Sequence record: MN715356
Strand: one strand, 5' to 3'
From: Escherichia phage vB_EcoP_EcoN5
DNA length: 64,000 bases
In this document: piece after piece, positions 1 through 64,000 of the stretch
Position numbering within the stretch: the first letter of the stretch is position 1
Layout of the letters: each line of letters begins with the position of its first letter
Notes under the pieces: generated by a model
Told to the model about the DNA's origin: nothing
The model's database searches: none
Seen by the model: only the letters and a program-made list of their open reading frames with translations
Translations under genes and position numbers: made by a program

Positions 1-1625
1 AAATCTTTGTTGATGAACATGCTACCTCTTTTGCAGATGCACAATATTTCTGTCATCGTGTACGTCGCTCTAAAGAAGATCTGGTTGCTATGGGCTTCCC
101 TAAAGATGAGATTGAAGCATTCAACGACTGGACAGACACGATGGACACTACTCAATCTACAGTTGCTTGGTCTCGTACTGACTGGCGTCAGGACATTGAT
201 GCTGACATTGGTACAGATACTGAAGATATCGCTTCTATGGTTTGGGTTTATGAGCACTACATCCGTACAGGTGTTCTAGATAAGAATAAAGAGTCTAAAC
301 TCTATCAGGTTATTCAAGCTGGTGAGCATATCCTTCACACTGAAGAAGTAACTCATATCCCGTTTGTAACCTTCTGTCCGTATCCTATTCCGGGTTCCTT
401 CTATGGTCAATCAGTTTATGACATTACGAAAGATATTCAGGATTTACGTACCGCGTTAGTTCGTGGTTATATTGATAACGTCAACAATGCTAACTATGGT
501 CGATACAAAGCTCTTGTTGGTGCATACGATCGTCGCTCTCTGCTTGATAACCGTCCCGGTGGAGTGGTTGAAATGGAACGTCAGGACGCTATTGACCTGT
601 TCCCATACCATAATCTACCTCAAGGTATTGACGGCCTCCTAGGCATGTCTGAGGAGCTTAAAGAGACGCGTACAGGTGTAACTAAACTTGGCATGGGTAT
701 CAACCCTGATGTGTTTAAGAATGATAACGCTTATGCAACCGTAGGCTTGATGATGAATGCTGCACAGAACCGTCTCCGTATGGTATGTCGTAACATTGCT
801 CACAATGGTATGGTTGAATTGATGCGTGGTATTTACAGTCTTATCAGAGAGAATGGTGAAGTTCCTATTGAGGTACAGACCCCTCGTGGTATGATTCAGG
901 TTAATCCGAAACAATTACCAGCTCGTCATAATCTTCAAGTTGTTGTAGCTATCTCTCCTAATGAGAAAGCAGAACGTGCACAGAAACTGATTAGCTTGAA
1001 ACAGCTGATTGCAGCAGATGCACAGTTAGCACCTCTCTTCGGTTTGGAGCAAGACCGTTACATGACTGCACAGATCTTTGAGTTAATGGGTATTAAGGAC
1101 ACTCATAAATACCTTCTGCCTCTGGAACAGTATCAGCCTCCTGAGCCGTCTCCAATGGAAATCCTCCAGCTTGAGATGACTAAAGCACAGGTTGAGAACG
1201 TACAGGCTTCTTCTCAGAAGATGATTGCTGATGCATTCGACCAACGTGAACGTACTACATTCGAACAGCAGAAAGCTGCGGATGAATTAAGTCTGCGTCA
1301 GGAAGAGTTGCAGTTCAAGCAAGAAAATGCAGCAGATGCTATGACTCTGGAAAACCGTAAAGAGGATAACAATGCTACTCTGGAACAAGCTAAGCACAAG
1401 TTAGCTCTTATGCAACAGCAAGTCCGTCAGTATGAATCTGTACTGAAAGAATTGCAGATGGTTATGGAGCATCAGGTAGACCAAGAGAAGATTGTTCAGC
1501 AATCTCGTGTTCAGGATAAAACTTTGGAACTCCAAAAGAAAGAAGCTAATGTAACTAAGAAAGAGCAACAAGCTTCTCTCAAAGATTCACGGATTCCAGG
1601 CAAACGTCTTGGAAGTAAAAAGTAA
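1..1625 (+). CDS. portal protein (5'-partial; frame open to window start)
   Basis: ORF 90..1625 has no in-frame stop back to base 3, so the gene starts upstream of the window; sits directly upstream of scaffold and major capsid genes; charged coiled-coil C-terminus. Confidence 0.55.
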   Translation, partial: IFVDEHATSFADAQYFCHRVRRSKEDLVAMGFPKDEIEAFNDWTDTMDTTQSTVAWSRTDWRQDIDADIGTDTEDIASMVWVYEHYIRTGVLDKNKESKLYQVIQAGEHILHTEEVTHIPFVTFCPYPIPGSFYGQSVYDITKDIQDLRTALVRGYIDNVNNANYGRYKALVGAYDRRSLLDNRPGGVVEMERQDAIDLFPYHNLPQGIDGLLGMSEELKETRTGVTKLGMGINPDVFKNDNAYATVGLMMNAAQNRLRMVCRNIAHNGMVELMRGIYSLIRENGEVPIEVQTPRGMIQVNPKQLPARHNLQVVVAISPNEKAERAQKLISLKQLIAADAQLAPLFGLEQDRYMTAQIFELMGIKDTHKYLLPLEQYQPPEPSPMEILQLEMTKAQVENVQASSQKMIADAFDQRERTTFEQQKAADELSLRQEELQFKQENAADAMTLENRKEDNNATLEQAKHKLALMQQQVRQYESVLKELQMVMEHQVDQEKIVQQSRVQDKTLELQKKEANVTKKEQQASLKDSRIPGKRLGSKK

Positions 1626-1634
1626 GGACGTCGA

Positions 1635-1871
1635 ATGAACATTAGGCATCAATTCAATAAAGAGCACGCCGCCGCTTTGGCGGCTCTCAATCTTAACGGC
1701 AGTCTTGACGCAGCATTAGAGGCATTGAAAGAAAGACTCATGACAGAGATAGTTCAAACAGAACCTCATGAGAATAAGAAACGCGAAGATTGTTATCAAA
1801 AGTATAAAATGGTGGGTAGCTTAAAAGAGGTCATAAAAGCTGCTATCAATAGTGCAGGAGATGTTTCATAA
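1635..1871 (+). CDS. hypothetical small protein between portal and scaffold
   Basis: 78-aa ORF, co-oriented, stop overlaps next start (TAATG); no recognisable motif. Confidence 0.4.
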   Translation: MNIRHQFNKEHAAALAALNLNGSLDAALEALKERLMTEIVQTEPHENKKREDCYQKYKMVGSLKEVIKAAINSAGDVS

Positions 1872-3421
1872 TGCCACAAGATAATTATATTGACCCGAAC
1901 GATTTTAAATCTTTCCTCCAACTGGATGACCTGAAAGGTTCTTTTAAAGAAGAGCTTGGTCGATTAGAATCTGAACAAGAACCAGAAGTGGACATTGACG
2001 ATGAGTTTCCGGAACAAACCGGTGACGAATTCGACTTTGATACCGACCTTCTCGGTGAAAGCGATGAGCTTAAGTTCGAAGATGAAGATGGTTGGGAAGA
2101 TCGTGATGAGGAAGGCGAAGTCGAAGAAGATGGGGATGACTCTGATGAAGGTGATGAAAACACTGAAGTAGAAGAGGAAGACTCAAGCGATGCAGGATAT
2201 GAAGATGATTCTGCTGACGGTGATGGTGAAGTCTTTGATGTAGACTACGAAACCGTTATCACCCTTCCTGATGGACGTGAGATGACTATTGAAGAACTCT
2301 CCAATGGCTATCTCACTGGCGCTGATATGACAGAACGAGAATCAACTCTTCAGCGTCATATGGAAGCATTTGAGGAACGTGTAGTAGGTTTGAAGGATGT
2401 ATTAGAATTAGCGTCTTTAGAAGCAGACCGAGTAATTGAAGATTACAACGGATTTGATTGGGACAAGCTTGCAGTAGAAGATCCTCAAGCATATGTTGAA
2501 AACAAACGTTTCCTAGAGAAGTACACAGCTCGTCGTAACCAGCTTGAACAGGCTCAGGCCCGTATTAAGCAGGAAGCAGCAGCTAAAGAGCAGGAAGCTT
2601 TCCAAGCCAAGAGCATTGAATGTGTTAATATTCTGAAACGTGAGATTCCAAATTGGGATGAAAACTTATATCAAAACTTAATGCAATACGCAATTGACTT
2701 AGGTGCTACTGAAGAAGAAGTATTGAAGGAAAACCGTCCGTCTATTTTCCTAGCTCTCCACAAAGCATACCAATTTGATAAAGGTAAGCAGCAGGTGATG
2801 GCTAAGATTAAACGTCCCGGTGCTCCACGCAAGGTTGTGAAGTCTGATGCTGCAAAGTCTCGCACTTCCAATAAGCCAGACAACGCTAAGGTTGCCAAGG
2901 CATTCGCAGAGGGTCGCGTTAGTCACGACAAGCTTGCAGTAGAAGATCCTCAAGCATATGTTGAAAACAAACGTTTCCTAGAGAAGTACACAGCTCGTCG
3001 TAACCAGCTTGAACAGGCTCAGGCCCGTATTAAGCAGGAAGCAGCAGCTAAAGAGCAGGAAGCTTTCCAAGCCAAGAGCATTGAATGTGTTAATATTCTG
3101 AAACGTGAGATTCCAAATTGGGATGAAAACTTATATCAAAACTTAATGCAATACGCAATTGACTTAGGTGCTACTGAAGAAGAAGTATTGAAGGAAAACC
3201 GTCCGTCTATTTTCCTAGCTCTCCACAAAGCATACCAATTTGATAAAGGTAAGCAGCAGGTGATGGCTAAGATTAAACGTCCCGGTGCTCCACGCAAGGT
3301 TGTGAAGTCTGATGCTGCAAAGTCTCGCACTTCCAATAAGCCAGACAACGCTAAGGTTGCCAAGGCATTCGCAGAGGGTCGCGTTAGTCACGAAGACGCA
3401 TTCAAATTCCTCGTAGATTAA
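1871..3421 (+). CDS. scaffolding protein (poly-acidic N-terminal tract; carries in-frame 155-aa tandem duplication)
   Basis: Position between portal and major capsid; acidic D/E-rich region; helical charged C-terminal part repeated twice. Confidence 0.5.
   Translation: MPQDNYIDPNDFKSFLQLDDLKGSFKEELGRLESEQEPEVDIDDEFPEQTGDEFDFDTDLLGESDELKFEDEDGWEDRDEEGEVEEDGDDSDEGDENTEVEEEDSSDAGYEDDSADGDGEVFDVDYETVITLPDGREMTIEELSNGYLTGADMTERESTLQRHMEAFEERVVGLKDVLELASLEADRVIEDYNGFDWDKLAVEDPQAYVENKRFLEKYTARRNQLEQAQARIKQEAAAKEQEAFQAKSIECVNILKREIPNWDENLYQNLMQYAIDLGATEEEVLKENRPSIFLALHKAYQFDKGKQQVMAKIKRPGAPRKVVKSDAAKSRTSNKPDNAKVAKAFAEGRVSHDKLAVEDPQAYVENKRFLEKYTARRNQLEQAQARIKQEAAAKEQEAFQAKSIECVNILKREIPNWDENLYQNLMQYAIDLGATEEEVLKENRPSIFLALHKAYQFDKGKQQVMAKIKRPGAPRKVVKSDAAKSRTSNKPDNAKVAKAFAEGRVSHEDAFKFLVD
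2462..3393. repeat. perfect tandem duplication, 2 x 465 bp (copy 1 about 2462..2926, copy 2 about 2927..3391), in frame within scaffold gene
   Basis: Identical antisense ORFs 2671..2898 and 3136..3363 (offset 465); protein segment DKLAVEDPQ...AFAEGRVSH occurs twice; boundaries checked base by base. Confidence 0.9.
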
Positions 3422-3462
3422 TCGACAAATTAATTATTTAATAGTATAGGAGCTAACATAAC

Positions 3463-4521
3463 ATGGCTAATCCAACTTTATTTGTATCGTATGACCAGAA
3501 TGGTAAAAAACTTTCTTTTGCTAACTGGATTTCTGTTCTGTCCCCTCAGGATACCCCGTTCGTATCCATGACCGGTAAAGAGTCTATCAACCAGACTATC
3601 TTTAGCTGGCAGACCGATGCACTGGCAAGCGTTGATGGTAATAACGCACACGTCGAAGGCTCTCGTGCTGAAGACGGCGAAATGAAACCGACTGTTATCA
3701 AGTCTAACGTTACTCAGATTCTGCGTAAGGTTGTTCGTGTTTCTGATACTGCTAACACCACCGCTAACTATGGTCGTGGTCGTGAACTGATGTATCAGCT
3801 GGAGAAGAAAGGTAAAGAGATCAAGCGTGACCTCGAGAAAATCCTTCTATCCGGTCAGGCTCGTACCGACGTTCTGGCTGACCAGTACCTGACTAACTCT
3901 GCAACTGATCCTGCTGTTGTTGGTTTGAATGACACCCATGCAGCTCGTAAGACTGGTGCATTCCAGTTCCTGTGTGCTCACGGTGGTCTGGCTGGTGGTG
4001 TTGTTGACAAAACCAAGAACGGTCCTGCTGACCCGGATACTGGTGCAGTAACTGTTAAAGTTGCACAGAATGCTTCTAACCCGACTACTAACATCGGCTT
4101 TGATGAAGCAGATATCTTTGACATGACTCTGCAACTGTACACCGCTGGTTCTGAAGCAGATATCATCATGATTAACCCGGCTCATGCTAAGATCTTCGCT
4201 GGCCTGCAAGAAAATACTCAGGGTTCACGTAAGCGTATCTTTGAGAACACCAAGCAGTTCATCTATGAAGTTAACAGCATCACTGACCCGCTGGGCCAGA
4301 GCTACAAAATCATCGTTAACCGTTGGATGCCTACCGATGCAGTTTACTTCTTCCGTAGCGCTGACTGGACCCAGATGGTTCTGCGTGCTCCGAAACGTAC
4401 TGAACTGGCGAAAGATGGTTCTTACGAGAAGTGGATGATTGAAATGGAAGTTGGTCTGCGTCACCGCAACCCGTATGCTTCCGGCGTTCTGTTCACTGCT
4501 GCGGGAAAGGTGGCGGCGTAA
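3463..4521 (+). CDS. major capsid protein
   Basis: 352-aa ORF after scaffold gene, strong RBS (AGGAG), followed by hairpin terminator as usual for highly expressed capsid genes. Confidence 0.6.
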   Translation: MANPTLFVSYDQNGKKLSFANWISVLSPQDTPFVSMTGKESINQTIFSWQTDALASVDGNNAHVEGSRAEDGEMKPTVIKSNVTQILRKVVRVSDTANTTANYGRGRELMYQLEKKGKEIKRDLEKILLSGQARTDVLADQYLTNSATDPAVVGLNDTHAARKTGAFQFLCAHGGLAGGVVDKTKNGPADPDTGAVTVKVAQNASNPTTNIGFDEADIFDMTLQLYTAGSEADIIMINPAHAKIFAGLQENTQGSRKRIFENTKQFIYEVNSITDPLGQSYKIIVNRWMPTDAVYFFRSADWTQMVLRAPKRTELAKDGSYEKWMIEMEVGLRHRNPYASGVLFTAAGKVAA

Positions 4522-4532
4522 CAGTAGACAGT

Positions 4533-5045
4533 GTGACTGTTAGCCCTGCGTCTTTAGCAAGCCTAGAGACAGGGGCTACTCGGCAGTTCACTGCAAGCGC
4601 GGAGAAAAGTGATGGTTCTACCGAAACAACTGGCTTTACTTGGTCAGTGACAGGAGGTGGTTCTATCACTCAGTCGGGTTTGTATACTGCTCCGAGTGCG
4701 TCTCAATCCACTGATGTATCCATTACTGCAACTTTAGAGGGTGTTTCTGGTACAGCAACCATTTCTGAAATTGTTGCTCCTGCTCCTACTATTGTAGCTA
4801 AGGGTCCAATTACGGGTAAAACTGGTGGTTCTTCCACTAACTTCACTACCATGTTTACTGTAACTAATTCTGCTGCTGCGGATTACACATTTGTTGTAAC
4901 CCCTACAGAAGCTGGTACAGTAAGCGCCGCTGGTGCGTTAACCTTAGATGCTGCTGCAAGTGGCGAAGTTACTGTTCAAGCAAGTTTGACAGCTGACCCT
5001 TCCATCAATGCAACATGCACTTTTACTGGTGTAACACCTGCTTAA
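4533..5045 (+). CDS. Ig-like (Big_2-type) domain protein, possible capsid decoration or fibre protein; GTG start
   Basis: T/S/G/A-rich beta-strand pattern typical of bacterial Ig-like domains; start codon is GTG; directly downstream of capsid gene. Confidence 0.45.
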   Translation: MTVSPASLASLETGATRQFTASAEKSDGSTETTGFTWSVTGGGSITQSGLYTAPSASQSTDVSITATLEGVSGTATISEIVAPAPTIVAKGPITGKTGGSSTNFTTMFTVTNSAAADYTFVVTPTEAGTVSAAGALTLDAAASGEVTVQASLTADPSINATCTFTGVTPA

Positions 5046-5052
5046 AACTAGA

Positions 5053-5076
5053 CCCTGCCTTCGGGCGGGGTTTTTT
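5053..5076 (+). terminator. rho-independent terminator (CCCTGCC-TTCG-GGCGGGG + T6)
   Basis: GC-rich hairpin with UUCG tetraloop followed by TTTTTT right after the capsid/Ig-like genes. Confidence 0.6.
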
Positions 5077-5146
5077 CGTTTTAAGACCTATACAAGCTAG
5101 TGTGTAATGTATATTCTTTGTCTACATATAACAAGGAGGACAACCT

Positions 5147-5899
5147 ATGGCAATGCCAGATGTTCAATACCCCATCAATACCTATGGGTGGCTAAAGAAG
5201 GCCGTGGCCCTCTGGGCAGATAGGGACGATGACGAATTTGTTAATCAAATTCCAAACTTTATTAACTTTGCAGAGAAAGAGATTTATCGTAACTTACGTA
5301 TTCCTCCTCTGGAAAAAGAAGTGTACTTAGATATTAAAGATGGAGTAGCTTACATTCCTCCTGATTACTTAGAAGCTCAATGGATGATGAGAGCCAAAGA
5401 TGGTACAATCTTCCAAGTAACATCTCCTGAAGAGATTAGCTATCGTAGACAGCATGGAACAATTAACCCATCTCATTGGAATAACCAACCTGTTAACTTT
5501 GCTCGTTTCGGTAGTCGTTTCATTTTCTACCCTAGCATCGAAGCAGATACTCCGTACTATCCTGACGACGGAAGTCCTTTGATTCCAGCAGAAAACTCAG
5601 TAATTCTTAGCTATTATGCAGACCCACCGGAATTCCACGAAGATACAGACACTAGTGCTATTCTTACTATCGCACCAGAACTTCTTCTGTACTTCACACT
5701 ACGTCATGCTTGCTTGTTTGTTCAAGATGACAACGGTGTTCAGAAATGGTCAGCATTAGGAAAAGCTATCCTTGATGAAATGGTAGAACAGAATAAGAAA
5801 CAAGAGTACTCAGGTTCACCTATCGCAATTCCGAATAACATGACTCGACTTCAGAGCAGCTTGCCTGATATTTATGGTATTCGTACCTCTCGTGTATAA
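5147..5899 (+). CDS. hypothetical virion protein (possible head-tail adaptor or tail tubular protein)
   Basis: 250-aa ORF with strong RBS (AAGGAGGA) between capsid and fibre genes; no recognisable motif. Confidence 0.4.
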   Translation: MAMPDVQYPINTYGWLKKAVALWADRDDDEFVNQIPNFINFAEKEIYRNLRIPPLEKEVYLDIKDGVAYIPPDYLEAQWMMRAKDGTIFQVTSPEEISYRRQHGTINPSHWNNQPVNFARFGSRFIFYPSIEADTPYYPDDGSPLIPAENSVILSYYADPPEFHEDTDTSAILTIAPELLLYFTLRHACLFVQDDNGVQKWSALGKAILDEMVEQNKKQEYSGSPIAIPNNMTRLQSSLPDIYGIRTSRV

Positions 5900-5908
5900 G
5901 GAGATAAT

Positions 5909-8689
5909 ATGATCGTTTATAATAACCAAGCACCTGATGCAGTGAATAACGTTGGGCAGTTTGGTGCTACTGAAGGCTCTATTGGAGCTTATAAGCAAGC
6001 AGCAGAATATGCAGCTGACTCCAAATATTGGGCACTGTTGGCGGAGTCTAAGTTTGGTACAATTGATGACTTGATCGCTGAAGTAGAACGTCTGTATCAA
6101 CAAGGTGTTCTGATGAAGCAGGATATTGAAGATCTTAAGCAGGACTTTAAAGATCAAGATGCTCGTTTGATGACTCTGATTGCTCAAACTAACGCAGCAG
6201 TCTCTGACGCTAACAATGCTGTAGCTCTAATTAACCAGAAACTTATTGAAGTCCAGAATCAGCTTGACGTTCTGTTAGGAATGTCCGTTGATGTAACCAC
6301 ACTTCCTCCGGGAACCCCAGCTACTGGCTCTTTTAATCCGAATACTGGTGTAATTTCTTTAGGTATCCCAGAGGGTGATCCCGGAAAGGATGGTTCTGTT
6401 AAGGATTTGGATACAGCACCTACCGGTGTTCCAGAGTTAGGGGACTTAGGTTTCTATGTTGATAAGGACGATAATACCGTTCACAAAACAACTTTAGAGA
6501 ATATCGCTAACCTAATCCCGTCTGTTCGATCTGTATCTGTTAACGGTGGCCCTGCTCTTGATGGAGAAGTCGCCCTAACGATTAACAAGGAGACGGTTGG
6601 TTTAGGGAATGTCATAAACGTTCCTCAGTATAGTCGCCAAGAGATTAATGACAAGTTTGACAAAACTACCAAGACATACCAATCAAAAGCAGAAGCAGAT
6701 GCTGACGCTCAATATCGTCAAGTAGGTGAGAAAGTCTTAGTTTGGGAAGCTACTAAGTATGAATTCTATACTGTTGCTGCTAACAAGACGTTAACTCCTG
6801 TTAAAACTGAAGGTAGAATTCTTACCGTTAACTCTCGTTCTCCAGACTCCAGTGGTAACATTGATATTACAATCCCAACAGGGAACCCCTCTCTGTACCT
6901 TGGTGAAATGGTAATGTTCCCTTATGACCCAGCTAAGAATATTTCATATCCTGGTGTTCTTCCTGCTGATGGTCGTCTGGTATCAAAAGAGTCTGCTATC
7001 GACTTAGGCCCATCTCTTGTCAGTGGACAGCTACCTGTTGTTTCTGAAACAGAGTGGCAGGCCGGTGCTAGACAATACTTCTCTTGGGGTAAATTGGCAG
7101 ATGGGGTTACTGATGCAGATTCTACTAACTTTATAAGTATCCGACTTCCTGACTGGACTGGTGGTGAGGCTATCAGGTCTCCTGATTCAGATAAAGATGC
7201 TAATTACAAAGGTCGTGTTCAATCTCAGATTCCTTACATTGTAACCGTAAACGGAAAAGCTCCTGATGACGCTAATGGTAACGTAGTTCTTACGGCTGCT
7301 AATGTTGGTGCAGCGGCATCTGGGGCAAACTTAGATATCACCTCTCTTAATGGATTAACTACCCCTCTCTCTGTTGCTCAGGGTGGTACGGGTGTCACCG
7401 ATATTGGCTCGCTTCGTAGAGCGGCGTTGGTTCAGGGGGTTCTGTGTAATGATCAGGCTGGCCCTCAATCTTATAACAGTTATAGATCTCCTAACGGGGA
7501 GTATGCTTTCAAAGTGGATAACTCGGGACTTGTTGCTTCTATTAATGCAAGGACGGAAGAAGTTGTACCTTTTGCTATAGAATCAGGTGGTACGGGAGCA
7601 ACCACATTAAACGATGCTCGAATTAGTTTAAATTTGGAGAGATTTTTACAGCCTAGCAATGAAACCATAGTTATGGCTCCTAGTAAATCTTCATATTTAA
7701 CAATTTCAGACACCTCTTGGGGGGCTTATAGTTCTGCTGACTCAGCATGGAGAGCTTTAGGGGTAGGACAAGGTGGTACAGGAGCGACCTCTGAGGCTGC
7801 TGCTCGTGTCAATCTGAAGGTGGATAAGCTTGTTCAAAGTTCAACAGACACAAAACTGCTGGATGGTTCTGGAGAACATACCTTCTTTATTACAGATGCA
7901 GATTGGGGGTATTTCAAGAACTCTGACTCTTCTCGAATAGCTTTGCCAGTTATGAGTGGTGGTACAGGAGGGAAAACTCCAGCAGAAGGCTCTGAGAAGC
8001 TAGGAGCAATGCATTGTCAGTATGGTTCATCAACCTACTATGGTGGTGGGGATTTACCAACTGGTGTTGGGTTCTATAACCAAGACACGTCACCTTTTCC
8101 GGGAGGTAACGGAGCACCTTTCGCTTATGCAGAGATAATGACTGTTGCTGAAGGTGGTCGTGGAGGTAACTGGTCCCAAATAGGGTTCTCTACTATCACA
8201 TATGAAGCCCCTCGCTACAGACAAAGAACTAGTGACCCTTCTTTAATCACAAACTGGCGTGACTTCTTAGTAAGGGATTTGAACACTACCATAGATGTTA
8301 ATGGTTTTGTTAAGATTGCATCGCCTATAGTCAAACTAAAATCTGACGGGTCTTCTGAGGTCAATGACCAAGCCCAAGGAGTAACAACCGAAAGATTAGA
8401 TGTTGGTGTTTATAAGATCTCTGGGGTTCTAGGTTTTAACTCAGACCCCTCTTGGGGAGGTAATAATGGCGGTTTCTCTATTCCTCAAAACTCTAATGGT
8501 TTGCCTTTGTTATGGGTGGATTACGAAGTTGATGAAGAAGGTGATATTACTCTGAAAACTTACCATCGAACTCACGAGGGAGTTCCTTCTTTTGCAAGTA
8601 ATGTAATAGAAGGTGTGGTGGATGGAGAACCTATTGACATTCCAGAAGGACGTTGGGTAGATCTTCGTGTAGAGATGCCAACGGTGTAA
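5909..8689 (+). CDS. tail fibre protein with repeated GGTG(A/V)T fibre motifs
   Basis: 926 aa; recurring motifs AQGGTGVTD, ESGGTGATT, GQGGTGATS, MSGGTGGKT typical of phage tail-fibre repeats. Confidence 0.55.
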   Translation: MIVYNNQAPDAVNNVGQFGATEGSIGAYKQAAEYAADSKYWALLAESKFGTIDDLIAEVERLYQQGVLMKQDIEDLKQDFKDQDARLMTLIAQTNAAVSDANNAVALINQKLIEVQNQLDVLLGMSVDVTTLPPGTPATGSFNPNTGVISLGIPEGDPGKDGSVKDLDTAPTGVPELGDLGFYVDKDDNTVHKTTLENIANLIPSVRSVSVNGGPALDGEVALTINKETVGLGNVINVPQYSRQEINDKFDKTTKTYQSKAEADADAQYRQVGEKVLVWEATKYEFYTVAANKTLTPVKTEGRILTVNSRSPDSSGNIDITIPTGNPSLYLGEMVMFPYDPAKNISYPGVLPADGRLVSKESAIDLGPSLVSGQLPVVSETEWQAGARQYFSWGKLADGVTDADSTNFISIRLPDWTGGEAIRSPDSDKDANYKGRVQSQIPYIVTVNGKAPDDANGNVVLTAANVGAAASGANLDITSLNGLTTPLSVAQGGTGVTDIGSLRRAALVQGVLCNDQAGPQSYNSYRSPNGEYAFKVDNSGLVASINARTEEVVPFAIESGGTGATTLNDARISLNLERFLQPSNETIVMAPSKSSYLTISDTSWGAYSSADSAWRALGVGQGGTGATSEAAARVNLKVDKLVQSSTDTKLLDGSGEHTFFITDADWGYFKNSDSSRIALPVMSGGTGGKTPAEGSEKLGAMHCQYGSSTYYGGGDLPTGVGFYNQDTSPFPGGNGAPFAYAEIMTVAEGGRGGNWSQIGFSTITYEAPRYRQRTSDPSLITNWRDFLVRDLNTTIDVNGFVKIASPIVKLKSDGSSEVNDQAQGVTTERLDVGVYKISGVLGFNSDPSWGGNNGGFSIPQNSNGLPLLWVDYEVDEEGDITLKTYHRTHEGVPSFASNVIEGVVDGEPIDIPEGRWVDLRVEMPTV

Positions 8690-8698
8690 ATAATATAT

Positions 8699-8717
8699 GC
8701 TCCCTTCGGGGAGCTTT
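8699..8717 (+). terminator. intergenic hairpin (GCTCCC-TTCG-GGGAGC), weak terminator or RNA processing site
   Basis: Perfect 6-bp GC stem with UUCG loop between fibre genes; downstream U-tract weak. Confidence 0.35.
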
Positions 8718-8729
8718 AAGGAGATTTTA

Positions 8730-10835
8730 ATGTCTAGAGAATTAATGCCCAAGTCTGGCATAATGATGCCTCATGTAGTTGTAACCAGAGATGCGGCTGT
8801 TGTTGGCGTTTCTACTGTAGATGGACAAGCAGGAGCTATTGACCTTACTGGAAAGTATTTGCAGAAAACCGATGCGGCTGCTACATACCAAACTAAAGCA
8901 GAAGGTGCATCTAAAGACTATGTATTAGATTCAATTCAACCTCTCATGTCTGGTGCTTTATTCAGAGCAGACCCTTGGGTTGTTAATGACACACCTTTCC
9001 GCTCTACTGGAGCTAATGGTGTAGAATCTGTGGATATGATGAAAGTTACCACTGATAACTCAATTAAGATTGGTAGTTATGCTTCCTCAGTTCAAGGTGT
9101 AGAGATTCACTCTGCTGGTCGTCTTCAAGTAGTAGACCAGAATGACTCTGGAGTAGAAACTAAGTATCCAGTTTATTCTAAACGATATCGTCCTGAGATT
9201 GAAGATTTACCTTTTGCGGCAATCGGTTCTTATGTTAAGGATTCTAAAGGTCGTACTATTGGTGTTACTCGTACTGGTATCAACTCTGATATCAAACAGC
9301 TTACTCAGAAAGTAACTTTTACCCAACCTGTTACTGTAGCAGATGCTGTAGGTGATTATGATGCAGTAACACTGAGGCAACTTCGTAACAGTGGTGGCGG
9401 TTCTGGTGGTCCTACCATGAGTGGTATCTCAAACTTTGGTATCGGTGATTTCCATCTTCGTGATAGTCGTGCTTTCATCCCCGCCTTCGAGGTTGTGTCG
9501 GATGGGCAGCTTTTAAATCGTGCTGATTATCCAGACCTGTGGGCTTATGCGCAATTGCTATCCCCAATTGAAGACTCTCTTTGGTTGTCTAATATCTATC
9601 AGAGGGGTAGGTATTCTACCGGAAACGGTACAACAACTTTCCGTGTTCCTGACCGAAATGGCATCCAAGAGGGGTCACTGAGAGCTTTATATGGTCGTGG
9701 TGATGGTGGTAATTCTGCTGCAAATGGTCAAGTGTTTGATTCTGCTGCACCGAATATCACATATTCGTCCCCTCACACAATGGTAACACTAGCCTCCATT
9801 CCGGGGCAGGTGGCGACTAACGGGGCAATTCAATCAATCACCTCTACAGACGATGTGGCTCCAGTGGGGGCTGGAGGTAAATACATATCCACAAACTTTG
9901 ACGCATCGCGTTCCAGTCCTATTTATGGTCGCTCCACTGAGGAGATTCTGACCCGTAACTTTGTTGGTGTTTGGACTATTCGTGCTCATGGTGGATTTAC
10001 TGCTGCTAATACTTCTTGGTCTGTTATTAACAGTGATGCGGTTTTGCCAAATACTGGAACTTCTATTAACGGCGGCTCTATCCTGTCTGAGTACAAAGTG
10101 GGCACAAATGTTGAAGGTTCTGCTTCATTCAAAATGGCAGGTGTGGTTGGGTCTGCCTATTCTGCCCGTATTACAGTTTCCAACAAAACTTCAGGAGATA
10201 GTAAAACTTTTGAGTTTTTAAGCAACGGAGATTTAAGTGTTCCGAGAGGTTTACTCACTTTAGAAGGCAATGTCGAAGCTAAAAGTCAACTGATATCCCG
10301 AGGGGGTCGGATAGTTCTTGTAGGCAATGAAGATCAAAGCCAATCTTTTATTGAATTTAACAGCAACAATGGCTATACTGTGTATGGGAGGCTTTACTCA
10401 GAGCGTGATGGTGACGTCACCCTATCAACATCTACATCCGGAACTAATCAAAAATATTTTCAATTTCTCAAGGACGGAAGTGCTACAAGCTCTGGAGGGT
10501 GGATCAACTCTTCTGATATCAGAATTAAAGAGAATGTTGAACCAATTAAAAACCCACTAGACAAAATGAGGAACATTAAAGGTGTTTCTTGGAAACTTAA
10601 AAACGGAGGGAAGGTAGGTTTTGGTTTTATAGCGCAAGATGTTGAAGTAGATTTCCCTGATGCGATTTCTGTTTCAGGTGATATGGAGATGGAAGACGGG
10701 TCTTTAGTGAAGGATGTGAAGTCTGTTAATACCTATGGTGTTGCAGCGGCTTTACACCACGAAGCTATTCTTGAACTTATGAAACAGATCGAAGAACTTA
10801 AGAAAGAGATAGCAGAACTTAAATCTGGTAAATAA
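8730..10835 (+). CDS. tail fibre/tailspike with C-terminal intramolecular chaperone (peptidase S74-like) domain
   Basis: C-terminal segment SSDIRIKENV...FGFIAQDVE...HHEAILELMKQIEELKKEIAELK resembles auto-cleaving chaperone domains of fibres/endosialidases; start moved to ATG 8730 after RBS GGAG. Confidence 0.5.
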   Translation: MSRELMPKSGIMMPHVVVTRDAAVVGVSTVDGQAGAIDLTGKYLQKTDAAATYQTKAEGASKDYVLDSIQPLMSGALFRADPWVVNDTPFRSTGANGVESVDMMKVTTDNSIKIGSYASSVQGVEIHSAGRLQVVDQNDSGVETKYPVYSKRYRPEIEDLPFAAIGSYVKDSKGRTIGVTRTGINSDIKQLTQKVTFTQPVTVADAVGDYDAVTLRQLRNSGGGSGGPTMSGISNFGIGDFHLRDSRAFIPAFEVVSDGQLLNRADYPDLWAYAQLLSPIEDSLWLSNIYQRGRYSTGNGTTTFRVPDRNGIQEGSLRALYGRGDGGNSAANGQVFDSAAPNITYSSPHTMVTLASIPGQVATNGAIQSITSTDDVAPVGAGGKYISTNFDASRSSPIYGRSTEEILTRNFVGVWTIRAHGGFTAANTSWSVINSDAVLPNTGTSINGGSILSEYKVGTNVEGSASFKMAGVVGSAYSARITVSNKTSGDSKTFEFLSNGDLSVPRGLLTLEGNVEAKSQLISRGGRIVLVGNEDQSQSFIEFNSNNGYTVYGRLYSERDGDVTLSTSTSGTNQKYFQFLKDGSATSSGGWINSSDIRIKENVEPIKNPLDKMRNIKGVSWKLKNGGKVGFGFIAQDVEVDFPDAISVSGDMEMEDGSLVKDVKSVNTYGVAAALHHEAILELMKQIEELKKEIAELKSGK

Positions 10836-10842
10836 TCTATTG

Positions 10843-10859
10843 CCCCTTCGGGGGCTTTA
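10843..10859 (+). terminator. intergenic hairpin (GCCCC-TTCG-GGGGC)
   Basis: GC stem with UUCG tetraloop immediately after fibre gene stop, followed by TTT. Confidence 0.35.
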
Positions 10860-10928
10860 GTAGTAACTGGAGCTAGTAAGTAATGAAACTAATATATCCC
10901 AAGAGGTTAATATATAGGAGACACTCAA

Positions 10929-11147
10929 ATGAAAATGATGAAACAAGCTGCATATGGTTTAATCTGTTTAGGTGCAGGTGTTGTGGTGTCAACCGCAGTT
11001 CCTGTAAGCGCAGTTCATCCATTAGTAACTATCCCTGCTCCGGTAGAGAAGCTTAGTTCTCAATGTAAGCAGCGAACCATTCAAAATAATCTAGTTGTTA
11101 TTTGTCCTGATGCTGAATCTAACGCTCTGAGAAAGATACTACCTTAA
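10929..11147 (+). CDS. small protein with N-terminal signal/transmembrane segment (possible holin or secreted accessory protein)
   Basis: 72 aa; hydrophobic N-terminus AAYGLICLGAGVVVSTAVPVSA; directly upstream of lysozyme gene. Confidence 0.4.
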   Translation: MKMMKQAAYGLICLGAGVVVSTAVPVSAVHPLVTIPAPVEKLSSQCKQRTIQNNLVVICPDAESNALRKILP

Positions 11148-11176
11148 TTTAAAGGGACCACAAAAGGAGGTTAGAA

Positions 11177-11668
11177 ATGGATAACGCCGCATTGCCACCT
11201 GTACAATTAAACTTAAGCCCAGCTGGAATGGAATTCATCATGAAGCATGAGGGTATGAGAACCAAGGCTTATAAAGATTCCGCAGGTATCTGGACTATAT
11301 GTGTAGGGGCTACGCGCGATATGAATGGTTATCCGGTTAGACAAGGATTAACGTATTCTATAGAGGATTGTCTAGCTCTGCTAGATAGAGACACACAAGA
11401 CTCTGTTCGTGCTACTCAGAAGAACATAAAGGTTCCTTTACTAGTTCATGAGTTTGATGCACTCACTTCTTTCAACTTCAATGTTGGCAGTGGAGCTTTG
11501 AGCACATCTAAGTTAAGGAAGGTTATCAATGGAGATGTTAAGGGAGATGTTTATTCCGAATTTCTTCGTTGGGATAAAATAACGGTCAAGGGAGAGAAGC
11601 AGAGAAGTCAGGGTCTTCATAATAGAAGAGTTGCAGAAGCTAATCTTTACACCGAAGGTAAATATTAA
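11177..11668 (+). CDS. lysozyme (T4-lysozyme-like glycoside hydrolase family 24)
   Basis: N-terminal catalytic pattern FIMKHEG...AYKDSAGIWTICVGAT matches the E/D/T triad spacing of GH24 lysozymes. Confidence 0.65.
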   Translation: MDNAALPPVQLNLSPAGMEFIMKHEGMRTKAYKDSAGIWTICVGATRDMNGYPVRQGLTYSIEDCLALLDRDTQDSVRATQKNIKVPLLVHEFDALTSFNFNVGSGALSTSKLRKVINGDVKGDVYSEFLRWDKITVKGEKQRSQGLHNRRVAEANLYTEGKY

Positions 11669-11680
11669 TGGAGGTGCCTT

Positions 11681-12484
11681 TTGGCTATCGAAACTAATGC
11701 GGTAGTTATTACCGATTTAAACCCACTCTATCCTAGAGACAGGGATTACATCTACGAAGGGGCGGCTCAAATCCGCCTCATTAAACAAACGTTACAGAAC
11801 ACATTCCCCAATGTCACAGAGCCAGTTGATATTGATTCTGATACTTTTAAGATTATGTCAGAGAAGCTCAAGTTTACTGGTGATGCAATGGATGTTGGTG
11901 GTCTTATGATCAAGAATGTTACTCCGGGAACTGGTGACAAGGACGTTGTTACTAAAGGTCAGATGGAAGCGTTCATGAAGAACTGGATGGAGAATAAGCT
12001 CTATCGAATTGGCTCTTACTACATCACTGAAGAAGATATTAACCCCGGTGATTCTATCTCCTTAGGGTTTGGCTCTTGGGCTAAAGTGACTGGTGTTATC
12101 ATGGGTACTGGTGTTGTAAACCCTGATGGCTCTGTTCCTAATGCTCAGAGAGTTGAGTTCCAAGCAGGCGGTACAGGTGGTCGTGTCTTCAATACTATTC
12201 GTACAGAGAACGTACCTTTGATGACAGTTAACGGCTCTAGCTTCTCCTTATCAAGCAACACTCATAGTCACAACATGGTATTTGGTCGTGGAGATGCTAG
12301 TGGTCACAACAGCTCACCTAACTGGTATAGCCCGGGTGGTGGTTACAGTCAGAGAACTGAGAATGACACACATACTCATACAATCTCTGGTAGTGTGAGT
12401 CTTGGTCGTGATGATATCTCTCGTCAACCTATTAACACTTTGCCACCATTCAGAGCAGCTCACATTTGGAGACGTATTAGCTAA
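11681..12484 (+). CDS. tail fibre protein with tail-collar-like C-terminal region
   Basis: 267 aa, Gly-rich; C-terminal LPPFRAAHIWRRI resembles phage tail-collar domains. Confidence 0.4.
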   Translation: MAIETNAVVITDLNPLYPRDRDYIYEGAAQIRLIKQTLQNTFPNVTEPVDIDSDTFKIMSEKLKFTGDAMDVGGLMIKNVTPGTGDKDVVTKGQMEAFMKNWMENKLYRIGSYYITEEDINPGDSISLGFGSWAKVTGVIMGTGVVNPDGSVPNAQRVEFQAGGTGGRVFNTIRTENVPLMTVNGSSFSLSSNTHSHNMVFGRGDASGHNSSPNWYSPGGGYSQRTENDTHTHTISGSVSLGRDDISRQPINTLPPFRAAHIWRRIS

Positions 12485-12493
12485 GGAGGAATT

Positions 12494-15400
12494 ATGGCGC
12501 TGTATCCAATAAAGTCGTTAGGTGCTGTAGGCGTTATCGCTGATCAGGCTCCTACAGACTTAGCTCCTAATGCTTTCACTAATGCTATAAATGCTCGATT
12601 TGTTGAGCAGAGAGTATTTAAGACGGGGGGCAATGCCCCTCTTTCTTATGTAGATGAAGATAAGGATTTAACCCCTCTGTCTTTCGTTTCTATGCCTTTC
12701 GATTATTATAGCGCAGGTAATAGCTTTCTTGTTGTAGGTACAGATAAGAAGTTATATAAACTGACAGATGAAAGCTTGACTGATATTAGCCGTAAGGTTG
12801 CTACAGTCACTAAGAAGGCTTCTGCCTCAATTAAGATTTATCCAGTTGTTTCTCAGATTGTTCCTAAAGAATCAACTATCTCAATGAACTTCAATCAGAC
12901 CAAGAATCTAGAGGTTTCTCTTCTCCCTTCTGATGCTAACAATACTGATCTTGTTTGGGAGGTTAGTAACTCATCCTATGGAAGTATTACGGTAGACCCT
13001 AGTGACTCTAAACTTGCTACTCTAACATCTTTTGAGAAAGAGGGTAATCTTGTAGTAACTATCTCTACTGCAAATGAGTCCGTAGTGGCTCAGATTGCTG
13101 TTAATATCATCGATGGTGATTCAGGCATCTTCTTGAGTCAAGATACTGTTACAATTCGTAAAGGAGGGACTACTACTCTCACGGCTGTTACTGGAAAGAC
13201 CCCTGTAACTTGGTCCAGCAATAACGCTTCTATTGTATCTGTAACCCCTAACGCCAATTCTCTAACTGCTGTAATTACAGCGAATGGAGAAGGTAATGTA
13301 ACAATCACTGCTGATAACGGAACTAAGACTGCTTCTTGTGAGATTGTTTCTATCCCTCAGATTGATAGTATCTCTTTAAGCCAGTCAGATGTTACTGTGA
13401 GCAGAGGTTCTCAGTATATCTTAACTGCTACCCTTTCTCCTGCTAACGCTCCTAATCAAAATATTACTTGGACCTCTTCTAATCCAAATATTGCAACAGT
13501 ATCAGGGACTAGCACACAAGGGACAGTAAATGCTTTACTCGCTGGCTTTACTGAGATTACAGCTACCACTGAAGAAGGCAACAGGGTTGCTGTCTGTACT
13601 GTACGGGTAGACTTAGCTGGTAGGACTATGAGAACAAGTGCTATGGCATTTGCTGATCCTGTGTCAGAGCCAGTAGAATCTCAAGAGGAAGAAGTAGTAA
13701 CTCCTTCTGAAAGTGAAGAGACGGTTTATTTTGCTGAGCCTACATCCGGTATCGATACGTCAGGGATGTACGAAGGTAATAACTTCTATGACTACTCTAA
13801 CGTGAATGACATTGAAGGTTTTGCAAGAGCTTCTTTAATGGCAACTCCTTTGTCATCCGTAACCTTAGATGTTGTCAGCGCTTCTCTCGATGTTGGTGAG
13901 GAAATAGTTATTACAGCTACAGCTTCCCCAGAAGGTGATTATTCTTATCAGTGGTCTGTTGATAAGACTGGTTATGTTTCTACAACTTCAGTTACTGGTA
14001 AATCTGTCAAACTGGTTGCTCTTCGTAAAGGAGAGATTAACGTAACATGTACTGTCAGTCAAATGACTCAGAAAGATTATGATGCTTTTGATGACTACCC
14101 TTGGTATCATGCTGTAATTTCTAACTGTGCAGTTGCTACAACCCACTATGAAACTCCTCAGGTAAAAGAATTCGAATCAGAATACTTTGTAGACCTTCCG
14201 GGATGGGGTGAGCAAACAGTTGTTGATAATGACGGAAACCCTTCAGTTAAGAAGTTTAACTGGAAATGTGAGAGAGTGAGATCTTTTAACAACCGTCTTT
14301 TTGCTCTGAATATGAGAGAGGCTAATGCTTCTGGTGTTACCACTAACTACCCGCTTCGTCTTCGTTGGTCTAACTTTGCCAATGAGAATAAGGCTCCTAC
14401 ACTGTGGGATGACTTTGCCTATGATCGAGTTGTGTCTTCGGACTTAGCTTCTAACATCGTAGGGCAGACTCAGGCTCTAGAGAATGGGTATGCTGGTTAC
14501 ATCGACTTAGCAGATTCTAATGGTAGCTTGATTGATATCCTACCTCTTAAAGATTACTTGTTCGTTTATACAGAGTTTGAAACGTATATTGGTTCTCCGA
14601 CTAATAACACATACCAACCCCTGATGTTCAAGAAACTCTTTAACGACTCTGGTATCCTTGCTCCTGAGTGTGTGGTTGAAGTAGAAGGTAGTCACTTCGT
14701 AGTTACTCAGAACGATGTAATCTTACACAACGGTGCAACCAAGAAGTCAATTGCATCTAACCGTGTCAAGAACATGCTGATTAACGAGGTGTGTCTGGTT
14801 AACCCTCTAGCAACTCGAGTTCACTTACATCAGGATAAGAAAGAAGTTTGGGTTCTCTATGTAGGTCCGGGAGAGCCGAAAGAAAGCTTCGCTTGCACTA
14901 AAGCTGCTGTATGGAACTATGAGTTTGATACTTGGTCTTTCCGTACTATCCCTTATGCTCAGTGTATCGGTCTAGTTGATCCTCCTGTTTTAGAGAGAGG
15001 TCCAATCTGGTCTGATTTCCAAGAGATCACTTGGGATGACCCATCTATCAAAGAGCTTGTTTGGAGAAAGGATGCAACAAACTTTAGACAGAGGGTTACG
15101 ATAGTAGGTTCGTTCTTGAGGGGATTCTACCAAGTGGATGTAGGTGCTCTTGATTATTTCTATGATAGGTTAAATGATGTTGTTATAGAGAAGCCTCTGG
15201 AAATGAGGTTGGAGAGAACTGGCATAGATTTTGATAATGTGACGAATGAGTGGAATCAGAAGCATATTAACAGATTCCGTCCTCAGACAACTGGCTCAGG
15301 TACTTATATCTTTGAAGCTGGAGGTAGTCAATTCTCAAATGAATATGGACACCCACACACATCTAAGACTTATACAATTGGTGTTGACAGGCATGTCTCG

Positions 15401-15511
15401 GTGAGACTGAACCATCCATACCTTTTCTATAATGTTATAGATAATGATGTTAACAGTAATGCCGCTATCAATGGTTTAACGATAGAGTTTGCTGTTGGCG
15501 GGCGGAGATAA
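12494..15511 (+). CDS. large tail protein with tandem Big_2-type Ig-like domains (receptor-binding/tailspike candidate)
   Basis: 1005 aa; several about 80-aa segments with Big_2-like pattern (e.g. ITWTSSNPNIATVSGTSTQGTVNALLAGFTEITATTEEGNRVAVCTVRV). Confidence 0.5.
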   Translation: MALYPIKSLGAVGVIADQAPTDLAPNAFTNAINARFVEQRVFKTGGNAPLSYVDEDKDLTPLSFVSMPFDYYSAGNSFLVVGTDKKLYKLTDESLTDISRKVATVTKKASASIKIYPVVSQIVPKESTISMNFNQTKNLEVSLLPSDANNTDLVWEVSNSSYGSITVDPSDSKLATLTSFEKEGNLVVTISTANESVVAQIAVNIIDGDSGIFLSQDTVTIRKGGTTTLTAVTGKTPVTWSSNNASIVSVTPNANSLTAVITANGEGNVTITADNGTKTASCEIVSIPQIDSISLSQSDVTVSRGSQYILTATLSPANAPNQNITWTSSNPNIATVSGTSTQGTVNALLAGFTEITATTEEGNRVAVCTVRVDLAGRTMRTSAMAFADPVSEPVESQEEEVVTPSESEETVYFAEPTSGIDTSGMYEGNNFYDYSNVNDIEGFARASLMATPLSSVTLDVVSASLDVGEEIVITATASPEGDYSYQWSVDKTGYVSTTSVTGKSVKLVALRKGEINVTCTVSQMTQKDYDAFDDYPWYHAVISNCAVATTHYETPQVKEFESEYFVDLPGWGEQTVVDNDGNPSVKKFNWKCERVRSFNNRLFALNMREANASGVTTNYPLRLRWSNFANENKAPTLWDDFAYDRVVSSDLASNIVGQTQALENGYAGYIDLADSNGSLIDILPLKDYLFVYTEFETYIGSPTNNTYQPLMFKKLFNDSGILAPECVVEVEGSHFVVTQNDVILHNGATKKSIASNRVKNMLINEVCLVNPLATRVHLHQDKKEVWVLYVGPGEPKESFACTKAAVWNYEFDTWSFRTIPYAQCIGLVDPPVLERGPIWSDFQEITWDDPSIKELVWRKDATNFRQRVTIVGSFLRGFYQVDVGALDYFYDRLNDVVIEKPLEMRLERTGIDFDNVTNEWNQKHINRFRPQTTGSGTYIFEAGGSQFSNEYGHPHTSKTYTIGVDRHVSVRLNHPYLFYNVIDNDVNSNAAINGLTIEFAVGGRR

Positions 15512-15515
15512 CAAC

Positions 15516-15545
15516 AAGGGGCTTCGTGCCCCTTTTATTGTTTTG
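15516..15545 (+). terminator. rho-independent terminator (AAGGGGC-TTCGT-GCCCCTT + U-rich)
   Basis: Perfect 7-bp stem, UUCG-type loop, followed by TTATTGTTTT; directly after stop of 1005-aa gene. Confidence 0.55.
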
Positions 15546-15554
15546 GAGGAACTT

Positions 15555-16523
15555 ATGGGTGCAGGTGGTTTTCGTAAGAACACTGGTCGCAACAATACCA
15601 CACTCCCGTACAACGTTGGGTTTCTCAATAATGTACAGGACACAGAAACATATAACGTAGCCGTATATGATGAGCTACAAAAAGTCAGTACAGCTACTAA
15701 CCAAATGTTCCAAGCTATTGACGAGATTCACGATGAGATTGATGTTCGTATCAAAGCTCTTCATGCTATGAACCTACAATTCGATGAGCTTGAGAATAGA
15801 ATTACTACAGAGATAGAGACAGCTATTGCCGATATCCAAACACAGATGGGGAACCTCTCCACTGAAGATATTTGGGATAATTCTGTTCAACCTCCTGTAA
15901 AATTAGAAAGCACTGTATCTGGCTTTAAGACGAGTATTGAAGGTAACACAACTAAGATTCAAACGGTAGAAGGTATTGTCAACGACCAAGGTCAAGAGAT
16001 TGCTTTAGTTCAGACAGAGATTCAAAATATTAATGGAAGCCTCTCTCAGTATATGAAACTTTCCGAGTATGAAGCTACGTGGGGTGTTAACTCTACAGTC
16101 AACGGAAGATATGCTGGGGTCAAGTTAACTAACAACGGAACAAACAGCCAATTCCAAGTAACAGCTAACAAATTTATTGTTGGTGATGGCAACTCTGGTA
16201 ACACTCCCTTCGTGTTTGAGGGTGGTAGAGCTAGGATGGAGTTCGCTGACATAAAGAACGTCAACATCACAACAGCTCAGATTGCCAACGCCAGAATCCA
16301 ATGGGCACAGATTGATAACGTATCTATCTCCAATGCTCAGATTCAGAATTTATCAGCGGATAAAATCACTGCTGGTTCTATGTGGGGTTCTAACTGGAGA
16401 CTTACTGTTGGGGGTGACTTTGTTATGGGCGGTACAGGTGGGGCACAATTGTGGATGAATGGTAACAGAATAGATTTCTATGATGGAAGTGGTGCTCTAA
16501 GAATCAGAATAGGGAGTTGGTAA
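15555..16523 (+). CDS. tail fibre-like protein
   Basis: Start moved to ATG 15555 (RBS GGAGGA) because ORF-track start 15489 overlaps the terminator; repeats such as TAQIANARIQWAQIDNVSISNAQIQNLSADKITAG. Confidence 0.45.
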   Translation: MGAGGFRKNTGRNNTTLPYNVGFLNNVQDTETYNVAVYDELQKVSTATNQMFQAIDEIHDEIDVRIKALHAMNLQFDELENRITTEIETAIADIQTQMGNLSTEDIWDNSVQPPVKLESTVSGFKTSIEGNTTKIQTVEGIVNDQGQEIALVQTEIQNINGSLSQYMKLSEYEATWGVNSTVNGRYAGVKLTNNGTNSQFQVTANKFIVGDGNSGNTPFVFEGGRARMEFADIKNVNITTAQIANARIQWAQIDNVSISNAQIQNLSADKITAGSMWGSNWRLTVGGDFVMGGTGGAQLWMNGNRIDFYDGSGALRIRIGSW

Positions 16524-16524
16524 T

Positions 16525-17544
16525 ATGGCATATGGAATATGGTGTCAACCAGTAGGTCCGGGGCCGGCTGCCCCTGCCTCTCTTTTTATAGATAGTAATC
16601 TAACATTTCCACAATACCTAGGGGCATACAGTATATCCCCTTCGTGGAGTGCTAGAAATGCTTCATTTAACGTTGGCTCTTTTGATGGTCAAGGTGAGTT
16701 GTTAATTGTCCCAACCAGTAGACTTATTCAAGATTATTATGTAGGTACAGATTTAATGCCTAGTTTTAGTTATGTAACAGGTATAGGAACTTCTGGACAA
16801 ACAGTAAACATCAATATAGAACCTGCTGGGGCTAGTGGTAATAACAACAGAAATTTCCCAATGTCATTCCAAGCATATAAACTCTGGCCTAGAGGTAATA
16901 GAAGTTATGGAATAACTTTCTCCAATTCAGCGGATTTCTTTTCTATCTCTGATAGTGGGGTTGTTGGTCAGTGTGTTTGGGCGTACAGAGGGGCTGTAGG
17001 GGATGGTTTTACTGTTCCTAATGCTGGGCCTAATGCTCTTGTGTTTGCCAATTGGAATCAGGGTGGGGTGTGTGCTTCTTACAATGCAAGTAATGGTCAA
17101 ATGATTATAACCCACAATAGGTCGAATCAGTCCGGCAGTAACAGAGGTGCAGTAATAAATGATATGAGAATTGCTGTTTTTGCTAGTGGGGTAGGTGTAC
17201 CGGAACATAATGGAGGTTTGAATATTTATTCTCCTGGGACAACCACTTGTGTATTCTCTACTTACAGGACTCCTTTTGCTATCAGTAGGTTCTTCCCGTC
17301 AAGTGGGGGTGGTACAGGTCTAGGTATTCCTATGATGTGTATGAACGTTACCAACGGAGCTATAACAGCGCAAGGTGGTGGGTGGATGTGGGTTCACGAA
17401 AGATCTCATACAATGAGTGGTACATCGGTGGGAACAGGCTTTGGCCCACTCGTGGCTAACTGGACTGACCAATACCCAATCAATGTTAACATAAACCTAG
17501 GATTCAATTACCCAATGTTGGAAGGTTCTTTAATTTATGCATAA
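16525..17544 (+). CDS. hypothetical virion/tail protein
   Basis: 339-aa ORF in structural operon, Gly/Asn-rich beta-type composition. Confidence 0.4.
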   Translation: MAYGIWCQPVGPGPAAPASLFIDSNLTFPQYLGAYSISPSWSARNASFNVGSFDGQGELLIVPTSRLIQDYYVGTDLMPSFSYVTGIGTSGQTVNINIEPAGASGNNNRNFPMSFQAYKLWPRGNRSYGITFSNSADFFSISDSGVVGQCVWAYRGAVGDGFTVPNAGPNALVFANWNQGGVCASYNASNGQMIITHNRSNQSGSNRGAVINDMRIAVFASGVGVPEHNGGLNIYSPGTTTCVFSTYRTPFAISRFFPSSGGGTGLGIPMMCMNVTNGAITAQGGGWMWVHERSHTMSGTSVGTGFGPLVANWTDQYPINVNINLGFNYPMLEGSLIYA

Positions 17545-17553
17545 GGAGATATT

Positions 17554-18336
17554 ATGGCAATTAGAATGGGTATCGAAGAACTAGACCCAATGGTACAGCA
17601 AGCTTCAAAGAAGTATGGTATTCCTGCTGCTTTGATTCATGCTGTAATCCAAAGAGAGTCTAGTGGTCGTCCTACAGTGGCCTCTGGAACTGGTCCTGTA
17701 GGTCTAATGCAGATCAGTAAAGGGTTGGCTAAAGACTATGGATACAAACTAGAAGATAGACTGGACCCAGCAAAGAATATTGACATGGGTGCTCGTTATA
17801 TCAGAGATAACTTAAAAGCTTTTAATGGTGATGTTAAGAAAGCAATGGTTGGTTACTCGGAAGGTATAGGCGGTGCTAAGCAGATGTTCGCTGGTAAAAG
17901 AGGGTTTACCCCTCAAGCCCTTGACTCAATGAATAACAAACACTTTCTCCCTTTCTATGGTGATGCAGCTTCTCAGATTGCTAATCCAATTGGAGCTTTA
18001 CAAGCTGTTCAACCAATAGATCAGTTTAATCCAGAAAACCTAAATAGAGAGAAGGCTGCACAAGCTCCAACTCAGGCAGAGATTGCTGCTTCTAAGACAG
18101 GTGCTTTAGGTGGTAATCCAGTAGAGTTCTACTCTGATGAAGTTCAGGAAGGTGAAGATCAGAAGCCTCAACAGAACTTTGGTAATGCAGTATTAGGAGT
18201 AGCTGCTATGCTTGCTGGTAAACCTCCCACCTCTCAAACAGTTCAGAGGGCAAGTGCACCACATGCAGCAGGTTCTCAGTACAGCCCACAAACACAAGCA
18301 GTGCTCAGACGTTTGGCTAGCATTGGTGTAAAGTAA
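17554..18336 (+). CDS. lytic transglycosylase (SLT domain) virion protein
   Basis: N-terminal motif IQRESSGRP...GLMQISKGLAKDYGY matches the ES...GLMQ...Y active-site signature of SLT-type transglycosylases. Confidence 0.6.
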   Translation: MAIRMGIEELDPMVQQASKKYGIPAALIHAVIQRESSGRPTVASGTGPVGLMQISKGLAKDYGYKLEDRLDPAKNIDMGARYIRDNLKAFNGDVKKAMVGYSEGIGGAKQMFAGKRGFTPQALDSMNNKHFLPFYGDAASQIANPIGALQAVQPIDQFNPENLNREKAAQAPTQAEIAASKTGALGGNPVEFYSDEVQEGEDQKPQQNFGNAVLGVAAMLAGKPPTSQTVQRASAPHAAGSQYSPQTQAVLRRLASIGVK

Positions 18337-18355
18337 TAATCTTTAAGGAGGACTT

Positions 18356-19408
18356 ATGTCTTTATTTGGAAAATCAGCTTCTAGCAAAACCACAGTGGCC
18401 CCTTCCTCTCAGGTTGATGCCCTGCTGAAGCAGATTGTTGCTAATGCTCAGAATATGCAGAACAACGATCCGGGATTCATCTCCCAACAGCTGGCTGGGT
18501 TTAATGGCAATCAACAGGGCGCTCTGAATAACTTAGCAGCTTCTACAACTCAGAAGCAATTAGCTGATATGTACACACCACGTACACAGCAAGGGTTGGA
18601 CCAACTAAACTCTCTTGCCCAGCAGTATCAGAATATTGTCAATGGTGGTGGTCTAACTGCTGATAGTGTTAATAACTTCAGTAAAGGGTTGAATAACTCA
18701 GCTCTTGCTCAGGCTACTAGCAAAGCAGCTTCTAATGTTTCTCTTGGCAATGGCTCTGATTCAGGCTCTCTCCGTAGGGCTGCGGCTCAAGGTGCTGCCC
18801 TGAATGGTGCTAATACAAATCTATCTCGTACCATCAATGGTAAGAACATGGGAATCAGTGCTCTTCAACAAGACCAGAACTTCCAGAGAGGTTTGCTTGG
18901 TGCTCAGTCCGGTTTAGCTGGACAGAATCTCAATCTTGGTGCTCAAGGTGTTCAGGCAACTCAACAAGCTATTCAGAATCAGCTGATGGCTGGTAATCTG
19001 CAACAGCAACAAGCTCAAGCTCAAGCGGATATTAATTGGCAAAATGCTATTGGCTCTCAGCAGTATGGGTGGAATCAGCTTAACAATCAGCTTAATGTAT
19101 TAAACAGTGTAAGCCCAATGGCTGGGTATACGATTAAGAATGCTGCTCCGGGAGTCAATGCTGGACAACAGCTCCTAGGTGCTGGTATCACTGGTTTAGG
19201 TATTGCGGGTCGTATGGGTGCTTTCTCCCCTAACCAACAGACTCAGAATGCTTGGAGTTCTTATAACAACTCAGGTGGGCAATCTGGAATGGCTGGTCCT
19301 ATGATTGGAGGTTCTAATCTTTCTCAACAGAAAGGTCAATCTAACTGGTTATCCACAACGGGTAATAATATCTTAGGCGGAGTCTTAGGGGCATTTGGAG
19401 CAAACTAA
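18356..19408 (+). CDS. Q/N-rich internal virion (ejection-type) protein
   Basis: 350 aa, about 25 percent Gln/Asn, low complexity; tandem paralog of next gene. Confidence 0.45.
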   Translation: MSLFGKSASSKTTVAPSSQVDALLKQIVANAQNMQNNDPGFISQQLAGFNGNQQGALNNLAASTTQKQLADMYTPRTQQGLDQLNSLAQQYQNIVNGGGLTADSVNNFSKGLNNSALAQATSKAASNVSLGNGSDSGSLRRAAAQGAALNGANTNLSRTINGKNMGISALQQDQNFQRGLLGAQSGLAGQNLNLGAQGVQATQQAIQNQLMAGNLQQQQAQAQADINWQNAIGSQQYGWNQLNNQLNVLNSVSPMAGYTIKNAAPGVNAGQQLLGAGITGLGIAGRMGAFSPNQQTQNAWSSYNNSGGQSGMAGPMIGGSNLSQQKGQSNWLSTTGNNILGGVLGAFGAN

Positions 19409-19420
19409 AGGAGATTTAAT

Positions 19421-20389
19421 ATGGCACTTTTCGGAGGCGGGGGTAGTAAAACTACTTCCCAAATGATTCGCCCTGAATATATTCAACAGTATATTGACCA
19501 GCTTAACCAGCAGATTGGTAATACTAGTTCAGGGGATTATGTCTATCGTGACAACGTAGGATTTAATAACAACCAGACAGAAGCTCTTAATAATTTGGCT
19601 CAATCCGGTGCTCTAGGGACTCTCTCACAACAATACATGGATGCAGCAGGTCAGGGATTGGGTTATCTCGATAACGCCTATAAAGGTTATCAGAGCCTCT
19701 CTGGACAAGGCGGGATTACTGGAGAACAGATTGGTGCTCTTGCTGGTCAACTGTATGACGACGATGCTGTTCAGGCAGCTATTACAGCTAATAACGAACA
19801 AGTTCAACAGAACCTAGCACGTAATGCTCTTCCTCAATTGGCTCAACAGTATGCTGGTCAGCAGGGTTCAGGTGCTCGTATGGCTAAATCTTTTGCTCAG
19901 GGTGATGCTCTGAATCAGATGCAAAATCAAGCAACAGATATTACCAATAGTGCTTATAACTCGGCTATCAACCAAGCTGAAAGCATTCTCTCTGGTAATA
20001 GACAGAATCAGGCAGCTGCTCTCTCGGGCCTTTCTACTATTGGTTCTAACCTTTCTAACCTAGGTCAGCAGGGTGCTAATTTGTCTCAACAGCAAATAAT
20101 GAATCAGTGGAATGCAGGGTTGCAGCAACAACAGCAACAACAGAATGAATATGATAATGCCTACCAGAATGCTCAGAACGCAGCTAATTGGGGATGGCAA
20201 GATATCAATAACCAACTCGGTGCAGCAGGTGTACTTAACGGTGCTCTCGGACAAACTACAACTACTAAAACATCTGGTGGCAAAGGTGGTTTCCTTGGTG
20301 GAGCTATGAGTGGTGCAGCAGCAGGTTCTTCCTTTGGGCCTTGGGGTGCATTAGCTGGGGGTGTAATCGGTGGGTTGGCTAGTACTTAA
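19421..20389 (+). CDS. Q/N-rich internal virion protein, paralog of 18356..19408, Gly-rich hydrophobic C-terminus
   Basis: Shared motifs with upstream gene (M-x-LFG..SKTT, ALNNLA, QQQQ...NW(Q/G)W); C-terminal GGFLGGAMSGAAAGSSFGPWGALAGGVIGGLAST. Confidence 0.45.
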   Translation: MALFGGGGSKTTSQMIRPEYIQQYIDQLNQQIGNTSSGDYVYRDNVGFNNNQTEALNNLAQSGALGTLSQQYMDAAGQGLGYLDNAYKGYQSLSGQGGITGEQIGALAGQLYDDDAVQAAITANNEQVQQNLARNALPQLAQQYAGQQGSGARMAKSFAQGDALNQMQNQATDITNSAYNSAINQAESILSGNRQNQAAALSGLSTIGSNLSNLGQQGANLSQQQIMNQWNAGLQQQQQQQNEYDNAYQNAQNAANWGWQDINNQLGAAGVLNGALGQTTTTKTSGGKGGFLGGAMSGAAAGSSFGPWGALAGGVIGGLAST

Positions 20390-20402
20390 TTAGGAGACAA
20401 AT

Positions 20403-22058
20403 ATGCAACAGACAACTTACGCTCAGGTCAGAAGTCGTGACCCGAGAAATACTTTCTATGGTGTTAATCCGGGAGCGGCTTCGGCCTCTCCTTATATGGC
20501 TAGACCTACTCAGACAGCAGATATTTCTATGTATCAACGTCCTTCTGTACCTTCATCTCTTGCGGGTCTTGTCTCTCAGGCAGAAGAAGATCAGAATGCT
20601 ATGGTTAATCCGGGATTCCAGCAACGTCTTATGGAACAGCAGAATCAAGGAACTCCTACCAGCCTTCAGGGTATTGATATTGGAGCACCAGCCCCTGTAT
20701 CAGCTAATCCTAACCTATCCACTGATCAAGGTTTACAGGATGCTGGGCTTATACCTAGTGACCCTCTTCCGGTAACACCTCCTTCTAAACCACTAGAAGC
20801 TGGTCCTATGGAGTTTACTCCTTCTCAGGTGGAACAGGCACAAGGTGTGATTAACACTCTTGCTCAAGGACAAGACACTGGTGATGGAATGGCTGCTGCT
20901 ACTCGTGCTAAAGATCAAGAACGTGTTAACAATGATATTTTGCAAGTTGCGAAAGCTAAAGACCCTTCAGAAGCTTGGAATAAATTACAGAAAGAACCAT
21001 TCTATCAGAACTCTAGTTTCTACACAGGTTTGATGGGTGTAGGTCTTTCAATTATGTCAGGTAAGTCTCCTATCGAAGCTTTCCAGATTGGTCAGGGAAT
21101 GGCTAATCAAGATGAGACTAAGAAGCAACTAGAAGCTAACCGTGATGCCCTGATTGAACAAGGTTTCTCTCAAGACTCAATCGCAGCTGCTATTGCTAAC
21201 GGAGACCCATCCCTGCTGAAGATGAAAGCTGTAGACCCTGCTCAGAAAGAAGCTCTGTATGCTGCTCGTGAAGAACGACAAAATGCTGAATGGGATAGAC
21301 GTCAACAGATTCAAGAGCAGGCTATGCGTGAACGTGCCGAGGAAACACGTCGTGCTGCTGAAAAGAGAACTAATATGAACTTTGAACGTCAGAAAGAGTT
21401 GATTGGCTATCGTGATAAAGTTAAGGCTGAACGTGCTGAACAAGTTGCTCAAAGTTTCAACTTCCCCACAAAAGAAATCCGTAACGCTCAGAATACAGCT
21501 GAAGGTACTATCGCTAAGCAGTGGGCAGAGAAAGGTGGCTTGTTTAACCAGTCTAATAAAGACTTGGACTTGGCTGATAAAGCTGTTAAGGACAAAGACT
21601 ATCAGACGGCCCGTTCTGCTTACATGCAGGCTATCATGAACTCCGCAAGAGCTGAAATTGGTTCTACTCGTTCTCTCACTGAAGAAGATTTGGGGCATTT
21701 TGCAGAAGACCCATCAATCTTTATCCGTGTAGGTAACAAGTTTGCTCTGAAGTCTGGGTGGCGTCCTACTGATTCTGCTCTTGCTTATGCTCGTAAACAG
21801 GCTAATGTCGGTCACACCTCTGCTATGAAAGGTGTTGCTGATGCTAAGAGAGATACTATCAACGCTTATGTTGGTTCTGGTATGGATAAGAAGAGAGCTA
21901 CTGCATTGGTTAACCGTGCAATTCCTTCTGGTGGTTTCTATGACCCTCTCGGTGTTTTCTCTGATGAAGCAGAAGATTATGTTGGTGGTGCAGCAACCAA
22001 TCCTAAACTGAACGGTGCTTTATCAGCTGTCGAAGACACTAGCTGGTTCACGCAATAA
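20403..22058 (+). CDS. internal virion protein (hypothetical)
   Basis: 551-aa ORF in structural operon, coiled-coil/charged C-terminal half. Confidence 0.4.
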   Translation: MQQTTYAQVRSRDPRNTFYGVNPGAASASPYMARPTQTADISMYQRPSVPSSLAGLVSQAEEDQNAMVNPGFQQRLMEQQNQGTPTSLQGIDIGAPAPVSANPNLSTDQGLQDAGLIPSDPLPVTPPSKPLEAGPMEFTPSQVEQAQGVINTLAQGQDTGDGMAAATRAKDQERVNNDILQVAKAKDPSEAWNKLQKEPFYQNSSFYTGLMGVGLSIMSGKSPIEAFQIGQGMANQDETKKQLEANRDALIEQGFSQDSIAAAIANGDPSLLKMKAVDPAQKEALYAAREERQNAEWDRRQQIQEQAMRERAEETRRAAEKRTNMNFERQKELIGYRDKVKAERAEQVAQSFNFPTKEIRNAQNTAEGTIAKQWAEKGGLFNQSNKDLDLADKAVKDKDYQTARSAYMQAIMNSARAEIGSTRSLTEEDLGHFAEDPSIFIRVGNKFALKSGWRPTDSALAYARKQANVGHTSAMKGVADAKRDTINAYVGSGMDKKRATALVNRAIPSGGFYDPLGVFSDEAEDYVGGAATNPKLNGALSAVEDTSWFTQ

Positions 22059-22125
22059 GACCTAAGTCCTGCCTTCTATAATGTATATAGGGGGTAGGAC
22101 ATTTTTATTTATAAAAGGAGACGTT

Positions 22126-25100
22126 ATGGCTAACATTAAACCGTGGGAAGAAGCTTCCAAAGCTCCTGCGTATCTGAATGCCTCTCCGGAGCAGCAAGCT
22201 CAAATGAGAGAACAATATAAGGCAGCAGGTGGCTCTATTCCTGAGGAACAGCCAGTAGCACAACCACAACAAGAAGAACGTGGTGTTATAGGTGAGTTTG
22301 CTCAAGGTGTGTCAAATGCTCTTCAATCTGGTGGTGCAAATATTGCAGCTAGTGCTGCTAAAGGTATTGGTGGTTTAGTTGAGATTGGTGAGAATCTAGC
22401 TGGAGCACAAACTAGTTATGGTAAGCGTATCCAAGAGAACTCTCAGAACCTTCTGAAAGAACGTATGGATAAGATTGAGGATGGGATTGGTAAAACTGCT
22501 GGGCAATATGCTGGTGTTGTTGGTGATATTGGTTTGACTGTTGCTAACCCGTTAGCTGCTGCTGCTATCATCGCAGGTCGTGAGACAGGTCGTGCATATG
22601 CAGACCAAACTCCTGAAGAGGGAGAAGATAAGTCTATTCTAGATGCAGCCTTAGTTGGTGGTGCTAACTATGCGGCTCAGAGAATCCTTCCAGGTGCTGT
22701 CGGTACAGCTGAGTCCACACTTGGACGTATTGGTCAGAACGTTGCTAGTAACGCAGTGGCTGGTGCTAAAGGTGGTGCTCTTGTAGGTGCTGCTGAAGCT
22801 CAGAACAAGCATGGAGATGATACAACCTTTGCTAATGTGTTAGAGGGTGCTATCGAAGAAGGTGCTATGGGTGCTGCATTTGGGGGTGCAGTTGGTGGGG
22901 TTCATGGTTTGATTAGCCGTCCGGATTCTGCTGTCTTCAAGAACACTCCAGAGTATGCGAAGACTGATATTGCTGCTGATGATGAACTGATTCGTAGTGC
23001 TAAGAACGTTGATGAACTGAAAGAAGCCTACTCTAAAGCTGATACTGCTAACGCTGCTTCTGCTCTTAATCTTCTGGATGAGAATGGATTCCGTATCACA
23101 GATGCTGTTGCTGTAGATTCTCCTGCTGCCCAGCGTATTCTTAATACAGACCAAGCTCGTGCTGAGAAAGCTGCTTCTGCTCAGAAAGATCACTCTAACA
23201 TTCCGGGCCTCAATCCTTTAGCTGCTCCTTCTAAGACTCGTGGTAAAGCATTCGCTGATAATGAGCACAACCAGAAACAGGCTGTTGCTATGAAGGATGC
23301 GATGGCTGACTACACCAAGGATAACACGAAAGCTCTTACAGATGTTCTAGACAACCTAGATCGTGAATTAACTTCTCTTAGAGCATCTGGGCACTTCACC
23401 GGTAGTCCACTTGACGTTAAGAATCGCACACAAGCTGACCGTGATTTCATTGATGCTTACAAGACTTTCTACAACGAGGCAAATCGATTCAAAGCTCGTG
23501 ATGGTGAAGACTTTAACAACTTTGTAGAGAAAGCTGCTGAGCTACAGAAGATGGCTGATAATGTTTCTCCAGAGATGAAGAAAGCTATTGGTGGGCTGAA
23601 GAAACTGAAAGGTATGCCTGAAGGTTTTAATCCTATTCAAGATGCTTACACTCTGAACAATACAGCTAAGTTCATGAGCAACCAAGATCGTGGTTGGACT
23701 TCCCTGACTGATGATGGATTCCGTGAGGCTTCTTCTCCTAGTCTGGTTATGAACACACTCGGTGCTGCTAAGTATGCTCTGAATCGCTTCTCTTCTCAGC
23801 GTGCTCGCTCTCAACGTGTTAAGCAACAAGAATCTAACAGTGAAGCTATCCGCTCTCTGGCTCGTGGTGATTTGGAAGTTGCTCGTGCTAAGTCCACTGC
23901 TGATGAAGCTCGTGCTAAAATGGAAGAAGAACCAGTTGTTGATGACATTAAATTTAAGACGCAAAATGACGTGGAAACCGAACCGGTTCGGGAGCCTTCT
24001 TCTAGTACTGTGACGGAAGAAAATCTTCCTTCTTCTAATCCTCAAGAAACTCCTCTTACGGCCCGTGATTTGGTTGCGCAAAGACGTGCTATCCGTCAGG
24101 CTGAACAGCGTCGCGCTGAAGAAGAGGCAGCGGCTGCTCAAGAAACTCCGGTTGAACAGGCTCCACAGGCTGAACCCCTCCCTGCTCGTAATCCTTTAGA
24201 GGAACGTCGTGCAATGGAACAGCAACGTGCTCAAGAAGAGACCGCACAGGCTCCAGAACCAGCTGTAGAGGAACCAACAGTCAAAGCTGAGCCATTACCT
24301 GCCCGTGCTCCTAAAGCTCCTCAGGAAGCTGTACAGGATGTTAAACCGGAAAGTGGTGTAGAATTCCTAGCTGCTATGTCAAGCACTGCTCGTCAAGTTG
24401 CTAAAGATCGTGCAACACGTTTTGCTAAATCTTTATACTCTAAGGCTGCTAAAGCTAAAGCTACTGCTGAAAACTTCTTGGCTTACAAGGGAGACCCTTT
24501 GGAGTTGATGCGGCGTATTCGTCGGGAAGATAATGCTATCAACACTGAACGTCATGAAGAAATGGCTCGTAACCAGCTGGCTTCTCAGCAAGGTATTGCT
24601 ACTGCTAAGAACAACACTGTACGAACTAATTTTGCTGAATGGGTTAAAGAACGCGGTCTACCAGAAGACATTGCTACTAAGGCATTACGTGCTGAAGAGA
24701 AAGGCTTAGGTGGGAACGTAACTAACTTAGATAGTCTGAAACGTCGTGCTGAAAGGTTGTATCAGAAGCAGCGTGAGGATGAGTTTGACAGGTTATATAA
24801 AGAGGCTCTGGAAGAGAATAAAGCTTTCGATAAGAGAGATGCTCCTAAACTGGTTGACCAGAAGAAAGAGCTTCAGTCTGAGATTGACACTTTAATTGAT
24901 TCAGAACCTTTACGTCCTGCCCAGAAAGATGCTATGCGTAGACTGATGAATGATTATGTAGATGGGAAGTTTAAATCTTCAGAGAAGGCTGGTAGGGAAG
25001 AGGCTTTGGAAGTTGGTCAGATGAAGGATATTTGGGATGGGTTTATTAACACCTATAACAGAGAAGTGAATGCCTTCAACAAAGCTAACAAGAACTCTCA

Positions 25101-26547
25101 ATACGAAGCTGCTGCTAAGCATTTACAGGCTCGTGAAGAACGTCTTGCTACTCTGAGAAACAAAGCTCAGGCTCGTTCAGATGCTAAGGCTGCTGTTGAG
25201 AATGAACGTAAAACTCTAGAGGCTATTGCAGCTCAGAAGAGTGAGATTGAGAAGATGATGGAAGGTTTACCTAAACCTGTTCGTGAGGCTCAGGAATCTC
25301 GTACATTGAAACAGTTGGCTGCTCACCATGATAAGAACTCTCCAGTTCCTCCAGAGAAGTTCCGTAGTTACATTGAACGTATCCATAACGCCGAGTCAGA
25401 TTACCTTGATCGTCAGCGTCGTTTAACTGATGCAGAGGAGGATGCTCGTCAGGCTAAGTGGAACAAGATGTATGATCAAGCGGAAGAGATGGACCGTAAG
25501 TTTGATATAGACAAAAGAGTTAAGCGCAGTGAAGAGCTTAAAGCGGCTCAGAAGCGTGAGAATGACCTTATGGCAGTACAACGTCAACGTGACGACATTC
25601 ATCGTCGCCTGATGCATACTATGGAAGATAAAGGCATATCTAAAGAGGATGCTGAAGCATTTGCTGGTTCCTACATGGATAACCGTTATGCACTTCTTGA
25701 TAAGCCTATGACTCCTACTGAACACCAGAATGCTCGTTCTCGTATCGAGGCTGATGTTGAGAAGTTCGCTAAGAAGTATGAATCAATGACTCCTATCGAG
25801 AAAGAGATTGTTAAGGTTACTGGAGATACTGAAGGTAAGCTTGATAACTTGGATGCGGATACTAGGAAGGCTGTTGAGGAGGCTCAGAAGGTTGACTCTG
25901 ATATTAAGAAACTGCAAGAGGAAGAGTTGGAGATGGAGAAGATTCGTTCTGCTCTGCCTGACGATGAAAAATCTCAAGCAAATTCTGATATCTTGGAAAG
26001 TATCAAACAACAGGAAGAAGTCTTTGCTGATAAAGTAGAGAAAGCTTTCTTGAGTGGGAAGAGCTTGGATGAGTTAGCTAGCGTGGCTGAAGTTTTAGAC
26101 AGGGTTCATGGTTCAGATAAAGCTGGTAACAACCGTCGCTTTGTACGTGCATTGCAAACTGCTGCTGAAAACAAGAAGAAGTATGGTGATAATCCGGTAG
26201 CTTGGTTTAGTGCTGATGATTACTCTGCCATTGCTAAACTTGGTGCTTCTTCCGCAGGTGGTAACAAATCTAGAGCACTGGAGAAAATCTTTGGTTCTAC
26301 AGCTGAACAGGCTAAGAGTAAGTTGCTTGGTAGGGATGATGTAGCGAAGATGAGACGTGTGATCGAAGAGAACCCTGATATCAAGATTCCTTCTTACAAG
26401 ACAACGAATCGTACTGAGTACTTGCAGTTCTTGGAGAAGTTTAATGACGAAGGGAAGCCGAAGATTAAACGTGGCTCATTGTCAGAGAAGCTTGAACGCA
26501 GTAAGCGTCAATCGAGACTCCGTGTAAGAGTTCGACCTAAGGAGTGA
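22126..26547 (+). CDS. large internal virion / DNA-ejection protein (coiled-coil rich)
   Basis: 1474 aa from ATG 22126 (RBS AAAGGAG); extensive charged helical regions; last gene of structural arm before bidirectional terminator. Confidence 0.5.
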   Translation: MANIKPWEEASKAPAYLNASPEQQAQMREQYKAAGGSIPEEQPVAQPQQEERGVIGEFAQGVSNALQSGGANIAASAAKGIGGLVEIGENLAGAQTSYGKRIQENSQNLLKERMDKIEDGIGKTAGQYAGVVGDIGLTVANPLAAAAIIAGRETGRAYADQTPEEGEDKSILDAALVGGANYAAQRILPGAVGTAESTLGRIGQNVASNAVAGAKGGALVGAAEAQNKHGDDTTFANVLEGAIEEGAMGAAFGGAVGGVHGLISRPDSAVFKNTPEYAKTDIAADDELIRSAKNVDELKEAYSKADTANAASALNLLDENGFRITDAVAVDSPAAQRILNTDQARAEKAASAQKDHSNIPGLNPLAAPSKTRGKAFADNEHNQKQAVAMKDAMADYTKDNTKALTDVLDNLDRELTSLRASGHFTGSPLDVKNRTQADRDFIDAYKTFYNEANRFKARDGEDFNNFVEKAAELQKMADNVSPEMKKAIGGLKKLKGMPEGFNPIQDAYTLNNTAKFMSNQDRGWTSLTDDGFREASSPSLVMNTLGAAKYALNRFSSQRARSQRVKQQESNSEAIRSLARGDLEVARAKSTADEARAKMEEEPVVDDIKFKTQNDVETEPVREPSSSTVTEENLPSSNPQETPLTARDLVAQRRAIRQAEQRRAEEEAAAAQETPVEQAPQAEPLPARNPLEERRAMEQQRAQEETAQAPEPAVEEPTVKAEPLPARAPKAPQEAVQDVKPESGVEFLAAMSSTARQVAKDRATRFAKSLYSKAAKAKATAENFLAYKGDPLELMRRIRREDNAINTERHEEMARNQLASQQGIATAKNNTVRTNFAEWVKERGLPEDIATKALRAEEKGLGGNVTNLDSLKRRAERLYQKQREDEFDRLYKEALEENKAFDKRDAPKLVDQKKELQSEIDTLIDSEPLRPAQKDAMRRLMNDYVDGKFKSSEKAGREEALEVGQMKDIWDGFINTYNREVNAFNKANKNSQYEAAAKHLQAREERLATLRNKAQARSDAKAAVENERKTLEAIAAQKSEIEKMMEGLPKPVREAQESRTLKQLAAHHDKNSPVPPEKFRSYIERIHNAESDYLDRQRRLTDAEEDARQAKWNKMYDQAEEMDRKFDIDKRVKRSEELKAAQKRENDLMAVQRQRDDIHRRLMHTMEDKGISKEDAEAFAGSYMDNRYALLDKPMTPTEHQNARSRIEADVEKFAKKYESMTPIEKEIVKVTGDTEGKLDNLDADTRKAVEEAQKVDSDIKKLQEEELEMEKIRSALPDDEKSQANSDILESIKQQEEVFADKVEKAFLSGKSLDELASVAEVLDRVHGSDKAGNNRRFVRALQTAAENKKKYGDNPVAWFSADDYSAIAKLGASSAGGNKSRALEKIFGSTAEQAKSKLLGRDDVAKMRRVIEENPDIKIPSYKTTNRTEYLQFLEKFNDEGKPKIKRGSLSEKLERSKRQSRLRVRVRPKE

Positions 26548-26549
26548 TA

Positions 26550-26592
26550 AAAGAAAAGCCCCCAACCGAAAGGAAGGGGGCTTTATTTGTTT
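26550..26592. terminator. bidirectional rho-independent terminator at convergence of the two arms
   Basis: AGCCCCC-(12-nt loop)-GGGGGCT hairpin flanked by A-run upstream and T-run downstream. Confidence 0.55.
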
Positions 26593-26908
26593 CTAAGTTT
26601 TAAAAACCATCAAATTCGTCATACATCCCAATTCTCTTCAGAAATCTGGATGTTCATCTTCAAAGCATCCTGAGATGCCTCCATAGAACCAGTCTGATTT
26701 ACTTCCAAGGATAACAACTTCTTCATTCATATACCCTCCTAGATTGTGTTTATAAAATTAGTAAGTTTCTCTTCACTTTCATCAAAAGCTTTTCCAGCTG
26801 CTTCCATCTCCCAAGTATTGGCATTGTCAATAAAGCTCTGAGCTTCTAACAGGTCGTGGATTAAGTCGAAGAGTTTATTTTTATCTGCTTGTGTGATCAT
26901 GTTAGTTC

Positions 26909-27136
26909 CTAGATTAAATCGTAATACTGAATAATGTCAGAGAGTTTGAACTCTCGAATCTCATCTTTCTCTATATCTATCGCTGTCATAATCCAACAAG
27001 GTTTGCCACCGTTATGAAAACGGGAGCTAGCAACGGAGGTTCGGAGTGGAATAACGGACCGGTCAGCAACCTCGCCTCTCCAATTGCGATAGCGAAAGCG
27101 AAGCACTTGTTGCGTAGATTTTTGATCATCACTCAT
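26909..27136 (-). CDS. hypothetical protein
   Basis: ORF 26909..27277 trimmed to internal ATG (MSDDQK) because 5' part overlaps HNH gene in another frame. Confidence 0.3.
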   Translation of the reverse strand: MSDDQKSTQQVLRFRYRNWRGEVADRSVIPLRTSVASSRFHNGGKPCWIMTAIDIEKDEIREFKLSDIIQYYDLI

Positions 27137-27530
27137 TTCCTTTCTTGAATTGTTTTCTTGCATCATTCTCTTCTTTTGTTTTAATCTTATGACAAGGGTC
27201 TTTACATAGAACCTGAAAACCTTCTTTCTCACACAGAGCACGAGAGATGATTTCATCCCAAGTTGCTTCATGGTCAAGAGGAACTATAGGCTCTATGTGG
27301 TCAATAGCCATATCCTTTACAGGGTGGTCAGAACCACACATGGCACACTTAAAGTGCATTGCCAGTCTGCCTGTCTTTGGATTAATCTTCTGCTCTGTCT
27401 TGGCGTCTGCTAGTGCATCGAACATGGGCTTCCACTTTCTAGTCAGAGAACGAATCCCTGACTTGATGAAAGAGTTGTAACGAGCTTCAGTCCACATTCC
27501 ACTACAGCGAGTCTTCTCAGACTTCGCCAT
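27129..27530 (-). CDS. HNH endonuclease
   Basis: Motif CAMCGSDHPVKDMAIDHIEPI...CxxCH with Cys/His spacing of HNH nucleases. Confidence 0.5.
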   Translation of the reverse strand: MAKSEKTRCSGMWTEARYNSFIKSGIRSLTRKWKPMFDALADAKTEQKINPKTGRLAMHFKCAMCGSDHPVKDMAIDHIEPIVPLDHEATWDEIISRALCEKEGFQVLCKDPCHKIKTKEENDARKQFKKGNE

Positions 27531-27696
27531 AATCAGCTTCTTCCCAAACTCGTTTGTTTACACGATGACTCACTTTACCCTCACGAGGAATACGACCAGT
27601 TCGCTGATCAAACAGTTGATGTTTAATCTTTTGGTCTTTACGAGATTCACGATTGGAGGAGTTTTCATCATATGAACGATAATCAAATTTACCCAT
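27517..27696 (-). CDS. small basic hypothetical protein (59 aa)
   Basis: Unlisted short ORF filling the gap between exonuclease and HNH genes; stop overlaps HNH start. Confidence 0.25.
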   Translation of the reverse strand: MGKFDYRSYDENSSNRESRKDQKIKHQLFDQRTGRIPREGKVSHRVNKRVWEEADYGEV

Positions 27697-27709
27697 TATA
27701 ATATCCTTA

Positions 27710-28528
27710 TTACCAAGATTTATCTAACCATGTCCAGTCGAACAGGTCTTCCGGAGTCTGACCAACAAAGAGAAGCCGAGCATTCTCAAGCATCTTCTCT
27801 TCATCTTCAGTATCGAACTTCTTATAATATTCCATTCGTACTATATGATACATGGTCCACTTGTCTGTAACACCAGCCAACAACTTAGCTGCTGCTTTCT
27901 TCCCTATTCCTTGACGTCGAAGCTGAAGCTTACCGCCCCACATAACTTCTTTACGTTCTCCACATCCGGGGATATTATCTGTACCGTCTCCAACCAACAT
28001 CTGATAGAAGAAGTTTTGCCATGAAACTAAATCAGATACATAGTGAGGAGGAACTTCTTTCTGTCTTTCTCCACAAGCCCAACGGTAGTGCCATCCGGGA
28101 GTTATCAACAAATCCTTGTCTCTAGTACAGATGATAGTGTTCTTATCCCTACGTTGCCTTTCAGCTAGTGCATCATCAGCCTCTCTCCCAAATACATCTA
28201 TGTATTCATATTTACCTTTAATGTAATCACCAACATTTTGCCAGTGAAAAGGTCTTTCTCCGGGAGGTCTATTTGCTTTGTAGTCTTGCTGCTTAGCAAC
28301 ATCAAAACGGAAGTTACCACCTTCGCTGAAGTAGAACACAACCTTACTGCAACCTGATCGAGCTATGATTGTATCAATCTTATATTGAAGTCGTTCAATC
28401 ATGAAATTGTAATCAACTGGAACACGTCCTGTGTCAAGAAAGGGATGCTCCTGAGTAAGAGCACCCACTTCATATCGAAGAACGTCAGCATCCACTATAG
28501 CTACTTCAGGGAGCTTAACGTCTTCCAT
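27710..28528 (-). CDS. 5'-3' exonuclease / flap endonuclease (PIN-like 5'-nuclease)
   Basis: Acidic active-site clusters VAIVDADVLRYE, GREADD, TRDKDLL, GDGTDNIPG typical of FEN-type nucleases. Confidence 0.6.
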   Translation of the reverse strand: MEDVKLPEVAIVDADVLRYEVGALTQEHPFLDTGRVPVDYNFMIERLQYKIDTIIARSGCSKVVFYFSEGGNFRFDVAKQQDYKANRPPGERPFHWQNVGDYIKGKYEYIDVFGREADDALAERQRRDKNTIICTRDKDLLITPGWHYRWACGERQKEVPPHYVSDLVSWQNFFYQMLVGDGTDNIPGCGERKEVMWGGKLQLRRQGIGKKAAAKLLAGVTDKWTMYHIVRMEYYKKFDTEDEEKMLENARLLFVGQTPEDLFDWTWLDKSW

Positions 28529-28529
28529 A

Positions 28530-29056
28530 TTATTCTCCTAACAGCTTACGAATTTCACTACGGAAGTTATCGTACTCTTCAGGGTATTCAAACCCACACT
28601 CTAACATTGCATAGTGAACAACCTTAAGCAAGTCTTGAACCTTGTTCTTATCTTTGTGTCGATAAGCATATTTGATCATGTTACATTGCTGGAAATTAAG
28701 CTGAGGGTTAGCTGCATAGAACTCAATAGGTTGAATCTTCTTGGAGTCAGGGTCATAATGAGCACCGCCAATCATTACATCTAGTGCTGGACTTCTTTGG
28801 CTAGTCTGCTCAGTTATGCTCTTGAAGCTTACCACAGGAACAGAAGAGTAAATTGGATACTCTTCACCTACTAGCGGTTTTACTGTCAGCCTTTTCACTG
28901 CATACCGAATCTCTGTATCAGCAGAGCCTGAAGAGATCTCTTCAATAGATTTACGATATCTATCAATAACCGTACTTAACATAGAAACTGCCCTAGTCTT
29001 CTCTTTTAGTTTCTCTGTTAGTACAATAACTTCTGCTCTTTTGGATTCAAGTTCAG

Positions 29057-29066
<10 letters not shown>
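28530..29066 (-). CDS. hypothetical protein
   Basis: 178-aa co-oriented ORF with tight spacing. Confidence 0.4.
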
Positions 29067-30552
<1,486 letters not shown>

Positions 30553-30553
<1 letters not shown>

Positions 30554-30813
30554 CACTCTATTCCACGCTCTTTCAGAGCTTCTAACAATCCATTGTGATT
30601 GGCAGCACATTCTGTGTACTGGTCCTGATACCATTCCAACGTAGTGGCTAGTGCTTTTCCTTGAGCACTCTCTAAAAAAGGTAAGTCAACCCTGCATTCA
30701 GCTTTTAGGTTTGTTGGTAAGGGCATTGATTGCCTGCTGCTGTCGATCATTGAACATGCGGATGTACTCATCACTAGCGCAGACATTATAAAAAACTGGT
30801 TTAGTTTTCTCAT
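30553..30813 (-). CDS. small lipoprotein (outer-membrane spanin-like)
   Basis: From internal ATG: signal peptide MRKLNQFFIMSALVMSTSAC with lipobox-like Cys; overlaps end of upstream TM/coiled-coil gene in another frame. Confidence 0.4.
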
Positions 30814-31048
30814 AATGCATCTCTTTATAAACGGTTTCCGTGTTCTTCTTCCAGTTAGATAAACCGGTAAGAACTCTCTGAGCAACCTCATCAGCTGCCT
30901 TGCTTCTTTCAATCTCTAACTCTTGCTGGTGCTTCTCTTTGTCCAGATTACTACTGTCTGTTTGATATTCGTTAAACTTCATACCACCAAAGAATACAAG
31001 AGCTGAGAAAATGATAAACCCTAAGTTATCACTTAACGTGTTTTGCAT
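30698..31048 (-). CDS. type-II membrane coiled-coil protein (inner-membrane spanin-like)
   Basis: From ATG 31048: N-terminal TM segment LGFIIFSALVFFGG then charged helical region; overlapped by lipoprotein gene. Confidence 0.4.
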   Translation of the reverse strand: MQNTLSDNLGFIIFSALVFFGGMKFNEYQTDSSNLDKEKHQQELEIERSKAADEVAQRVLTGLSNWKKNTETVYKEMHYEKTKPVFYNVCASDEYIRMFNDRQQQAINALTNKPKS

Positions 31049-31060
31049 GCTGTCTCCAAC

Positions 31061-31084
31061 GAAAAAAGCCACCCGGAGGTGGCT
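31061..31084 (-). terminator. rho-independent terminator (minus strand) downstream of SSB gene
   Basis: Minus strand reads AGCCACC-TCCG-GGTGGCT followed by TTTTTT. Confidence 0.55.
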
Positions 31085-31105
31085 AAGCTATAACAAGGAG
31101 AGTTA

Positions 31106-31852
31106 TTAGAATGGGCTATCGTTGTCGTCTTCGTAAGTAGAAGCAGGCTCTTTATCAATCGTAGGGATTGAAGGAGTAGCTTCTTTCTGCTCTGTTTCAG
31201 AAGCACGAGTAATTTCACGACCAGCCAGAGGCATGTTCTTAGCGTCATTAGCTTGAGTAAGCAGGTTGCGCTGGAACGGGAACATCAGTTGATAGGATGC
31301 TACGTTCTCATCGGTTTCAGCATACGGTTCGAAGAATACCAGAGGGCTGCGAGCTTCACCAACTGCTGCACGATATTTGGTTGGGATTGGAGAAATGGTT
31401 TTGATGGAGTTTTTAACTTCACCAGCTTTGTTAGTATAAGAGTTAACCAGAATGTTAACAGGCTGACCTAACAGAACATCCTTGAACCAAGACAGATCAC
31501 CTTTCAGTGCTTGAATGCTTGGGTCAATCATCTTGCAGAGATCAAGAATACCAGAGTTCTTAGCTCGTGGGTTTACATCATAGCTCTTGAACTGGCAAGC
31601 CGGACGTGGTTCTAATGCCTTACCATCGGAATCTTTACCAGTAGCATCAACACCAATCAGCTCGAAAGCCAAATCCATACGGAAAGCCGGGTTCTTAGGA
31701 GTTACTGCTTTGGTCTTCGGGTCAATCCAAGGGTCACGATTGTGAACACCCAAACCTACTACACGAACGATACGTGCTTCGTACTCACCATCAGGGATTA
31801 CATCGTAGTTGGATTTACGGGAAGCAGTTGCGATAGTTGGAATCATAGACAT
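31106..31852 (-). CDS. single-stranded DNA-binding protein (T7 gp2.5-like)
   Basis: 248 aa with acidic C-terminal tail ending YEDDNDSPF; preceded by long promoter-like region, followed by terminator. Confidence 0.5.
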   Translation of the reverse strand: MSMIPTIATASRKSNYDVIPDGEYEARIVRVVGLGVHNRDPWIDPKTKAVTPKNPAFRMDLAFELIGVDATGKDSDGKALEPRPACQFKSYDVNPRAKNSGILDLCKMIDPSIQALKGDLSWFKDVLLGQPVNILVNSYTNKAGEVKNSIKTISPIPTKYRAAVGEARSPLVFFEPYAETDENVASYQLMFPFQRNLLTQANDAKNMPLAGREITRASETEQKEATPSIPTIDKEPASTYEDDNDSPF

Positions 31853-32246
31853 ATTTTAATTTCCTTATTTAATTTGAAAGATTGTTGCTCTCTTTGAGCG
31901 GTTATGTATAGTATACATTACGCTTATACCGATAAGAGTACTATATAATATAAGTATCTTTGGTAGTAGATATAACACACTAGTAATGTATATATTGTAT
32001 AGCTGATAAAGTTATTGCAGGCTTGTATATTGGGCAATTCACAGAATCCCTTGCAAGTACCGAAGGGCAGGAGCCACCTGCGAGATAAAAATAGAGAATT
32101 AAGGAATCCTTGATTTAGGTTGTAGGGACTCCTAGGGACTTTGATTCTCTATTTAAAAGAATATTAATTACTTACTTAAAACCAATTCAAAAAGAGAATA
32201 GCTAAAAGAACTATTCCTAAGAAAGCTAAGAAGTAAATGATATAAG
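31853..32246. promoter_or_regulatory. 394-bp AT-rich non-coding region upstream of SSB gene (likely promoters/regulatory sites)
   Basis: Largest ORF-free stretch in the window; TATAAT-like boxes (e.g. tatataatataag) and short repeats (tagggact x2). Confidence 0.35.
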
Positions 32247-32411
32247 TTACCATTCAAGTAAACCTTTAAAGTTAGTTTGTTCTACTATCCTCTGATAACG
32301 AAGATTAGAATCAGATTGTTTCTTTAACATCTCATTATATTTATCTCTGATAGAGTCTTTATAAACTACAGGTTCTTTAAATAATGAGATCTTGTTCTTT
32401 CCTTCTTTCAT
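32247..32411 (-). CDS. hypothetical small protein
   Basis: ORF 32247..32495 trimmed to internal ATG; still overlaps 3' end of phosphoesterase gene. Confidence 0.3.
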   Translation of the reverse strand: MKEGKNKISLFKEPVVYKDSIRDKYNEMLKKQSDSNLRYQRIVEQTNFKGLLEW

Positions 32412-32880
32412 CGAAAACCTTCCTAATCTCTTGCAGAGAAACAGCTTTATAGTTAATTTGCTCCATTGATGTACAGAAATATCTCCAATCATCAATTACA
32501 TGGTTATGTGTATGAGCATAAATATTAAACTTCCCTCTCATTTCATCAGTGTGAATAGGAATGTGAGTTACCCAAAACTCTTTATATTTAAAATCACCAG
32601 AGAGTCTACGAAAGACTTTCATCATATCAGGGAGAAGTTCTAACCTATCATGATTCCCTAAGACCAGATGCTTCTCTCCTTTTACTTCAGCGATAATATC
32701 AAGGGCATACTTTTCAAATACCCAATCACCAGTAAAGAAGATTTTATCACGTTTGGTTACATGGTCAAAAGCAGCTAGAATTGCTTTGTCATGTTCTTCG
32801 ATGTTTTTAAATTGCTTACGAAAACTACAGATGTTTCGATGACCTAAATGACCGTCTCCTGCAAAATAAACTTCAGCCAT
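32377..32880 (-). CDS. calcineurin-like metallophosphoesterase (Ser/Thr phosphatase family)
   Basis: Motifs FAGDGHLGH, FFTGDWV, LGNHD match GDxHG / GDxxDRG / GNHE metallophosphatase signatures. Confidence 0.6.
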   Translation of the reverse strand: MAEVYFAGDGHLGHRNICSFRKQFKNIEEHDKAILAAFDHVTKRDKIFFTGDWVFEKYALDIIAEVKGEKHLVLGNHDRLELLPDMMKVFRRLSGDFKYKEFWVTHIPIHTDEMRGKFNIYAHTHNHVIDDWRYFCTSMEQINYKAVSLQEIRKVFDERRKEQDLII

Positions 32881-32889
32881 AAAGACCTC

Positions 32890-33105
32890 TTAAATTGTAC
32901 ACCCATCACAGGTTAAGTCGCCTAACAGGGACAGGGAAAGTAGTCTGGATTGCTCATCACTATATAGTTGATCAATCTCTTCTTTAAGTTTTGCCAACTC
33001 TATGAAATTGATAAGTTGACCATGTTCAAGACAGTCTGTTTTTAGTATAAACAAAACTTCAGCGTCCGTTGAATCTTCACTTGAATATTTATCAATGTAT
33101 TCCAT
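32890..33105 (-). CDS. hypothetical small protein
   Basis: 71-aa co-oriented ORF. Confidence 0.35.
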   Translation of the reverse strand: MEYIDKYSSEDSTDAEVLFILKTDCLEHGQLINFIELAKLKEEIDQLYSDEQSRLLSLSLLGDLTCDGCTI

Positions 33106-33107
33106 TT

Positions 33108-33329
33108 TTATGCCACATCTCCTTGTTTGTTGTTAATAACATCCAGTGCTGTATACGCTTTACCTGTTCCTAAGTATTCTAGAACTGGAGGACTCTTCTT
33201 TTCTTCAGCGACTACATAAGGTGTGATCTTCCCTTTCAGTACAGCCTGAGATGCTTTAGCGCTGGCTTCAGATGTGTGAACAGTAGTAAGCCCTTTATTT
33301 CCAATTCTATAAGTATGAACCCAAATCAT
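33108..33329 (-). CDS. hypothetical small protein
   Basis: 73-aa co-oriented ORF. Confidence 0.35.
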   Translation of the reverse strand: MIWVHTYRIGNKGLTTVHTSEASAKASQAVLKGKITPYVVAEEKKSPPVLEYLGTGKAYTALDVINNKQGDVA

Positions 33330-33532
33330 TTAACTTCCTCAATATCAACTAATTCAAAACTTCCTATTTCTTCAAGTTTGATAATCTCTTTAACCTTCTC
33401 AACAGCTTTAATAGGGTTTTCTTCTTCTACAACTTTACACCCTGACACTTCAAGACTACCTGTTCCACGAAGGTATAAATTTAACTTATAAACTACTTTG
33501 TAGTATTTCATCGTGCTCCCAATTTCTTTCAT
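33326..33532 (-). CDS. hypothetical small protein
   Basis: 68-aa co-oriented ORF; overlaps neighbour by 4 nt. Confidence 0.35.
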   Translation of the reverse strand: MKEIGSTMKYYKVVYKLNLYLRGTGSLEVSGCKVVEEENPIKAVEKVKEIIKLEEIGSFELVDIEEVK

Positions 33533-33665
33533 AATATCCAGAGTTGTAGTTTAGGGCGCATTTCTCGGCCTCTTCTATGTCGTCTGTGTTTAGGATATTT
33601 ACCCATCCTCCAACTTCATCAAAACCTTCTTCTACTTCGTTAAACCATACACTATACTTTTTCAT
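33486..33665 (-). CDS. hypothetical small protein
   Basis: ORF 33486..33698 trimmed to ATG (MKKYSVW) that overlaps upstream stop. Confidence 0.3.
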   Translation of the reverse strand: MKKYSVWFNEVEEGFDEVGGWVNILNTDDIEEAEKCALNYNSGYYERNWEHDEILQSSL

Positions 33666-33838
33666 CGAGAAGTTCTTCCCCAATCTTTTACATAGCATCG
33701 ACCGTTAATCCACTTTGTCTCTGACTTAAACTCTTGAGACAATCTCACTTCACAGTCTTCTCTACTGGCATCCCCTCCGATATCGATAAGATACAGGAAT
33801 AGAGCTACACCTAAAGCCCAAAGAATTATCTTCTTCAT
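33662..33838 (-). CDS. small membrane/secreted protein (58 aa)
   Basis: Unlisted ORF MKKIILWALGVALFLYLIDIGG... with hydrophobic N-terminus; ATGA overlap at both ends. Confidence 0.35.
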   Translation of the reverse strand: MKKIILWALGVALFLYLIDIGGDASREDCEVRLSQEFKSETKWINGRCYVKDWGRTSR

Positions 33839-34245
33839 CGAATCACCAAAGGCTCTTCAGAGTACACAGGAGCGGCTATTTCTACAGGAGGTGCTGCCCT
33901 AAGGTCATTAAGTCTTACGCCCTTCAGCATACCGTCTAGGTGGTCCTTTTTGGGAATTCCAACAGGGAAGTCATCAATCCAGATATCTACAAAGAAACCT
34001 AACTGTCGACACACCTCATCCTTCTGCACACCATTACAAAAGATGACAGGGATTTGCAGGGTCTCTGCATCATGGAGGATATCCACGTTATCATAACCAT
34101 TAGGCTCTGAGAAACGGAAAGTCACGAATCTTACATCATGTCCATGCCCTTTCATCAAGCCTATCACATCTCTCCACAGTCGTCTGTCTGCTGTGTAAGT
34201 GTCATCATAATCTAAACCAATATTCATGTCAAATCCTTTAGACAA
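33835..34245 (-). CDS. HAD-superfamily phosphatase (5'-deoxyribonucleotidase-like)
   Basis: Motif I NIGLDYDDTY (DxDxT) and VDIWIDD. Confidence 0.4.
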   Translation of the reverse strand: MSKGFDMNIGLDYDDTYTADRRLWRDVIGLMKGHGHDVRFVTFRFSEPNGYDNVDILHDAETLQIPVIFCNGVQKDEVCRQLGFFVDIWIDDFPVGIPKKDHLDGMLKGVRLNDLRAAPPVEIAAPVYSEEPLVIR

Positions 34246-34270
34246 GAAAAGCCGCCCGAAGGCAGCTTCT
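34241..34270 (-). terminator. rho-independent terminator (minus strand)
   Basis: Minus strand: AAGCTGCC-TTCG-GGCGGCTT (one G.U pair) followed by TTTTCTTGTC. Confidence 0.4.
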
Positions 34271-34459
34271 TATTTAACTGTTCACTTTAGCTTCAAGTGT
34301 TTCGTTTTCAATACTCAAGTCAATCACTACACCAGTAAGCTCAACAACTGCTTGGCGAAGGGCATCTTTACCCATAGAATGTACTTGAGATAAGAAGAAA
34401 GCTTTACCTTCTTCAGTGGATAGAGTTTCTTTTAATTCAGAAGCAGTCATTGATATTCC

Positions 34460-34654
34460 TTATGTTATGTTATAAATTCGCATGATTGTACCGCCATTGG
34501 CTTCAATAGCAGCAACCATTTGGTTTCGTTCTTCATCCGTGTAAACTAACACACTTCTAAATTCACCTGTTGCGTCAGTATAAAGGATGTTATACTTCGG
34601 AGGTGGCTTACGGTAGATACCTTCCATCACTCTTTCTCCTCTCGTTCTTTCCAC
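34460..34654 (-). CDS. hypothetical small protein
   Basis: 64-aa co-oriented ORF. Confidence 0.35.
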   Translation of the reverse strand: MERTRGERVMEGIYRKPPPKYNILYTDATGEFRSVLVYTDEERNQMVAAIEANGGTIMRIYNIT

Positions 34655-34810
34655 AGTTCAGCAAGTTCTAAATAAAACTCAGCTTCATCAGGACGTCCTT
34701 GTTCATTACAGATGGCGCTCTGACGATAACACCAATCCGATGGCATCTCTTCCACTTCAATCTCCTTGTTACGAACTAATCAATAAGAATAGTTCATTCG
34801 TCTTATTTAT

Positions 34811-35005
34811 TCACTCTGCCAAAGCAGGTACTTCTATCCTTTTGACTGTGAATGTCTTGTTTGGAAACTTTCGAACTAACTCTGCTGCTTTGGTTATTGC
34901 TAAGTTCTCTGTCTCAAAGATACATAGTTGACCGTTTAATGCTATAAGAGTGGAGCCACCACTGAAGATGGCCCAAGATTCATAATAACCCTTAATACTC
35001 ATCAC
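34811..35005 (-). CDS. hypothetical small protein
   Basis: 64-aa co-oriented ORF, 4-nt overlap with neighbour. Confidence 0.35.
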   Translation of the reverse strand: MMSIKGYYESWAIFSGGSTLIALNGQLCIFETENLAITKAAELVRKFPNKTFTVKRIEVPALAE

Positions 35006-35370
35006 TCAACCTCAATACTATATAGAGTTTTCAGTGTATTTTTAATCCAAGCCCGTCGTTTTGGATTCTTATGATGTGCCCCGTTGTCTCTATCTCTAAA
35101 ATATTGATCACATCCGAAGGGATATGTTGGGTCAAAGAACTCTTCTTGATTAAACATATTCTTCATGTCGTCAATATCTAAATGCTTTGTGAAATAATGA
35201 TATCTCTTATAACAGCGGAAGTTGAAGCATAATCCTTGATCTTCACTAAACCATTTTGGATAAATTCCAGTCTTAGCTATTTCATAATATTGGAGGAGGA
35301 AATCCTCCATCCCCCTCTCTTTAGCTAAACATCTCAATGTTCTGTAGATGATATTGGTTTCTTTCATCAC
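35002..35370 (-). CDS. hypothetical protein
   Basis: 122-aa co-oriented ORF downstream of polymerase gene. Confidence 0.4.
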   Translation of the reverse strand: MMKETNIIYRTLRCLAKERGMEDFLLQYYEIAKTGIYPKWFSEDQGLCFNFRCYKRYHYFTKHLDIDDMKNMFNQEEFFDPTYPFGCDQYFRDRDNGAHHKNPKRRAWIKNTLKTLYSIEVE

Positions 35371-35376
35371 TCACCT

Positions 35377-37221
35377 TTAGTGTGTATGCATCCAGTTAAG
35401 TCCAATCTGACAATCAGATGCCAGAGGACATTCCATGTTCAAATACTCACCAGCCTTCTTAACACAAAGCTCGGTGTGTTCTTTGAGTTTCTGTACATCA
35501 TTACGGTTCACTGAGAACTGGCCCTCATCGTGCATATCAATTACTTTAGCACAACGAACTCCATCTTTCTCAATCCACTTGTTAAGGAACATCATAGCGT
35601 ATTTCATAACAACAGCACCAGCGCATTGCAGGAGTGTGTTAAGGGCTTTATGAACCATAACCTTACCAGTGGCATCTCGTCTCATTGTAATCTTACGACC
35701 ATCAACACCAATCAAGTATCCTTGAGCAGCTTTCTCTGTCATACGATCAATGAGGATTGCAATACATGGGTTCTCTGCCAAGAATCGTGCTCGCATCACT
35801 GAACCTTCGTCAGCCCCACCACCTACAATCGAACCAAGCTTAGCATCACCAGCACCATAGTTGAATGCGTAGATAAACGTCTTAGCATTGTCACGAGTAG
35901 GAAGACCAGCAAGTTTCTGGTTGTGGGAGTGGATATCACCTTCAAGGAGAATATCACGATACATAATAGCAGAAGCTAAACCACGTTCTGCCAGAGCTTT
36001 CTTAGCTGGATTATTCTCTTCTATTGCTTCAGCAAGCATGTCCCTACACTCTTTAATGAGGTAGTGTGCAAGCATACGCAACTCTAACCCAGAACCATCA
36101 TACCCCAAGAATACTTCTTTACCAGCGGGTATGTAATATTTGTAAGCACCTACAGGTTTGTCTTTCTTCCCCGGCTTACCTTTTTCATAAATTACGTTAG
36201 TACCTTTTCGTATATAACAACCATCAGGAACAACGTTAGTAATAACGAAAGGACGAGAGTGATCATCATCTGAGTTATAGTCAGATTCAAACAAACTGCG
36301 ACACTCATGACCAAACAAACCACGGGAGGGAATATTAACCACGATACGATGTTTGAATCGAAAAGTCGGCGTAGCGCAGCTGTTAGCTTCTGCCGAAAGT
36401 TTACCATCTTCGCGCTCCTTTGCTATAAGTCCACTAATAAGACCTAGCCTGTGAGCCGCTACAACGCGTCTCTTAAGCAAACTTCCGACACTCCCTAGCT
36501 CACCCCCTAACCCTTCTTCAAGAGTCTCCTCGAGGTTTGTAGGAGCTGTAGGCCACTTGTTTGATGTAGCTAGTGCTATCTTAATCTCATCAAAAGTGAT
36601 AGGTCTACGTCGGTTAGGGTTTAAACCTAAACCAAATACATAAGCCTTCATGTAGTTCTTAGTTTTAAACCTAAAATGCTTCTCTAAGAACTTCCTAATA
36701 TCAGCGTCAACCATCTCGGCTGTCTGCTTCTGTTTAGCATTACCTCGCATCCAAGCTGAATACCATGCTTGGTATGTTCCATACTTTCGCATATCTTTCT
36801 TGATTTCAAAAGTATTCCAAGGTTTCTTTGATACATTAAACTCTGGAGGAAGAAAGCCCTCATCCATAAGGGCTTCTTTAACTCGTGCATCTTTCGATGG
36901 GTCAAAGTCTACGTATTCAACACAGGTGAATGCTCCACCAATATCTTCCCTCTTAAGGCCAACTCTATCGCAATAGGCTTGAGGCCACTTCTGTAAAGCT
37001 CCAGACTTCTTAAATGGCTTCATATAAGTAGAGCCATCTAATCTCATCTTAGGTAAGAGAGGAATCAGTTCTTTGTCAATATTAACAATAATCTCTTTAA
37101 GGAGGTGAACATACCACCGAGCATTTCTTCGGTTGAAACTCACTCCGTGCTTCGCTTGCTTAGAGATTATATCAGCGACAGTCATCTCTGTCAAAAATGG
37201 GAGAGCGTCCGGGTTGCTCAC
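35377..37221 (-). CDS. DNA polymerase, family A polymerase domain only (T7 gp5-like, no exonuclease domain)
   Basis: Motif A YDGSGLELRMLAHY, motif B RDNAKTFIYAFNYGAG, motif C VIDMHDEGQF; 614 aa, too short to include a proofreading domain. Confidence 0.7.
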   Translation of the reverse strand: MSNPDALPFLTEMTVADIISKQAKHGVSFNRRNARWYVHLLKEIIVNIDKELIPLLPKMRLDGSTYMKPFKKSGALQKWPQAYCDRVGLKREDIGGAFTCVEYVDFDPSKDARVKEALMDEGFLPPEFNVSKKPWNTFEIKKDMRKYGTYQAWYSAWMRGNAKQKQTAEMVDADIRKFLEKHFRFKTKNYMKAYVFGLGLNPNRRRPITFDEIKIALATSNKWPTAPTNLEETLEEGLGGELGSVGSLLKRRVVAAHRLGLISGLIAKEREDGKLSAEANSCATPTFRFKHRIVVNIPSRGLFGHECRSLFESDYNSDDDHSRPFVITNVVPDGCYIRKGTNVIYEKGKPGKKDKPVGAYKYYIPAGKEVFLGYDGSGLELRMLAHYLIKECRDMLAEAIEENNPAKKALAERGLASAIMYRDILLEGDIHSHNQKLAGLPTRDNAKTFIYAFNYGAGDAKLGSIVGGGADEGSVMRARFLAENPCIAILIDRMTEKAAQGYLIGVDGRKITMRRDATGKVMVHKALNTLLQCAGAVVMKYAMMFLNKWIEKDGVRCAKVIDMHDEGQFSVNRNDVQKLKEHTELCVKKAGEYLNMECPLASDCQIGLNWMHTH

Positions 37222-37237
37222 TTTATACTCCTTTAAA

Positions 37238-37651
37238 TTATTGGTAAATCAAATCCGTAAATGCTTGATTGTCTTCTATCACATCTAAGGATGTAGAATC
37301 AACAGCGTATGTTCTCATTGCTGCATTTGTTTGTGCCCAAGTAGGTGGGGAGTAAGAAGACCTAACCTCACGAGGTTGCTCTCGTACTAGATGAGCCACA
37401 ACTCTTTGGTTAGCGACCTCTTCTCTTTCTCGGATAGCTCTCTGGATGTAAGCCAACTTCATACCCCAAGCTTCTTCAAACTCTTGAGGGTGCTTATCAC
37501 TGATAACTACATACTGACGTTCAGGGATACCAGATCGAATTTCTGATAAAAGTTCATGGAACAAGTCCAGTTCATGTTCAGTGAGATTCATTTCAATATC
37601 ATCCCACTTGAGAACTAAGAAACGGTTTTGGTGTCTAGCTGGTAATGGCAT
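37238..37651 (-). CDS. hypothetical protein
   Basis: 137-aa co-oriented ORF. Confidence 0.4.
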   Translation of the reverse strand: MPLPARHQNRFLVLKWDDIEMNLTEHELDLFHELLSEIRSGIPERQYVVISDKHPQEFEEAWGMKLAYIQRAIREREEVANQRVVAHLVREQPREVRSSYSPPTWAQTNAAMRTYAVDSTSLDVIEDNQAFTDLIYQ

Positions 37652-37652
37652 T

Positions 37653-37811
37653 CTACTCCACCTCTACTCTAACGTAAGTTCTCTCGCCAACATCATCTTT
37701 CCAGACCCATGACTTGGCATCTTCTTCAGACTTAAAAGCTTTCACAACGCTGTATCCACCTTCCCATTCATCACCAAACCAGCGCTGTCCTACGTAAACA
37801 TATTCTTTCAT
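37653..37811 (-). CDS. small hypothetical protein (52 aa)
   Basis: Unlisted short ORF MKEYVYVGQRWFGDEW... filling the gap between neighbouring genes. Confidence 0.25.
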   Translation of the reverse strand: MKEYVYVGQRWFGDEWEGGYSVVKAFKSEEDAKSWVWKDDVGERTYVRVEVE

Positions 37812-37814
37812 TAT

Positions 37815-38090
37815 TTAACCTTTTGGGAATGGCATTAAAAATTCCATAGCAGATTTAATTTCATTATTGATTCGTGCATCTCGATAAGAGATAAACTTAC
37901 CTTTGCTATCACGTAACATTACATGAGTTCTAGCTGTTACGTGGGGAAGTAATGTAATACTAGTTGGGATTCTATCAATCCCTACAGAACATCTGTCAAT
38001 AGTTTTGCTTTCAGTTAACAAATAAGACCAAGTCTGCTCTGGATGGTTAGGGTATGTGTCTCGAATCTGAACCATAGCTAACTTATTCAT
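37815..38090 (-). CDS. hypothetical small protein, tandem paralog A
   Basis: Shares ...TART.V.LR...GKFISY...PFPKG with adjacent gene. Confidence 0.4.
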   Translation of the reverse strand: MNKLAMVQIRDTYPNHPEQTWSYLLTESKTIDRCSVGIDRIPTSITLLPHVTARTHVMLRDSKGKFISYRDARINNEIKSAMEFLMPFPKG

Positions 38091-38091
38091 A

Positions 38092-38349
38092 TTAAACTCC
38101 TTTAGGGAATGGGATGAGGTTTTCTACTGCAACACGGTACTCTTTCTCTACATCTTTATTCTTGTAGGAAATGAATTTACCATCAGCACCACGGAGGATT
38201 ACATTAGTACGAGCTGTTTTTGGGTTATGACCAATCTGGTTTGCAATGAGACTGACGTTGTGTTTAGTATTATGATTATTGGTGAATTTCCACTTAGCCA
38301 GACGGTTAGTCATTACATCAATGATAGTTACGGTTTTTACAATAGACAT
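38092..38349 (-). CDS. hypothetical small protein, tandem paralog B
   Basis: Shares ...TARTNVILRGADGKFISY...LIPFPKG with adjacent gene. Confidence 0.4.
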   Translation of the reverse strand: MSIVKTVTIIDVMTNRLAKWKFTNNHNTKHNVSLIANQIGHNPKTARTNVILRGADGKFISYKNKDVEKEYRVAVENLIPFPKGV

Positions 38350-38428
38350 ATTTGTTACCTAAGAAGTTTAGTTTGGTTTATATAAAAGAAAAGGCCACCC
38401 ATTTGGGTAGCCTCGTATTACGATGAGC

Positions 38429-38923
38429 TTAAAGCTCCTTTAAAGCATGGAGTATTGCTGTATGGCTCACGCCAAATAACTTACCGAGACCTCTAGAGCC
38501 ATAATCTCTAGAACCTTTTACATACATTTGTTTGATCTTTACAACATCTACAGATGATAGTTTGGTAGCTGCATTATGATCACGAGATTTTCCAACATTC
38601 AAGCCCGTGTCGAATGCATGTCTCATGTTTTCAGAAGGAGTCACCCATTCAAGATTCTCTACCCTGTTATCAGATTTAATTCCATTTATATGGTTTATCT
38701 CTGGATAGTTGTTAGGGTTTGGTATCAAATGTGTTGCTATAAGTCTGTGAGCCTTCCAATGCCTACCCTCGAAAAAGATGCCTATATAACCTTTTCGGTT
38801 TATATGACCAGCCTCTTTGACGGGATGACTCTTGTTCCACTTACGACCTTTTTCTGTAGATGAAGTAAAGAAGAGCTTTCCAGATTTTTCATCATAAGAA
38901 AGCCAACTTCTAATAGGAATCAC
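38429..38923 (-). CDS. HNH homing endonuclease
   Basis: Motif EINHINGIKSDNRVENLEWVTPSENMRH. Confidence 0.6.
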   Translation of the reverse strand: MIPIRSWLSYDEKSGKLFFTSSTEKGRKWNKSHPVKEAGHINRKGYIGIFFEGRHWKAHRLIATHLIPNPNNYPEINHINGIKSDNRVENLEWVTPSENMRHAFDTGLNVGKSRDHNAATKLSSVDVVKIKQMYVKGSRDYGSRGLGKLFGVSHTAILHALKEL

Positions 38924-39240
38924 TGACTCAGTGCCCCTTTTCGCTTAGCTGCTCCAGCCGCTTTTCCAGCTCGATCACCACTTTTGCCGCCGTTTGAACG
39001 GTTTGAGCTGACTGATTCAACACGTAAGTTGCTTGACGCATTAGAGCCTCCAGACTTGACAGCTCGTTTGTGTCCAACATCTTTACCTCTGACAGCAGCT
39101 TTTCCATCGCGCTTTTCAACGATGCGACGTGCACGGTGGCGCTGAGCATCTCCGCTCTTGCTCCCAACGCCTGTCTCACCACGGGCAATTGCGGTACGTC
39201 TTTCTTGTGCATAATCTCTCTTTCCTACATGGTCTGCCAT
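38920..39240 (-). CDS. hypothetical basic low-complexity protein (frame uncertain; alternative ORF 38928..39212)
   Basis: Two long minus-strand ORFs in different frames cover the same DNA; this one abuts the HNH start. Confidence 0.3.
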   Translation of the reverse strand: MADHVGKRDYAQERRTAIARGETGVGSKSGDAQRHRARRIVEKRDGKAAVRGKDVGHKRAVKSGGSNASSNLRVESVSSNRSNGGKSGDRAGKAAGAAKRKGALSQ

Positions 39241-39294
39241 TTAGAACTCCTTAATATATCAGTGTACACTAAGGAGTATACATTATGGATGCTA

Positions 39295-39482
39295 TTAAAA
39301 CTCTGCTAAGTATTTAATATCAGAGGCATATACCTCATCAAAGGAGATAACTTCCCCGTTGTAAAGAAGTTCTATCTTCAATATACCAGAGCATTTGGTG
39401 TCTTTAGAATCAACCCTGATAGAGAGTTTATCAACTATCTGAGCTTTAATCTCTTCTATTACTGACTCTTGAGTATTACTCA
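39295..39482 (-). CDS. hypothetical small protein
   Basis: ORF 39295..39543 trimmed to GTG start after upstream stop. Confidence 0.3.
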
Positions 39483-39661
39483 CTCCACCCTCCCGGTGGA
39501 ACAAAATCATCAGGAACGTCAATGATAGTAGGTTCTCCATCATTCATGCAGGTGTCTTCATTGAACTCTTCACACTCAAAACATGCTCGTTCGATATTTT
39601 TGTAGAAGTCGATGGTTGCTGAACCATCACCACAATCTCGGATAACTAAAGCGACTTTCAT
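39476..39661 (-). CDS. hypothetical small Cys-containing protein
   Basis: 61-aa ORF, 4-nt overlap with PhoH gene. Confidence 0.35.
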   Translation of the reverse strand: MKVALVIRDCGDGSATIDFYKNIERACFECEEFNEDTCMNDGEPTIIDVPDDFVPPGGWSE

Positions 39662-40401
39662 TTATCTTGTCCTTTTTCCATTGCTTTAACAATCGCCTTA
39701 CAGAAACCAGAACGAACAATGTCATCTGATTCACCATCTACAATCTCAGCGAACTCATACAGATCATGTTCATCAATAAAGTTAGTAGCCCAAGTAAGAC
39801 CACTCTCACGACCACGCATATCATGCTGGTTTGTATCACCCATACAGAACAATTGAGAGGTTTCTCCCAATCGAGTCATGATGGAGAAGGCTTCATCTTT
39901 AGTGGTGTTCTGGAACTCATCAACGATAACGATAGCATCATTGAAAGAACGACCACGGAGATATTCCAGAGGTACAAATTCAATATTACTGTTACCAAGC
40001 TGGCATTCATAGAACCCCTTACCATATCGCTGAGTAATAACATCAATGATAGGCATCAGGTACGGTTCAAACTTCTCACGCATTCCTCCCGGAAGTAACC
40101 CAAGAGAGTTGCCCATTCCGACCGAAGGTCGACTCAGGATGATCTTCTGAATCTTACCACTCTTCAGTGCATCAATAACCGTGGAAGTGATTACAAAGGT
40201 CTTACCACAGCCCGCAGGAGCGTCTGTGAACACAACTTGTTTAGTCTTGATAGCATTTAGTAGTTCAGACTGAAACTGGTTCTGAGGTACTACAGGCTTC
40301 GCTAAAACCACCTCTTCAAACTCTCGCTTACCTTTACGAGTGACAAGTGCTTCCCGACGAAGGTCTTTCCGTGATTCTTTCCGTGATTGACGACGACTCA
40401 T
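39658..40401 (-). CDS. phoH: PhoH-like ATPase
   Basis: Walker A DAPAGCGKT and PhoH-type core (IILSRP, IVIVDEFQN). Confidence 0.65.
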   Translation of the reverse strand: MSRRQSRKESRKDLRREALVTRKGKREFEEVVLAKPVVPQNQFQSELLNAIKTKQVVFTDAPAGCGKTFVITSTVIDALKSGKIQKIILSRPSVGMGNSLGLLPGGMREKFEPYLMPIIDVITQRYGKGFYECQLGNSNIEFVPLEYLRGRSFNDAIVIVDEFQNTTKDEAFSIMTRLGETSQLFCMGDTNQHDMRGRESGLTWATNFIDEHDLYEFAEIVDGESDDIVRSGFCKAIVKAMEKGQDK

Positions 40402-40595
40402 TTACGCTCTCCAATTTCTTCGTAATGACATTCAGTAGTTAAACAATCTTTACAGATTGCTGTATAAACCCTGACGTTAGTAAATCGTTTGTTCTTCCCT
40501 TTGGTTGGAGAGCCTTTGGCAAGCTCTCTGATAACCTTGTTACTTAAATGAAGGTTTGTCCCTTCACATTTAGAGCACTTCACCACAATGTCCAT
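40398..40595 (-). CDS. small zinc-ribbon-like protein
   Basis: 65 aa with CSKCEG...CKDC pairs. Confidence 0.35.
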   Translation of the reverse strand: MDIVVKCSKCEGTNLHLSNKVIRELAKGSPTKGKNKRFTNVRVYTAICKDCLTTECHYEEIGERK

Positions 40596-40780
40596 TCAGT
40601 AAGAGACCACAGAGAGTCACCTATGTTGGCATTGTCATTCCTGATGAGGTCTTTGATTTTATCAACATCAGTCAAGTGAGTCACATTCAAAACATCCTCA
40701 ACATCCGGGGCATATTTAAATATGGCAACAATACTGTTGAGATCTTCAGCATATCTTTCTAGAACATAAACTGAACTCAT
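40580..40780 (-). CDS. hypothetical small protein
   Basis: 66-aa co-oriented ORF. Confidence 0.35.
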   Translation of the reverse strand: MSSVYVLERYAEDLNSIVAIFKYAPDVEDVLNVTHLTDVDKIKDLIRNDNANIGDSLWSLTEWTLW

Positions 40781-40983
40781 AAAGCATTAACCTCTCTAAG
40801 ATACCACCACTCATCCTCAACACCTTTACGACCTCCGCCATTCATAACCCAACGCATCATGTCATCAGATATTCCAAAAGGTTTAAGTTTTGCATAGTTA
40901 GGCTTTTCTAAGAACACAGCTTCAAAATACTCACCATCTTGATCATACTGGTTGATTTCTCTTGTTAGTACCCATACTTTCAT
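40777..40983 (-). CDS. hypothetical small protein
   Basis: 68-aa co-oriented ORF. Confidence 0.35.
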   Translation of the reverse strand: MKVWVLTREINQYDQDGEYFEAVFLEKPNYAKLKPFGISDDMMRWVMNGGGRKGVEDEWWYLREVNAL

Positions 40984-41299
40984 GACTCTTCTCTTTATGA
41001 AGTCTATAAACAGCTGTCGCTATACAAGCAACAGCTTCATTATGCGGGAGATGCATACCTGTAGAACCATCCCAATCTTTGAACTCGTTGTCAAAAACTC
41101 CGGTAGGTTCTGGATAGAGGGCTTGCAACTCAACCAAATCGTTAGCAACTTGTTGCCATTTATCATCAGACCAGATAGGGTCATCCAACCAGTAATACAA
41201 ATAGGAATGGATGATCAATTGCCTTCTATGCCGATTGATTACTTCAGCGGGACTTATCTCATTTCCATTTGAAGTCCTAAATGTATTACTGTCAATCAT
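40943..41299 (-). CDS. hypothetical protein
   Basis: 118-aa co-oriented ORF. Confidence 0.35.
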   Translation of the reverse strand: MIDSNTFRTSNGNEISPAEVINRHRRQLIIHSYLYYWLDDPIWSDDKWQQVANDLVELQALYPEPTGVFDNEFKDWDGSTGMHLPHNEAVACIATAVYRLHKEKSHESMGTNKRNQPV

Positions 41300-41550
41300 T
41301 TAACAACCTTAAATTTGAATGTTGTTGGGTGATAATAATGCAACCTGTTAATGGTGTGCTTTGTTTCAAGGTATATCCTGCAAGAGTGACACATGACATG
41401 AGTCAGACCAGTTACAGGATTAGGTTTAAAGTTAGCGACAGGTTTCTCTTTCTTACAGAAGCTACATACTTTCTTTTCCATCTTTTCTCCAGTGGTCAAC
41501 GAATTGCTGAAACACTCTATGGTCGAATGTGAAACTTCGAGCAATCCCAC
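41296..41550 (-). CDS. small zinc-finger-like protein
   Basis: 84 aa with CSFCKK...CHSC pairs. Confidence 0.35.
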   Translation of the reverse strand: MGLLEVSHSTIECFSNSLTTGEKMEKKVCSFCKKEKPVANFKPNPVTGLTHVMCHSCRIYLETKHTINRLHYYHPTTFKFKVVK

Positions 41551-41695
41551 ACTCCACGAAAGTAGAAGGCATATAGTCTACATCATCTTTAGATGTATGA
41601 CCATAAACTTGAATAAGCTTTTTAATCTTATCCTTCTCTCTTCGAGGAAGCATCCTAAATGCCTCCTGAATATCTGTAATGTGTTTGATTTTCAT
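41462..41695 (-). CDS. hypothetical small protein
   Basis: 77-aa ORF; 5' overlap with neighbour makes start uncertain. Confidence 0.3.
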   Translation of the reverse strand: MKIKHITDIQEAFRMLPRREKDKIKKLIQVYGHTSKDDVDYMPSTFVECGIARSFTFDHRVFQQFVDHWRKDGKESM

Positions 41696-41707
41696 CAGAA
41701 ATTCCTG

Positions 41708-41878
41708 CTAATCCTCTGAGTTGTGGGAACAGCAATATTCACATACTCCACAACAAGGGCAAATTTCTACACTTGGGTCGTATGCATCATCAACTGTCAT
41801 CCCACACTTAGTGCAGAACACATCATCATCATCTTCTTCCAATATTAACTCTCCAAAGTTTTCTTCAGGGCTGCCCAT
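41708..41878 (-). CDS. small Cys-rich protein (56 aa)
   Basis: Unlisted ORF with CTKCG...CPCCGVCEYCC; overlaps 3' end of ThyX-like gene; no strong RBS. Confidence 0.2.
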   Translation of the reverse strand: MGSPEENFGELILEEDDDDVFCTKCGMTVDDAYDPSVEICPCCGVCEYCCSHNSED

Positions 41879-42501
41879 GAGATTGGGTAGATCTTAGCCA
41901 TCTCTTCATCCAGAGATTGGGCAAATACTCGAACTTCATATTGAGCATGAGAGGAGAGTCGCTGACGACACAACTCAAACCAGCCATATAAAGAACCAGT
42001 CCACACCCACTCAGTGATCATTCCCTGAGGAAGAACAAATCGGGCTTGCTCTGGTGCAACGAATTCGATCAACTTGTCATATGCTGCTAGAGAAGCTTCA
42101 TATGCATCATTAATCAACATTAATGCTTCAGCTCGCTCTCCATCGATGAGTTGAACCCCTGAACCTGCATGGAGGTCCGAAGGTCTCGCAAAAATCTCTT
42201 TAGGGATGAAGACTTCAACTGCTCCATCTTTATACCGCCGGGACATTTCGTTCCACGAGAATCCAACCTGATGCTTGCCCAACTGTCTCGCAATTGCGAT
42301 AGGTGCTTTGCATCGGAAACTGACTTGCGGGTGTCGGAATGGGGTAACATGCTTCTCTCTTGCGAGGAAGTTGATGAGACGTTCATCACGTTCATTTAAA
42401 TCACCTTCACGGGTTACGCCAAAGGAAACTCGAGCTGCGTTTACTACGCTACGATCACTTCCCATAGCTTCGATTAATGTTGCTTGTAATTGTTCATTCA
42501 T
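41845..42501 (-). CDS. thyX: flavin-dependent thymidylate synthase-like protein (ThyX family, divergent signature)
   Basis: AARVSF, TPFRHP, KAPIAIARQ, NEMSRRY resemble ThyX blocks, but the expected RHR-x7-S motif reads KHQ-x8-S. Confidence 0.5.
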   Translation of the reverse strand: MNEQLQATLIEAMGSDRSVVNAARVSFGVTREGDLNERDERLINFLAREKHVTPFRHPQVSFRCKAPIAIARQLGKHQVGFSWNEMSRRYKDGAVEVFIPKEIFARPSDLHAGSGVQLIDGERAEALMLINDAYEASLAAYDKLIEFVAPEQARFVLPQGMITEWVWTGSLYGWFELCRQRLSSHAQYEVRVFAQSLDEEMAKIYPISWAALKKTLES

Positions 42502-42516
42502 CCGTGAATTTCCTTA

Positions 42517-42726
42517 TTAATATTCTTTTACATAATAAACCACTAAGGTTCCCTTCTCTGACAATGTTGATTTATGTAAGCTTACTTTACTATAAATCTT
42601 TGGAGCCATCTTAAGAGCCTTCTTAAAACGGCGAGCATCTTTACGAGTAGCAAAGTGCTCTGTAACAGGTATAGCCGGGTCTTGGTAGAGGTAATATACC
42701 ACCGTCCAATATTTTTTCATAATCAA
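42517..42726 (-). CDS. hypothetical small protein (member of 3-copy family)
   Basis: 69 aa; shares W...TRK(D/E)AR.(F/A)KK...(V/I)S(L/I)H...G..Y pattern with 44373..44582 and 44582..44791. Confidence 0.4.
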   Translation of the reverse strand: MIMKKYWTVVYYLYQDPAIPVTEHFATRKDARRFKKALKMAPKIYSKVSLHKSTLSEKGTLVVYYVKEY

Positions 42727-42995
42727 ACACCTAGGGCAGTAGTTAAGAATGCTTTCAGGTTTGCTTCAGTCTGCATACCAGAGAGGCTATAGTGTGCACC
42801 ACTATTACGGTCAGGTACAACGAAAGCAGGAATGCTTCGTACACCATACTTAATAGCTTGCTCACGACCATCGCCTTCAAGAATATTGATCTCTTCCACT
42901 TCTACATCAAACTCCTTAACAACCTTCTCAAAGGTAGGAGCCATTGCTTTACATGGAGCACACTGATTACTATAAAACTTAATTACTTTAGACAT
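42723..42995 (-). CDS. thioredoxin/glutaredoxin-like protein
   Basis: Active-site CAPC in N-terminal beta-alpha unit (KFYSNQCAPCK). Confidence 0.55.
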   Translation of the reverse strand: MSKVIKFYSNQCAPCKAMAPTFEKVVKEFDVEVEEINILEGDGREQAIKYGVRSIPAFVVPDRNSGAHYSLSGMQTEANLKAFLTTALGV

Positions 42996-43165
42996 TAATA
43001 ACCCTCGTTAACAAATTCTTTAAGGTGTCGTTCTGTGGTAGGGATTACAATGTAATCTTTGTACCCTTGAGCTTTGGCTAAATCCTCAGCTATCTTTTTA
43101 GTAGCACCCAATGCCATCACACACTGACAAACAATCACCGTGTGGGCTTTATATTCGTCCTTCAT
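42995..43165 (-). CDS. small hypothetical protein (56 aa, CQC motif)
   Basis: Unlisted short ORF; stop overlaps thioredoxin start. Confidence 0.25.
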   Translation of the reverse strand: MKDEYKAHTVIVCQCVMALGATKKIAEDLAKAQGYKDYIVIPTTERHLKEFVNEGY

Positions 43166-43174
43166 TTAAGAACC

Positions 43175-43354
43175 TTATGCAGTCAGGAGGTGAAGCAGGA
43201 ATGGGATAACAACAGCTACGATAACCATGATAGTTGATGCTGTTTGAATCTCACCTTTCTTGTCAGGGGTTTCTTCAATAAGCTTACCAGAAGCCCAATA
43301 AATACCACCACCAATAAAGATAGCCCAAATACCCCATACGATTGCTGATAACAT
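43175..43354 (-). CDS. small two-TM membrane protein (59 aa)
   Basis: Unlisted ORF MLSAIVWGIWAIFIGGGIYWA...ASTIMVIVAVVIPFLLHLL with two hydrophobic segments. Confidence 0.3.
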   Translation of the reverse strand: MLSAIVWGIWAIFIGGGIYWASGKLIEETPDKKGEIQTASTIMVIVAVVIPFLLHLLTA

Positions 43355-43414
43355 ATATCTATATCCTTATAAACAAGTTCGCCCCACCTCGGGTTAGGAG
43401 ACAGGGCGTAGGTT

Positions 43415-44026
43415 TTAGTAAGACACATCACCACTTGAGTGGGACATGTTGCTCTTGACAAAGTAGCAATACTTACCAAGGCCTTCATTAATTTCTTGAA
43501 GCATACTCTGATCAACTGGATAAGTGGCTAAATCACCATCAAACTCATCCATCTTCTCAATAATACACATCAAGGTCATGCACATATCAGAGAGCATACC
43601 GTCCATGTCTAGGTCAGCATTACCCTCTGAGAACCAAGCATGGGAGAGATAGTTGGCTGCTGTAGCATCAACTTTAACACAGTGGTATCGCATACGTTCA
43701 GCAATACGATCTCCTACTTGTCGTGCGTAATCTTCCAGCTCGTCAAACATACCATGAACACCCTGGAATCCTGCACCAGAGACGTTCCAGTGGTAGTTTT
43801 TAGCTTTGATGTGCAAGAGTTCCATGTTAGCTTGTAAGCAGCTCAGGATGTGTTCTAGGCTGTTTCCACTAATCATGCCTTGCATTGTTTCAAGGCGAGA
43901 GATTGAAAGCTCAGACCGGTCTAACATATTATAGTCGGAACGACCAATCTCAGGTAAATCAAAGACATTCTTATGCATTTGGGTTTTCTCCATCAAGTTC
44001 AACTGAGTTAGCAACGTTACGTGCAA
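43415..44026 (-). CDS. Dps/ferritin-like protein
   Basis: Motif HWNVSGAGFQGVHGMFDELEDYARQVGDRIAERM resembles the Dps ferroxidase-centre helix pair. Confidence 0.5.
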   Translation of the reverse strand: MHVTLLTQLNLMEKTQMHKNVFDLPEIGRSDYNMLDRSELSISRLETMQGMISGNSLEHILSCLQANMELLHIKAKNYHWNVSGAGFQGVHGMFDELEDYARQVGDRIAERMRYHCVKVDATAANYLSHAWFSEGNADLDMDGMLSDMCMTLMCIIEKMDEFDGDLATYPVDQSMLQEINEGLGKYCYFVKSNMSHSSGDVSY

Positions 44027-44300
44027 TATTATCCATTACCTGCTGGGTAATTACGATGCAGTTCTGTGGGTCTACTGACTTAGAACGCCCCATTTCAGGG
44101 TCATACACCTTAACTCGCTTAGCAGTTGAACCTGTAACCTGAAGAACCTTCAACAGATATCCCTGATTACCAATAGACCAAGCAACAACATCACGATTCT
44201 TGATAAAGCGACCAAGCATATCACGATGATAAAACTGTTGCATCACCTTGGATTTTGTAATCTCTTCAGTGGGCGGGGCCACTTTACTCAAATCTAACAT
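43971..44300 (-). CDS. hypothetical protein
   Basis: 109-aa co-oriented ORF. Confidence 0.35.
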   Translation of the reverse strand: MLDLSKVAPPTEEITKSKVMQQFYHRDMLGRFIKNRDVVAWSIGNQGYLLKVLQVTGSTAKRVKVYDPEMGRSKSVDPQNCIVITQQVMDNIARNVANSVELDGENPNA

Positions 44301-44372
44301 AACTCTCTCCTGTAAAATACAAATTCTTATTGTACTCTATATACATTTGAGAGTTACCATATCTACTACCAA

Positions 44373-44582
44373 TCAGTAGTAAACATTCCGAGATAGCATA
44401 CAAGTACCTTCTGAGAATTCAACCCAACGATGTATGCTAACATGTTCAACTATACCGACCAGAGCTTTCATATTCTTTTTAGCAATACGAGCCTCTTTGC
44501 GAGTATTAAACAGTTTGATATTATCTTTACCTATGTGTTGTTCATGATTCCAGACAACACGAATAGCCCACATCTTTTTCAT
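44373..44582 (-). CDS. hypothetical small protein (member of 3-copy family)
   Basis: 69 aa, paralog of 42517..42726 and 44582..44791. Confidence 0.4.
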   Translation of the reverse strand: MKKMWAIRVVWNHEQHIGKDNIKLFNTRKEARIAKKNMKALVGIVEHVSIHRWVEFSEGTCMLSRNVYY

Positions 44583-44791
44583 TAGTAGTGTACCTTTCCA
44601 CCGATATAAACACGACCAGAGGAATACTCTCTGGCCTTATGAATGCTGATGTTCTTGATCATGTCCATGTTAAACATAGACTTTTTAAAATCTCGAGCTT
44701 GTTGGCGAGTAGGCAGTGCAGTCATAGTCATACCACCTGATGCCCACTTAATCTTTGCTAACCAAAACTGTCTCATAGTGATTGGTCTCAT
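44582..44791 (-). CDS. hypothetical small protein (member of 3-copy family)
   Basis: 69 aa, tandem paralog of 44373..44582. Confidence 0.4.
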   Translation of the reverse strand: MRPITMRQFWLAKIKWASGGMTMTALPTRQQARDFKKSMFNMDMIKNISIHKAREYSSGRVYIGGKVHY

Positions 44792-44832
44792 TTTATTAAA
44801 CTCTTTAAATATTATTGCTATGGATTATAACA

Positions 44833-45054
44833 TTAGGTCTCGATAAGTCGACTGATATCATAACTAACATACGGAGATATTAGGTTATTTTCAGGAGCAA
44901 TCCCTCGACAAGCAATAACAATATCATATTTCCCAGAGCCGTGAACTTCGTGGAAGATTTCAACTGCCTTATCTTTTTCAGTGGAGAATTGTATCGGATA
45001 CACTTCACCTCTTTTGTAGGGGACTATAACATACAGATCTACTGTTTTATGCAT
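44833..45054 (-). CDS. hypothetical small protein
   Basis: 73-aa co-oriented ORF. Confidence 0.35.
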   Translation of the reverse strand: MHKTVDLYVIVPYKRGEVYPIQFSTEKDKAVEIFHEVHGSGKYDIVIACRGIAPENNLISPYVSYDISRLIET

Positions 45055-45057
45055 ACC

Positions 45058-45258
45058 TCACTGCTCCATTTCACTATCGTTTGACCAAGCTAGGCTGTGA
45101 TGTTTGAATTCACCTTTCAGCTCCTTAGTATGATTATTGTCAAGTTGGGTTTGTTTAACAATTAACCCCACATCAAATTCTGATACAGGCTTCTCTCCTT
45201 CTTCTAAGTTGTTGTTATAAACACTCCACAGAAGCTCGGTCATTTTTTCATTAGTCAT
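45058..45258 (-). CDS. hypothetical small protein
   Basis: 66-aa co-oriented ORF. Confidence 0.35.
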   Translation of the reverse strand: MTNEKMTELLWSVYNNNLEEGEKPVSEFDVGLIVKQTQLDNNHTKELKGEFKHHSLAWSNDSEMEQ

Positions 45259-45783
45259 CTATCTTTCATCCACATTAAAGGAGAGATGAAGTCTACTCCT
45301 CATAGACTTAGCCAAAAGCTTTGCCTCTTCAAGAGTTTTCACTCCATATACAGACTCACGTTTACCATCTTTTTGGACAGATACACAGAACGTTCCACCT
45401 TTCTCTTGGTAGACATTCTTGATTCCTAGTTTGTTATCAACCCTTGTCTTAGCATTCTGACTGTTCTCAGAGTGAGAGCACTTTCTCAGGTTAGTTTCTT
45501 CTAGATTTTCTCTATTACCGTCAGCATGATCTATTTGATATTCATCCGATAAATCCTCACCAGTATAAAGAACAAAAAGAATCCTATGATTATGGACATG
45601 AACTCCTCCTAATGGAATTTGATAATATCCATCTTTTGTGAGCTTACCAGCAGGTTTACCTACTATATCATTAGCAAACTTACTAGGCTTCCTTTTCCAA
45701 GAAAGCCCTGAAGGTGATGACATGTCTATATTAAAGAGATCAACTACCTCATCATAGCATATCAGCATGGTTTGTTCCACCAA
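45259..45783 (-). CDS. HNH homing endonuclease with AP2-like DNA-binding domain
   Basis: Motif YQIDHADGNRENLEETNLRKCSHSEN plus C-terminal YGVKTLEEAKLLAKSMR. Confidence 0.55.
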   Translation of the reverse strand: MVEQTMLICYDEVVDLFNIDMSSPSGLSWKRKPSKFANDIVGKPAGKLTKDGYYQIPLGGVHVHNHRILFVLYTGEDLSDEYQIDHADGNRENLEETNLRKCSHSENSQNAKTRVDNKLGIKNVYQEKGGTFCVSVQKDGKRESVYGVKTLEEAKLLAKSMRSRLHLSFNVDER

Positions 45784-46306
45784 AAGCTTTTGTTGGCCCT
45801 TGTTGGTTATTATATGAACCTTTCGTTGCGTAGCTGTCCTCTTCAGATGAGGAATGCTTAAAGAACTCCATTTGACCTATACGCATCCCCGGTTTAATTA
45901 GCAGAGAGTGATGTTGTAGGACATTCTTGAATTCCATAGTTAACTGACTGCCATGCCAACCGCCATCAGCATGACCAGCGTGCATGTGCTCTAAGAAGCA
46001 ACGACCGACAGTAGATCGTAGCATGAAGTCACAGCTAATGTTATCTGGAAGATTGAATGTCTCCACTGTATGAGCTAAGAAGCATTCACCCGGTTTGATC
46101 ACCAACCCTTCCTCTGGAATCATAACCTCATTGAAGTTAGGGGATTCTTTAGCAGAGATATCAACAACCCCATTAGCTGCACCTTCCATCAGAACACGAT
46201 CTCCAATACGAACGTCAATGCTGGAGGAATTAACAGCTGAGTGTGGTGCATCAATAACACCATCATCAATTAATTTATGTAACTCTGGGCTTCCTAGTAA
46301 ACTCAT
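45752..46306 (-). CDS. dcd: dCTP deaminase (Dcd/dUTPase-fold)
   Basis: Motif HAGHADGGWHGSQLTMEFKN resembles the Dcd active-site block. Confidence 0.55.
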   Translation of the reverse strand: MSLLGSPELHKLIDDGVIDAPHSAVNSSSIDVRIGDRVLMEGAANGVVDISAKESPNFNEVMIPEEGLVIKPGECFLAHTVETFNLPDNISCDFMLRSTVGRCFLEHMHAGHADGGWHGSQLTMEFKNVLQHHSLLIKPGMRIGQMEFFKHSSSEEDSYATKGSYNNQQGPTKAFGGTNHADML

Positions 46307-46315
46307 TCTTATTCC

Positions 46316-47677
46316 TTAGTTATTTGTTTCCATGTCAAAAGAGATTCCACGACCCGCTTCATCGGCAAACCGAACTGTACGGGTTTGAGGTTCTAATACT
46401 TCAGGGTTGTTAGCAACAAAGCGATCAGCGAGACTGCGACTGACGGTCTCAGCAAGTTCCTCATGAGAAGGAATATCAAGACTGCCTACCACATCTTGGG
46501 TCACGCCTTCATCAGTCCACACAGCTCTAACAGGTGCGTTGATATCACCAGCAGCAAAACCCTGACCAGAGAACTGGTGACGGCTAACAGTCAAACCATT
46601 TGGTCGACCATTAGAACGTCTAGACAACCACTGCTCAAACGAATCGCTTGTGATACCAAGGGCTTCTTCAAAAGATGTTCTACGAGTAGGGCTTACTCTT
46701 CGTAACTCTTGTGCTCGACGCATTGCAGGGGCTACAAACACCCCTTCAATTGCATTGTGCCGATTAGGTTCATCTTCTCGACCAAGCAGATCACCGCCTG
46801 TGTTAGTCGTTAAATTTGTTAACCCTTCAGACCAATACGCATAAATTTGACCAGACCCGTGAACGCTTGACATTAACAGAATCTCTTCATAAGGGATTCC
46901 AAAGAATAGACTCATGTCTCGGTTAACACAATATTGAGCACTTGTCGTATCCTCAATAAGAGCAACCTGACCTCGTTCGTTGACCAGTTGGCTAACTGGT
47001 TGAGGTGTGGGAAGATATCGAGTTTGGGCCATGTATTGATGTGCAGCTGCTGGAGAGGAAAATCTCAACACTTGCGAGTTAGGCCACTTCTTGTGAACAT
47101 ATCTGATTTCACGACTAGAAACAACCACTGGACAAGGGGCGGTCATAGCCAAGTATCCGTGAGAAGTCATGAATAAGTTGTCAAGAGTCATCGCACCACG
47201 GCACATCATAGGAAAATTATCCAATACCTCTTCAATAGAAGTAGGATAATTAAACATGAATTGGATACGAACCCCATTCCACTGAAACTCAATAATATCA
47301 GTGAACGTTAATTGAGAACTCCCAGCATAGGATTCGTTTGTAGCTTCAGCAAGAAGGGATGCATATTCAATATCTTGTGACTCTAGCCATTCCTTCACAT
47401 TACTTTCAATCTCTCTTCCAAGAGCTTGCCAACGATCAGTTGGGACGAAAGTATTTTGAGTTCTTGGTGTTTGTCCTCTGACAATAAAGATATCAATGTC
47501 ATGTGGAGCCATGTTATTAAGTACAGCATCTCGAACAGCCCCACCAGTAATGATGGGACAGATACCGTCTGGAACCAAGTTGTTATTAATCAACTGTTCA
47601 ATGAAGTTACGACCAACAGTGATATCAGGTTGTTGAGCAACCTTATCTTCAATTTGGTTAATCGGGATAACAATCAT
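46316..47677 (-). CDS. nucleotidyltransferase, tRNA CCA-adding/poly(A) polymerase head-domain family
   Basis: Motif ITGGAVRDAVL...HDIDIFIV equals the GGxVRD...DxD signature; start set to second ATG to avoid overlap (longer form to 47734 possible). Confidence 0.5.
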   Translation of the reverse strand: MIVIPINQIEDKVAQQPDITVGRNFIEQLINNNLVPDGICPIITGGAVRDAVLNNMAPHDIDIFIVRGQTPRTQNTFVPTDRWQALGREIESNVKEWLESQDIEYASLLAEATNESYAGSSQLTFTDIIEFQWNGVRIQFMFNYPTSIEEVLDNFPMMCRGAMTLDNLFMTSHGYLAMTAPCPVVVSSREIRYVHKKWPNSQVLRFSSPAAAHQYMAQTRYLPTPQPVSQLVNERGQVALIEDTTSAQYCVNRDMSLFFGIPYEEILLMSSVHGSGQIYAYWSEGLTNLTTNTGGDLLGREDEPNRHNAIEGVFVAPAMRRAQELRRVSPTRRTSFEEALGITSDSFEQWLSRRSNGRPNGLTVSRHQFSGQGFAAGDINAPVRAVWTDEGVTQDVVGSLDIPSHEELAETVSRSLADRFVANNPEVLEPQTRTVRFADEAGRGISFDMETNN

Positions 47678-47678
47678 T

Positions 47679-48233
47679 TTACATTTTCCAATATAATGAA
47701 GGTGGGTCGTAAGGGTCGAATCCTGTGAGTTCACACAAGAAAAGATAAACCTTAACGGTTAAGTTAACGTCCTGTTCACAATAAGTAAACATATCTTCAG
47801 TGAAAGCATCCCATGCTTCCTCTTGCTCACCGTAATCTCCTTTAAGTTCCTCTAAGAACTCACCCCATTGCTTCAAACCATGACCTCTTGGGCCATGTCT
47901 AGGGTCGCCTTTCGGATACTCAGGACTGTCACCAATACGGTCAGGTTTAAGATATCGACTAAGACATAAAGTGTCAAAGACATTAAAATGATATTTAATC
48001 AAAGAAGGATACATCTTCTTCAGAGCAGGCAAGTCGAAGTCAATAATATTATGACCCACTAGTACATCTGCTTCTGTAAGTTTACGAATCCCGTCTTCAA
48101 TTTGGTGAGGCCGATAGCCCCACCTTTCACCAGTTTCAACATCGAAGATGTAAATACACCACACTTTAGTTATGTCATCGTACAGTGCATTACTTTCGAT
48201 ATCAAATGCAAACACTTTCTTTTTCTTTACCAC
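47679..48233 (-). CDS. 3'-5' proofreading exonuclease (DnaQ-like, T7 DNA polymerase N-terminal-domain-like), separate gene
   Basis: Exo [10 protein letters not shown], Exo [14 protein letters not shown], Exo III YCEQDV; 184-aa stand-alone ORF. Confidence 0.6.
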
Positions 48234-57969: not shown

Positions 57970-58933
57970 TGTAATACTCCACTAGTTCAGAAAAGAGAGA
58001 TGAGATTGTGTTACCAACTTCTTCAGTAGTAAGACCAGAGTTTGGTCCAGTACGTTGAATCAGTCGGGCTGTAAAGTTTTGGACTGTAATGTTTTCCAAC
58101 TTATTGTCTATTGCTTCACGTTTGTGACCATGACAGTTGGACCAGAGTCTTAACCACTCTGACATTGTTTCATACTCGTCCGGGTCTTGATCTTTAGCAC
58201 GAGCAAATCTTCGTAAGGCATCTTGGTTATGGTTGCGAACATAACCGTCCTTGTTGTCACCAACACCGAAGGGGTTTTGAACCCATACCTGCTTCGTGTA
58301 TTCATCAGAGTCTACAACCAAAGGAAGGAATGCTGCTGCTGACATATTGTTATTAACAACAATAGAGGTGCTCTCGCTACTCCCATTGACTCTTCCTCGT
58401 TGAGACCATCCACCGAAGAAGTCACGACCCAACCCAGCTAACACTAGAGCGATGCCGATGCGTTTACGCTTCAGCCACTCTTCCCTGTCTTCAATTCCTT
58501 CTGCTAGGAAATCCATTCCACGATACTGCCCTTCCAGGATGCTACGGAAGAGCATAAGTCCTGTGAAGATTTGATCTGCTGGATGCTCACGGAGGTTGAC
58601 AGCTACACTATTCGCTGAAGTGATTGTAAATACATCACGATAGCAAGACATAGAGTTCATAATATCTGCTGTTTCAACCAAGTTCTTTTCAATTTCAGAT
58701 GCAACATGACCATGAAAAGAGTGAGTCCAGTAATTCAACATCTCCAATTGCAAGTTGATATCACGGTTGAAGCGTCTATAACGCCCATCTTCAGTGATAA
58801 CTTCGCCATCAATATCATTTACGCATTGGCCTTGCATGTAGTTGTGAATACCGAAGCACCCACGACCTAAGAACTTCTGTTCCCCTAAATCCTGTTGAAG
58901 ATTCAGAGGTACGATCGTTGTGGAGATTGACAT
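57962..58933 (-). CDS. hypothetical protein
   Basis: 323-aa co-oriented ORF. Confidence 0.4.
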   Translation of the reverse strand: MSISTTIVPLNLQQDLGEQKFLGRGCFGIHNYMQGQCVNDIDGEVITEDGRYRRFNRDINLQLEMLNYWTHSFHGHVASEIEKNLVETADIMNSMSCYRDVFTITSANSVAVNLREHPADQIFTGLMLFRSILEGQYRGMDFLAEGIEDREEWLKRKRIGIALVLAGLGRDFFGGWSQRGRVNGSSESTSIVVNNNMSAAAFLPLVVDSDEYTKQVWVQNPFGVGDNKDGYVRNHNQDALRRFARAKDQDPDEYETMSEWLRLWSNCHGHKREAIDNKLENITVQNFTARLIQRTGPNSGLTTEEVGNTISSLFSELVEYYND

Positions 58934-58943
58934 AACTAACCTT

Positions 58944-60140
58944 TTATTTTCCTAAAAATAATCCGCTCATGACACCATCCCACTCAGAGGAAGGAATCAC
59001 TGAATACTCCGAACTTTGGTCCAGAGTCCCACTACTAAATCGCTGAACAATGTTGTAGATGTTGAACAGGTCTTTAGTCTCGGCACGAATGCCGTAGATT
59101 AGCCTGTTAGCTGTTTTCTCATTTTTAGACACGCGACGGGTAAAGTTAACCAAAAGATTATCACCTTTAAGTATCTCTGACCCATCTTTTACTAGATCGG
59201 GGTGCATCACTGGCAAGAACATTGAGTTGTTAACTCGTAATTCTGCTGTTTCATCATTCTCATAATGAATCCACTTAAAGTCTTCATCACGGAAATGACC
59301 ACACCCATCTCTGTATGACTGTTGACGCCAAGGAACTTGAAATGCTTCAGAGTGTTTATCAGCCATGCCGACTGTAAACAGCGACGCTGGGAAGATACAA
59401 GCATCCCAATCATTACCAACCAGAGTTGCTTTCGTTTCCCCTAAGAGGTTAGTGTAAGTGCTAACCATTCGTGAGTAAACGTAAGCCTGAAGAATTGTCC
59501 AGCCTTCAACCAACCATTTATGAAGGAAGGTTTCAACTTGACTCTCTTCATCTTCGCAATAGAAGGTTCTATCTAACATTAAATAGAACAGACAACGATC
59601 AGCAGGAACATTCTCAGTTGCTACCCCCATAAAGCCTTTCTCGTGCCAGCGTAAACAGGAGGGACGATCTTTGTCCACAAATGCTTCCATAGCTTCCAGT
59701 ACAGCACGAGGTGTGGTTCGATATTCAGGGTTTTTGTCGTTCCAACGATCAATGTTATTCTTAGGAGGTGTGTCTTCATCTTCATACGAACACCAACTTA
59801 AAGCTTCAGCTACGTGCTTTTCATCACGCCAGCGTCTAAAACCTAACATCTTCATGTGAGTTCCGGAGTTCCAGATATGCTTGATTTTACACATATCCAT
59901 CTCTCGGCTTAACAGGAATTCTTCCCCATCAGCACTACGAACGTTAGCCTCTTCATGCCACACTCGAACGTGCATATTCCACCCATGAGTTGCCTCATAC
60001 ATGTTAGGGTCGAAGTATTCATCTTCGTCATCATCTTCATCAACGCCACCGTTATAGTTGCGAAGCTGAAGGAACCCATAACAAGGAGGGTTGACCGTTA
60101 AAACATTACCTTCAGTATCTTCTAATGTTACTGGAAACAT
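58944..60140 (-). CDS. hypothetical protein (5' 162 nt lie inside the 1518-bp repeat)
   Basis: 398-aa co-oriented ORF; acidic N-terminal stretch DEDDDEDEY. Confidence 0.4.
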   Translation of the reverse strand: MFPVTLEDTEGNVLTVNPPCYGFLQLRNYNGGVDEDDDEDEYFDPNMYEATHGWNMHVRVWHEEANVRSADGEEFLLSREMDMCKIKHIWNSGTHMKMLGFRRWRDEKHVAEALSWCSYEDEDTPPKNNIDRWNDKNPEYRTTPRAVLEAMEAFVDKDRPSCLRWHEKGFMGVATENVPADRCLFYLMLDRTFYCEDEESQVETFLHKWLVEGWTILQAYVYSRMVSTYTNLLGETKATLVGNDWDACIFPASLFTVGMADKHSEAFQVPWRQQSYRDGCGHFRDEDFKWIHYENDETAELRVNNSMFLPVMHPDLVKDGSEILKGDNLLVNFTRRVSKNEKTANRLIYGIRAETKDLFNIYNIVQRFSSGTLDQSSEYSVIPSSEWDGVMSGLFLGK

Positions 60141-60151
60141 TATACCAACCT

Positions 60152-60514
60152 CTATTGGTTTTTAATCAACTCAATCGACTTACGGATATAAAGAATATCT
60201 CGGAAGTTTCGATAGTTGTTCATAAATTGGTGCTTCTGGAAAGTAGCTTCTTCCAGAGCTTTCTTTGCTTCTGCGTAATTTTTACGGGCAAGATGTACAA
60301 CCCGCTCTGGTAACACATTTGCACGACGGATGATATACTTGTGAGCTTTCATGTTGCTTTGCTCACGAGCAATCTTACATTTAGCAACTTTGATACCATT
60401 TGCAATCCAAGCAAGTTCTTGCTCAAGCTCATCGTTGGACATTCCACCGAGATTTGATGCAACCTTGTTCAGAGTTTCAATATTAACGTTGCCCTTAATG
60501 GGACGTGTATTCAT
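60152..60514 (-). CDS. hypothetical protein (within repeat copy 1)
   Basis: 120-aa ORF, basic helical. Confidence 0.4.
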   Translation of the reverse strand: MNTRPIKGNVNIETLNKVASNLGGMSNDELEQELAWIANGIKVAKCKIAREQSNMKAHKYIIRRANVLPERVVHLARKNYAEAKKALEEATFQKHQFMNNYRNFRDILYIRKSIELIKNQ

Positions 60515-60516
60515 AC

Positions 60517-60669
60517 TTACTCCTGTTGTTTACACTCGTCAATAACCCACTGATAAGTGGATTGCCCAGAAAAGAAACACTGAATAAATCCAGATGTTCT
60601 CTGCGTTACCAGTGCTAGTGCACAAATCACTACCGCTGCTGCTAGCAGTTTTAAATCTAATTTAGACAT
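60517..60669 (-). CDS. small hydrophobic protein (50 aa, within repeat copy 1)
   Basis: Unlisted ORF MSKLDLKLLAAAVVICALALV...; stop sits 2 nt before next start. Confidence 0.3.
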   Translation of the reverse strand: MSKLDLKLLAAAVVICALALVTQRTSGFIQCFFSGQSTYQWVIDECKQQE

Positions 60670-60906
60670 ATTTCCTCTCATTGAATTTAAAAAAGGACTC
60701 TCCGAAAAGAGCCAAGCTTTAAATCCAAAAAAAGATATTACCCAATATCTGTGGATAACCTGCTCTTAAAATATCTATCCGACGGATGTTTGAGGAACAC
60801 TCCTCTCCCTAGCATCGGCCCCATACGGGAAATATATTAAGATTAGGTTAGTTGAGTCAGAATAACTCACATAGCCCTCCGAGGAAGGCTATAGGTGTTA
60901 CTACAA

Positions 60907-61122
60907 CTAAAAATCACCTGATTTTACAAAATCATCACTAAGAATTTCGTCAATCTCTTTGCTAGTCAAATCTTTCCTGAACCAGCAACAAGGTACATCC
61001 ACCCATTGACCAGAGTTGTTTTCTACAGAGCATCTATTGCCTGTCTTACTCTTGCACTTATAGGTTTTACCTTTGTCTAGACGGTAGTGTATTCTGTAAA
61101 CGATCGACACAAGTGTTATCAT
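60907..61122 (-). CDS. hypothetical small Cys-containing protein (within repeat copy 1)
   Basis: 71-aa ORF with CKSKTGNRC...CC. Confidence 0.35.
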   Translation of the reverse strand: MITLVSIVYRIHYRLDKGKTYKCKSKTGNRCSVENNSGQWVDVPCCWFRKDLTSKEIDEILSDDFVKSGDF

Positions 61123-61355
61123 TACTCGCCTTTCTTAGCACGATCTTTGGCAGTTTTGCCAGTGCGGATGCGATGGGAAACGTTAACCAGAGTGCCACCA
61201 TCAACTACGGTAACGCTCTTGTTTTTAGCCAGATCGAACACAGTTTTCTCCGTGCCACCCAAGCGAATTTGCTTAGGCTCACTGAAGGTTTGGGTTGATT
61301 TAGATTGGAACTGAAACGGTTGACGGATTGCATCAATTGCACTTACTTTAGACAT
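61122..61355 (-). CDS. hypothetical small protein (within repeat copy 1)
   Basis: 77-aa ORF, 1-nt overlap with downstream gene. Confidence 0.4.
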   Translation of the reverse strand: MSKVSAIDAIRQPFQFQSKSTQTFSEPKQIRLGGTEKTVFDLAKNKSVTVVDGGTLVNVSHRIRTGKTAKDRAKKGE

Positions 61356-61490
61356 AGTGGAAATTCCTTAAAAAGTTATGGCTGCGTAGAGGGAATTCCC
61401 TACGCAAATTGGGCCGCCTAAAAAGAGGCGTCATAGTACTAAAAGGAGGAGAGAAGAGGGCTTATTTAGCTACCTTTTTCTGTCCGTTTA

Positions 61491-61658
61491 CAAACCCCAC
61501 CCATGAGTTGCCTCATACATGTTAGGGTCGAAGTATTCATCTTCGTCATCATCTTCATCAACGCCACCGTTATAGTTGCGAAGCTGAAGGAACCCATAAC
61601 AAGGAGGGTTGACCGTTAAAACATTACCTTCAGTATCTTCTAATGTTACTGGAAACAT
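61491..61658 (-). pseudogene. truncated duplicate of the 5' end of gene 58944..60140, created at the repeat junction
   Basis: First 54 codons identical to the 398-aa gene, then the frame runs into copy-1 tail and stops after 2 codons. Confidence 0.6.
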
Positions 61659-61669
61659 TATACCAACCT

Positions 61670-62032
61670 CTATTGGTTTTTAATCAACTCAATCGACTTA
61701 CGGATATAAAGAATATCTCGGAAGTTTCGATAGTTGTTCATAAATTGGTGCTTCTGGAAAGTAGCTTCTTCCAGAGCTTTCTTTGCTTCTGCGTAATTTT
61801 TACGGGCAAGATGTACAACCCGCTCTGGTAACACATTTGCACGACGGATGATATACTTGTGAGCTTTCATGTTGCTTTGCTCACGAGCAATCTTACATTT
61901 AGCAACTTTGATACCATTTGCAATCCAAGCAAGTTCTTGCTCAAGCTCATCGTTGGACATTCCACCGAGATTTGATGCAACCTTGTTCAGAGTTTCAATA
62001 TTAACGTTGCCCTTAATGGGACGTGTATTCAT
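61670..62032 (-). CDS. hypothetical protein (repeat copy 2 duplicate of 60152..60514)
   Basis: Identical 120-aa translation. Confidence 0.4.
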   Translation of the reverse strand: MNTRPIKGNVNIETLNKVASNLGGMSNDELEQELAWIANGIKVAKCKIAREQSNMKAHKYIIRRANVLPERVVHLARKNYAEAKKALEEATFQKHQFMNNYRNFRDILYIRKSIELIKNQ

Positions 62033-62034
62033 AC

Positions 62035-62187
62035 TTACTCCTGTTGTTTACACTCGTCAATAACCCACTGATAAGTGGATTGCCCAGAAAAGAAACACTG
62101 AATAAATCCAGATGTTCTCTGCGTTACCAGTGCTAGTGCACAAATCACTACCGCTGCTGCTAGCAGTTTTAAATCTAATTTAGACAT
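62035..62187 (-). CDS. small hydrophobic protein (repeat copy 2 duplicate)
   Basis: Identical to 60517..60669 at offset 1518. Confidence 0.3.
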   Translation of the reverse strand: MSKLDLKLLAAAVVICALALVTQRTSGFIQCFFSGQSTYQWVIDECKQQE

Positions 62188-62424
62188 ATTTCCTCTCATT
62201 GAATTTAAAAAAGGACTCTCCGAAAAGAGCCAAGCTTTAAATCCAAAAAAAGATATTACCCAATATCTGTGGATAACCTGCTCTTAAAATATCTATCCGA
62301 CGGATGTTTGAGGAACACTCCTCTCCCTAGCATCGGCCCCATACGGGAAATATATTAAGATTAGGTTAGTTGAGTCAGAATAACTCACATAGCCCTCCGA
62401 GGAAGGCTATAGGTGTTACTACAA

Positions 62425-62640
62425 CTAAAAATCACCTGATTTTACAAAATCATCACTAAGAATTTCGTCAATCTCTTTGCTAGTCAAATCTTTCCTGAAC
62501 CAGCAACAAGGTACATCCACCCATTGACCAGAGTTGTTTTCTACAGAGCATCTATTGCCTGTCTTACTCTTGCACTTATAGGTTTTACCTTTGTCTAGAC
62601 GGTAGTGTATTCTGTAAACGATCGACACAAGTGTTATCAT
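62425..62640 (-). CDS. hypothetical small protein (repeat copy 2 duplicate)
   Basis: Identical 71-aa translation. Confidence 0.35.
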   Translation of the reverse strand: MITLVSIVYRIHYRLDKGKTYKCKSKTGNRCSVENNSGQWVDVPCCWFRKDLTSKEIDEILSDDFVKSGDF

Positions 62641-62873
62641 TACTCGCCTTTCTTAGCACGATCTTTGGCAGTTTTGCCAGTGCGGATGCGATGGGAAACG
62701 TTAACCAGAGTGCCACCATCAACTACGGTAACGCTCTTGTTTTTAGCCAGATCGAACACAGTTTTCTCCGTGCCACCCAAGCGAATTTGCTTAGGCTCAC
62801 TGAAGGTTTGGGTTGATTTAGATTGGAACTGAAACGGTTGACGGATTGCATCAATTGCACTTACTTTAGACAT
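62640..62873 (-). CDS. hypothetical small protein (repeat copy 2 duplicate)
   Basis: Identical 77-aa translation. Confidence 0.4.
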   Translation of the reverse strand: MSKVSAIDAIRQPFQFQSKSTQTFSEPKQIRLGGTEKTVFDLAKNKSVTVVDGGTLVNVSHRIRTGKTAKDRAKKGE

Positions 62874-62979
62874 AGTGGAAATTCCTTAAAAAGTTATGGC
62901 TGCGTAGAGGGAATTCCCTACGCAAATTGGGCCGCCTAAAAAGAGGCGTCATAGTACTAAAAGGAGGAGAGAAGAGGGC

Positions 62980-63096
62980 TTATTTAGCTACCTTTTTCTG
63001 TCCGTTTACAAACCAGATAATCGAACCGTCAGGCTGTCGTTGACCGAAGCCTTTTTGGTTAATCATATCGTCATAAGAATATGCTTTACGTCTCAT
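62980..63096 (-). CDS. small hypothetical protein (38 aa) spanning the outer repeat boundary
   Basis: Unlisted ORF MRRKAYSYDDMINQKGFGQRQPDGSIIWFVNGQKKVAK; 5' part in unique DNA, 3' part inside repeat. Confidence 0.3.
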   Translation of the reverse strand: MRRKAYSYDDMINQKGFGQRQPDGSIIWFVNGQKKVAK

Positions 63097-63104
63097 TTGT
63101 TTTC

Positions 63105-63353
63105 CTACGAAGTTAGGATGATTTCAGCCTTAATAAACTTCTCACCAACAACCATGTCACCAGACACAGGACGAACCTCTCCAGTGCCTAGGTTAACAGC
63201 TCCAGCAGGTTGACAACCCATGCTCTTAGTTGTCAGCATGTAAATCTTTTGAAGATGGCACTCTTGGAGAGTGAACACATCTGACATATTTAGATCTTTA
63301 ACACGGAGGACTGTTTCCTCTTTGCTCTTAACTTTAATATGAATAGTGCTCAT
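63105..63353 (-). CDS. hypothetical small protein
   Basis: 82-aa co-oriented ORF. Confidence 0.35.
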   Translation of the reverse strand: MSTIHIKVKSKEETVLRVKDLNMSDVFTLQECHLQKIYMLTTKSMGCQPAGAVNLGTGEVRPVSGDMVVGEKFIKAEIILTS

Positions 63354-63355
63354 GA

Positions 63356-63601
63356 TTACTCCTGAACCACTGACATACGAATCATTTCCACCGGAGTGTC
63401 ACCTTTCATAACACCCAGCACACCAGTCAGAAGATTGACTGTAGTAATCCAACCCTCTTCTACAGAGATCTTGTTGGACACGTTATTAACACGCATGTAA
63501 TACTGAGGTGATGCTGTACCTCGCTGAACTACGAAAGGGTTTCCGGGGATGATAGTATCCAGCGGATGTGTGGTATCTTTAACCTTGGGGATAATTTTCA
63601 T
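63356..63601 (-). CDS. hypothetical small protein
   Basis: ORF 63356..63643 trimmed to ATG (MKIIPK) that overlaps upstream stop. Confidence 0.35.
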   Translation of the reverse strand: MKIIPKVKDTTHPLDTIIPGNPFVVQRGTASPQYYMRVNNVSNKISVEEGWITTVNLLTGVLGVMKGDTPVEMIRMSVVQE

Positions 63602-63602
63602 A

Positions 63603-63833
63603 TTATTTACCCTGAATAATAAGTTTGGATTCGAACAGCTCAACAGTATTGGTCAGAGGAACTGGAAAGAAAATATCTTTAGAGTTCCGAACACCCATTG
63701 CAGAGTGATCCCCTGTTTTTATCCAAAATTTAGCGATTACGTCGTTACCAGTAAAACGGAAAACATCTCCATTCTCTAAGTCAGAGAAAGTCTTGGAGGG
63801 TGCTTTGCTTTTTGGTACTAGCTCAAAGTTCAT
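63603..63833 (-). CDS. hypothetical small protein
   Basis: 76-aa co-oriented ORF. Confidence 0.35.
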   Translation of the reverse strand: MNFELVPKSKAPSKTFSDLENGDVFRFTGNDVIAKFWIKTGDHSAMGVRNSKDIFFPVPLTNTVELFESKLIIQGK

Positions 63834-63841
63834 CTTGATTC

Positions 63842-64000
63842 CTATTTAAGTTTGAGGCTAATGTTAAGGTGCATACATGCCCTGTTCTGTACAGCAGCAT
63901 AACTCCTACCGAGCATGTCAGCCATTTTCTGAATAGACATGAACCCAGCATTACGGATAAGGAACTGGTCTTCTTCTTTAGACCACTTGACTCGGATTGA
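63842..64000 (-). CDS. hypothetical protein, 3' end only (gene starts beyond window end); HTH-like
   Basis: Open frame from window end to TAG at 63842; C-terminal WSKEEDQFL...IQKMADMLGRSYAAVQNRA resembles Myb/SANT-type helix-turn-helix. Confidence 0.35.
   Translation of the reverse strand, partial: SIRVKWSKEEDQFLIRNAGFMSIQKMADMLGRSYAAVQNRACMHLNISLKLK

Follow-up and report, generated by a model that had tools for sequence, protein, structure and literature searches.

The head scaffolding gene of Escherichia phage vB_EcoP_EcoN5 contains the same 465 nt twice in succession in the sequence record MN715356. The question that this locus raises is whether the phage DNA really carries this duplication, and with it a scaffolding protein of 516 aa, or whether the repeat was introduced during library preparation and assembly. 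We examined a 64,000-nt stretch of this record (the window), its relatives, and the predicted structure of the protein. We consider the chances to be even that a real and recent duplication was present in the DNA of the EcoN5 stock, in all or part of the population.

The scaffolding gene and its repeated segment

The window comes from a phiEco32-like coliphage (genus Kuravirus) and is collinear with phiEco32 positions 4462-64350. Its structural region is ~94% identical to the nearest phage records, and all the long phiEco32 ORFs were intact in it, with no frameshifts. [quoted passage not shown] The 516-aa ORF matched PHROG 9013 ('head scaffolding protein', E 2.4e-266) in two matched stretches, and its product was 97% identical to the scaffolding protein of phage LAMP. 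Exact-sequence matching identified it with a public entry, QGZ13707.1 / YP_010673538.1, which is titled 'scaffolding protein [Escherichia phage vB_EcoP_EcoN5]'.

When we searched for more distant similarities, no Pfam model scored above the cut-offs for the scaffolding protein. A sequence search of the PDB gave nothing relevant (none with E < 0.01, and chance matches to ribonucleotide reductase only), and Foldseek with the scaffold model found no match in the PDB with E < 3. The fold neighbours in BFVD were podophage scaffolding proteins of 293-382 aa, the top match being the EcoN5 entry itself. Judged by its sequence, the protein is clearly a Kuravirus head scaffolding protein by descent that is aberrant in length (516 aa versus 317-398 aa), while its annotation and gene position point to a putative scaffold role in procapsid assembly. 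In phage SU10, proteomics detected a 41.2-kDa scaffolding protein in the phage preparation.

Direct comparison within the window showed that positions 2462-2926 match 2927-3391 at every one of the 465 nt (0 mismatches), and Tandem Repeats Finder (TRF) reported a period of 465, 2.0 copies and 100% matches. The perfect tandem duplication described in an earlier note on this DNA was thus confirmed, as was its remark that copy 2 runs about 2 bp further in register: the match extends rightward by 2 nt ('GA', 3392-3393 = 2462-2463) and leftward by 0 nt. At the junction between the copies (2926/2927) the sequence reads GTTAGTCAC up to the breakpoint and GACAAGCTT after it. The two copies are arranged head-to-tail, as in a tandem segmental duplication, and the identity of 465 bases rules out chance as their source. 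A HindIII site (AAGCTT) lies 3 nt inside the start of the unit; the other breakpoint had no matching site, and we treated this as a coincidence.

Both copies fall within one ORF (1871-3421, plus strand). The repeat unit encodes residues 198-352 (DKLAVEDPQ...AFAEGRVSH), which recur at 353-507 and are followed by nine unique residues, EDAFKFLVD. The frame is preserved because 465 is 3 x 155, and the growth from 361 to 516 aa that the note had proposed agrees with the intact ORF. When one copy was taken out, 361 aa remained, matching in length the phiEco32 homologue and almost every relative. The predicted masses are 59.0 kDa for the 516-aa protein and 41.3 kDa for the single-copy 361-aa form. 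The 155-aa segment had been called helical and charged, and it was indeed largely helical, with 29 K+R and 22 D+E residues and a pI of 9.45. The coordinates of all these features are given in Table 1.

Table 1. Positions of the features in the window (nucleotides) and in the native 361-aa model (residues)
Feature	Position	Strand	Basis or remark
Portal gene, C-terminal part	1..1625	+	tblastn of phiEco32 portal residues 208-747, 99.6% identity
Head scaffolding gene with duplication	1871..3421	+	ORF, PHROG 9013, 98.7% DNA identity to relatives spanning only 1,086 nt
Copy 1 of 465-nt unit, codons 198-352	2462..2926	+	identical to copy 2
Copy 2 of 465-nt unit, codons 353-507	2927..3391	+	identical to copy 1
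'GA' common to the unit's first two bases; sole breakpoint microhomology	3392..3393	+	
Unduplicated last 9 codons (EDAFKFLVD) and stop codon	3392..3421	+	second helix of predicted C-terminal helix-turn-helix
Major head protein gene	3463..4521	+	protein 100% identical to phiEco32
Copy 1 of 1,518-nt unit	59979..61496		minus-strand early-gene region; ~ phiEco32 61146-63128 minus phi32_92
Copy 2 of 1,518-nt unit	61497..63014		junction with 0 nt microhomology
Disordered, very acidic region (55 D+E)	residues 1-120		native model
Beta-hairpin	residues 129-139		native model
Long helix	residues 140-192		native model
Loop	residues 193-196		native model
Helices	residues 197-203 and 205-258		native model
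Small helical bundle	residues 264-304		native model
Disordered basic linker, 33 residues, pI 11.2	residues 305-337		native model
Terminal helix-turn-helix	residues 338-346 / 352-358		native model

A comparison with related scaffolding genes had been proposed as a check. Only the single-copy length was seen in 96 of the 96 matching phage records (mostly 1,086 nt, with a few at 1,077 nt), and a 400-nt probe across the junction split into two pieces ~467 nt apart in 60 of 60 of the matches listed. The scaffold junction 30-mer and 22-mer were absent from the IMG/VR and JGI metagenome contigs. We found 61 homologous clusters, 317-398 aa long, among 5.8 billion protein clusters, and the 516-aa protein falls outside this family-typical range; the scaffold length was conserved down to 36% identity. 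The exact single-copy 361-aa version of the EcoN5 protein occurs in independent Logan assemblies (P0062), and no further exact copy of the 516-aa protein was present among the encoding contigs. As no relative has the repeat, the 465-nt duplication is private to one record. The wording of the earlier note, 'recent or an artefact', holds. As a whole that reading was partly supported: its descriptive claims stood, but the second tandem duplication of the window (59979-63014) had been left unlinked to this one.

Some further features of the window were also observed. An Ig-domain ORF (4533-5045, GTG start, in another frame) lies 11 nt past the stop codon of the major head protein gene (4519-4521), and SU10 proteomics had reported a 55.4-kDa 'CDS9+10' alternative major head protein. 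These data suggest that programmed frameshifting at 3463-5045 yields a decorated capsid subunit. In the regions 5909-10817 and 16513-17541, the two tail-fibre genes (homologues of phiEco32 gp14 and gp15) have ~64-65% protein identity to phiEco32, and the homologue of the gp21 'membrane protein' has 46% identity, compared with 97-100% for the neighbouring structural genes; these divergent tail-fibre and gp21 genes look like mosaic host-range modules. ARAGORN found no tRNA in the 64-kb window, and the tRNA-Arg(UCU) reported for EcoN5 (phiEco32 66354-66427) must therefore be outside it.

Predicted anatomy of the native and the lengthened protein

The AlphaFold2 model of the native (361-aa) protein was built on 49 homologues and had a mean pLDDT of 72.6, which rose above 90 over residues 150-300. 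The Kuravirus scaffolds (phiEco32 gp10 / SU10 CDS8, PHROG 9013) occupy the same gene position and are 97-98% identical over the shared parts. Their layout is also alike, with an acidic disordered N-terminus, a beta-hairpin, two ~53-residue helices, a small helical bundle, a basic linker and a C-terminal helix-turn-helix. The difference lies in length: the others have 361 aa, whereas EcoN5 has 516 aa with residues 198-352 present twice, and none of the 61 clusters exceeds 398 aa.

In the AlphaFold2 model the unit begins just past the loop at 193-196 and finishes in the turn of the terminal hairpin, so that it comprises the entire C-terminal module except the last helix. With these boundaries, the product would be the native protein that has gained a further C-terminal module at the loop while its own C-terminus stays intact. 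In the model of the 516-aa protein, both copies formed the same helices (pLDDT ~90), and the internal junction was again predicted as a helix-turn-helix. It is plausible from these models that the 516-aa protein would be tolerated. We also considered the location of the breakpoints in loops as an indication of viability; this was weak, since about half of the residues of the native model are non-helical.

In scaffolds of the P22 gp8 type, the C-terminal helix-turn-helix binds the coat protein. The EcoN5 scaffold resembles these in being an elongated helical protein with a predicted terminal helix-turn-helix that follows a strongly basic segment (pI 11.2). However, no solved scaffold detectably related to it in sequence or fold emerged from the searches, and the similarity is one of predicted shape alone.

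Origin of the two tandem duplications

The window contains one other exact repeat of at least 25 nt. Positions 59979-61496 are identical to 61497-63014, a perfect tandem duplication of 1,518 nt, which doubles the homologues of phiEco32 gp89, 90, 91 and 93. The junction at 61496/61497 creates a 56-aa truncated gp88-like ORF (61658..61488, minus strand). None of the 80 matching phage records covered more than half of a probe across this junction, and phiEco32 itself has no internal exact repeat, just its 193-bp terminal repeat. That 1,518 is a multiple of three was not taken as meaningful, as the junction ORF ends after two codons.

We also noted that phi32_92 (a 'membrane protein', phiEco32 62290-62754) has no counterpart here, and phiEco32 62296-62749 is missing from the window. 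This gap sits within each of the 1,518-nt units, at ~61118-61127 and 62636-62645.

The sequencing of EcoN5 is described in its genome announcement. DNA from 100 uL of lysate was sequenced on a MiSeq from 500-750-bp fragments and assembled with SPAdes 3.11.1 into one 76,083-bp contig at a k-mer coverage of 14.2x, and the reads are public as SRR33084599 (PMC13248719). Neither repeat is mentioned or verified in the announcement, which also reports headful packaging of a circularly permuted genome, as well as an 'integrase indicative of lysogeny' (PMC13248719). Fixed direct terminal repeats of 193 bp are present in both phiEco32 and SU10. The Kuravirus group is regarded as lytic. At this k-mer coverage, the headful and lysogeny calls for EcoN5 look doubtful.

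A library or assembly artefact, with no packaged EcoN5 genome carrying the repeat, is a serious contender to which we assign somewhat less than an even chance. In that case a small number of molecules that were chimeric or duplicated by PCR, or else a finishing step, would have produced a loop in the assembly graph that was traversed once, so that the unit was written twice, and likewise at 59979-63014. Several observations favour this. Two perfect tandem duplications occur in one contig and both are unique among relatives, while a single-copy protein that is otherwise identical exists in independent assemblies. The 465-nt repeat falls in an essential gene whose length is conserved. The coverage was low, the DNA came from a small volume of lysate, and the announcement is silent on both repeats (PMC13248719). 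The presence of the second duplication together with the 14.2x k-mer coverage makes the risk of an artefact greater.

At least one other public Kuravirus record, that of phage PH444, looks badly over-length, which also fits an artefact. This record (PP350014.1) is unannotated and, at 114,913 bp, is ~1.5x the usual genome, probably as a result of concatenation or of chimeric assembly.

The breakpoints point in the same direction. Microhomology was 2 nt at the 465-nt junction and 0 nt at the 1,518-nt junction, with no flanking similarity. Random breakpoints placed in this sequence had 0 nt in 54% and a total of 2 nt in 11.5% of the trials. The observed values are thus at the random expectation, as an artefact would predict, and the joins look non-homologous. 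Verified amplification junctions in T4 have microhomologies of 6-10 bp (PMC9391042), and neither of the EcoN5 duplications had a junction of this kind.

Other observations stand against an artefact. SPAdes invents no repeats from clean reads, and in simulations it gave no misassemblies in ~1,800 phage genomes at 20-100x coverage. In de Bruijn graph assembly, a repeat is written twice only if the junction k-mers occur in the reads. Random ligation chimeras would be expected mostly to join distant sites, and would rarely be local, on the same strand and head-to-tail twice over, so that two local head-to-tail events would fit duplication in vivo better. The repeat is in frame, for which an artefact would have a 1 in 3 chance. 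The window was otherwise clean, a part of a single SPAdes contig with no frameshifts, broken genes or other signs of poor assembly.

A real event is supported by these last observations and by the exact head-to-tail repeat with its frame kept in an essential gene. We propose that a very recent 465-bp head-to-tail duplication was present in the DNA of the sequenced EcoN5 lysate, in all or part of the population. The event would have been a non-homologous join within the scaffolding gene, by which codon 352 came to run directly into codon 198. The predicted product would carry a second C-terminal module (long helix 205-258, the bundle, the 33-residue basic linker and the first terminal helix) after the first long helix, and the native elements, including the true C-terminal helix-turn-helix, would be kept whole and in order. 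The data show the repeat itself, the identity of the gene and the absence of the duplication from relatives, and we infer junction-bearing molecules in the library, an event in vivo and tolerance of the protein. That the duplication is fixed, with a working 516-aa scaffold, is a more tentative proposition, which we rate as possible and somewhat doubtful.

A real duplication also meets objections. It is unlikely that a genome of 76 kb would acquire two perfect duplications independently. As the scaffold length is tightly conserved, an increase of 43% is likely to be costly, and a perfect 465-bp repeat should be lost fast by recombination unless it is selected. The absence of the duplication from all relatives, the low k-mer coverage and the random-looking junctions also count against it, and an assembly loop may enter the consensus though only part of the molecules carry the repeat.

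Comparable duplications are known from other phages. Enterococcus phage EfV12-phi1 acquired perfect in-frame 1.8-kb tandem duplications in a tail-fibre gene, and its case is like that of EcoN5 in being a perfect in-frame head-to-tail duplication in a phage structural gene, seen in short-read data (PMC6365445). However, the EfV12-phi1 duplications were confirmed by excess coverage, a ladder of PCR products and long reads, whereas the EcoN5 repeat is known from assembled sequence. They arose in four replicate lines under host resistance, and they affected an adsorption protein, while in EcoN5 it is an assembly chaperone (PMC6365445). Tandem segmental amplification of dmd-tifA in T4 similarly gave recent identical tandem repeats in the genome of a lytic coliphage (PMC9391042). 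The T4 system differs from EcoN5 in its microhomologies (6-10 bp versus 2 and 0 nt), and in that its gain of copies was balanced by deletions under headful packaging, whereas Kuraviruses have fixed terminal repeats (PMC9391042).

Genome length and head length

We also evaluated the possibility that both duplications are real and that selection favoured them as a way to lengthen a short genome, the added 1,983 bp acting as a DNA 'stuffer' that restores packaging density. Possibly, each duplication would then be present in a different sub-population and the two were merged by the assembler. The record has 76,083 bp and would have 74,100 bp without the repeats, while most listed Kuravirus records have roughly 75-79 kb. 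Amplification is coupled with genome size in T4 (PMC9391042), and the EcoN5 announcement states headful packaging (PMC13248719). However, viable Kuraviruses range from 67.0 to 81.6 kb, so that 74 kb is not short, and the ends of phiEco32 and SU10 are fixed 193-bp terminal repeats and not headful. With this range and these ends, selection for length would be weak. An insertion inside an essential structural gene is also unexpected under such selection, and we regard this explanation as very unlikely.

A real duplication could bear on the head itself. The SU10 head measures 1430 x 460 Å (Tend=4, Tmid=20, nine hexamer layers), and its authors regard the determinant of head length as unknown, with the scaffold as a candidate. 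It is plausible, as has been proposed, that a longer scaffold could alter the procapsid size of such a Tend=4/Tmid=20 prolate head. For the EcoN5 duplication in particular, we consider an effect on head length unlikely.

A further proposal would join the two duplications. Here the scaffold duplication would be fixed, the 59-kDa protein functional, and its two modules would shift the head length, making the scaffold the length determinant of C3-morphotype phages; the 1.5-kb duplication would be extra DNA in the altered head, and EcoN5 a snapshot of a capsid-genome 'ratchet'. In the 'genetic ratchet' model (Hua et al. 2017), the head is enlarged by a mutation in the capsid or scaffold, and the genome grows through tandem duplication (PMC5646251). 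EcoN5 likewise combines an altered scaffold gene with a further tandem duplication. However, the model assumes headful packaging (PMC5646251), and a larger head in EcoN5 is hypothetical. We consider this combined proposal highly improbable.

The outcome matters in either case. If the repeat is an artefact, the 516-aa scaffold model and the gene count in RefSeq (YP_010673538.1), UniProt and BFVD are wrong and need correction. The heads of Kuraviruses are among the most elongated phage heads known, and if the duplication is true and viable, EcoN5 would be a ready-made natural experiment on Kuravirus head length.

Follow-up and report, generated by a model that had tools for sequence, protein, structure and literature searches.

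The locus studied here raises the question of what two adjacent proteins, both rich in Gln and Asn, do for the phage that encodes them. The window, i.e., the whole 64,000-nucleotide stretch of DNA that was analysed, comes from Escherichia phage vB_EcoP_EcoN5 (sequence record MN715356), a Kuravirus of the phiEco32/SU10 type. A preliminary description of this DNA had taken the two genes for tandem paralogs encoding internal virion proteins, and the coordinates and lengths that it gave for both open reading frames (350 and 322 aa) proved exact. The two genes, named A and B here, lie in a block of five:

17554..18336, plus strand: SLT lytic transglycosylase, 260 aa, upstream of A (phiEco32 gp22, SU10 gp20; Pfam SLT, E 1.4e-23)
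18356..19408, plus strand: paralog A, 350 aa, ortholog of phiEco32 gp23 and SU10 gp21
19421..20389, plus strand: paralog B, 322 aa, ortholog of phiEco32 gp24 and SU10 gp22 ("putative DNA injection protein")
20403..22058, plus strand: ejection protein of 551 aa, downstream of B (phiEco32 gp25, SU10 gp23)
22126..26547, plus strand: giant ejection protein of ~1473 aa (phiEco32 gp26, SU10 gp24)

A and B are separated by a gap of 12 nt, and a strong AGGAG ribosome-binding site precedes each of them. A scan for promoters and terminators between A and B detected no internal signals, and promoter-like sites were fewer than in shuffled sequences. The listed open reading frame of the giant ejection protein starts at 22081, within a terminator-like hairpin. 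Antisense open reading frames of 58-65 aa found within the A and B genes were dismissed, as they are unsupported and lie opposite genes with verified protein products.

In nucleotide sequence, the region is 94.6% identical to phiEco32, and its genes follow the same order. A is identical to phiEco32 gp23 in 342 of 350 residues (97.7%) and B to phiEco32 gp24 in 314 of 322 (97.5%), and both of these orthologs, which correspond to SU10 gp21 and gp22, carry the RefSeq label "DNA ejection protein". Mass spectrometry of SU10 phage preparations covered 53% of gp21 and 49% of gp22 (PMC4281155). Moreover, SU10 gp20-24, a group that includes the SLT ortholog gp20 among the ejection proteins, are present in virions and missing from genome-release intermediates; the tail needle, too, disappears at that step (PMC9509320). 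In that study, the SU10 tail was resolved by cryo-EM as portal, adaptor, nozzle, needle and two fibre types, while gp20-24 matched no resolved tail density and were grouped as internal/core proteins (PMC9509320). The reading of A and B as internal virion or ejection proteins was right, and it is backed by experiment on the near-identical SU10 gp21 and gp22. Packaging in the virion and exit at genome release, shown by others for these orthologs, would extend to A and B by orthology. The ejection-protein finding is real but largely known already, as it was shown earlier by experiment in SU10.

The similarity of A and B far exceeds chance and composition effects. Composition-adjusted BLASTP aligned 275 aa of the two proteins at 31% identity (E 4e-13), in agreement with the paralogy proposed in the preliminary description. 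The Smith-Waterman score of A against B was 278, compared with 94-112 ± 13-15 for composition-preserving shuffles (whole-sequence, 20-aa-block and 10-aa-block; z = 11-15) and with 106 for A against reversed B. Both proteins matched a single PHROG, phrog_4287, over their full length, with E 5.1e-117 for residues 1-350 of A and E 1.4e-110 for residues 1-310 of B. The motifs reported to be common to the pair were also found: the N-terminus reads MSLFGKSASSKTT in A and MALFGGGGSKTT in B, ALNNLA occurs in both, and the poly-Q region reads QQQQAQAQADINW...YGW in A and QQQQQQQNEY...NWGW in B. These comparisons show that A and B stem from a single ancestral gene. The DNA repeat search of gene A against gene B returned short chance matches only and no shared nucleotide-level repeat, which makes the duplication an old one. 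Neither protein matched a Pfam family, and a sequence search of PDB chains gave nothing for A and one chance match for B (E 0.5).

The Gln/Asn content, put at about 25 percent in the preliminary description, reached 27.1% for A and 25.5% for B, whereas six structural proteins encoded nearby had 10-17%. Gly accounts for 13-15% and Ala for 13% of the residues of the pair, and charged residues are scarce (6.6% in A, 8.7% in B). The Gly-rich hydrophobic tail noted at the end of B is real and spans aa ~285-322, with 10 overlapping (G/A/S)xxxGxxx(G/A/S) motifs in aa 285-321. It is not special to the second gene: A contains two hydrophobic Gly-rich segments that had been missed, at aa 272-291 and 338-350, joined by a Q/N/G/S-rich linker, with motifs at 276-284, 310-318 and 341-349, and at least two glycine-zipper motifs were present in 149 of 158 relatives. 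The Pfam Gly-zipper models did not match B and stayed below threshold in the relatives (P0134 reached 21.5 bits, where 25 are required). The giant ejection protein has a hydrophobic, Gly-zipper-rich stretch as well, near aa 143-279 when numbered from the start of the open reading frame at 22081. Collectively, these analyses showed that A and B each consist of an alpha-helical, low-charge, Q/N/G/A-rich module (aa ~19-275 in B) with a hydrophobic glycine-zipper segment after it.

The helical nature of the module was seen in structure predictions. The AF2 model of B, built as a monomer from a 74-sequence alignment and with the tail left without a model, was all-alpha (pLDDT 67.9), with helices at 19-34, 50-60, 63-95, 101-111, 114-143 and 150-275. 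The last of these is the Q/N-rich region, predicted as one long alpha-helix with a block-mean pLDDT of about 62-92. Helices 19-34 and 63-95 showed significant periodicity at 3.55-3.65 residues, and in helix 150-275 no heptad (3.5-residue) hydrophobic periodicity rose above that of shuffles. The corresponding model of A (30-sequence alignment, monomer, tail without model) was mostly helical, with a pLDDT of 48 that made it unusable for a fold search. Foldseek of the B model against the PDB gave generic long-helix proteins only (E ≥ 0.017, TM ≤ 0.37), chemoreceptors, Smc and colicins among them, and these matches were rejected as meaningless. Against BFVD, the matches were uncharacterised phage proteins with TM 0.2-0.4, which fits the sequence-based family and adds nothing independent to it.

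The same region bears on whether A and B could be genuine prion or amyloid formers, whose self-templating aggregation would have a biological role. By the crude measure of 30 or more Q/N in an 80-aa window, the classical threshold, both proteins qualified (35 in aa 171-250 of A, 33 in aa 184-263 of B), and the Q/N richness is kept in both paralog families, at 21-29%. On the other hand, the Q/N-rich region is predicted to be helical with moderate to high confidence, and its columns are conserved position by position, beyond mere composition, across a family diverged to 25-30% identity, with, e.g., N230 and N244 invariant and conserved Trp residues. Such a pattern does not resemble a disordered prion domain, and the term prion-like used in the preliminary description holds for the composition only. 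In addition, the contacts listed for P22 gp7-gp7 and gp7-gp20 are mostly Q/N hydrogen bonds (bioRxiv 10.64898/2026.09.03.749273), so that such side chains make ordered inter-helix bonds in that protein. Taken together, a prion function for A and B is extremely improbable.

By sequence comparison, the A/B family extends beyond Kuravirus. A search for related loci with alignment A1 found only eight. The order of the block is the same in the loci L008, L010-L012 and L015. The five genes, i.e., SLT, A, B and the proteins of ~570 and ~1350 aa, are kept together in relatives of just 43-53% identity. In single-copy relatives, such as Privateer gp18 and P0120-P0134, the helical module and glycine zipper are followed by a self-cleaving Peptidase_S74 domain. 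PF13884 matched nine of ten single-copy relatives at the same position, two above the gathering score, and the S74-type signatures were present, with an (F/W)-S-D-x-x-x-K start and a VLAQ...PEAV...VDY core. A Peptidase_S74 domain was also found in 14 of 50 long relatives. PF13884 did not match A or B at E ≤ 10; at the position of FS-D in the relatives, A reads AFS-PNQQ, and the tail alignment places the end of B within a few residues of the predicted S74 cleavage serine of the single-copy relatives. In effect, B corresponds to the form left after cleavage. Other relatives fuse an A/B-type module to peptidoglycan hydrolase domains, either SLT or Hydrolase_2, and one such fusion is an "internal virion protein D" whose gene is the third one after that of a P22 gp10-like tail hub. 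The Privateer homolog was verified by mass spectrometry as a virion protein, which supports the ejection role of A and B.

The S74 domain is a chaperone typical of trimeric tail fibres and spikes, acting within the molecule and cleaving only as a trimer (PMC8326128, PMC6972908). Its presence in single-copy relatives and the annotation of some relatives as tailspike or tail fibre, together with the loss of the SU10 needle at the same step as gp20-24, could suggest that A and B belong to the outside of the tail, as trimeric parts that are fibre-like or associated with the needle, are shed with it and are never stored in the head. We consider this very unlikely, because the SU10 tail is accounted for by cryo-EM with gp20-24 placed as internal/core, A and B have no S74 domain and sit within the ejection-gene block beside the SLT protein, and B is predicted to be all-helical, with no beta-helix.

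Comparison with characterised ejection proteins gave a resemblance at the tail. With a family profile of P22 gp7, hhalign aligned B 292-317 to gp7 195-223 (E 3.9e-4). The 26 columns of this alignment are 50% identical and take in the PWG turn, but the probability is just 36% and the sequence is of low complexity; with gp7 as a single sequence, the match was weak (E 0.0037, probability 9%). Pfam P22_gp7 (PF25688), which gave 428 bits with P22 gp7 itself, did not match A or B at E ≤ 10. No member of the A/B family was matched by a local HMM of the gp7 family either (HMMER, --max). The hhalign comparisons with T7 gp14 and P22 gp20 were null (probability 0.1% and 0.2%). We do not claim homology to P22 gp7, since the gp7 profile recovered the tail only and HMMER nothing. 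The composition of gp7 is similar (Q+N 18%, G 14%, A 17%, charged 10%). In situ, helical hairpins of the gp7 body are arranged as a ring on the tail hub, and the gp7 tail is a two-helix, V-shaped hairpin within the outer membrane (bioRxiv 10.64898/2026.09.03.749273).

These comparisons also bear on whether A and B might be internal head-core or packaging-related proteins that would, e.g., arrange the DNA close to the portal or act as its plug, and that would exit with it, forming no pore or channel. Such a role would agree with the lack of a significant match to known pore-forming ejection families, and with the SU10 work, which shows just presence in the virion and absence after release, with density assigned to neither protein. 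It is, in our view, improbable, given that the glycine-zipper hydrophobic tail is kept in almost the whole family, that relatives fuse the module to peptidoglycan hydrolases, and that the tail of B resembles the outer-membrane hairpin of P22 gp7. Moreover, the two roles are not truly exclusive, as the head-core proteins of T7 and P22 are themselves the channel formers.

The reading that we prefer, and hold to be probable, is that A and B are two small paralogous ejection proteins of a phiEco32/SU10-type Kuravirus that act in place of P22 gp7 or T7 gp14 in the membrane DNA conduit; they are likely to be gp7- or gp14-like subunits of a membrane pore or channel. With the tail needle gone, A and B would thread the tail channel in an extended state and refold at the nozzle tip into a ring of helical hairpins, in which networks of Gln/Asn hydrogen bonds would provide most of the cohesion, as they do in P22 gp7*. 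Their glycine-zipper tails would become short V-shaped helical hairpins inserting into the outer or perhaps the inner membrane, and A and B together would make the stretch of the DNA conduit nearest the membrane. Cutting of the peptidoglycan would fall to the SLT protein encoded next to them, and the channel would be lengthened inward by the 551-aa and ~1473-aa proteins. This channel role is supported by the identity and synteny with phiEco32/SU10, phrog_4287, the SU10 virion data and the conserved block, and also by the all-alpha model of B, the family-wide glycine zipper, the hydrolase fusions and the gp7-like tail and composition. Counting against it are the null comparisons with PF25688, the gp7 HMM, T7 gp14 and P22 gp20, a tail match at 36% probability, generic Foldseek matches, AF2 confidence that is low to medium and a long helix without clear heptads. 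The S74 domain of the relatives also implies trimers, for which a gp7-like 12-mer ring is not an obvious fit.

Two further ideas can be joined to the channel reading, and as a pair we regard them as tentative and rather unlikely. The ancestral small ejection protein might have been a precursor in which a glycine-zipper, membrane-inserting tail was capped by Peptidase_S74, a precursor that in some phages would have included the whole hydrolase-bearing ejection polyprotein. Self-cleavage would release the tail only after assembly, and the Kuraviruses would have cut the gene at the cleavage site, the truncation giving B. After duplication, A and B might then have split roles as non-equivalent subunits of a mixed ring, e.g., six A and six B on a six-fold nozzle, filling "outer" and "inner" positions where P22 gp7 uses two conformers to deal with a C12/C6 mismatch.

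For these two genes themselves, the result is of small importance; they are known, annotated and placed by experiment among the SU10 ejection proteins. What is added here is the breadth of the family, its S74 and hydrolase relatives, the end of B near the cleavage site and the P22 gp7-like tail. A literature search found no paper discussing paralogy of the A/B type or S74-bearing ejection proteins, and the published Kuravirus work, as far as found, is silent on the paralogy, the composition, the tails and the link to S74-bearing relatives. The wider picture, made up of the Q/N-rich helical module with its glycine-zipper tail, the S74 or hydrolase domain after the tail in relatives, and a tail like the P22 gp7 hairpin, could aid studies of how short-tailed phages lead their DNA through the cell envelope in a channel. 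It yields predictions for the Kuravirus channel that bear on which proteins form the membrane pore, on whether two different subunits make up the ring, and on whether ejection proteins of phages such as Privateer mature by S74 cleavage.

Among known systems, the pair phiEco32 gp23/gp24 (SU10 gp21/gp22) shows no substantive difference from A and B: the lengths (350 and 322 aa) and the place in the SLT-A-B-551-~1473 aa block are the same, as expected of another isolate of the same phage group. The P22 gp7/T7 gp14 class resembles A and B in being small, helical, Q/N/G/A-rich and low in charge, with a glycine-zipper tail and an (S/G)-P-W-G turn. A and B differ from P22 gp7 in being about 100-120 aa longer, in forming a pair of genes instead of one and in having no detectable homology to it beyond the 26-column tail; T7 gp14 shows no similarity to them. 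Peptidase_S74/ICA-domain proteins are like the C-terminal domain of the single-copy relatives, A and B themselves having no S74, but they carry a triple beta-helix upstream in a receptor-binding fibre context, whereas the A/B family has an alpha-helical part upstream in an ejection-protein context. Finally, T7 gp16 is comparable to the distant A/B relatives, in which a single protein of 900-1700 aa holds both an A/B-type module and an SLT or SleB-like hydrolase; the SLT domain of T7 gp16 is N-terminal and it has no phrog_4287 module, whereas in this Kuravirus the functions are split over separate genes, with the SLT gene immediately before A.

Two adjacent genes of the window, A and B, encode the proteins considered here:

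18356-19408, + strand: gene A, open reading frame of 350 aa
19421-20389, + strand: gene B, open reading frame of 322 aa

They are separated by 12 nt, and a strong AGGAG ribosome-binding site stands ahead of each. The positions are exactly those of the preliminary description, and the motifs it listed were all found: MSLFG..SKTT and MALFGGGGSKTT, ALNNLA in both proteins, and poly-Q followed by NW..W. The Q/N richness it had noted also held, with Gln plus Asn accounting for 27.1% of A and 25.5% of B versus 10-17% in six neighbouring structural proteins; glycine contributed 13-15%, alanine 13%, and charged residues only 6.6% (A) and 8.7% (B). The Gly-rich hydrophobic tail ascribed to the second protein is present in B but is not limited to it, as A has glycine-zipper hydrophobic segments too, at aa 272-291 and 338-350. 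By BLASTP with compositional adjustment, A and B shared 31% identity over 275 aa (E 4e-13), and their Smith-Waterman score was 278, versus 94-112 ± 13-15 for whole-sequence, 20-aa-block and 10-aa-block shuffles (z = 11-15) and 106 for reversed B. Pairwise alignment thus bore out the proposed tandem paralogy, and the similarity is no by-product of composition. A nucleotide-level repeat between the two genes was sought and none was found, indicating that the duplication is old.

The region showed 94.6% DNA identity to phiEco32 and SU10, Escherichia phages of the genus Kuravirus, and 85 phage records span at least 80% of it. A corresponds to phiEco32 gp23 and SU10 gp21 (342 of 350 residues identical to gp23), and B to phiEco32 gp24 and SU10 gp22 (314 of 322 identical to gp24). 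RefSeq labels both proteins "DNA ejection protein", and GenBank labels gp24 "putative DNA injection protein". With phrog_4287, "DNA ejection protein", both gave full-length matches (A, E 5e-117; B, E 1e-110), so their paralogy was already implicit in public resources. No Pfam family covers A or B, and the PDB sequence search with both returned no relative. The virion proteomics proposed as a check is already published for the SU10 orthologs, with a favourable outcome. Mass spectrometry by Mirzaei et al. (2014) detected gp21 with 53% coverage (11 peptides) and gp22 with 49% coverage (5 peptides) in phage that was PEG-concentrated, not CsCl-purified (PMC4281155). Using SDS-PAGE and mass spectrometry, Siborova et al. 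(2022) found SU10 gp20-24 in virions and missing from genome-release intermediates, did not find tail density attributable to them, and named them ejection proteins (PMC9509320). In agreement with the internal virion reading, we regard A and B as very probably ejection proteins. About 90 phage genomes carry annotations of these genes, a single PHROG unites them, and experiments place them among the SU10 ejection proteins, so this paralogous Q/N-rich pair is already known in substance.

Several neighbouring features were also recorded. The ejection block has on one side the gene for a 339-aa DUF6453 protein (16525-17544, + strand; phrog_1265 'membrane protein', SU10 gp19), which separates it from the tail-needle gene; according to the SU10 supplement, gp19 was not detected in virions. 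A strong terminator-like hairpin, with a 15-pair stem and then a T-run, occupies 22066-22100 (+ strand) and separates the 551-aa gene from that of the giant ejection protein. The latter gene (22081-26547, + strand) corresponds to SU10 gp24, to which the SU10 supplement gives the label 'Nuclear Pore Complex'. Its mechanically listed start in the window, 22081, falls inside the hairpin, and the gene probably starts at ATG 22126 (MANIKPW...), matching the 1473-aa phiEco32 gp26. The protein is 33% charged overall, yet has a hydrophobic glycine-zipper-rich stretch near its N-terminus (residues ~143-279), a candidate membrane segment. GC skew changes sign at ~26000-28000; at the syntenic point in phiEco32, + strand late structural genes yield to - strand genes.

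AF2 modelled A poorly from 30 sequences (pLDDT 48), and B from 74 sequences at pLDDT 67.9, with residues 100-200 above 80. The B model was all alpha-helical (19-34, 50-60, 63-95, 101-111, 114-143 and 150-275), its tail 277-322 being unmodelled, and the long predicted helix contains the Q/N-richest window (184-263). True prion or amyloid behaviour, which the composition would favour, is hardly credible, as the predicted helix and the position-specific conservation speak against it. Amphipathic periodicity was significant in helices 19-34 and 63-95 and not significant across helix 150-275. Foldseek with the B model returned only generic long-helix proteins from the PDB (E >= 0.017, TM <= 0.37) and uncharacterised phage proteins from BFVD, all with low TM-scores, some labelled "intramolecular chaperone auto-processing domain" or "DNA transfer protein".

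A profile built from 30 A- and B-family members and searched against 1.84 billion representative proteins retrieved 504 relatives at E <= 1e-3, 67 at E <= 1e-10, which fall into three architectures. Q/N richness of 21-29% is common to both paralog families, and a glycine zipper follows the Q/N-rich helical module in 149 of 158 family members. The first architecture is the tandem pair: a block of SLT lytic transglycosylase, A, B and proteins of ~570 and ~1350 aa is kept in 82-90-kb uncultured relatives (loci L010-L012) at identities of only 43-53%, and the tandem block is also present in an Enterobacter-associated contig (L015). In a neighbour-joining tree, upstream copies cluster with A and downstream copies with B, a result that is indicative only, the tree being without bootstrap and the sequences compositionally biased. 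On L015 (Logan SRR24679947, 59.9 kb), the Kuravirus-like SLT-A-B-490-1108 aa block lies at 8025-15838, immediately downstream of capsid, terminase and portal genes of the SU10 type, in a module order that differs from phiEco32. P0041 is also reported on a 317-kb Enterobacter cloacae contig; a copy on so long a bacterial contig could reflect a prophage, a misassembly or contamination.

The second architecture comprises single proteins of 400-430 aa, in which the helical module and glycine zipper are followed by a Peptidase_S74 intramolecular-chaperone domain. Proteus phage Privateer gp18 (L004 5869-7098), a virion protein verified by mass spectrometry, is of this kind and is the sole copy within the 12.6-kb Privateer stretch examined. 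Of 10 single-copy proteins, 9 matched PF13884, all at one location and with the match beginning at profile position 1; two exceeded the gathering score. The sequences plainly show the (F/W)-S-D-x-x-x-K start and VLAQ..PEAV..VDY core. S74 is usually tied to tail fibres and spikes; it stands directly after the glycine zipper in the ejection-type Privateer gp18, P0120, P0123, P0125-P0130 and P0134. This S74 heritage hints that A and B might form an external trimeric fibre-like part shed with the needle, a highly improbable reading, since both the gene context and the tail map of SU10 argue against it. In the third architecture (530-1700 aa), the module is N-terminal; 50 long relatives were scanned, and S74 was found in 14, SLT in 4 and SleB-like Hydrolase_2 in 2. 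An uncultured phage from Manatee Spring (MW202675.1) encodes a 1185-aa "internal virion protein D" with an N-terminal A/B-type module (L016 8986-12543); a gene for a P22 gp10-like "phage stabilization protein" lies three genes ahead of it.

The tail of B, FLGGAMSGAAAGSSFGPWGALAGGVIGGLAST up to the stop, was 54% identical to that of P0123 in a C-terminal alignment, and B ends within a few residues of the predicted P0123 self-cleavage site, between GAFS and DATLKD. A reads ...MGAFS-PNQQ... at the equivalent point and continues with a 59-aa Q/N/G/S-rich stretch bearing a second short hydrophobic segment at its end. The S74-bearing single-copy proteins form the sister group of the B clade (neighbour-joining without bootstrap on compositionally biased sequences; indicative), so B looks like the descendant of an S74-matured ancestor that has become "pre-cleaved" at the genetic level. 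Cleavage by S74/ICA domains is known to occur only in the trimeric state, and these domains also help the trimer upstream of them to fold (PMC8326128, PMC6972908, PMC3742440). That ancestral ejection proteins matured via S74, and that A and B form a mixed ring mimicking the two conformers of P22 gp7, is doubtful; if true, it would be of moderate interest.

The best explanation is that A and B are probably packaged, expelled and assembled into a membrane-entering helical ring. Stored in the head, they would be expelled once the needle is lost and would then form a helical ring at the nozzle tip; its glycine-zipper hairpins would enter the membrane, while the adjacent SLT protein would cut peptidoglycan and the two large ejection proteins would extend the conduit. 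Packaging and release are the only steps shown, by others and in SU10 only; all the steps after release we infer. For a specific membrane-pore role of A and B, we put the chances slightly below even. That A and B have an internal role only, as core or packaging proteins that do not insert into a membrane, is rather improbable and not fully exclusive of the membrane-entering ring.

Among known systems, neither T7 gp14 nor P22 gp20 showed similarity to the 74-sequence profile by hhalign. With 18% Q+N, 14% G, 17% A and 10% charged residues, P22 gp7 is similar in composition to A and B, and its C-terminal end is AIGGGASGAIAGAGLAKLIGSSTPWGAAIGGGIGLLGSLF. With a gp7-family profile, this tail aligned to B 292-317 over 26 columns at 50% identity (E 3.9e-4, only 36% probability). 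No alignment of gp7 with A or B was found beyond the tail, and neither Pfam P22_gp7 (PF25688), at E <= 10, nor a local gp7 HMM matched A or B. The searchable literature yielded no discussion of S74-capped or hydrolase-fused relatives, of B as a pre-cleaved form or of a gp7-like tail; these additions to the known picture are modest. What keeps the gp7 comparison useful is a 2026 P22 preprint, in which gp7* adopts two alternating conformers and builds a dodecameric ring of helical hairpins on the hexameric tail hub; the inter-subunit contacts listed there are mostly Q/N hydrogen bonds, and the C-terminal tail of gp7 is a V-shaped helix pair embedded in the outer membrane (bioRxiv 10.64898/2026.09.03.749273). 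The way A and B function may be gp7-like, although the profile searches do not place them in that family, and the gp7* picture offers a sober explanation for their Q/N richness and glycine-zipper tail: the former would be an inter-helix "polar glue" for a protein that must unfold, thread through a narrow channel and then, with no chaperones to help, reassemble, and the latter would be a membrane hairpin.

Follow-up and report, generated by a model that had tools for sequence, protein, structure and literature searches.

Gene structure of the overlapping pair

We analysed two overlapping genes in the window, by which we mean the whole stretch of 64,000 nucleotides from Escherichia phage vB_EcoP_EcoN5 (sequence record MN715356). 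The window comes from a phiEco32-like podophage (Kuravirus, Gordonclarkvirinae). The region around the two genes is 95-97% identical to phiEco32-like phages, and its best DNA match is phage Paul (96.9% identity). The first-pass annotation had described a type-II membrane coiled-coil protein whose gene overlaps, in a different frame, that of a small lipoprotein with a lipobox-like Cys. Both ORFs are indeed present on the minus strand and share 116 nt (Table 1). The second gene is in the +1 frame of the first; its ATG takes two bases from the end of the Tyr79 codon and one from the beginning of the Glu80 codon. The same ORFs are annotated in the GenBank record of Paul as 'i-spanin' (CPT_Paul_036, with a TMD at residues 8-23) and 'o-spanin' (CPT_Paul_035), and we use these names for the window's genes. 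The layouts that define two-component spanins are adjacent genes that are embedded, overlapped or separated; the window's genes form an overlapped pair, and the 116-nt overlap is conserved in the relatives examined.

Table 1. Coordinates of the spanin-like pair, its signals and neighbours, and the distant lysis genes in the window
Feature	Position	Strand	Description	Basis
i-spanin gene	30698..31048	-	116 aa, ATG start	ORF; phrog_1152; Paul annotation; hydropathy
Predicted i-spanin transmembrane segment codons	30980..31024	-	residues 9-23	Kyte-Doolittle; TMpred TMD 8-23 in Paul
Shine-Dalgarno sequence of i-spanin	31053..31057	-	GGAGA, 4 nt 5' of the ATG	sequence; RBS at the same place in Paul
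o-spanin gene	30553..30813	-	86 aa, ATG start	ORF; phrog_2425; Paul annotation; PS51257-type rule
o-spanin lipobox codons	30754..30765	-	T17-S18-A19-C20	sequence; PS51257-type rule match
Dual-coding overlap	30698..30813	-	116 nt; i-spanin codons 79-116, o-spanin codons 1-38 and first two bases of codon 39	
Macro-domain (Appr-1-p processing) gene	30113..30553	-		PF01661, E=2.8e-9
Terminator-like hairpin	31061..31084	-	AGCCACC-TCCG-GGTGGCT, then T5	terminator scan; annotated terminator in Paul
phiEco32 gp36 sigma promoter element	31912..31920	-	TAATGTATA, perfect match	motif search
Putative holin gene	10929..11147	+	72 aa, one hydrophobic segment	phrog_11161 'holin', E=8.3e-50; annotated holin in Bas91
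Endolysin gene	11177..11668	+	phage lysozyme family	PF00959, E=3.7e-32; phrog_7, E=3.8e-46
SLT transglycosylase gene	17554..18336	+	second murein hydrolase	PF01464, E=1.4e-23

The 116-aa i-spanin product (MQNTLSDNLGFIIFSALVFFGGMKF...NALTNKPKS) has a single hydrophobic stretch, residues 9-23 (LGFIIFSALVFFGGM), with a Kyte-Doolittle mean of 2.25; this is the maximum of a 15-residue window and starts at residue 9. An AF2 model from a 17-sequence alignment places helices at residues 3-81 and 93-111 with low confidence (pLDDT 63.7), and the i-spanin of phiEco32, which is 94% identical to that of the window, has been given 61% helix and, by Pepcoil, 0 coils (Kongari 2018 Tables S2 and S3, respectively, PMC6139136). 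Of the type-II coiled-coil protein proposed in the first-pass annotation, the one N-terminal hydrophobic segment stands, whereas the coiled coil is unsupported and only helicity can be kept. By these predictions the i-spanin would have the single N-terminal transmembrane segment and the mostly alpha-helical periplasmic domain that characterize the inner-membrane subunit in the two-component spanin definitions of Summer 2007 and Kongari 2018, which we used throughout. Its N-terminus carries no positive charge, so that an N-in/C-out topology cannot be read from the sequence; a charge/topology problem has also been flagged for the i-spanin of NJ01 (Kongari 2018, PMC6139136). The protein matches PHROG 1152 'Rz-like spanin' with E=3.4e-37 (residues 3-116 against positions 6-127 of the 127-position profile), and its single conserved Cys, Cys90, does not vary among 17 sequences. 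Searched against the sequences of the PDB, the i-spanin profile returned only insignificant matches (E>=0.1). The Shine-Dalgarno sequence contains the same GGAG as that listed for the i-spanin of KBNP1711 (Kongari 2018 Table S1, PMC6139136).

The 86-aa o-spanin product (MRKLNQFFIMSALVMSTSAC followed by SMIDSS...KERGIE) consists of a 19-aa lipoprotein signal and a 67-aa mature part that starts at Cys20 and contains the conserved Cys40 and Cys69. It satisfies a PROSITE PS51257-type rule, with R2 and K3 in the first seven residues and no charge at residues 10-15, and the 94%-identical Paul protein (CPT_Paul_035) is annotated with a LipoP SpII cleavage at 19/20 (score 18.0). The lipoprotein with a lipobox-like Cys is thus borne out, and the signal-peptide and transmembrane predictions that the first-pass annotation had proposed as a check found the lipoprotein signal in this protein and one transmembrane segment in the 116-aa protein. 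The lipobox reads S-T-S-A-C; its -3 position is Thr, in contrast to the Met or Leu of most relatives (MSAC, LSAC, MSSC). The +2 residue is Ser and not Asp; there is therefore no inner-membrane retention signal, and outer-membrane sorting is predicted. This protein would thereby carry the signal for signal peptidase II (SPII), with a Cys in the lipobox and a residue other than Asp at +2, that defines an outer-membrane subunit. Of the window's 1473 ORFs that are start-defined and measure at least 40 aa, 8 satisfy the rule. Among these eight, the 86-aa ORF is the only one overlapping a spanin-like gene, the other seven being antisense or internal ORFs or having charged N-regions.

The o-spanin matches PHROG 2425, an unlabelled family, with E=7.6e-25 (residues 6-84 against positions 3-82 of the 86-position profile), and there is a weak second match to phrog_4180, which is also unlabelled. 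Both proteins appear to be full-length members of their families, the i-spanin of PHROG 1152/JH2 and the o-spanin of PHROG 2425 and the NJ01 group. Scans of both proteins against Pfam-A (E<=0.01) and NCBIfam (E<=0.1) matched no family, and by these scans neither protein would belong to the lambda Rz/Rz1 or other curated spanin models in Pfam. About 46% of the mature part of the phiEco32-type o-spanin is predicted to be helical (Kongari 2018 Table S2, PMC6139136). Cysteines that may serve for homotypic disulfides in the periplasm are available in both predicted subunits (Cys90 in the i-spanin, Cys40 and Cys69 in the o-spanin). The o-spanin ATG has a weak Shine-Dalgarno sequence, AAGAG, 7 nt upstream of it.

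Downstream, the ATG of the macro-domain gene overlaps the TGA of the o-spanin gene (ATGA..., read as GTGATGG), and because of this start/stop overlap the two genes are probably translationally coupled. The start of the macro-domain gene precedes a sigma-factor gene, and nucleotide-metabolism genes are also nearby. Upstream, a terminator-like hairpin separates the i-spanin gene from a gene for a 248-aa protein, with which a PDB sequence search found nothing. The nearest phage-type promoter 5' of the pair is the gp36 sigma element, which precedes the 248-aa gene; the consensus of gp36 promoters and their middle/late use are described in PMC8948821, and the SU10 paper locates a promoter between CDS37 and CDS38. 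Since the nearest gp36-type promoter element lies before the 248-aa gene and the hairpin intervenes, the spanins are probably made at a lower level by read-through of the hairpin. A sigma70-like match inside the pair (30813..30785, minus strand) was rejected as a promoter: its consensus is weak, and there are fewer such matches than in shuffles of the region. A tRNA scan of the window found none.

Existing records and selection on the 86-aa frame

The pair and its place far from the holin and endolysin genes are already catalogued, and our finding is a rediscovery. phiEco32 is listed as having an overlapped two-component spanin on the minus strand with a 116-nt overlap (i-spanin 35417..35768, o-spanin 35272..35533; Kongari et al. 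2018, PMC6139136), and KBNP1711 has an overlap of the same length, 116 nt (Table S4 of that study). The phiEco32 i-spanin was placed there in the family 'JH2' together with Felix O1-type phages, and the o-spanin family has four members (NJ01, ECBP2, KBNP1711 and PhiEco32). RefSeq phiEco32, SU10, SGF2 and others name the 116-aa ORF 'Rz-like spanin'. In most Kuravirus records the o-spanin appears as a 'hypothetical protein' of 57 aa, which begins downstream of the overlap and lacks the signal peptide, and gene callers systematically truncate or miss overlapped o-spanins (Kongari 2018, PMC6139136). Because of this gene-caller bias, a homologous-protein search that started from the o-spanin yielded no more than 6 clusters, most of them 57-aa truncations; we therefore used tblastn and comparison at the DNA level. 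Spanins go unmentioned in the texts of the papers on Paul, SU7 and YF01, and a 2023 survey of the phage group mentions no lysis genes besides holin and endolysin.

Four independent lines of evidence from sequence comparison indicate that the full 86-aa ORF is under selection. Over the 47 non-overlapped codons, the o frame has 7-8 synonymous changes against 1 non-synonymous change in three close relatives (dN/dS ~0.03), while the control frames over the same codons give dN/dS values of 0.45-0.87 or undefined ones. Against intermediate relatives the synonymous sites are saturated and dN is 0.10-0.21, and against the most distant relative, L008, dN is 0.37 and dN/dS is 0.24. Inside the overlap, 0-1.5 of ~12 synonymous sites of the o frame have changed in close and intermediate relatives, against 5.3 in the comparison with L008. 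Purifying selection acts in both frames. The 67-aa mature o-spanin shows zero indels across nine relatives, down to an IMG/VR contig with 51% i-spanin identity (the search for related loci in IMG/VR gave 6 loci), and Cys20, Cys40 and Cys69 are retained in all nine. The ORF is kept at a coverage of at least 80% in 97/97 Kuravirus-like records by tblastn.

Natural variants of the locus carry an HNH homing-endonuclease gene (HEG) across the i/o junction. It was matched in seven phages (E20-1, EK010, KM01, Bas86, Bas87, SU7 and PAS59), and E20-1 and SU7, whose HEG regions are 77% identical, were read in detail. In these two phages the former o-spanin start persists as a truncated relic, and the last dozen or so i-spanin residues differ. 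The 3' end of the HEG is overlaid by the coding sequence of a new signal with a canonical lipobox, which continues in frame into the mature o-spanin, itself unchanged. The new N-terminus is ..KKKLLSCTGILLAFSLSAC in E20-1 (..AFSLSAC) and MLTKKKQKSCLVIFLASSLMAC in SU7 (..SSLMAC). These variants are a natural demonstration of selection on the lipoprotein signal, and a similar event with a GIY-YIG endonuclease distinguishes T5 from Shivani (Kongari et al. 2018, PMC6139136).

Split lysis genes and the function of the pair

The holin candidate lies directly 5' of the endolysin gene, and both are among tail genes of the late plus-strand arm, 18.9 kb from the spanins on the minus strand. The first-pass annotation's split of the lysis functions between two arms, about 19 kb apart, is therefore correct, and the split itself is not new: the T4 genes pseT.3/pseT.2 likewise lie apart from t and e (Kongari et al. 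2018, PMC6139136), and in the related phage Privateer the endolysin is ~12 kb from the spanins. Linkage to holin and endolysin, a common but non-defining spanin trait, is absent here. The arm with the spanins is of the middle class by expression in phiEco32 and, through homology, also in SU10 (PMC8948821 and the SU10 paper, taken second-hand). The lysozyme had been called the only recognisable endolysin; it is confirmed as an endolysin by PF00959, but the SLT transglycosylase among the structural-arm genes is a second murein hydrolase, which probably serves entry rather than lysis. No N-terminal signal-anchor segment was seen in the endolysin. A second spanin or a u-spanin near the endolysin was considered and rejected, with tail genes on the flanks and no other credible lipoprotein in the window.

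Homologues of the i-spanin were found by tblastn in 436 phage records and those of the o-spanin in 226, the latter all with at least 80% coverage of the full 86-aa query including the signal. They occur in podo-, sipho- and myophages whose hosts are Escherichia, Salmonella, Erwinia, Klebsiella, Proteus and Cronobacter. In the homologue loci inspected the two ORFs overlap, annotated records label them as spanin subunits, and among the matches listed the o-spanin matches adjoin or overlap Rz-like or i-spanin features where these are annotated. The gene order in Salmonella phage Sasha is holin, endolysin, membrane protein, i-spanin and o-spanin, and in Cronobacter phage ESSI-2 the spanin pair directly follows the endolysin. 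The three o-spanin Cys and a C-terminal CAANHNGL motif are conserved across the phage groups, a pattern that would fit a partner-binding surface.

With the gene structure, targeting signals, family membership and synteny described above, we consider it highly likely that the pair is a functional two-component spanin of a phiEco32-like (Kuravirus) coliphage. This reading agrees with PHROG 1152, the Paul annotation, the Kongari 2018 catalogue and all the tests that were run. The topology, lipidation, complex formation and lytic role of the pair would then follow known spanins. The N-terminal segment of the 116-aa i-spanin would hold the protein in the inner membrane, with its mostly helical domain in the periplasm. 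The 86-aa o-spanin would be exported, receive lipid on Cys20, be cut by signal peptidase II and, given Ser and not Asp at +2, end up in the outer membrane's inner leaflet. By analogy with lambda, the subunits may bind through their C-terminal regions, with homotypic disulfides (Cys90 of the i-spanin, Cys40 and Cys69 of the o-spanin) stabilising a complex that would span the periplasm through the murein meshwork. On the lambda model this complex would stay inert until the holin frees the endolysin and the murein is degraded; the complexes might then fuse or disrupt the outer membrane, completing lysis. As such a complex would be harmless until the wall is gone, spanin genes would need no co-regulation with holin and endolysin.

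Several observations count against a spanin: no curated spanin model was matched, no coiled coil is predicted and the i-spanin N-terminus has no positive charge. Thr at the lipobox -3 position and the place of the pair, apart from holin and endolysin and in the middle rather than the late arm, also count against it.

The first-pass annotation had offered superinfection exclusion as an alternative. The 86-aa lipoprotein would then be mainly an exclusion or receptor-masking factor of the T5 Llp or Cor type, made from a middle operon in the latent period, and its overlap with the i-spanin gene would be incidental. Small outer-membrane lipoproteins of virulent phages can do the exclusion job, as in T5; the gene is placed in the middle-gene arm rather than beside holin and endolysin, and PHROG 2425 has no functional label. 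However, the lipoprotein and its Rz-like partner co-occur as an overlapped pair across many phage groups and hosts; such travel as part of a two-gene module would be unexpected for a receptor-specific blocker. The homologues that adjoin the endolysin gene in Sasha and ESSI-2 argue in the same direction, as do the three Cys and the CAANHNGL motif, conserved across groups in a manner fitting a partner-binding surface. No labelled exclusion family was matched in Pfam, PHROGs or NCBIfam, and the ORF appears neither to resemble an exclusion lipoprotein family nor, among the matches listed, to occur independently of the i-spanin. We regard exclusion as the main function as very unlikely; it is disfavoured by two proteins that travel together and lie beside the endolysin in Sasha and ESSI-2. 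It is extremely improbable that the 86-aa ORF is a chance open frame, of which only the 57-aa product or none is made. Most automated annotations imply this, since most records carry only the 57-aa ORF that starts after the overlap, and the weak Shine-Dalgarno sequence (AAGAG) would be in line with it. Yet every relative examined, the 51%-identity one included, retains the upstream ATG together with the signal peptide and the lipobox Cys, and the HEG-split E20-1 and SU7 carry a replacement signal peptide with a lipobox. The whole 86 aa, signal included, is aligned by tblastn in the 226 records, and the truncation or loss of overlapped o-spanins by gene callers is known (Kongari 2018, PMC6139136).

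A real membrane protein/lipoprotein complex could also have another role at the envelope, such as remodelling, DNA entry or the anchoring of replication sites, and be dispensable for disruption of the outer membrane. Middle-class expression beside sigma-factor, macro-domain and nucleotide-metabolism genes would suit such a role, as would the predicted lack of a coiled coil; in the literature searched we found no experimental test of this spanin family, including a lysis phenotype. Against this, every structural hallmark that defines two-component spanins is present and the window contains no other spanin candidate. Phages of Gram-negatives that have a canonical holin and endolysin normally require a spanin as well (Kongari 2018, PMC6139136). 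Distant homologues also adjoin endolysin genes, in Sasha inside a holin-endolysin cassette. We consider such a role in place of lysis unlikely. A different matter is whether the o-spanin or the preassembled complex has a second role in the latent period, such as exclusion or envelope conditioning, besides lysis; transcription with the middle genes behind the hairpin and the macro-domain start that overlaps the o-spanin stop prompt the idea, which we judge quite improbable.

If the pair is a spanin, its importance goes little beyond correct annotation, as it is already in the spanin catalogue and in several GenBank records. Those who engineer these therapeutic-candidate phages should note that a third lysis function would sit in the replication arm.

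Comparison with known spanin systems

The closest counterparts are the pairs of phiEco32, NJ01, KBNP1711, ECBP2 and Paul, which are the same genes: the i-spanin proteins are 94-97% identical and the o-spanins ~94% identical to those of the window, with equal lengths (116 and 86 aa), the same 116-nt overlap, the same strand and the same neighbours. The window differs from the phiEco32/Paul-type pairs by point substitutions only, for example TSAC in the window against MSAC in most relatives. More distant are Sasha (gp55/gp56) and ESSI-2 (gp16/gp15), which have true homologues of both subunits in the same overlapped layout. The Sasha i-spanin is 33% identical (E=3e-19) and its o-spanin 33% identical (E=4e-14) to those of the window, with every Cys in register. 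In both phages the pair is beside the endolysin, preceded by the holin in Sasha, whereas the pair of the window is detached from it and lies in the middle-gene arm.

The first-pass annotation had likened the layout to that of overlapped Rz/Rz1 spanins. An overlapped spanin layout is what we found, but the comparison with lambda does not hold, since lambda Rz/Rz1 is embedded and P2 LysB/LysC is the classical overlapped example (classes after Kongari 2018, PMC6139136). As in the window, the o-spanin of P2 starts inside the i-spanin, in the +1 frame, and runs past its stop, and the two products are a type II membrane protein and an outer-membrane lipoprotein. The P2 and window pairs have no detectable sequence relationship and are in different families in the Kongari tables, and the P2 pair is within the lysis cassette whereas that of the window is 19 kb away on the other strand. 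The lambda pair resembles that of the window in the proposed mechanism, in which a periplasm-spanning, disulfide-linked complex would act after murein degradation. It differs in that Rz1 lies wholly inside Rz and is proline-rich and unstructured, while the window's o-spanin is of the overlapped type, with a prediction of ~46% helix for its mature part; there is no Pfam-level similarity to Rz/Rz1, and no coiled coil is predicted for the window pair.

T4 PseT.3/PseT.2 shares with the window pair a location of the spanin genes away from the holin (t) and endolysin (e) genes, and we take it to belong to another sequence family. The sizes are 117 and 83 aa in T4 against 116 and 86 aa in the window, and a C-terminal helix is predicted in the T4 o-spanin, as in that of the window (Kongari 2018 Fig. 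8 legend, PMC6139136). The T4 genes are separated, whereas those of the window overlap.

The o-spanin/macro-domain junction and the upstream gene

At GTGATGG (30551..30556, minus strand), the stop codon of the o-spanin gene overlaps the start codon of the macro-domain gene directly downstream. Because these codons overlap, the sequence suggests that the two genes are coupled in translation, which would tie a gene for lysis to one for ADP-ribose processing. In the Suseptimavirus relatives (loci L009 and L010), a 74-aa ORF stands in place of the macro-domain gene.

A gene for a 248-aa protein precedes the spanin genes and is conserved in that position, also in L008, a distant relative. Pfam and PDB searches with this protein returned no match, and it matches phrog_6599, a PHROG of unknown function. 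A weak, sub-threshold similarity to an NCBIfam phage replication-initiation family was also found (E=2e-5; it scores 24 bits, where the cut-off is 75). The acidic C-terminal tail of the protein (..YEDDNDSPF) recalls SSB-type tails. Upstream of the gene lies a non-coding gap with two perfect motifs for the phiEco32 gp36 sigma factor, and the plus-strand copy is directed against the surrounding genes. The tRNA scan of the window found no tRNA in this gap.

Features in the window and at related loci
Feature	Location	Strand	Remarks
248-aa protein gene	31106..31852	-	
Non-coding gap	31853..32376		~520 bp, middle-gene arm
gp36-promoter motif TAATGTATA	31912..31920	-	perfect; in gap
gp36-promoter motif TAATGTATA	31984..31992	+	perfect; in gap
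Inverted repeat	32089..32102 / 32141..32154		14 nt, 93% complementary; in gap
Annotated 'holin'	10929..11147	+	PHROG label
SLT-domain lytic transglycosylase	17554..18336	+	PF01464, E=1.4e-23
HNH homing-endonuclease locus, E20-1	L011 1492..2529		OP293233
HNH homing-endonuclease locus, SU7	L014 301..1338		MZ342906
HNH endonuclease gene, SU10	L013 1708..2121		NC_027395

Other lysis-related and murein-acting genes

The SLT-domain transglycosylase gene, situated among the structural-arm genes, encodes a second murein hydrolase in the window that is missing from the first-pass annotation; the enzyme is probably virion-associated and serves entry. The putative holin, so identified solely by its PHROG label, has a single hydrophobic segment, close to its N-terminus; its C-terminal portion is long and polar and contains two Cys.

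Endonuclease genes at the spanin locus of relatives

In seven related phages, the spanin overlap is interrupted by an HNH homing-endonuclease gene. In E20-1 and SU7, the two that were read, the o-spanin receives a substitute lipoprotein signal, read in another frame from the 3' end of this gene, and the i-spanin gains a new C-terminus. The insertion thus turns the overlapped spanin layout into a separated one. In SU10, an HNH endonuclease gene distinct from this one separates the 248-aa gene from the i-spanin gene; because this insertion is at another position, the spanin locus has been struck by homing endonucleases at at least two distinct sites. The comparison of T5 with Shivani provides a precedent for the change of layout described for E20-1 and SU7 (Kongari 2018, PMC6139136).

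Follow-up and report, generated by a model that had tools for sequence, protein, structure and literature searches.

A T7-type DNA polymerase encoded as separate exonuclease and polymerase subunits in a phiEco32-like phage

The stretch of DNA analyzed here (64,000 nucleotides of record MN715356, hereafter the window) belongs to a podophage of E. coli from the phiEco32-like genus Kuravirus, subfamily Gordonclarkvirinae. The replicative polymerase of this phage is probably a T7-type family A enzyme made as two polypeptides, which would reassemble non-covalently in the manner of T7 gp5, and the split between them is old. The separation of the exonuclease and polymerase genes is genuine, but it has long been known, having been present in annotations since 2008. 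In RefSeq, phiEco32 gp74 is annotated as "DNA polymerase exonuclease subunit" and gp53 as "lacks 5'-3' and 3'-5' exonuclease domains". The separation was found in all LUZ24-group phages and reported for phiEco32 with reference to Savalia 2008 (PMC3517423), and it is also described in PMC9965538; papers from 2012 and 2023 thus record it for both phiEco32-like and LUZ24-like phages. The PHROGs collection already names families after the DNA polymerase exonuclease subunit. As a large phage group shares this long-annotated split, the phage studied here is one more typical example of a described arrangement.

Two separate genes cover the whole of T7 gp5

The 3'-5' proofreading exonuclease subunit, a protein of 184 aa encoded at 47679–48233 (minus strand, like all features given below), is the counterpart of T7 gp5 residues 1-207. 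It matches the Pfam family DNA_pol_A_exo1 (PF01612, E 1e-8, 35.6 bits against a cut-off of 23.6), and its sole match in the PDB is T7 DNA polymerase, with residues 9-159 corresponding to gp5 residues 3-178 (E 1e-11). All DEDDy exonuclease motifs are present, namely Exo I (D11/E13), Exo II (D67) and Exo III (Y151/D155), and align with T7 D5/E7, D65 and Y170/D174, respectively. The Pfam, PDB and motif comparisons agree with the initial annotation, which had noted the three exonuclease motifs and a likeness to the N-terminus of T7 polymerase. The PHROGs families that it matches, phrog_403 and phrog_38876, bear the name 'DNA polymerase exonuclease subunit', and the protein is 98% identical to phiEco32 gp74 (179/182 residues). 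The 150 best representatives, tallied by hand from their lengths, include about 82 proteins of 550 aa or more, in which the match lies at the N-terminus, and about 43 stand-alone proteins no longer than 300 aa. The 184-aa protein belongs with the N-terminal parts of T7-type polymerases and does not cluster among unrelated DEDD nucleases.

The polymerase-only family A DNA polymerase (614 aa, 35377–37221) is the counterpart of T7 gp5 residues 208-704. Its single Pfam match is DNA_pol_A (PF00476, residues 361-611, 82 bits against a cut-off of 34), T7 gp5 is its best sequence match (E 6e-33), and 606 of its 614 residues (99%) are identical in phiEco32 gp53. As previously proposed, motifs A, B and C reside in this separate gene: D375 (A), R443/K447/Y451 (B) and H564-D565-E566 (C) align with T7 D475, R518/K522/Y526 and HDE 653-655. 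The subunit comprises the thumb, palm and fingers of a right-hand polymerase fold, and searching with its AF2 model (pLDDT 91.3) by Foldseek returned T7 gp5 for all of the top 27 PDB matches, with a best E of 5.6e-27. Neither Pfam nor the AF2 model, in which the N-terminal region is formed by thumb helices and insertions, revealed a DEDD exonuclease domain in the 614-aa protein. Relative to T7 and the fused relatives, the polymerase subunit carries three insertions (residues 133-243, 309-366 and 387-422), which could alter the docking of the exonuclease or prevent it.

Joined head to tail, the exonuclease and polymerase sequences are collinear with T7 gp5 from end to end, and also with a fused 611-aa relative (P0112; 39% identity in the exonuclease and 39-44% in the polymerase part). 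The break is located two residues past the Trp aligned with T7 W207. As this position falls within the interdomain linker, neither fold is cut. The alignment thus upholds the idea of a T7-like polymerase divided into exonuclease and polymerase genes about 10 kb apart. T7 gp5 (PDB 1T7P, 2AJQ) is the best sequence match for both halves and the best fold match for the polymerase; all motifs are common to the two systems, as are the Tyr at the Y526 position and the C-terminal His of the polymerase. Whereas T7 gp5 is one 704-aa chain that has a 76-aa thioredoxin-binding domain and uses host thioredoxin, the window encodes two chains, with a 55-aa thumb element and the three extra polymerase insertions.

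The genomic surroundings are likewise T7-like, with a gp4-like helicase upstream and a gp6-like 5'-3' exonuclease downstream in both. The start of the exonuclease gene overlaps by 7 nt the 3' end of the gene for a T7 gp4-type primase/helicase (596 aa, 48227–50017, DnaB_C and Toprim_2), the C-terminal tail of which, examined alongside the T7 gp4 tail, is acidic and ends in Trp. Directly downstream of the exonuclease gene lies a nucleotidyltransferase gene (46316–47677, phrog_12715). This gene probably starts with the ATG at 47677, which overlaps the stop codon of the exonuclease gene in the sequence ATGA; within the longest ORF, the phrog_12715 match sets in at residue 20. A FEN-like 5'-3' exonuclease, the T7 gp6 analogue, is separately encoded at 27710–28528 (272 aa); its match to 5_3_exonuc_N (E 6.5e-6) falls short of the Pfam cut-off, and the YF01 paper also lists a separately encoded 5'-3' exonuclease. 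With this gene, the T7-like order of helicase, exonuclease, polymerase and 5'-3' exonuclease is complete.

The split is old and its spacer is variable

In the window, a stand-alone exonuclease gene directly follows the primase/helicase gene and a polymerase-only gene lies further along the same strand. The order helicase, exonuclease, spacer, polymerase recurs in ES17, phiEco32, Bruynoghevirus and the two metagenomic contigs L010 and L011, the spacers of the split loci measuring 0.9, 1.7, 3.2, 8.0 and 10.5 kb (range 0.9 to >10 kb). The split is thus old, being common to Bruynoghevirus (LUZ24-like phages) and many uncultured phages. In a rough neighbor-joining tree drawn without support values, the fused relatives P0117 and P0120 fall outside the polymerase-only sequences, with a single exception among the latter.

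phiEco32 (gp74, gp53) has the same gene order, strand and helicase-exonuclease overlap as the window. Its spacer spans 8.0 kb as compared to 10.5 kb, the surplus in the window including two HNH genes and several small ORFs. In the LUZ24/PaP3/tf group (Bruynoghevirus), where the two products are annotated as 'DNA polymerase part I / part II', helicase, exonuclease, small genes and polymerase follow each other with a spacer of only 1.7 kb and 6 genes, and upstream are an amidoligase and a gamma-glutamyl cyclotransferase, as in the window. The polymerase-only protein of this group is 39-42% identical to ours over its full length and has a thumb element of the same size; its lesser length (545 aa) is due to the reduced size of insertions 1 and 3.

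In the window, 10,457 nt separate the two genes, and about 31 minus-strand ORFs of 50 aa or more tile this interval, where about 25 genes had been counted at first; the same interval holds 20 annotated genes in phiEco32 and 25 in ES17. The spacer encodes a dCTP deaminase, the nucleotidyltransferase, a Dps-like protein, a thioredoxin, ThyX, Nlig-Ia and PhoH. The interval is a variable slot of nucleotide-metabolism and accessory genes, to which two mobile HNH genes have been added here. Using the promoter consensus and gene positions published for phiEco32 (PMC8948821), we located an exact match to the middle/late promoter element, TAATGTATA, at 39277–39285, upstream of the gene 58 homologue, and a copy with one mismatch, AAATGTATA, at 44340–44348, upstream of the gene 68 homologue. 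Both candidate promoters therefore lie between the exonuclease and polymerase genes. As the motif itself shows no enrichment across the window (16 matches observed against 18.7 expected), the candidate at 39277–39285 is assigned by its position; the one at 44340–44348, likewise placed by position only, is a probable promoter.

A phage thioredoxin and a structured thumb element

The polymerase contains a structured element of 55 aa between thumb helices H and H1 (codons 56-110, 36892–37056), at the site of the T7 thioredoxin-binding domain. HMMER and BLAST align polymerase residues 63-134 with T7 residues 295-362, and the element shares about 30% of its residues with the second, C-terminal half of that domain (BLAST E 5.6e-5 against T7 gp5 alone). 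In the AF2 model it forms two strands (59-66, 98-104) and a helix (78-87), with block-mean pLDDT values of about 88-92. Its length is 52-57 aa in 64/64 family members, as opposed to 78 aa in T7. The presence of a phage thioredoxin gene in the intervening region, pointed out in the initial annotation, was confirmed: the 90-aa product of 42723–42995 matches PF00085 (E 4e-13) and carries a CAPC active site. Compared with E. coli TrxA, it is missing roughly the first 20 residues.

These two features raise the possibility that the phage thioredoxin serves the polymerase as a third subunit of its own, which would bind the thumb element for processivity as E. coli thioredoxin does with T7 gp5. We consider this reading unlikely. 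It gains from the conserved, structured element sitting exactly where T7 has its thioredoxin-binding domain and from the retention of the gene throughout the Kuravirus/7-11/Privateer clade. Thioredoxin homologues occur, however, only in phages of the C3-morphotype clade; none was detected in any Pseudomonas, Vibrio or Aeromonas phage of the set, nor in Bruynoghevirus. Since relatives without a phage thioredoxin possess the thumb element as well, its distribution does not follow that of the thioredoxin. Moreover, it is about 23 residues shorter than the T7 domain, the thioredoxin has CAPC in place of CGPC and a Ser at the position of E. coli G74, and its gene is next to ThyX, amid nucleotide-metabolism genes. 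The T7 thumb domain also binds the acidic helicase tail (cf. the title of PDB 6p7e). The helicase encoded here has such an acidic tail. In addition, modelling of cyanophage Syn5 argued against a processivity role of its phage thioredoxin (bioRxiv 10.1101/2025.10.05.680603). A thioredoxin partner for the polymerase, conceivable as it is, is not a new idea either, as it has already been proposed for Privateer and its C3-morphotype relatives, Kuravirus included (PMC7881722).

In its widest form, the proposal would have the phage supply the whole polymerase: exonuclease and polymerase would dock as in T7 gp5, the truncated CAPC thioredoxin would clamp the thumb element in place of host thioredoxin, and the exonuclease-to-polymerase ratio might be set through the variable spacer and its putative middle promoters. 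We regard this combination as distinctly doubtful.

Relationship between the two subunits

According to the preferred model of a reassembled, T7 gp5-like enzyme, the exonuclease and polymerase proteins would associate non-covalently, the exonuclease would edit the primer end produced by the polymerase, and the assembled enzyme would work together with the gp4-like primase/helicase. Our literature search retrieved no biochemistry on the split products as one enzyme and no experiment on exonuclease-polymerase binding or on nuclease activity of the 184-aa protein. Alternatively, the exonuclease may no longer partner the polymerase, acting alone or on the helicase, for example as a trimmer of free 3' ends, while the polymerase would copy DNA without proofreading. 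In each of ES17, phiEco32, Bruynoghevirus, L010 and L011, the exonuclease gene indeed stays with the helicase gene and in no case with the polymerase gene, two probable middle promoters separate it from the polymerase gene, and the split-clade polymerases have large insertions that are absent from fused relatives. However, the adjacency of helicase and exonuclease is simply the ancestral T7 order, gp4 followed by gp5. The catalytic residues of the exonuclease are all kept, its sequence conservation in the genus reaches 98%, and its gene is present in every complete polymerase-only locus examined. A loss of partnership therefore appears quite improbable.

An analogous case argues in the same direction. 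In S-SBP1-like cyanophages, the exonuclease and polymerase of a T7-type PolA are also encoded by separate genes and the thioredoxin-binding domain is shortened (PMC10201439). This split represents an independent fission, and the AF2 complex superposes on the unsplit polymerase (Czernecki et al. 2023, PMC10201439), such that the separated subunits are predicted to keep the complex. In S-SBP1, the genes are adjacent and were separated by a recent 1-nt frameshift, whereas the phiEco32/LUZ24-type halves are 0.9 to >10 kb apart and mark an old, broad clade.

HNH genes and the origin of the split

The initial annotation had placed three HNH homing endonuclease genes between the two halves and viewed the split as a possible footprint of their activity. 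Two HNH_3 homing-type endonuclease genes do lie within the interval: one at 38429–38923 (PF13392 E 9e-11, phrog_59), whose insertion separates the homologues of phiEco32 genes 58 and 57, and one at 45259–45783 (PF13392 E 2e-9, phrog_99), whose insertion separates the gene for dCTP deaminase from the phiEco32 gene 71 homologue. The third paralogue (50646–51182, NUMOD4 and HNH_3) is outside, upstream of the genes for gamma-glutamyl cyclotransferase and the helicase. The phiEco32 gene map contains none of the three.

A homing endonuclease could have caused the split through an HNH break or insertion at the exonuclease/polymerase junction, the present interval genes being its remnants. The three HNH_3 genes in the replication module fit such an origin, and homing elements do interrupt the polymerase gene in relatives, in the form of group I introns with endonuclease VII or HNH ORFs. 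These introns lie in motif B in Bas93 (RF00028, 43.9 bits) and in motif C in PE006 (28.7 bits), the two scores falling short of the gathering score of 50. The known homing insertions hit catalytic motifs and not the domain boundary, and the Bas93 annotation gives the polymerase as one CDS joined by splicing. The polymerase coding sequence of the window is a single uninterrupted ORF of 614 codons, in which we found neither an intron nor a homing-endonuclease ORF. Neither interval HNH gene adjoins the exonuclease or polymerase gene, the distances being 1.9 kb and 1.2 kb. Furthermore, the HNH genes of ES17 are at other positions, and Bruynoghevirus, L010 and L011 combine the split and short spacers with no HNH gene annotated or on record. 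In phiEco32, the same split is present without any of the three HNH genes. The footprint interpretation is thus not borne out, a homing origin is very improbable, and nothing in the present data points to an ancient homing-endonuclease event.

We give virtually no credence to a split intein that rejoins the halves after translation, for which split-intein polymerases (cf. cyanobacterial DnaE) are a precedent and nothing else speaks, or to an assembly artefact: the alignments to T7 gp5 and the fused relative showed no intein halves at the exonuclease C-terminus or polymerase N-terminus, the exonuclease alignment to T7 gp5 running to two residues before the stop and the polymerase being aligned from about residue 5-12, so that the junction has no unaligned residues and no room for them, and about 99 phage records, sequenced independently of one another, show the same arrangement.

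Of note, a DEDD proofreading nuclease is also a separate subunit of the replicative polymerase in E. coli Pol III, which pairs alpha (DnaE) with epsilon (DnaQ); as DnaE is an unrelated family C polymerase, its likeness to the split described here is one of analogy.

A T7-type DNA polymerase encoded in two genes

Both open reading frames proposed in the initial annotation are present on the minus strand at the coordinates it gave: the 184-aa exonuclease gene (exo) at 47679-48233 and the 614-aa polymerase gene (pol) at 35377-37221. The exo product matches Pfam DNA_pol_A_exo1, and its PDB matches comprised T7 DNA polymerase only, residues 9-159 aligning to T7 gp5 residues 3-178 (E 1e-11), which bears out the suggested resemblance to the N-terminus of the T7 enzyme. 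The three exonuclease motifs ascribed to it all align with T7, namely Exo I (D11, E13 with T7 D5/E7), Exo II (D67 with T7 D65) and Exo III (Y151, D155 with T7 Y170/D174). As claimed, polymerase motifs A (D375), B (R443/K447/Y451) and C (H564-D565-E566) reside in the separate 614-aa product, for which DNA_pol_A was the only Pfam match and whose alignment to T7 gp5 spans about residue 208 to the C-terminal His. Its AlphaFold2 model, based on an alignment of 64 homologues, reached a mean pLDDT of 91.3, and the 27 best PDB structural matches of this model were all T7 gp5 (best E 5.6e-27). The N-terminal 270 residues are modelled as thumb helices, a small beta/alpha element and a helical insertion; a DEDD-type domain was detected neither by Pfam nor in the AlphaFold2 model, leaving the polymerase without an exonuclease domain of its own. 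Nor does the exo product group with unrelated DEDD nucleases. The core interpretation of a split T7-type polymerase was right.

When the exo and pol products were concatenated and aligned to T7 gp5 with MAFFT, they proved collinear throughout, 35% of the aligned columns being identical. The exonuclease ends in ...SLYW182-K-M, with W182 aligned to T7 W207; the polymerase begins at the position corresponding to T7 S208. P0112, a 611-aa fused metagenomic relative, aligns to both products without a change of order: residues 2-145 are 39% identical to exo, and residues 164-281 and 303-611 are 39% and 44% identical, respectively, to pol. At the level of these alignments, collinearity with both T7 gp5 and P0112 indicates that the break is a clean cut within the interdomain linker. 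A split intein, a frameshift and an artefact were all rejected: the junction has zero unaligned residues, leaving nothing for intein halves, and the arrangement recurs in ~99 records.

Compared to T7 and the fused relatives, the polymerase carries three insertions, at residues 133-243, 309-366 and 387-422. Smaller versions of the first two occur in most other polymerase-only family members, and the third (36 aa vs 8) is confined to the Kuravirus-like branch. One possibility is that the free exonuclease docks on these insertions.

Prior descriptions of the split

The window represents a phiEco32-like E. coli podophage, because its pol gene shares 97.6% DNA identity with the Escherichia phages IMEP8, NJ01 and 172-1, 99 phage records, nearly all of Escherichia or Shigella phages, match the 17-kb stretch around exo and pol, and RefSeq relatives are classified in the Gordonclarkvirinae, genus Kuravirus. 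The exonuclease is identical to gp74 of phiEco32, the Kuravirus type phage, at 179/182 positions and the polymerase to gp53 at 606/614. In RefSeq, gp74 is already entered as an exonuclease subunit of DNA polymerase, and the entry for gp53 reads "DNA polymerase; lacks 5'-3' and 3'-5' exonuclease domains". Likewise, PHROGs families named "DNA polymerase exonuclease subunit" match exo (E 2e-75 and 1e-38). For Kuravirus, the YF01 paper described a polymerase, its 5'-3' exonuclease and its 3'-5' exonuclease as separately encoded (PMC9965538), and the phage tf paper reported separate polymerase and proofreading exonuclease genes in all LUZ24-group phages (PMC3517423). An independent fission of the same two parts is found in S-SBP1-like T7-like cyanophages (Czernecki et al. 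2023, PMC10201439), where the AlphaFold2 model of the exonuclease-polymerase complex superposes on the unsplit polymerase. The split is thus known from how RefSeq annotates the type phage, from PHROGs family names and from at least three papers on the same or an equivalent split, and for this reason it carries little weight as a discovery.

Distribution and age of the split

The closest full-length homologues of pol are all 490-620 aa long, with DNA_pol_A and no exonuclease domain recorded in precomputed Pfam annotation, and they extend to the "DNA polymerase part II" proteins of Bruynoghevirus (39-42% identity). Among these relatives, the spacer between exo and pol measures 0.9 kb (3 genes) in the metagenomic contig L011, 1.7 kb (6 small genes) in Bruynoghevirus Baskent_P1_112, 3.2 kb (10 genes) in the metagenomic contig L010, 8.0 kb (20 genes) in phiEco32 and 10.5 kb in the window, where we counted ~31 ORFs rather than the ~25 genes initially given. 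It exceeds 10 kb in L009, a 119-kb metagenomic contig in which its far end is not reached. In L009, which comes from a distant relative, the polymerase gene is preceded by genes for NrdD/NrdG (anaerobic ribonucleotide reductase; 650-4613), and this region thus holds different nucleotide-metabolism genes in different lineages.

Along the direction of transcription, the window encodes the helicase (48227-50017), exo, the spacer, pol and a FEN-like 5'-3' exonuclease (27710-28528), which is the T7 order gp4, gp5, gp6 with gene 5 pulled apart at a domain boundary. Baskent_P1_112 has the order amidoligase, gamma-glutamyl cyclotransferase, primase/helicase, exo (175 aa), spacer, pol (545 aa), and thus shares with the window the neighbours upstream of exo. 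The fused homologues P0112 and P0117 lie on contigs (18.6 kb and ~45 kb, respectively) with a T7-like order of helicase, one 214-222 aa gene and fused exo-pol. A rough neighbour-joining tree (palm/fingers core, T7 as root, no support values) places the fused P0117 and P0120 outside all polymerase-only sequences except P0110. There appears to have been one old split, with fused relatives near the base of the family and spacers now ranging from 0.9 to >10 kb; in the simplest reading, the space opened by a single fission would later have grown into a variable gene slot. This comparative picture of the split, the fused relatives and the spacers is a small addition to what was known.

Homing endonucleases and the origin of the split

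The initial annotation had placed three HNH genes between the two halves and suggested that homing endonucleases may have driven them apart. Searching every tiling ORF of the interval against Pfam and PHROGs returned two only, HNH_3 genes at 38429-38923 and 45259-45783; apart from the gene counts, the observation stood. A third paralogue (NUMOD4 + HNH_3; 50646-51182, minus strand), located by BLAST of the two interval proteins against all window ORFs, lies outside the interval, upstream of the helicase, between a gamma-glutamyl cyclotransferase gene and the homologue of phiEco32 gene 78. All three are absent from phiEco32, where their flanking genes are adjacent or a short gap apart, the HNH genes of the RefSeq relative ES17 occupy partly different sites, and neither interval gene abuts exo or pol. 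This comparison of genomes shows that the HNH genes were inserted recently, at the level of the strain, whereas the arrangement that received them is much older. A homing-endonuclease origin of the split is not supported, phiEco32 being split without the three genes.

In close relatives, homing elements are found within the polymerase gene, where they occupy the motifs that are most conserved. In Bas93, a group I intron match with an endonuclease VII ORF (L003 1637-2305) interrupts motif B at about codon 445, and in the PE006 locus an inserted homing-endonuclease ORF beside a weaker intron match lies near motif C (L004 ~2020-2600); both RF00028 matches (43.9 bits, E 6.5e-9, and 28.7 bits, respectively) fall below the Rfam gathering score of 50. 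Such insertions probably account for the truncated polymerase homologues of ~450 aa, which agree in length with the point of insertion in Bas93. The polymerase ORF of the window is uninterrupted, with no insertion within the gene.

Thioredoxin, thumb element and helicase tail

The thioredoxin gene noted at 42723-42995 was confirmed (90 aa, PF00085 E 4e-13, CAPC active site). In the polymerase thumb, residues 56-110 form a structured element, flanked by the helices that in T7 bracket the thioredoxin-binding domain (T7 residues 262-337). Residues 63-134 are ~30% identical to T7 295-362 (HMMER, BLAST), and the element is modelled with block-mean pLDDT values of ~88-92. It measures 52-57 aa in 64/64 family members examined, including Bruynoghevirus, Vp_R1 and fused relatives, vs 78 aa in the same columns of T7. 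Phage thioredoxin homologues were found only in C3-clade phages of Escherichia, Shigella, Proteus, Salmonella and Cronobacter (119 records); judged by these distributions, the thumb element does not track the phage thioredoxin, being present in every member while thioredoxin is limited to that clade. In T7, the acidic tail at the C-terminus of gp4 is a further ligand of the thioredoxin-binding domain, as in the complex PDB 6p7e. The window helicase has an acidic tail whose last residue is Trp, comparable to ...SNDTDF of T7. That the phage thioredoxin serves as a polymerase partner has been proposed for Privateer and C3 relatives (PMC7881722); we regard such a role as unlikely here. In cyanophage Syn5, modelling spoke against a role of this kind (bioRxiv 10.1101/2025.10.05.680603).

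In the literature, we found no biochemical study of an old, widely separated T7-type polymerase split. With E. coli as host and a place in phage-therapy work, Kuraviruses should be a convenient system for asking whether a family A polymerase proofreads with a non-covalent exonuclease and whether a phage thioredoxin acts as processivity factor.

Expression and neighbouring genes

The helicase gene runs 7 nt into the start of exo, and the stop codon of exo shares bases with the probable ATG of the nucleotidyltransferase gene that follows; these overlaps fit co-translation of all three genes. The phiEco32 middle/late promoter element TAATGTATA has an exact match at 39277-39285 and a one-mismatch match at 44340-44348, both on the minus strand; in phiEco32, gp36-dependent promoters were mapped ahead of the two genes, 58 and 68, whose homologues these matches precede (PMC8948821). 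Across the whole window the element is not enriched (16 matches vs 18.7 expected). As both matches lie between exo and pol, their position makes it probable that two middle promoters precede pol but not exo.

The nucleotidyltransferase directly after exo (46316-47734, minus strand; probable start 47677; 472 aa, or 453 aa from the probable start) is conserved as phrog_12715 and has only a weak PolyA_pol/CCA-type match in its head (E 9e-4), followed by a long C-terminal half. At 40943-41299 (minus strand), a free-standing protein of 118 aa is made up solely of the NAD+-binding Ia domain found in NAD-dependent DNA ligase (PF22745, E 6e-35); annotated 'DNA ligase' in relatives, it cannot be a ligase alone because the adenylation and OB domains are absent. 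A Dps/ferritin-like 'DNA binding protein' is encoded at 43415-44026 (minus strand; 203-aa ORF, PHROG match to residues 51-196), and the label 'integrase' of its ES17 homologue in RefSeq looks like a mis-annotation. Downstream of the polymerase gene, three neighbouring minus-strand genes (29057-30634) encode a Macro-domain protein (30113-30634), the sigma factor of the phage (29446-30093) and a member of the SLOG/YAcAr family (29057-29449).

Follow-up and report, generated by a model that had tools for sequence, protein, structure and literature searches.

The window, by which we mean the whole stretch of 64,000 nucleotides analyzed, comes from the genome of a Kuravirus (phiEco32-like phage), Escherichia phage vB_EcoP_EcoN5 (sequence record MN715356). 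The 5.5 kb around its thyX gene share 91-95% identity with Escherichia phages ES17, SR02, 172-1, NJ01 and about 90 others, and dozens of Kuravirus records already list the equivalent gene as thymidylate synthase ThyX. A placement among N4-like phages was dropped in favour of Kuravirus: RefSeq lists ES17 under Gordonclarkvirinae, genus Kuravirus, which are phiEco32-like podoviruses with prolate heads. The genes and signals around thyX are the following.

41845..42501, minus strand: thyX coding sequence, 218 amino acids, of the KHQ (“class B”) type (ORF list, Pfam, PHROG, NCBIfam, AF2/Foldseek)
42510..42515, minus strand: ribosome-binding site AAGGAA, read from the sequence, 8 nt 5’ of the ATG at 42501
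42723..42995, minus strand: thioredoxin-like protein with a CAPC motif (translation; annotated as thioredoxin in ES17, SR02 and others)
45752..46306, minus strand: dCTP deaminase (TIGR02274 equivalog; annotated as such in ES17 and other Kuravirus records)

The surroundings of thyX consist of phage replication and nucleotide metabolism genes. The window also encodes a split T7-like DNA polymerase, a primase-helicase and a DUF3310 protein, the last called dNMP kinase in the ES17 record. The dCTP deaminase gene lies 3.2 kb upstream of thyX, and its product scores 100.3 bits against the TIGR02274 equivalog model (cut-off 92.8), confirming an assignment made in a preliminary description of this DNA. 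The HAD nucleotidase that the same description had placed nearby was not found: the HAD domain is absent from the Pfam results for the 20 ORFs around thyX, and no reading frame of at least 100 amino acids in the window matches a strict pattern of the DxDx[TV] type. The thioredoxin-like gene is separated from thyX by one small ORF. The G+C content of the window is 42.3%; that of E. coli is about 51%.

Family, fold and active-site residues of the phage protein

The product of ORF 41845-42501 matches the ThyX family over its full length and above curated cut-offs: it hits Pfam PF02511 (Thy1) with an E-value of 6.4e-44 and 150.5 bits (cut-off 24.8; residues 8-206 against positions 1-190 of the 191 in the profile), the NCBIfam equivalog TIGR02170 (thyX) with 129.2 bits (cut-off 87.9), and PHROG 85 (“thymidylate synthase”) at 4.6e-63. 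This match is far above chance. Among proteins of solved structure, the best sequence match is Thermus thermophilus ThyX (6J61; E-value 3.2e-31, residues 8-215), and Thermotoga maritima ThyX (1KQ4) is matched at 6e-25. An AF2 monomer model built from 87 sequences (mean pLDDT 95.8, pTM 0.89) has the ThyX fold: each of the 50 best Foldseek matches in the PDB is a ThyX, and the TM-score to the T. maritima enzyme is about 0.82 (0.79-0.83). Pfam reports Thy1 alone and all structural matches are ThyX, with no sign of a ThyA fold or domain; likewise, the protein is not closest to PolB, nor does its gene lie in a nucleoside-antibiotic cluster.

Four ThyX blocks can be read in the protein: AARVSF (residues 22-27), TPFRHP (53-58), KAPIAIARQ (65-73) and KHQVGFSWNEMSRRY (76-90). 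The preliminary description had named the first three together with NEMSRRY, and all are present in the translation. In the HMMER alignment, the T. maritima segment RHRIA-SYNELSGRY pairs with the last of these blocks, giving the correspondences R78 to K76, H79 to H77, R80 to Q78, S88 to S87, G89 to R88, R90 to R89 and Y91 to Y90. The phage protein therefore reads KHQ-x8-S where the canonical enzymes read RHR-x7-S, with one added residue ahead of the serine. The literal motif is absent and no RHR occurs elsewhere in the 218 residues, so that KHQ does stand in place of RHR, as first proposed by inspection. RHR-x7-S as the “ThyX motif” reportedly dates from Myllykallio 2002. The codons of TPFRHP, KHQ, R154 and R181 were checked against the DNA, and the residues of interest are encoded as follows (the representatives are those described in the next section).

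42328..42345, minus strand: TPFRHP block, with R56 at the position of T. maritima E58 (codons, alignment)
42268-42276, minus strand: KHQ codons AAG CAT CAG (checked on the DNA)
42232..42276, minus strand: whole motif block, from K76-H77-Q78 to S87-R88-R89-Y90 (alignment to T. maritima R78 to Y91)
42040..42042, minus strand: codon of R154, equivalent to T. maritima R147 (codon check, alignment); invariant across both classes and in 133/133 representatives
41959..41961, minus strand: codon of R181, equivalent to the dUMP contact R174 of T. maritima (codon check, alignment); invariant in 133/133 representatives

Residues identical in the phage protein and in both of the ThyX classes defined below are, in T. 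maritima numbering, S30, H53, Q75, N85, E86, S88, R90, Y91, E144, R147, R174, Q180 and E182. The remainder of the extended motif and of the dUMP site (H53, Q75, E86, S88, R90, Y91, R147, R174) is thus fully retained, and it hardly varies in the 133 representatives; H53 corresponds to H51 of the phage protein, slightly upstream of TPFRHP. Among the canonical contacts to the phosphates and ribityl of FAD, the equivalents of S30 and H79 are kept, R78, R80 and R165 are replaced by K, Q and Y, and R88 and R56 are gained. Other differences from T. maritima are E58 to R, Y84 to W, G89 to R and N163 to S.

The preliminary description called RHR substrate-binding, which is correct in part. The first arginine does contact dUMP (PMC6514825), and hydrogen bonds to dUMP are listed for R78, R80, S88 and R90 (PMC3498832); the motif as a whole, however, mainly binds the phosphates and ribityl of FAD, and the first arginine alone also touches the isoalloxazine ring (PMC6514825). 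The R165 equivalent in T. maritima and Helicobacter pylori ThyX also hydrogen-bonds the FAD phosphates and ribityl (PMC6514825). Residue 89 can also place its side chain in the pocket for the dUMP phosphate, as Q89 of PBCV-1 ThyX does (PMC3498832).

Two classes of ThyX in phages and bacteria

The KHQ triad is widespread among relatives of the phage protein. Of the best 120 homologues in public genomes and metagenomes, all with at least 54% identity, 119 have it and the remaining one has KSQ; their sources include Kuravirus-like phages, Salmonella phage SeKF_80, Escherichia phage Ecp_YSF and Yersinia phage PYps23T. About 105 phage records carry a copy of thyX at 60% identity or more. A HMMER search of 1.84 billion cluster representatives returned 6,961 relatives at E ≤0.001, and residues were counted in 133 aligned sequences from the best 150 of them. 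In these representatives the triad is KHQ in 67, KHK in 13 and RHT in 9, many other variants occur, and RHR appears once, in a Petrotogaceae enzyme (P0263). Residues S87, R89, Y90, R154 and R181 (T. maritima S88, R90, Y91, R147 and R174) are kept in 131-133 of the 133. The triad is therefore the variable part of the site in the KHQ wing of the family, and the dUMP-binding and catalytic residues its constant part.

We aligned the phage protein with the T. maritima and T. thermophilus enzymes, ten phage ThyX from INPHARED and chromosomal bacterial genes. Two classes can be distinguished, which differ at the following positions (T. maritima numbering).

Position 58: class A, E; class B, non-acidic (R, A, G, C, N)
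Position 78: class A, R; class B, K
Position 79: class A, H; class B, H or Y
Position 80: class A, R; class B, Q, K, E, I, V or A
Position 84: class A, non-Trp; class B, W
Position 89: class A, G or Q; class B, R
Position 165: class A, R or H; class B, non-basic

The change of motif covaries with four or five pocket positions, namely E58 (R56 in the phage protein, a position that follows the RHR/KHQ state), Y84, R165 and usually G89 to R; the extra loop residue is also usual in class B. Class A comprises T. maritima, T. thermophilus and phages of Mycobacterium, Gordonia, Streptomyces, Synechococcus and Pseudomonas. Class B comprises our query, phages of Vibrio, Roseobacter, Rheinheimera and Bacillus, a second group of Streptomyces phages, and the bacterial genes, so that five of the ten sampled phage groups belong to it. 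There are exceptions: the Petrotogaceae enzyme has both RHR and R89, and in the Rheinheimera phage E stands at the W84 position. A strict association of SRRY with the loss of RHR was rejected, since the same Petrotogaceae enzyme has RHR with SRRY. Of 56 columns that are strongly conserved in class B, the phage protein follows the consensus in 52. In the other four it has three substitutions (R to F104, K to H111, Q to A112), all within the flexible loop that follows the motif, and a deletion of one residue directly after residue 147.

All matched PDB ThyX chains with a readable motif (T. maritima, T. thermophilus, PBCV-1, PolB) are class A, with E58 and RHR. No biochemically or structurally studied class-B or KHQ ThyX was found in the accessible literature or among the PDB matches, and the text of the paper on Asgard ThyX gives no motif. 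Since KHQ is common to a very large branch of the family, it marks that branch, rather than a new function or a peculiarity of this phage; the phage gene is in all likelihood an ordinary representative of a large uncharacterized class of ThyX to which the textbook RHR does not apply.

A profile built from a 23-sequence alignment was scanned against one genome per prokaryotic species, and 280 loci encoding relatives were found, several of them clearly chromosomal and vertically inherited. In two Spirochaetia genomes (a 1.79-Mb chromosome and a second Spirochaetaceae) a KHQ gene with 47% identity to the query lies in a shared gene order, flanked on one side by genes for dihydroorotate dehydrogenase, OMP decarboxylase/OPRTase and aspartate carbamoyltransferase; a homologue search started from this gene returned metagenomic proteins, many of them encoded on contigs of about 43 kb, and no cultured organism. 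In five genomes of SAR202 Chloroflexota the KHQ-type gene is linked to 2-oxoacid dehydrogenase E1b/E2, and in Nitrospinaceae and Poribacteria it stands amid housekeeping genes. Eight Fusibacter/Acidaminobacteraceae genomes encode a K-Y-I variant with a longer loop, in conserved synteny (YceD, acetate kinase, HIGH nucleotidyltransferase, ThyX); in the Fusibacter genomes ThyX is 78-92% conserved, versus 45-77% for the neighbouring gene. The KY-type gene of Oceanobacillus comes after a dUTPase-family gene, and one relative, in which the motif reads RHT, forms a fusion with a dNMP kinase. Some relatives carry inteins, which split the motif loop precisely (KHQxGF / intein / SWNExSRRY); as a rule, inteins are inserted at conserved positions in important proteins. 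A non-RHR relative first taken as cellular (P0153) was dropped because it lies in a giant-virus-like region of a 559-kb contig, and two loci from archaeal MAGs (L039 and L051) were set aside because they look viral. To judge from their neighbours, the bacterial class-B genes seem to be in contexts that fit a working thymidylate synthase.

The canonical FAD/phosphate pocket has three of its basic residues replaced, which could also be read as decay, the protein then being a non-catalytic relic of ThyX that no longer binds its cofactor. We regard this as extremely improbable. The ORF is intact and has a good ribosome-binding site, the motif region is nearly invariant over hundreds of divergent homologues, the gene is retained in the many phage records counted above, and the Fusibacter ThyX is better conserved than its neighbour; moreover, the substitutions covary in an ordered manner, a pattern that decay would not give.

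Predicted reaction and alternative substrates

The phage gene very likely encodes a functional flavin-dependent thymidylate synthase (ThyX, also FDTS) of this Kuravirus. From the family membership, fold, residue conservation, covariation and genomic contexts established directly here, we infer the activity, the cofactor, the tetrameric state and the pathway role of the enzyme. By analogy with T. maritima ThyX, it would form a homotetramer with flavin at the subunit interfaces. NADPH would reduce the flavin, the methylene of CH2H4folate would pass via flavin N5 to C5 of dUMP, and a hydride from the reduced flavin would then yield dTMP and H4folate. The divergent thymidylate synthase that the preliminary description had offered as one of two options is thus supported: the equivalog model is passed, the fold is that of ThyX, the dUMP-binding and catalytic residues are kept, and KHQ relatives occur as syntenic housekeeping genes.

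The genomic context is that of dTMP synthesis, both in the window (dCTP deaminase) and around the class-B orthologues, including the fusion to a dNMP kinase. The dCTP deaminase would be the likely upstream source of the deoxyuridine nucleotide used by ThyX. The simplest pathway would run from dCTP to dUTP or dUMP, then to dTMP and dTTP, with a host dUTPase being needed if the deaminase is monofunctional. Together, the two phage enzymes may enlarge the dT share of the host pool at the expense of dC, providing more dT for a genome richer in A+T.

Within this synthase, the cofactor/phosphate pocket shared by class B would be rebuilt with respect to T. maritima, through R78 to K, R80 to Q, E58 to a non-acidic residue (R here), Y84 to W, R165 to a non-basic residue (Y here), G89 to R, and one added residue in the loop. 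Positive charge would have moved inside the pocket, R80, R165 and E58 being lost and R89 gained, with the net charge roughly kept; phosphate binding has plausibly passed to R88 of the phage protein, which lies at position 89 of T. maritima. The class-B site thus seems to be remodelled, not abolished. Cofactor affinity or identity could differ, as two or three of the arginines reported to contact the FAD phosphates or dUMP (R78, R80, R165) are replaced. A less likely reading is that class-B enzymes use flavin unlike all characterized ThyX, their flavin being, for instance, loosely held or other than FAD.

The altered phosphate arginines could instead reflect a change of substrate, in which case the enzyme would methylate a nucleotide other than dUMP: UMP, like PolB, or for instance dCMP, or a nucleotide with two or three phosphates. 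R78 and R80, both altered in the phage protein, are indeed listed as hydrogen-bonding partners of dUMP (PMC3498832), and PolB (PDB 4P5A), matched by the phage protein at 2.4e-16, is a ThyX homologue that acts on another substrate. PolB, however, keeps both E and RHR, so a substrate change does not need the loss of RHR, and the loss of RHR does not imply a substrate change. The match to PolB is also far weaker than that to true ThyX (2.4e-16 versus 3e-31), the contacts to the base and phosphate of dUMP (equivalents of R174, R147, S88 and R90) are invariant, and the gene contexts point to dTMP synthesis (the dCTP deaminase of the phage, the dUTPase-family gene of Oceanobacillus, the pyrimidine-biosynthesis genes of Spirochaetia). 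We find another substrate highly improbable for these reasons.

The other option in the preliminary description was a ThyX-fold enzyme acting on a different pyrimidine, with a role in making a modified nucleotide. Such an enzyme could yield, instead of dTMP or alongside it, a modified deoxyuridylate, for instance 5-hydroxymethyl-dUMP by trapping of the exocyclic methylene with water, and the resulting DNA modification would explain the restriction resistance of these phages: Gordonclarkvirinae are described as “remarkably resistant” to the restriction-modification systems tested, with no modification pathway known (BASEL II, PMC11990801). A literature search on modified DNA and restriction digests of phiEco32-like phages yielded this phenotype alone. 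The window has as many EcoRI (18) and EcoRV (37) sites as expected, so that scarcity of sites does not explain resistance to these two enzymes. Avoidance of palindromes is graded by G+C, with observed/expected ratios of 0.97, 0.88, 0.54 and 0.21 for palindromes with 0, 2, 4 and 6 G/C positions. ThyX chemistry includes an exocyclic methylene intermediate (PMC8989533), and the changes particular to the query lineage (F104, H111, A112) fall in the flexible loop past the motif.

Several observations argue against such a modification. KHQ and its covarying residues are also found in chromosomal housekeeping ThyX, one set of them next to pyrimidine-biosynthesis genes; the motif is therefore uninformative on this phage in particular. 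The dUMP-binding residues of the phage protein are all intact, and no 5-hmdU kinase, glycosyltransferase or other known thymidine-hypermodification domain was found in the 20 neighbouring ORFs scanned. The strong avoidance of palindromes extends to some that contain T and are missing from the window (CTGCAG, 0 versus 14.4 expected; GAGCTC, 0 versus 11.8; GGTACC, 0 versus 6.6), which suggests that sites with thymidine were exposed to restriction in the past. With KHQ being a trait of the branch, the HAD nucleotidase not found and the premise on RHR only partly right, the proposal gains no positive support, and we consider it improbable; if true, this would be the first pyrimidine hydroxymethylase of ThyX type, those known being of ThyA type.

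BASEL II speculates on yet another DNA chemistry, in which dCTP deaminase and a neighbouring nucleotidyltransferase lead to deoxyuracil DNA; thymidylate synthase is not mentioned there (PMC11990801). An intact and conserved ThyX argues against this proposal, since a phage replacing T with U is not expected to make dTMP. The presence of ThyX together with dCTP deaminase thus constrains ideas on Kuravirus DNA. The unusual motif itself gives no pointer to a new base in Kuravirus, and in this respect our result mostly clarifies, rather than revealing a new kind of system.

Implications and comparison with known systems

The “universal” RHR-x7-S motif is not universal, and defines the canonical wing of ThyX alone. 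A very large wing carries K-[H/Y/S]-x together with the covarying changes, in phages as well as in chromosomal genes of several bacterial phyla. Work on ThyX mechanism and inhibitors has been built wholly on the RHR class, and much could be learned from the structure of a class-B enzyme in complex with flavin and dUMP. An earlier study used the RHRX7S motif and discarded sequences with more than two residues dissimilar from it (PMC2826268); filters of this kind may have dropped many class-B sequences from evolutionary studies.

The kind of function that the preliminary description had in mind is that of the T4 dCMP hydroxymethylase and of the dUMP hydroxymethylases of 5-hmdU phages. These enzymes belong to the unrelated ThyA family (PMC8989533), whereas the phage protein matches Thy1/ThyX alone in Pfam. 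PolB of polyoxin biosynthesis (4P5A) shares the ThyX fold and methylates UMP at C5, a precedent for another substrate; it differs from the phage protein in retaining E and RHR and in its context, PolB being a member of an antibiotic gene cluster, of a kind not seen around the phage thyX. PBCV-1 A674R ThyX (2CFA, 4FZB), a characterized enzyme, is similarly encoded by a virus, serves a viral genome richer in A+T and belongs to the same fold family, but it has the canonical E, RHR and SQRY and is a distant sequence match to the phage protein (2.5e-7). T. thermophilus ThyX (6J61), unlike the phage protein, keeps E, RHR and SGRY and carries an extra C-terminal domain. T. maritima ThyX (TM0449; 1O26, 8REO) has the same fold (TM-score 0.82), about 32-34% identity and the same length class; the difference between the two lies in its RHR-x7-S, which is KHQ-x8-S in the phage protein, and in the cofactor/phosphate pocket, which appears rebuilt in the phage enzyme.

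Palindromes, restriction sites and a candidate modification gene

Across the window (1-64000), avoidance of six-base palindromes scales with their G+C content: the observed/expected ratio falls from 0.97 for palindromes without G/C positions to 0.88, 0.54 and 0.21 for those with two, four and six, respectively. PstI, SacI and KpnI sites were absent from the whole window, against 7-14 expected. GATC was found 131 times versus 296 expected, and CCWGG occurred only seven times. EcoRI (n=18) and EcoRV (n=37) sites, in contrast, matched expectation, despite the restriction resistance reported for Gordonclarkvirinae phages (PMC11990801). The same source (BASEL II) describes as a possible DNA-modification factor a conserved gene whose equivalent here lies between the dCTP deaminase and DNA polymerase exonuclease genes:

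46316-47734, minus strand: 472-aa protein with a weak match to the head domain of poly(A)-polymerase/CCA-type nucleotidyltransferases (E 9e-4)

ThyX relatives in other genomes

Four relatives (P0122, P0136, P0187 and P0201) carry intein-type insertions placed exactly inside the ThyX motif loop, with junctions of the form ...KHQSGF / CLTGDT...VVHN / SWNERSMRY; the insertions of P0122, P0136 and P0187 contain HNH endonucleases. We also identified a further subclass that lacks even the central His, comprising loci L056-L084, L085 (Streptomyces phage Genie2) and L091 (Bacillus phage Curly). Its motif reads ARQWWK-Y-I/V, followed by a loop insertion of 5-7 residues and then WNESSRRY. This subclass is syntenic in Fusibacter, and is found also in Paenibacillus, Oceanobacillus and related genera.

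Locus L005 is a Kuravirus-like ThyX fragment with 68% identity, KHQ and TPFRH, on a 526-bp scaffold (scaffold796) of Herbiconiux daphne. The assembly is actinobacterial, and the scaffold is probably phage contamination. Locus L002 (GCA_013572995.1) encodes a ThyX with an RHT motif on a 559-kb contig, next to DUF5760, glycosyltransferase 25, VWA and AAA genes, a region that looks like part of a giant virus.

Other genes of the window

Three further proteins are encoded among the early and replication genes:

29057-29449, minus strand: SLOG/YAcAr-family protein
30113-30634, minus strand: Macro-domain protein
43415-44026, minus strand: ferritin/Dps-like protein

The last is labelled "integrase" in the annotated record of the related Kuravirus ES17, which looks like a misannotation.

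Local alignment revealed two sets of small paralogous ORFs:

42517-42726, 44373-44582 and 44582-44791, all minus strand: three 69-aa ORFs
37815-38090 and 38092-38349, minus strand: two adjacent ORFs of 91 and 85 aa

The trio aligned with z = 13-14 in two pairs and 5 in the third, and one of its members lies directly upstream of thyX. The adjacent pair, whose paralogy is clear (z = 21), has in common a C-terminal ...GKFISY...PFPKG motif.

Genes of peptide-ligase type are clustered in 50237-58933 (minus strand):

50237-50656, minus strand: AIG2-like gamma-glutamyl cyclotransferase
51680-52882, minus strand: protein with a weak match to ATP-grasp
53326-55017, minus strand: class-II glutamine amidotransferase-like protein
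55436-56539, minus strand: Amidoligase_2
57163-57969, minus strand: phiEco32-type COOH-NH2 ligase

HNH-type homing-endonuclease-like ORFs

Three such ORFs were identified, the first two from their translation and the ES17 annotation:

38429-38923, minus strand: HNH-type homing-endonuclease-like ORF
45259-45783, minus strand: HNH-type homing-endonuclease-like ORF, overlapping the dCTP deaminase gene (3' end)
50646-51182, minus strand: HNH-type homing-endonuclease-like ORF, with NUMOD4 and HNH_3 matches

In ES17 an HNH gene directly adjoins thyX, whereas the window has none at that position.
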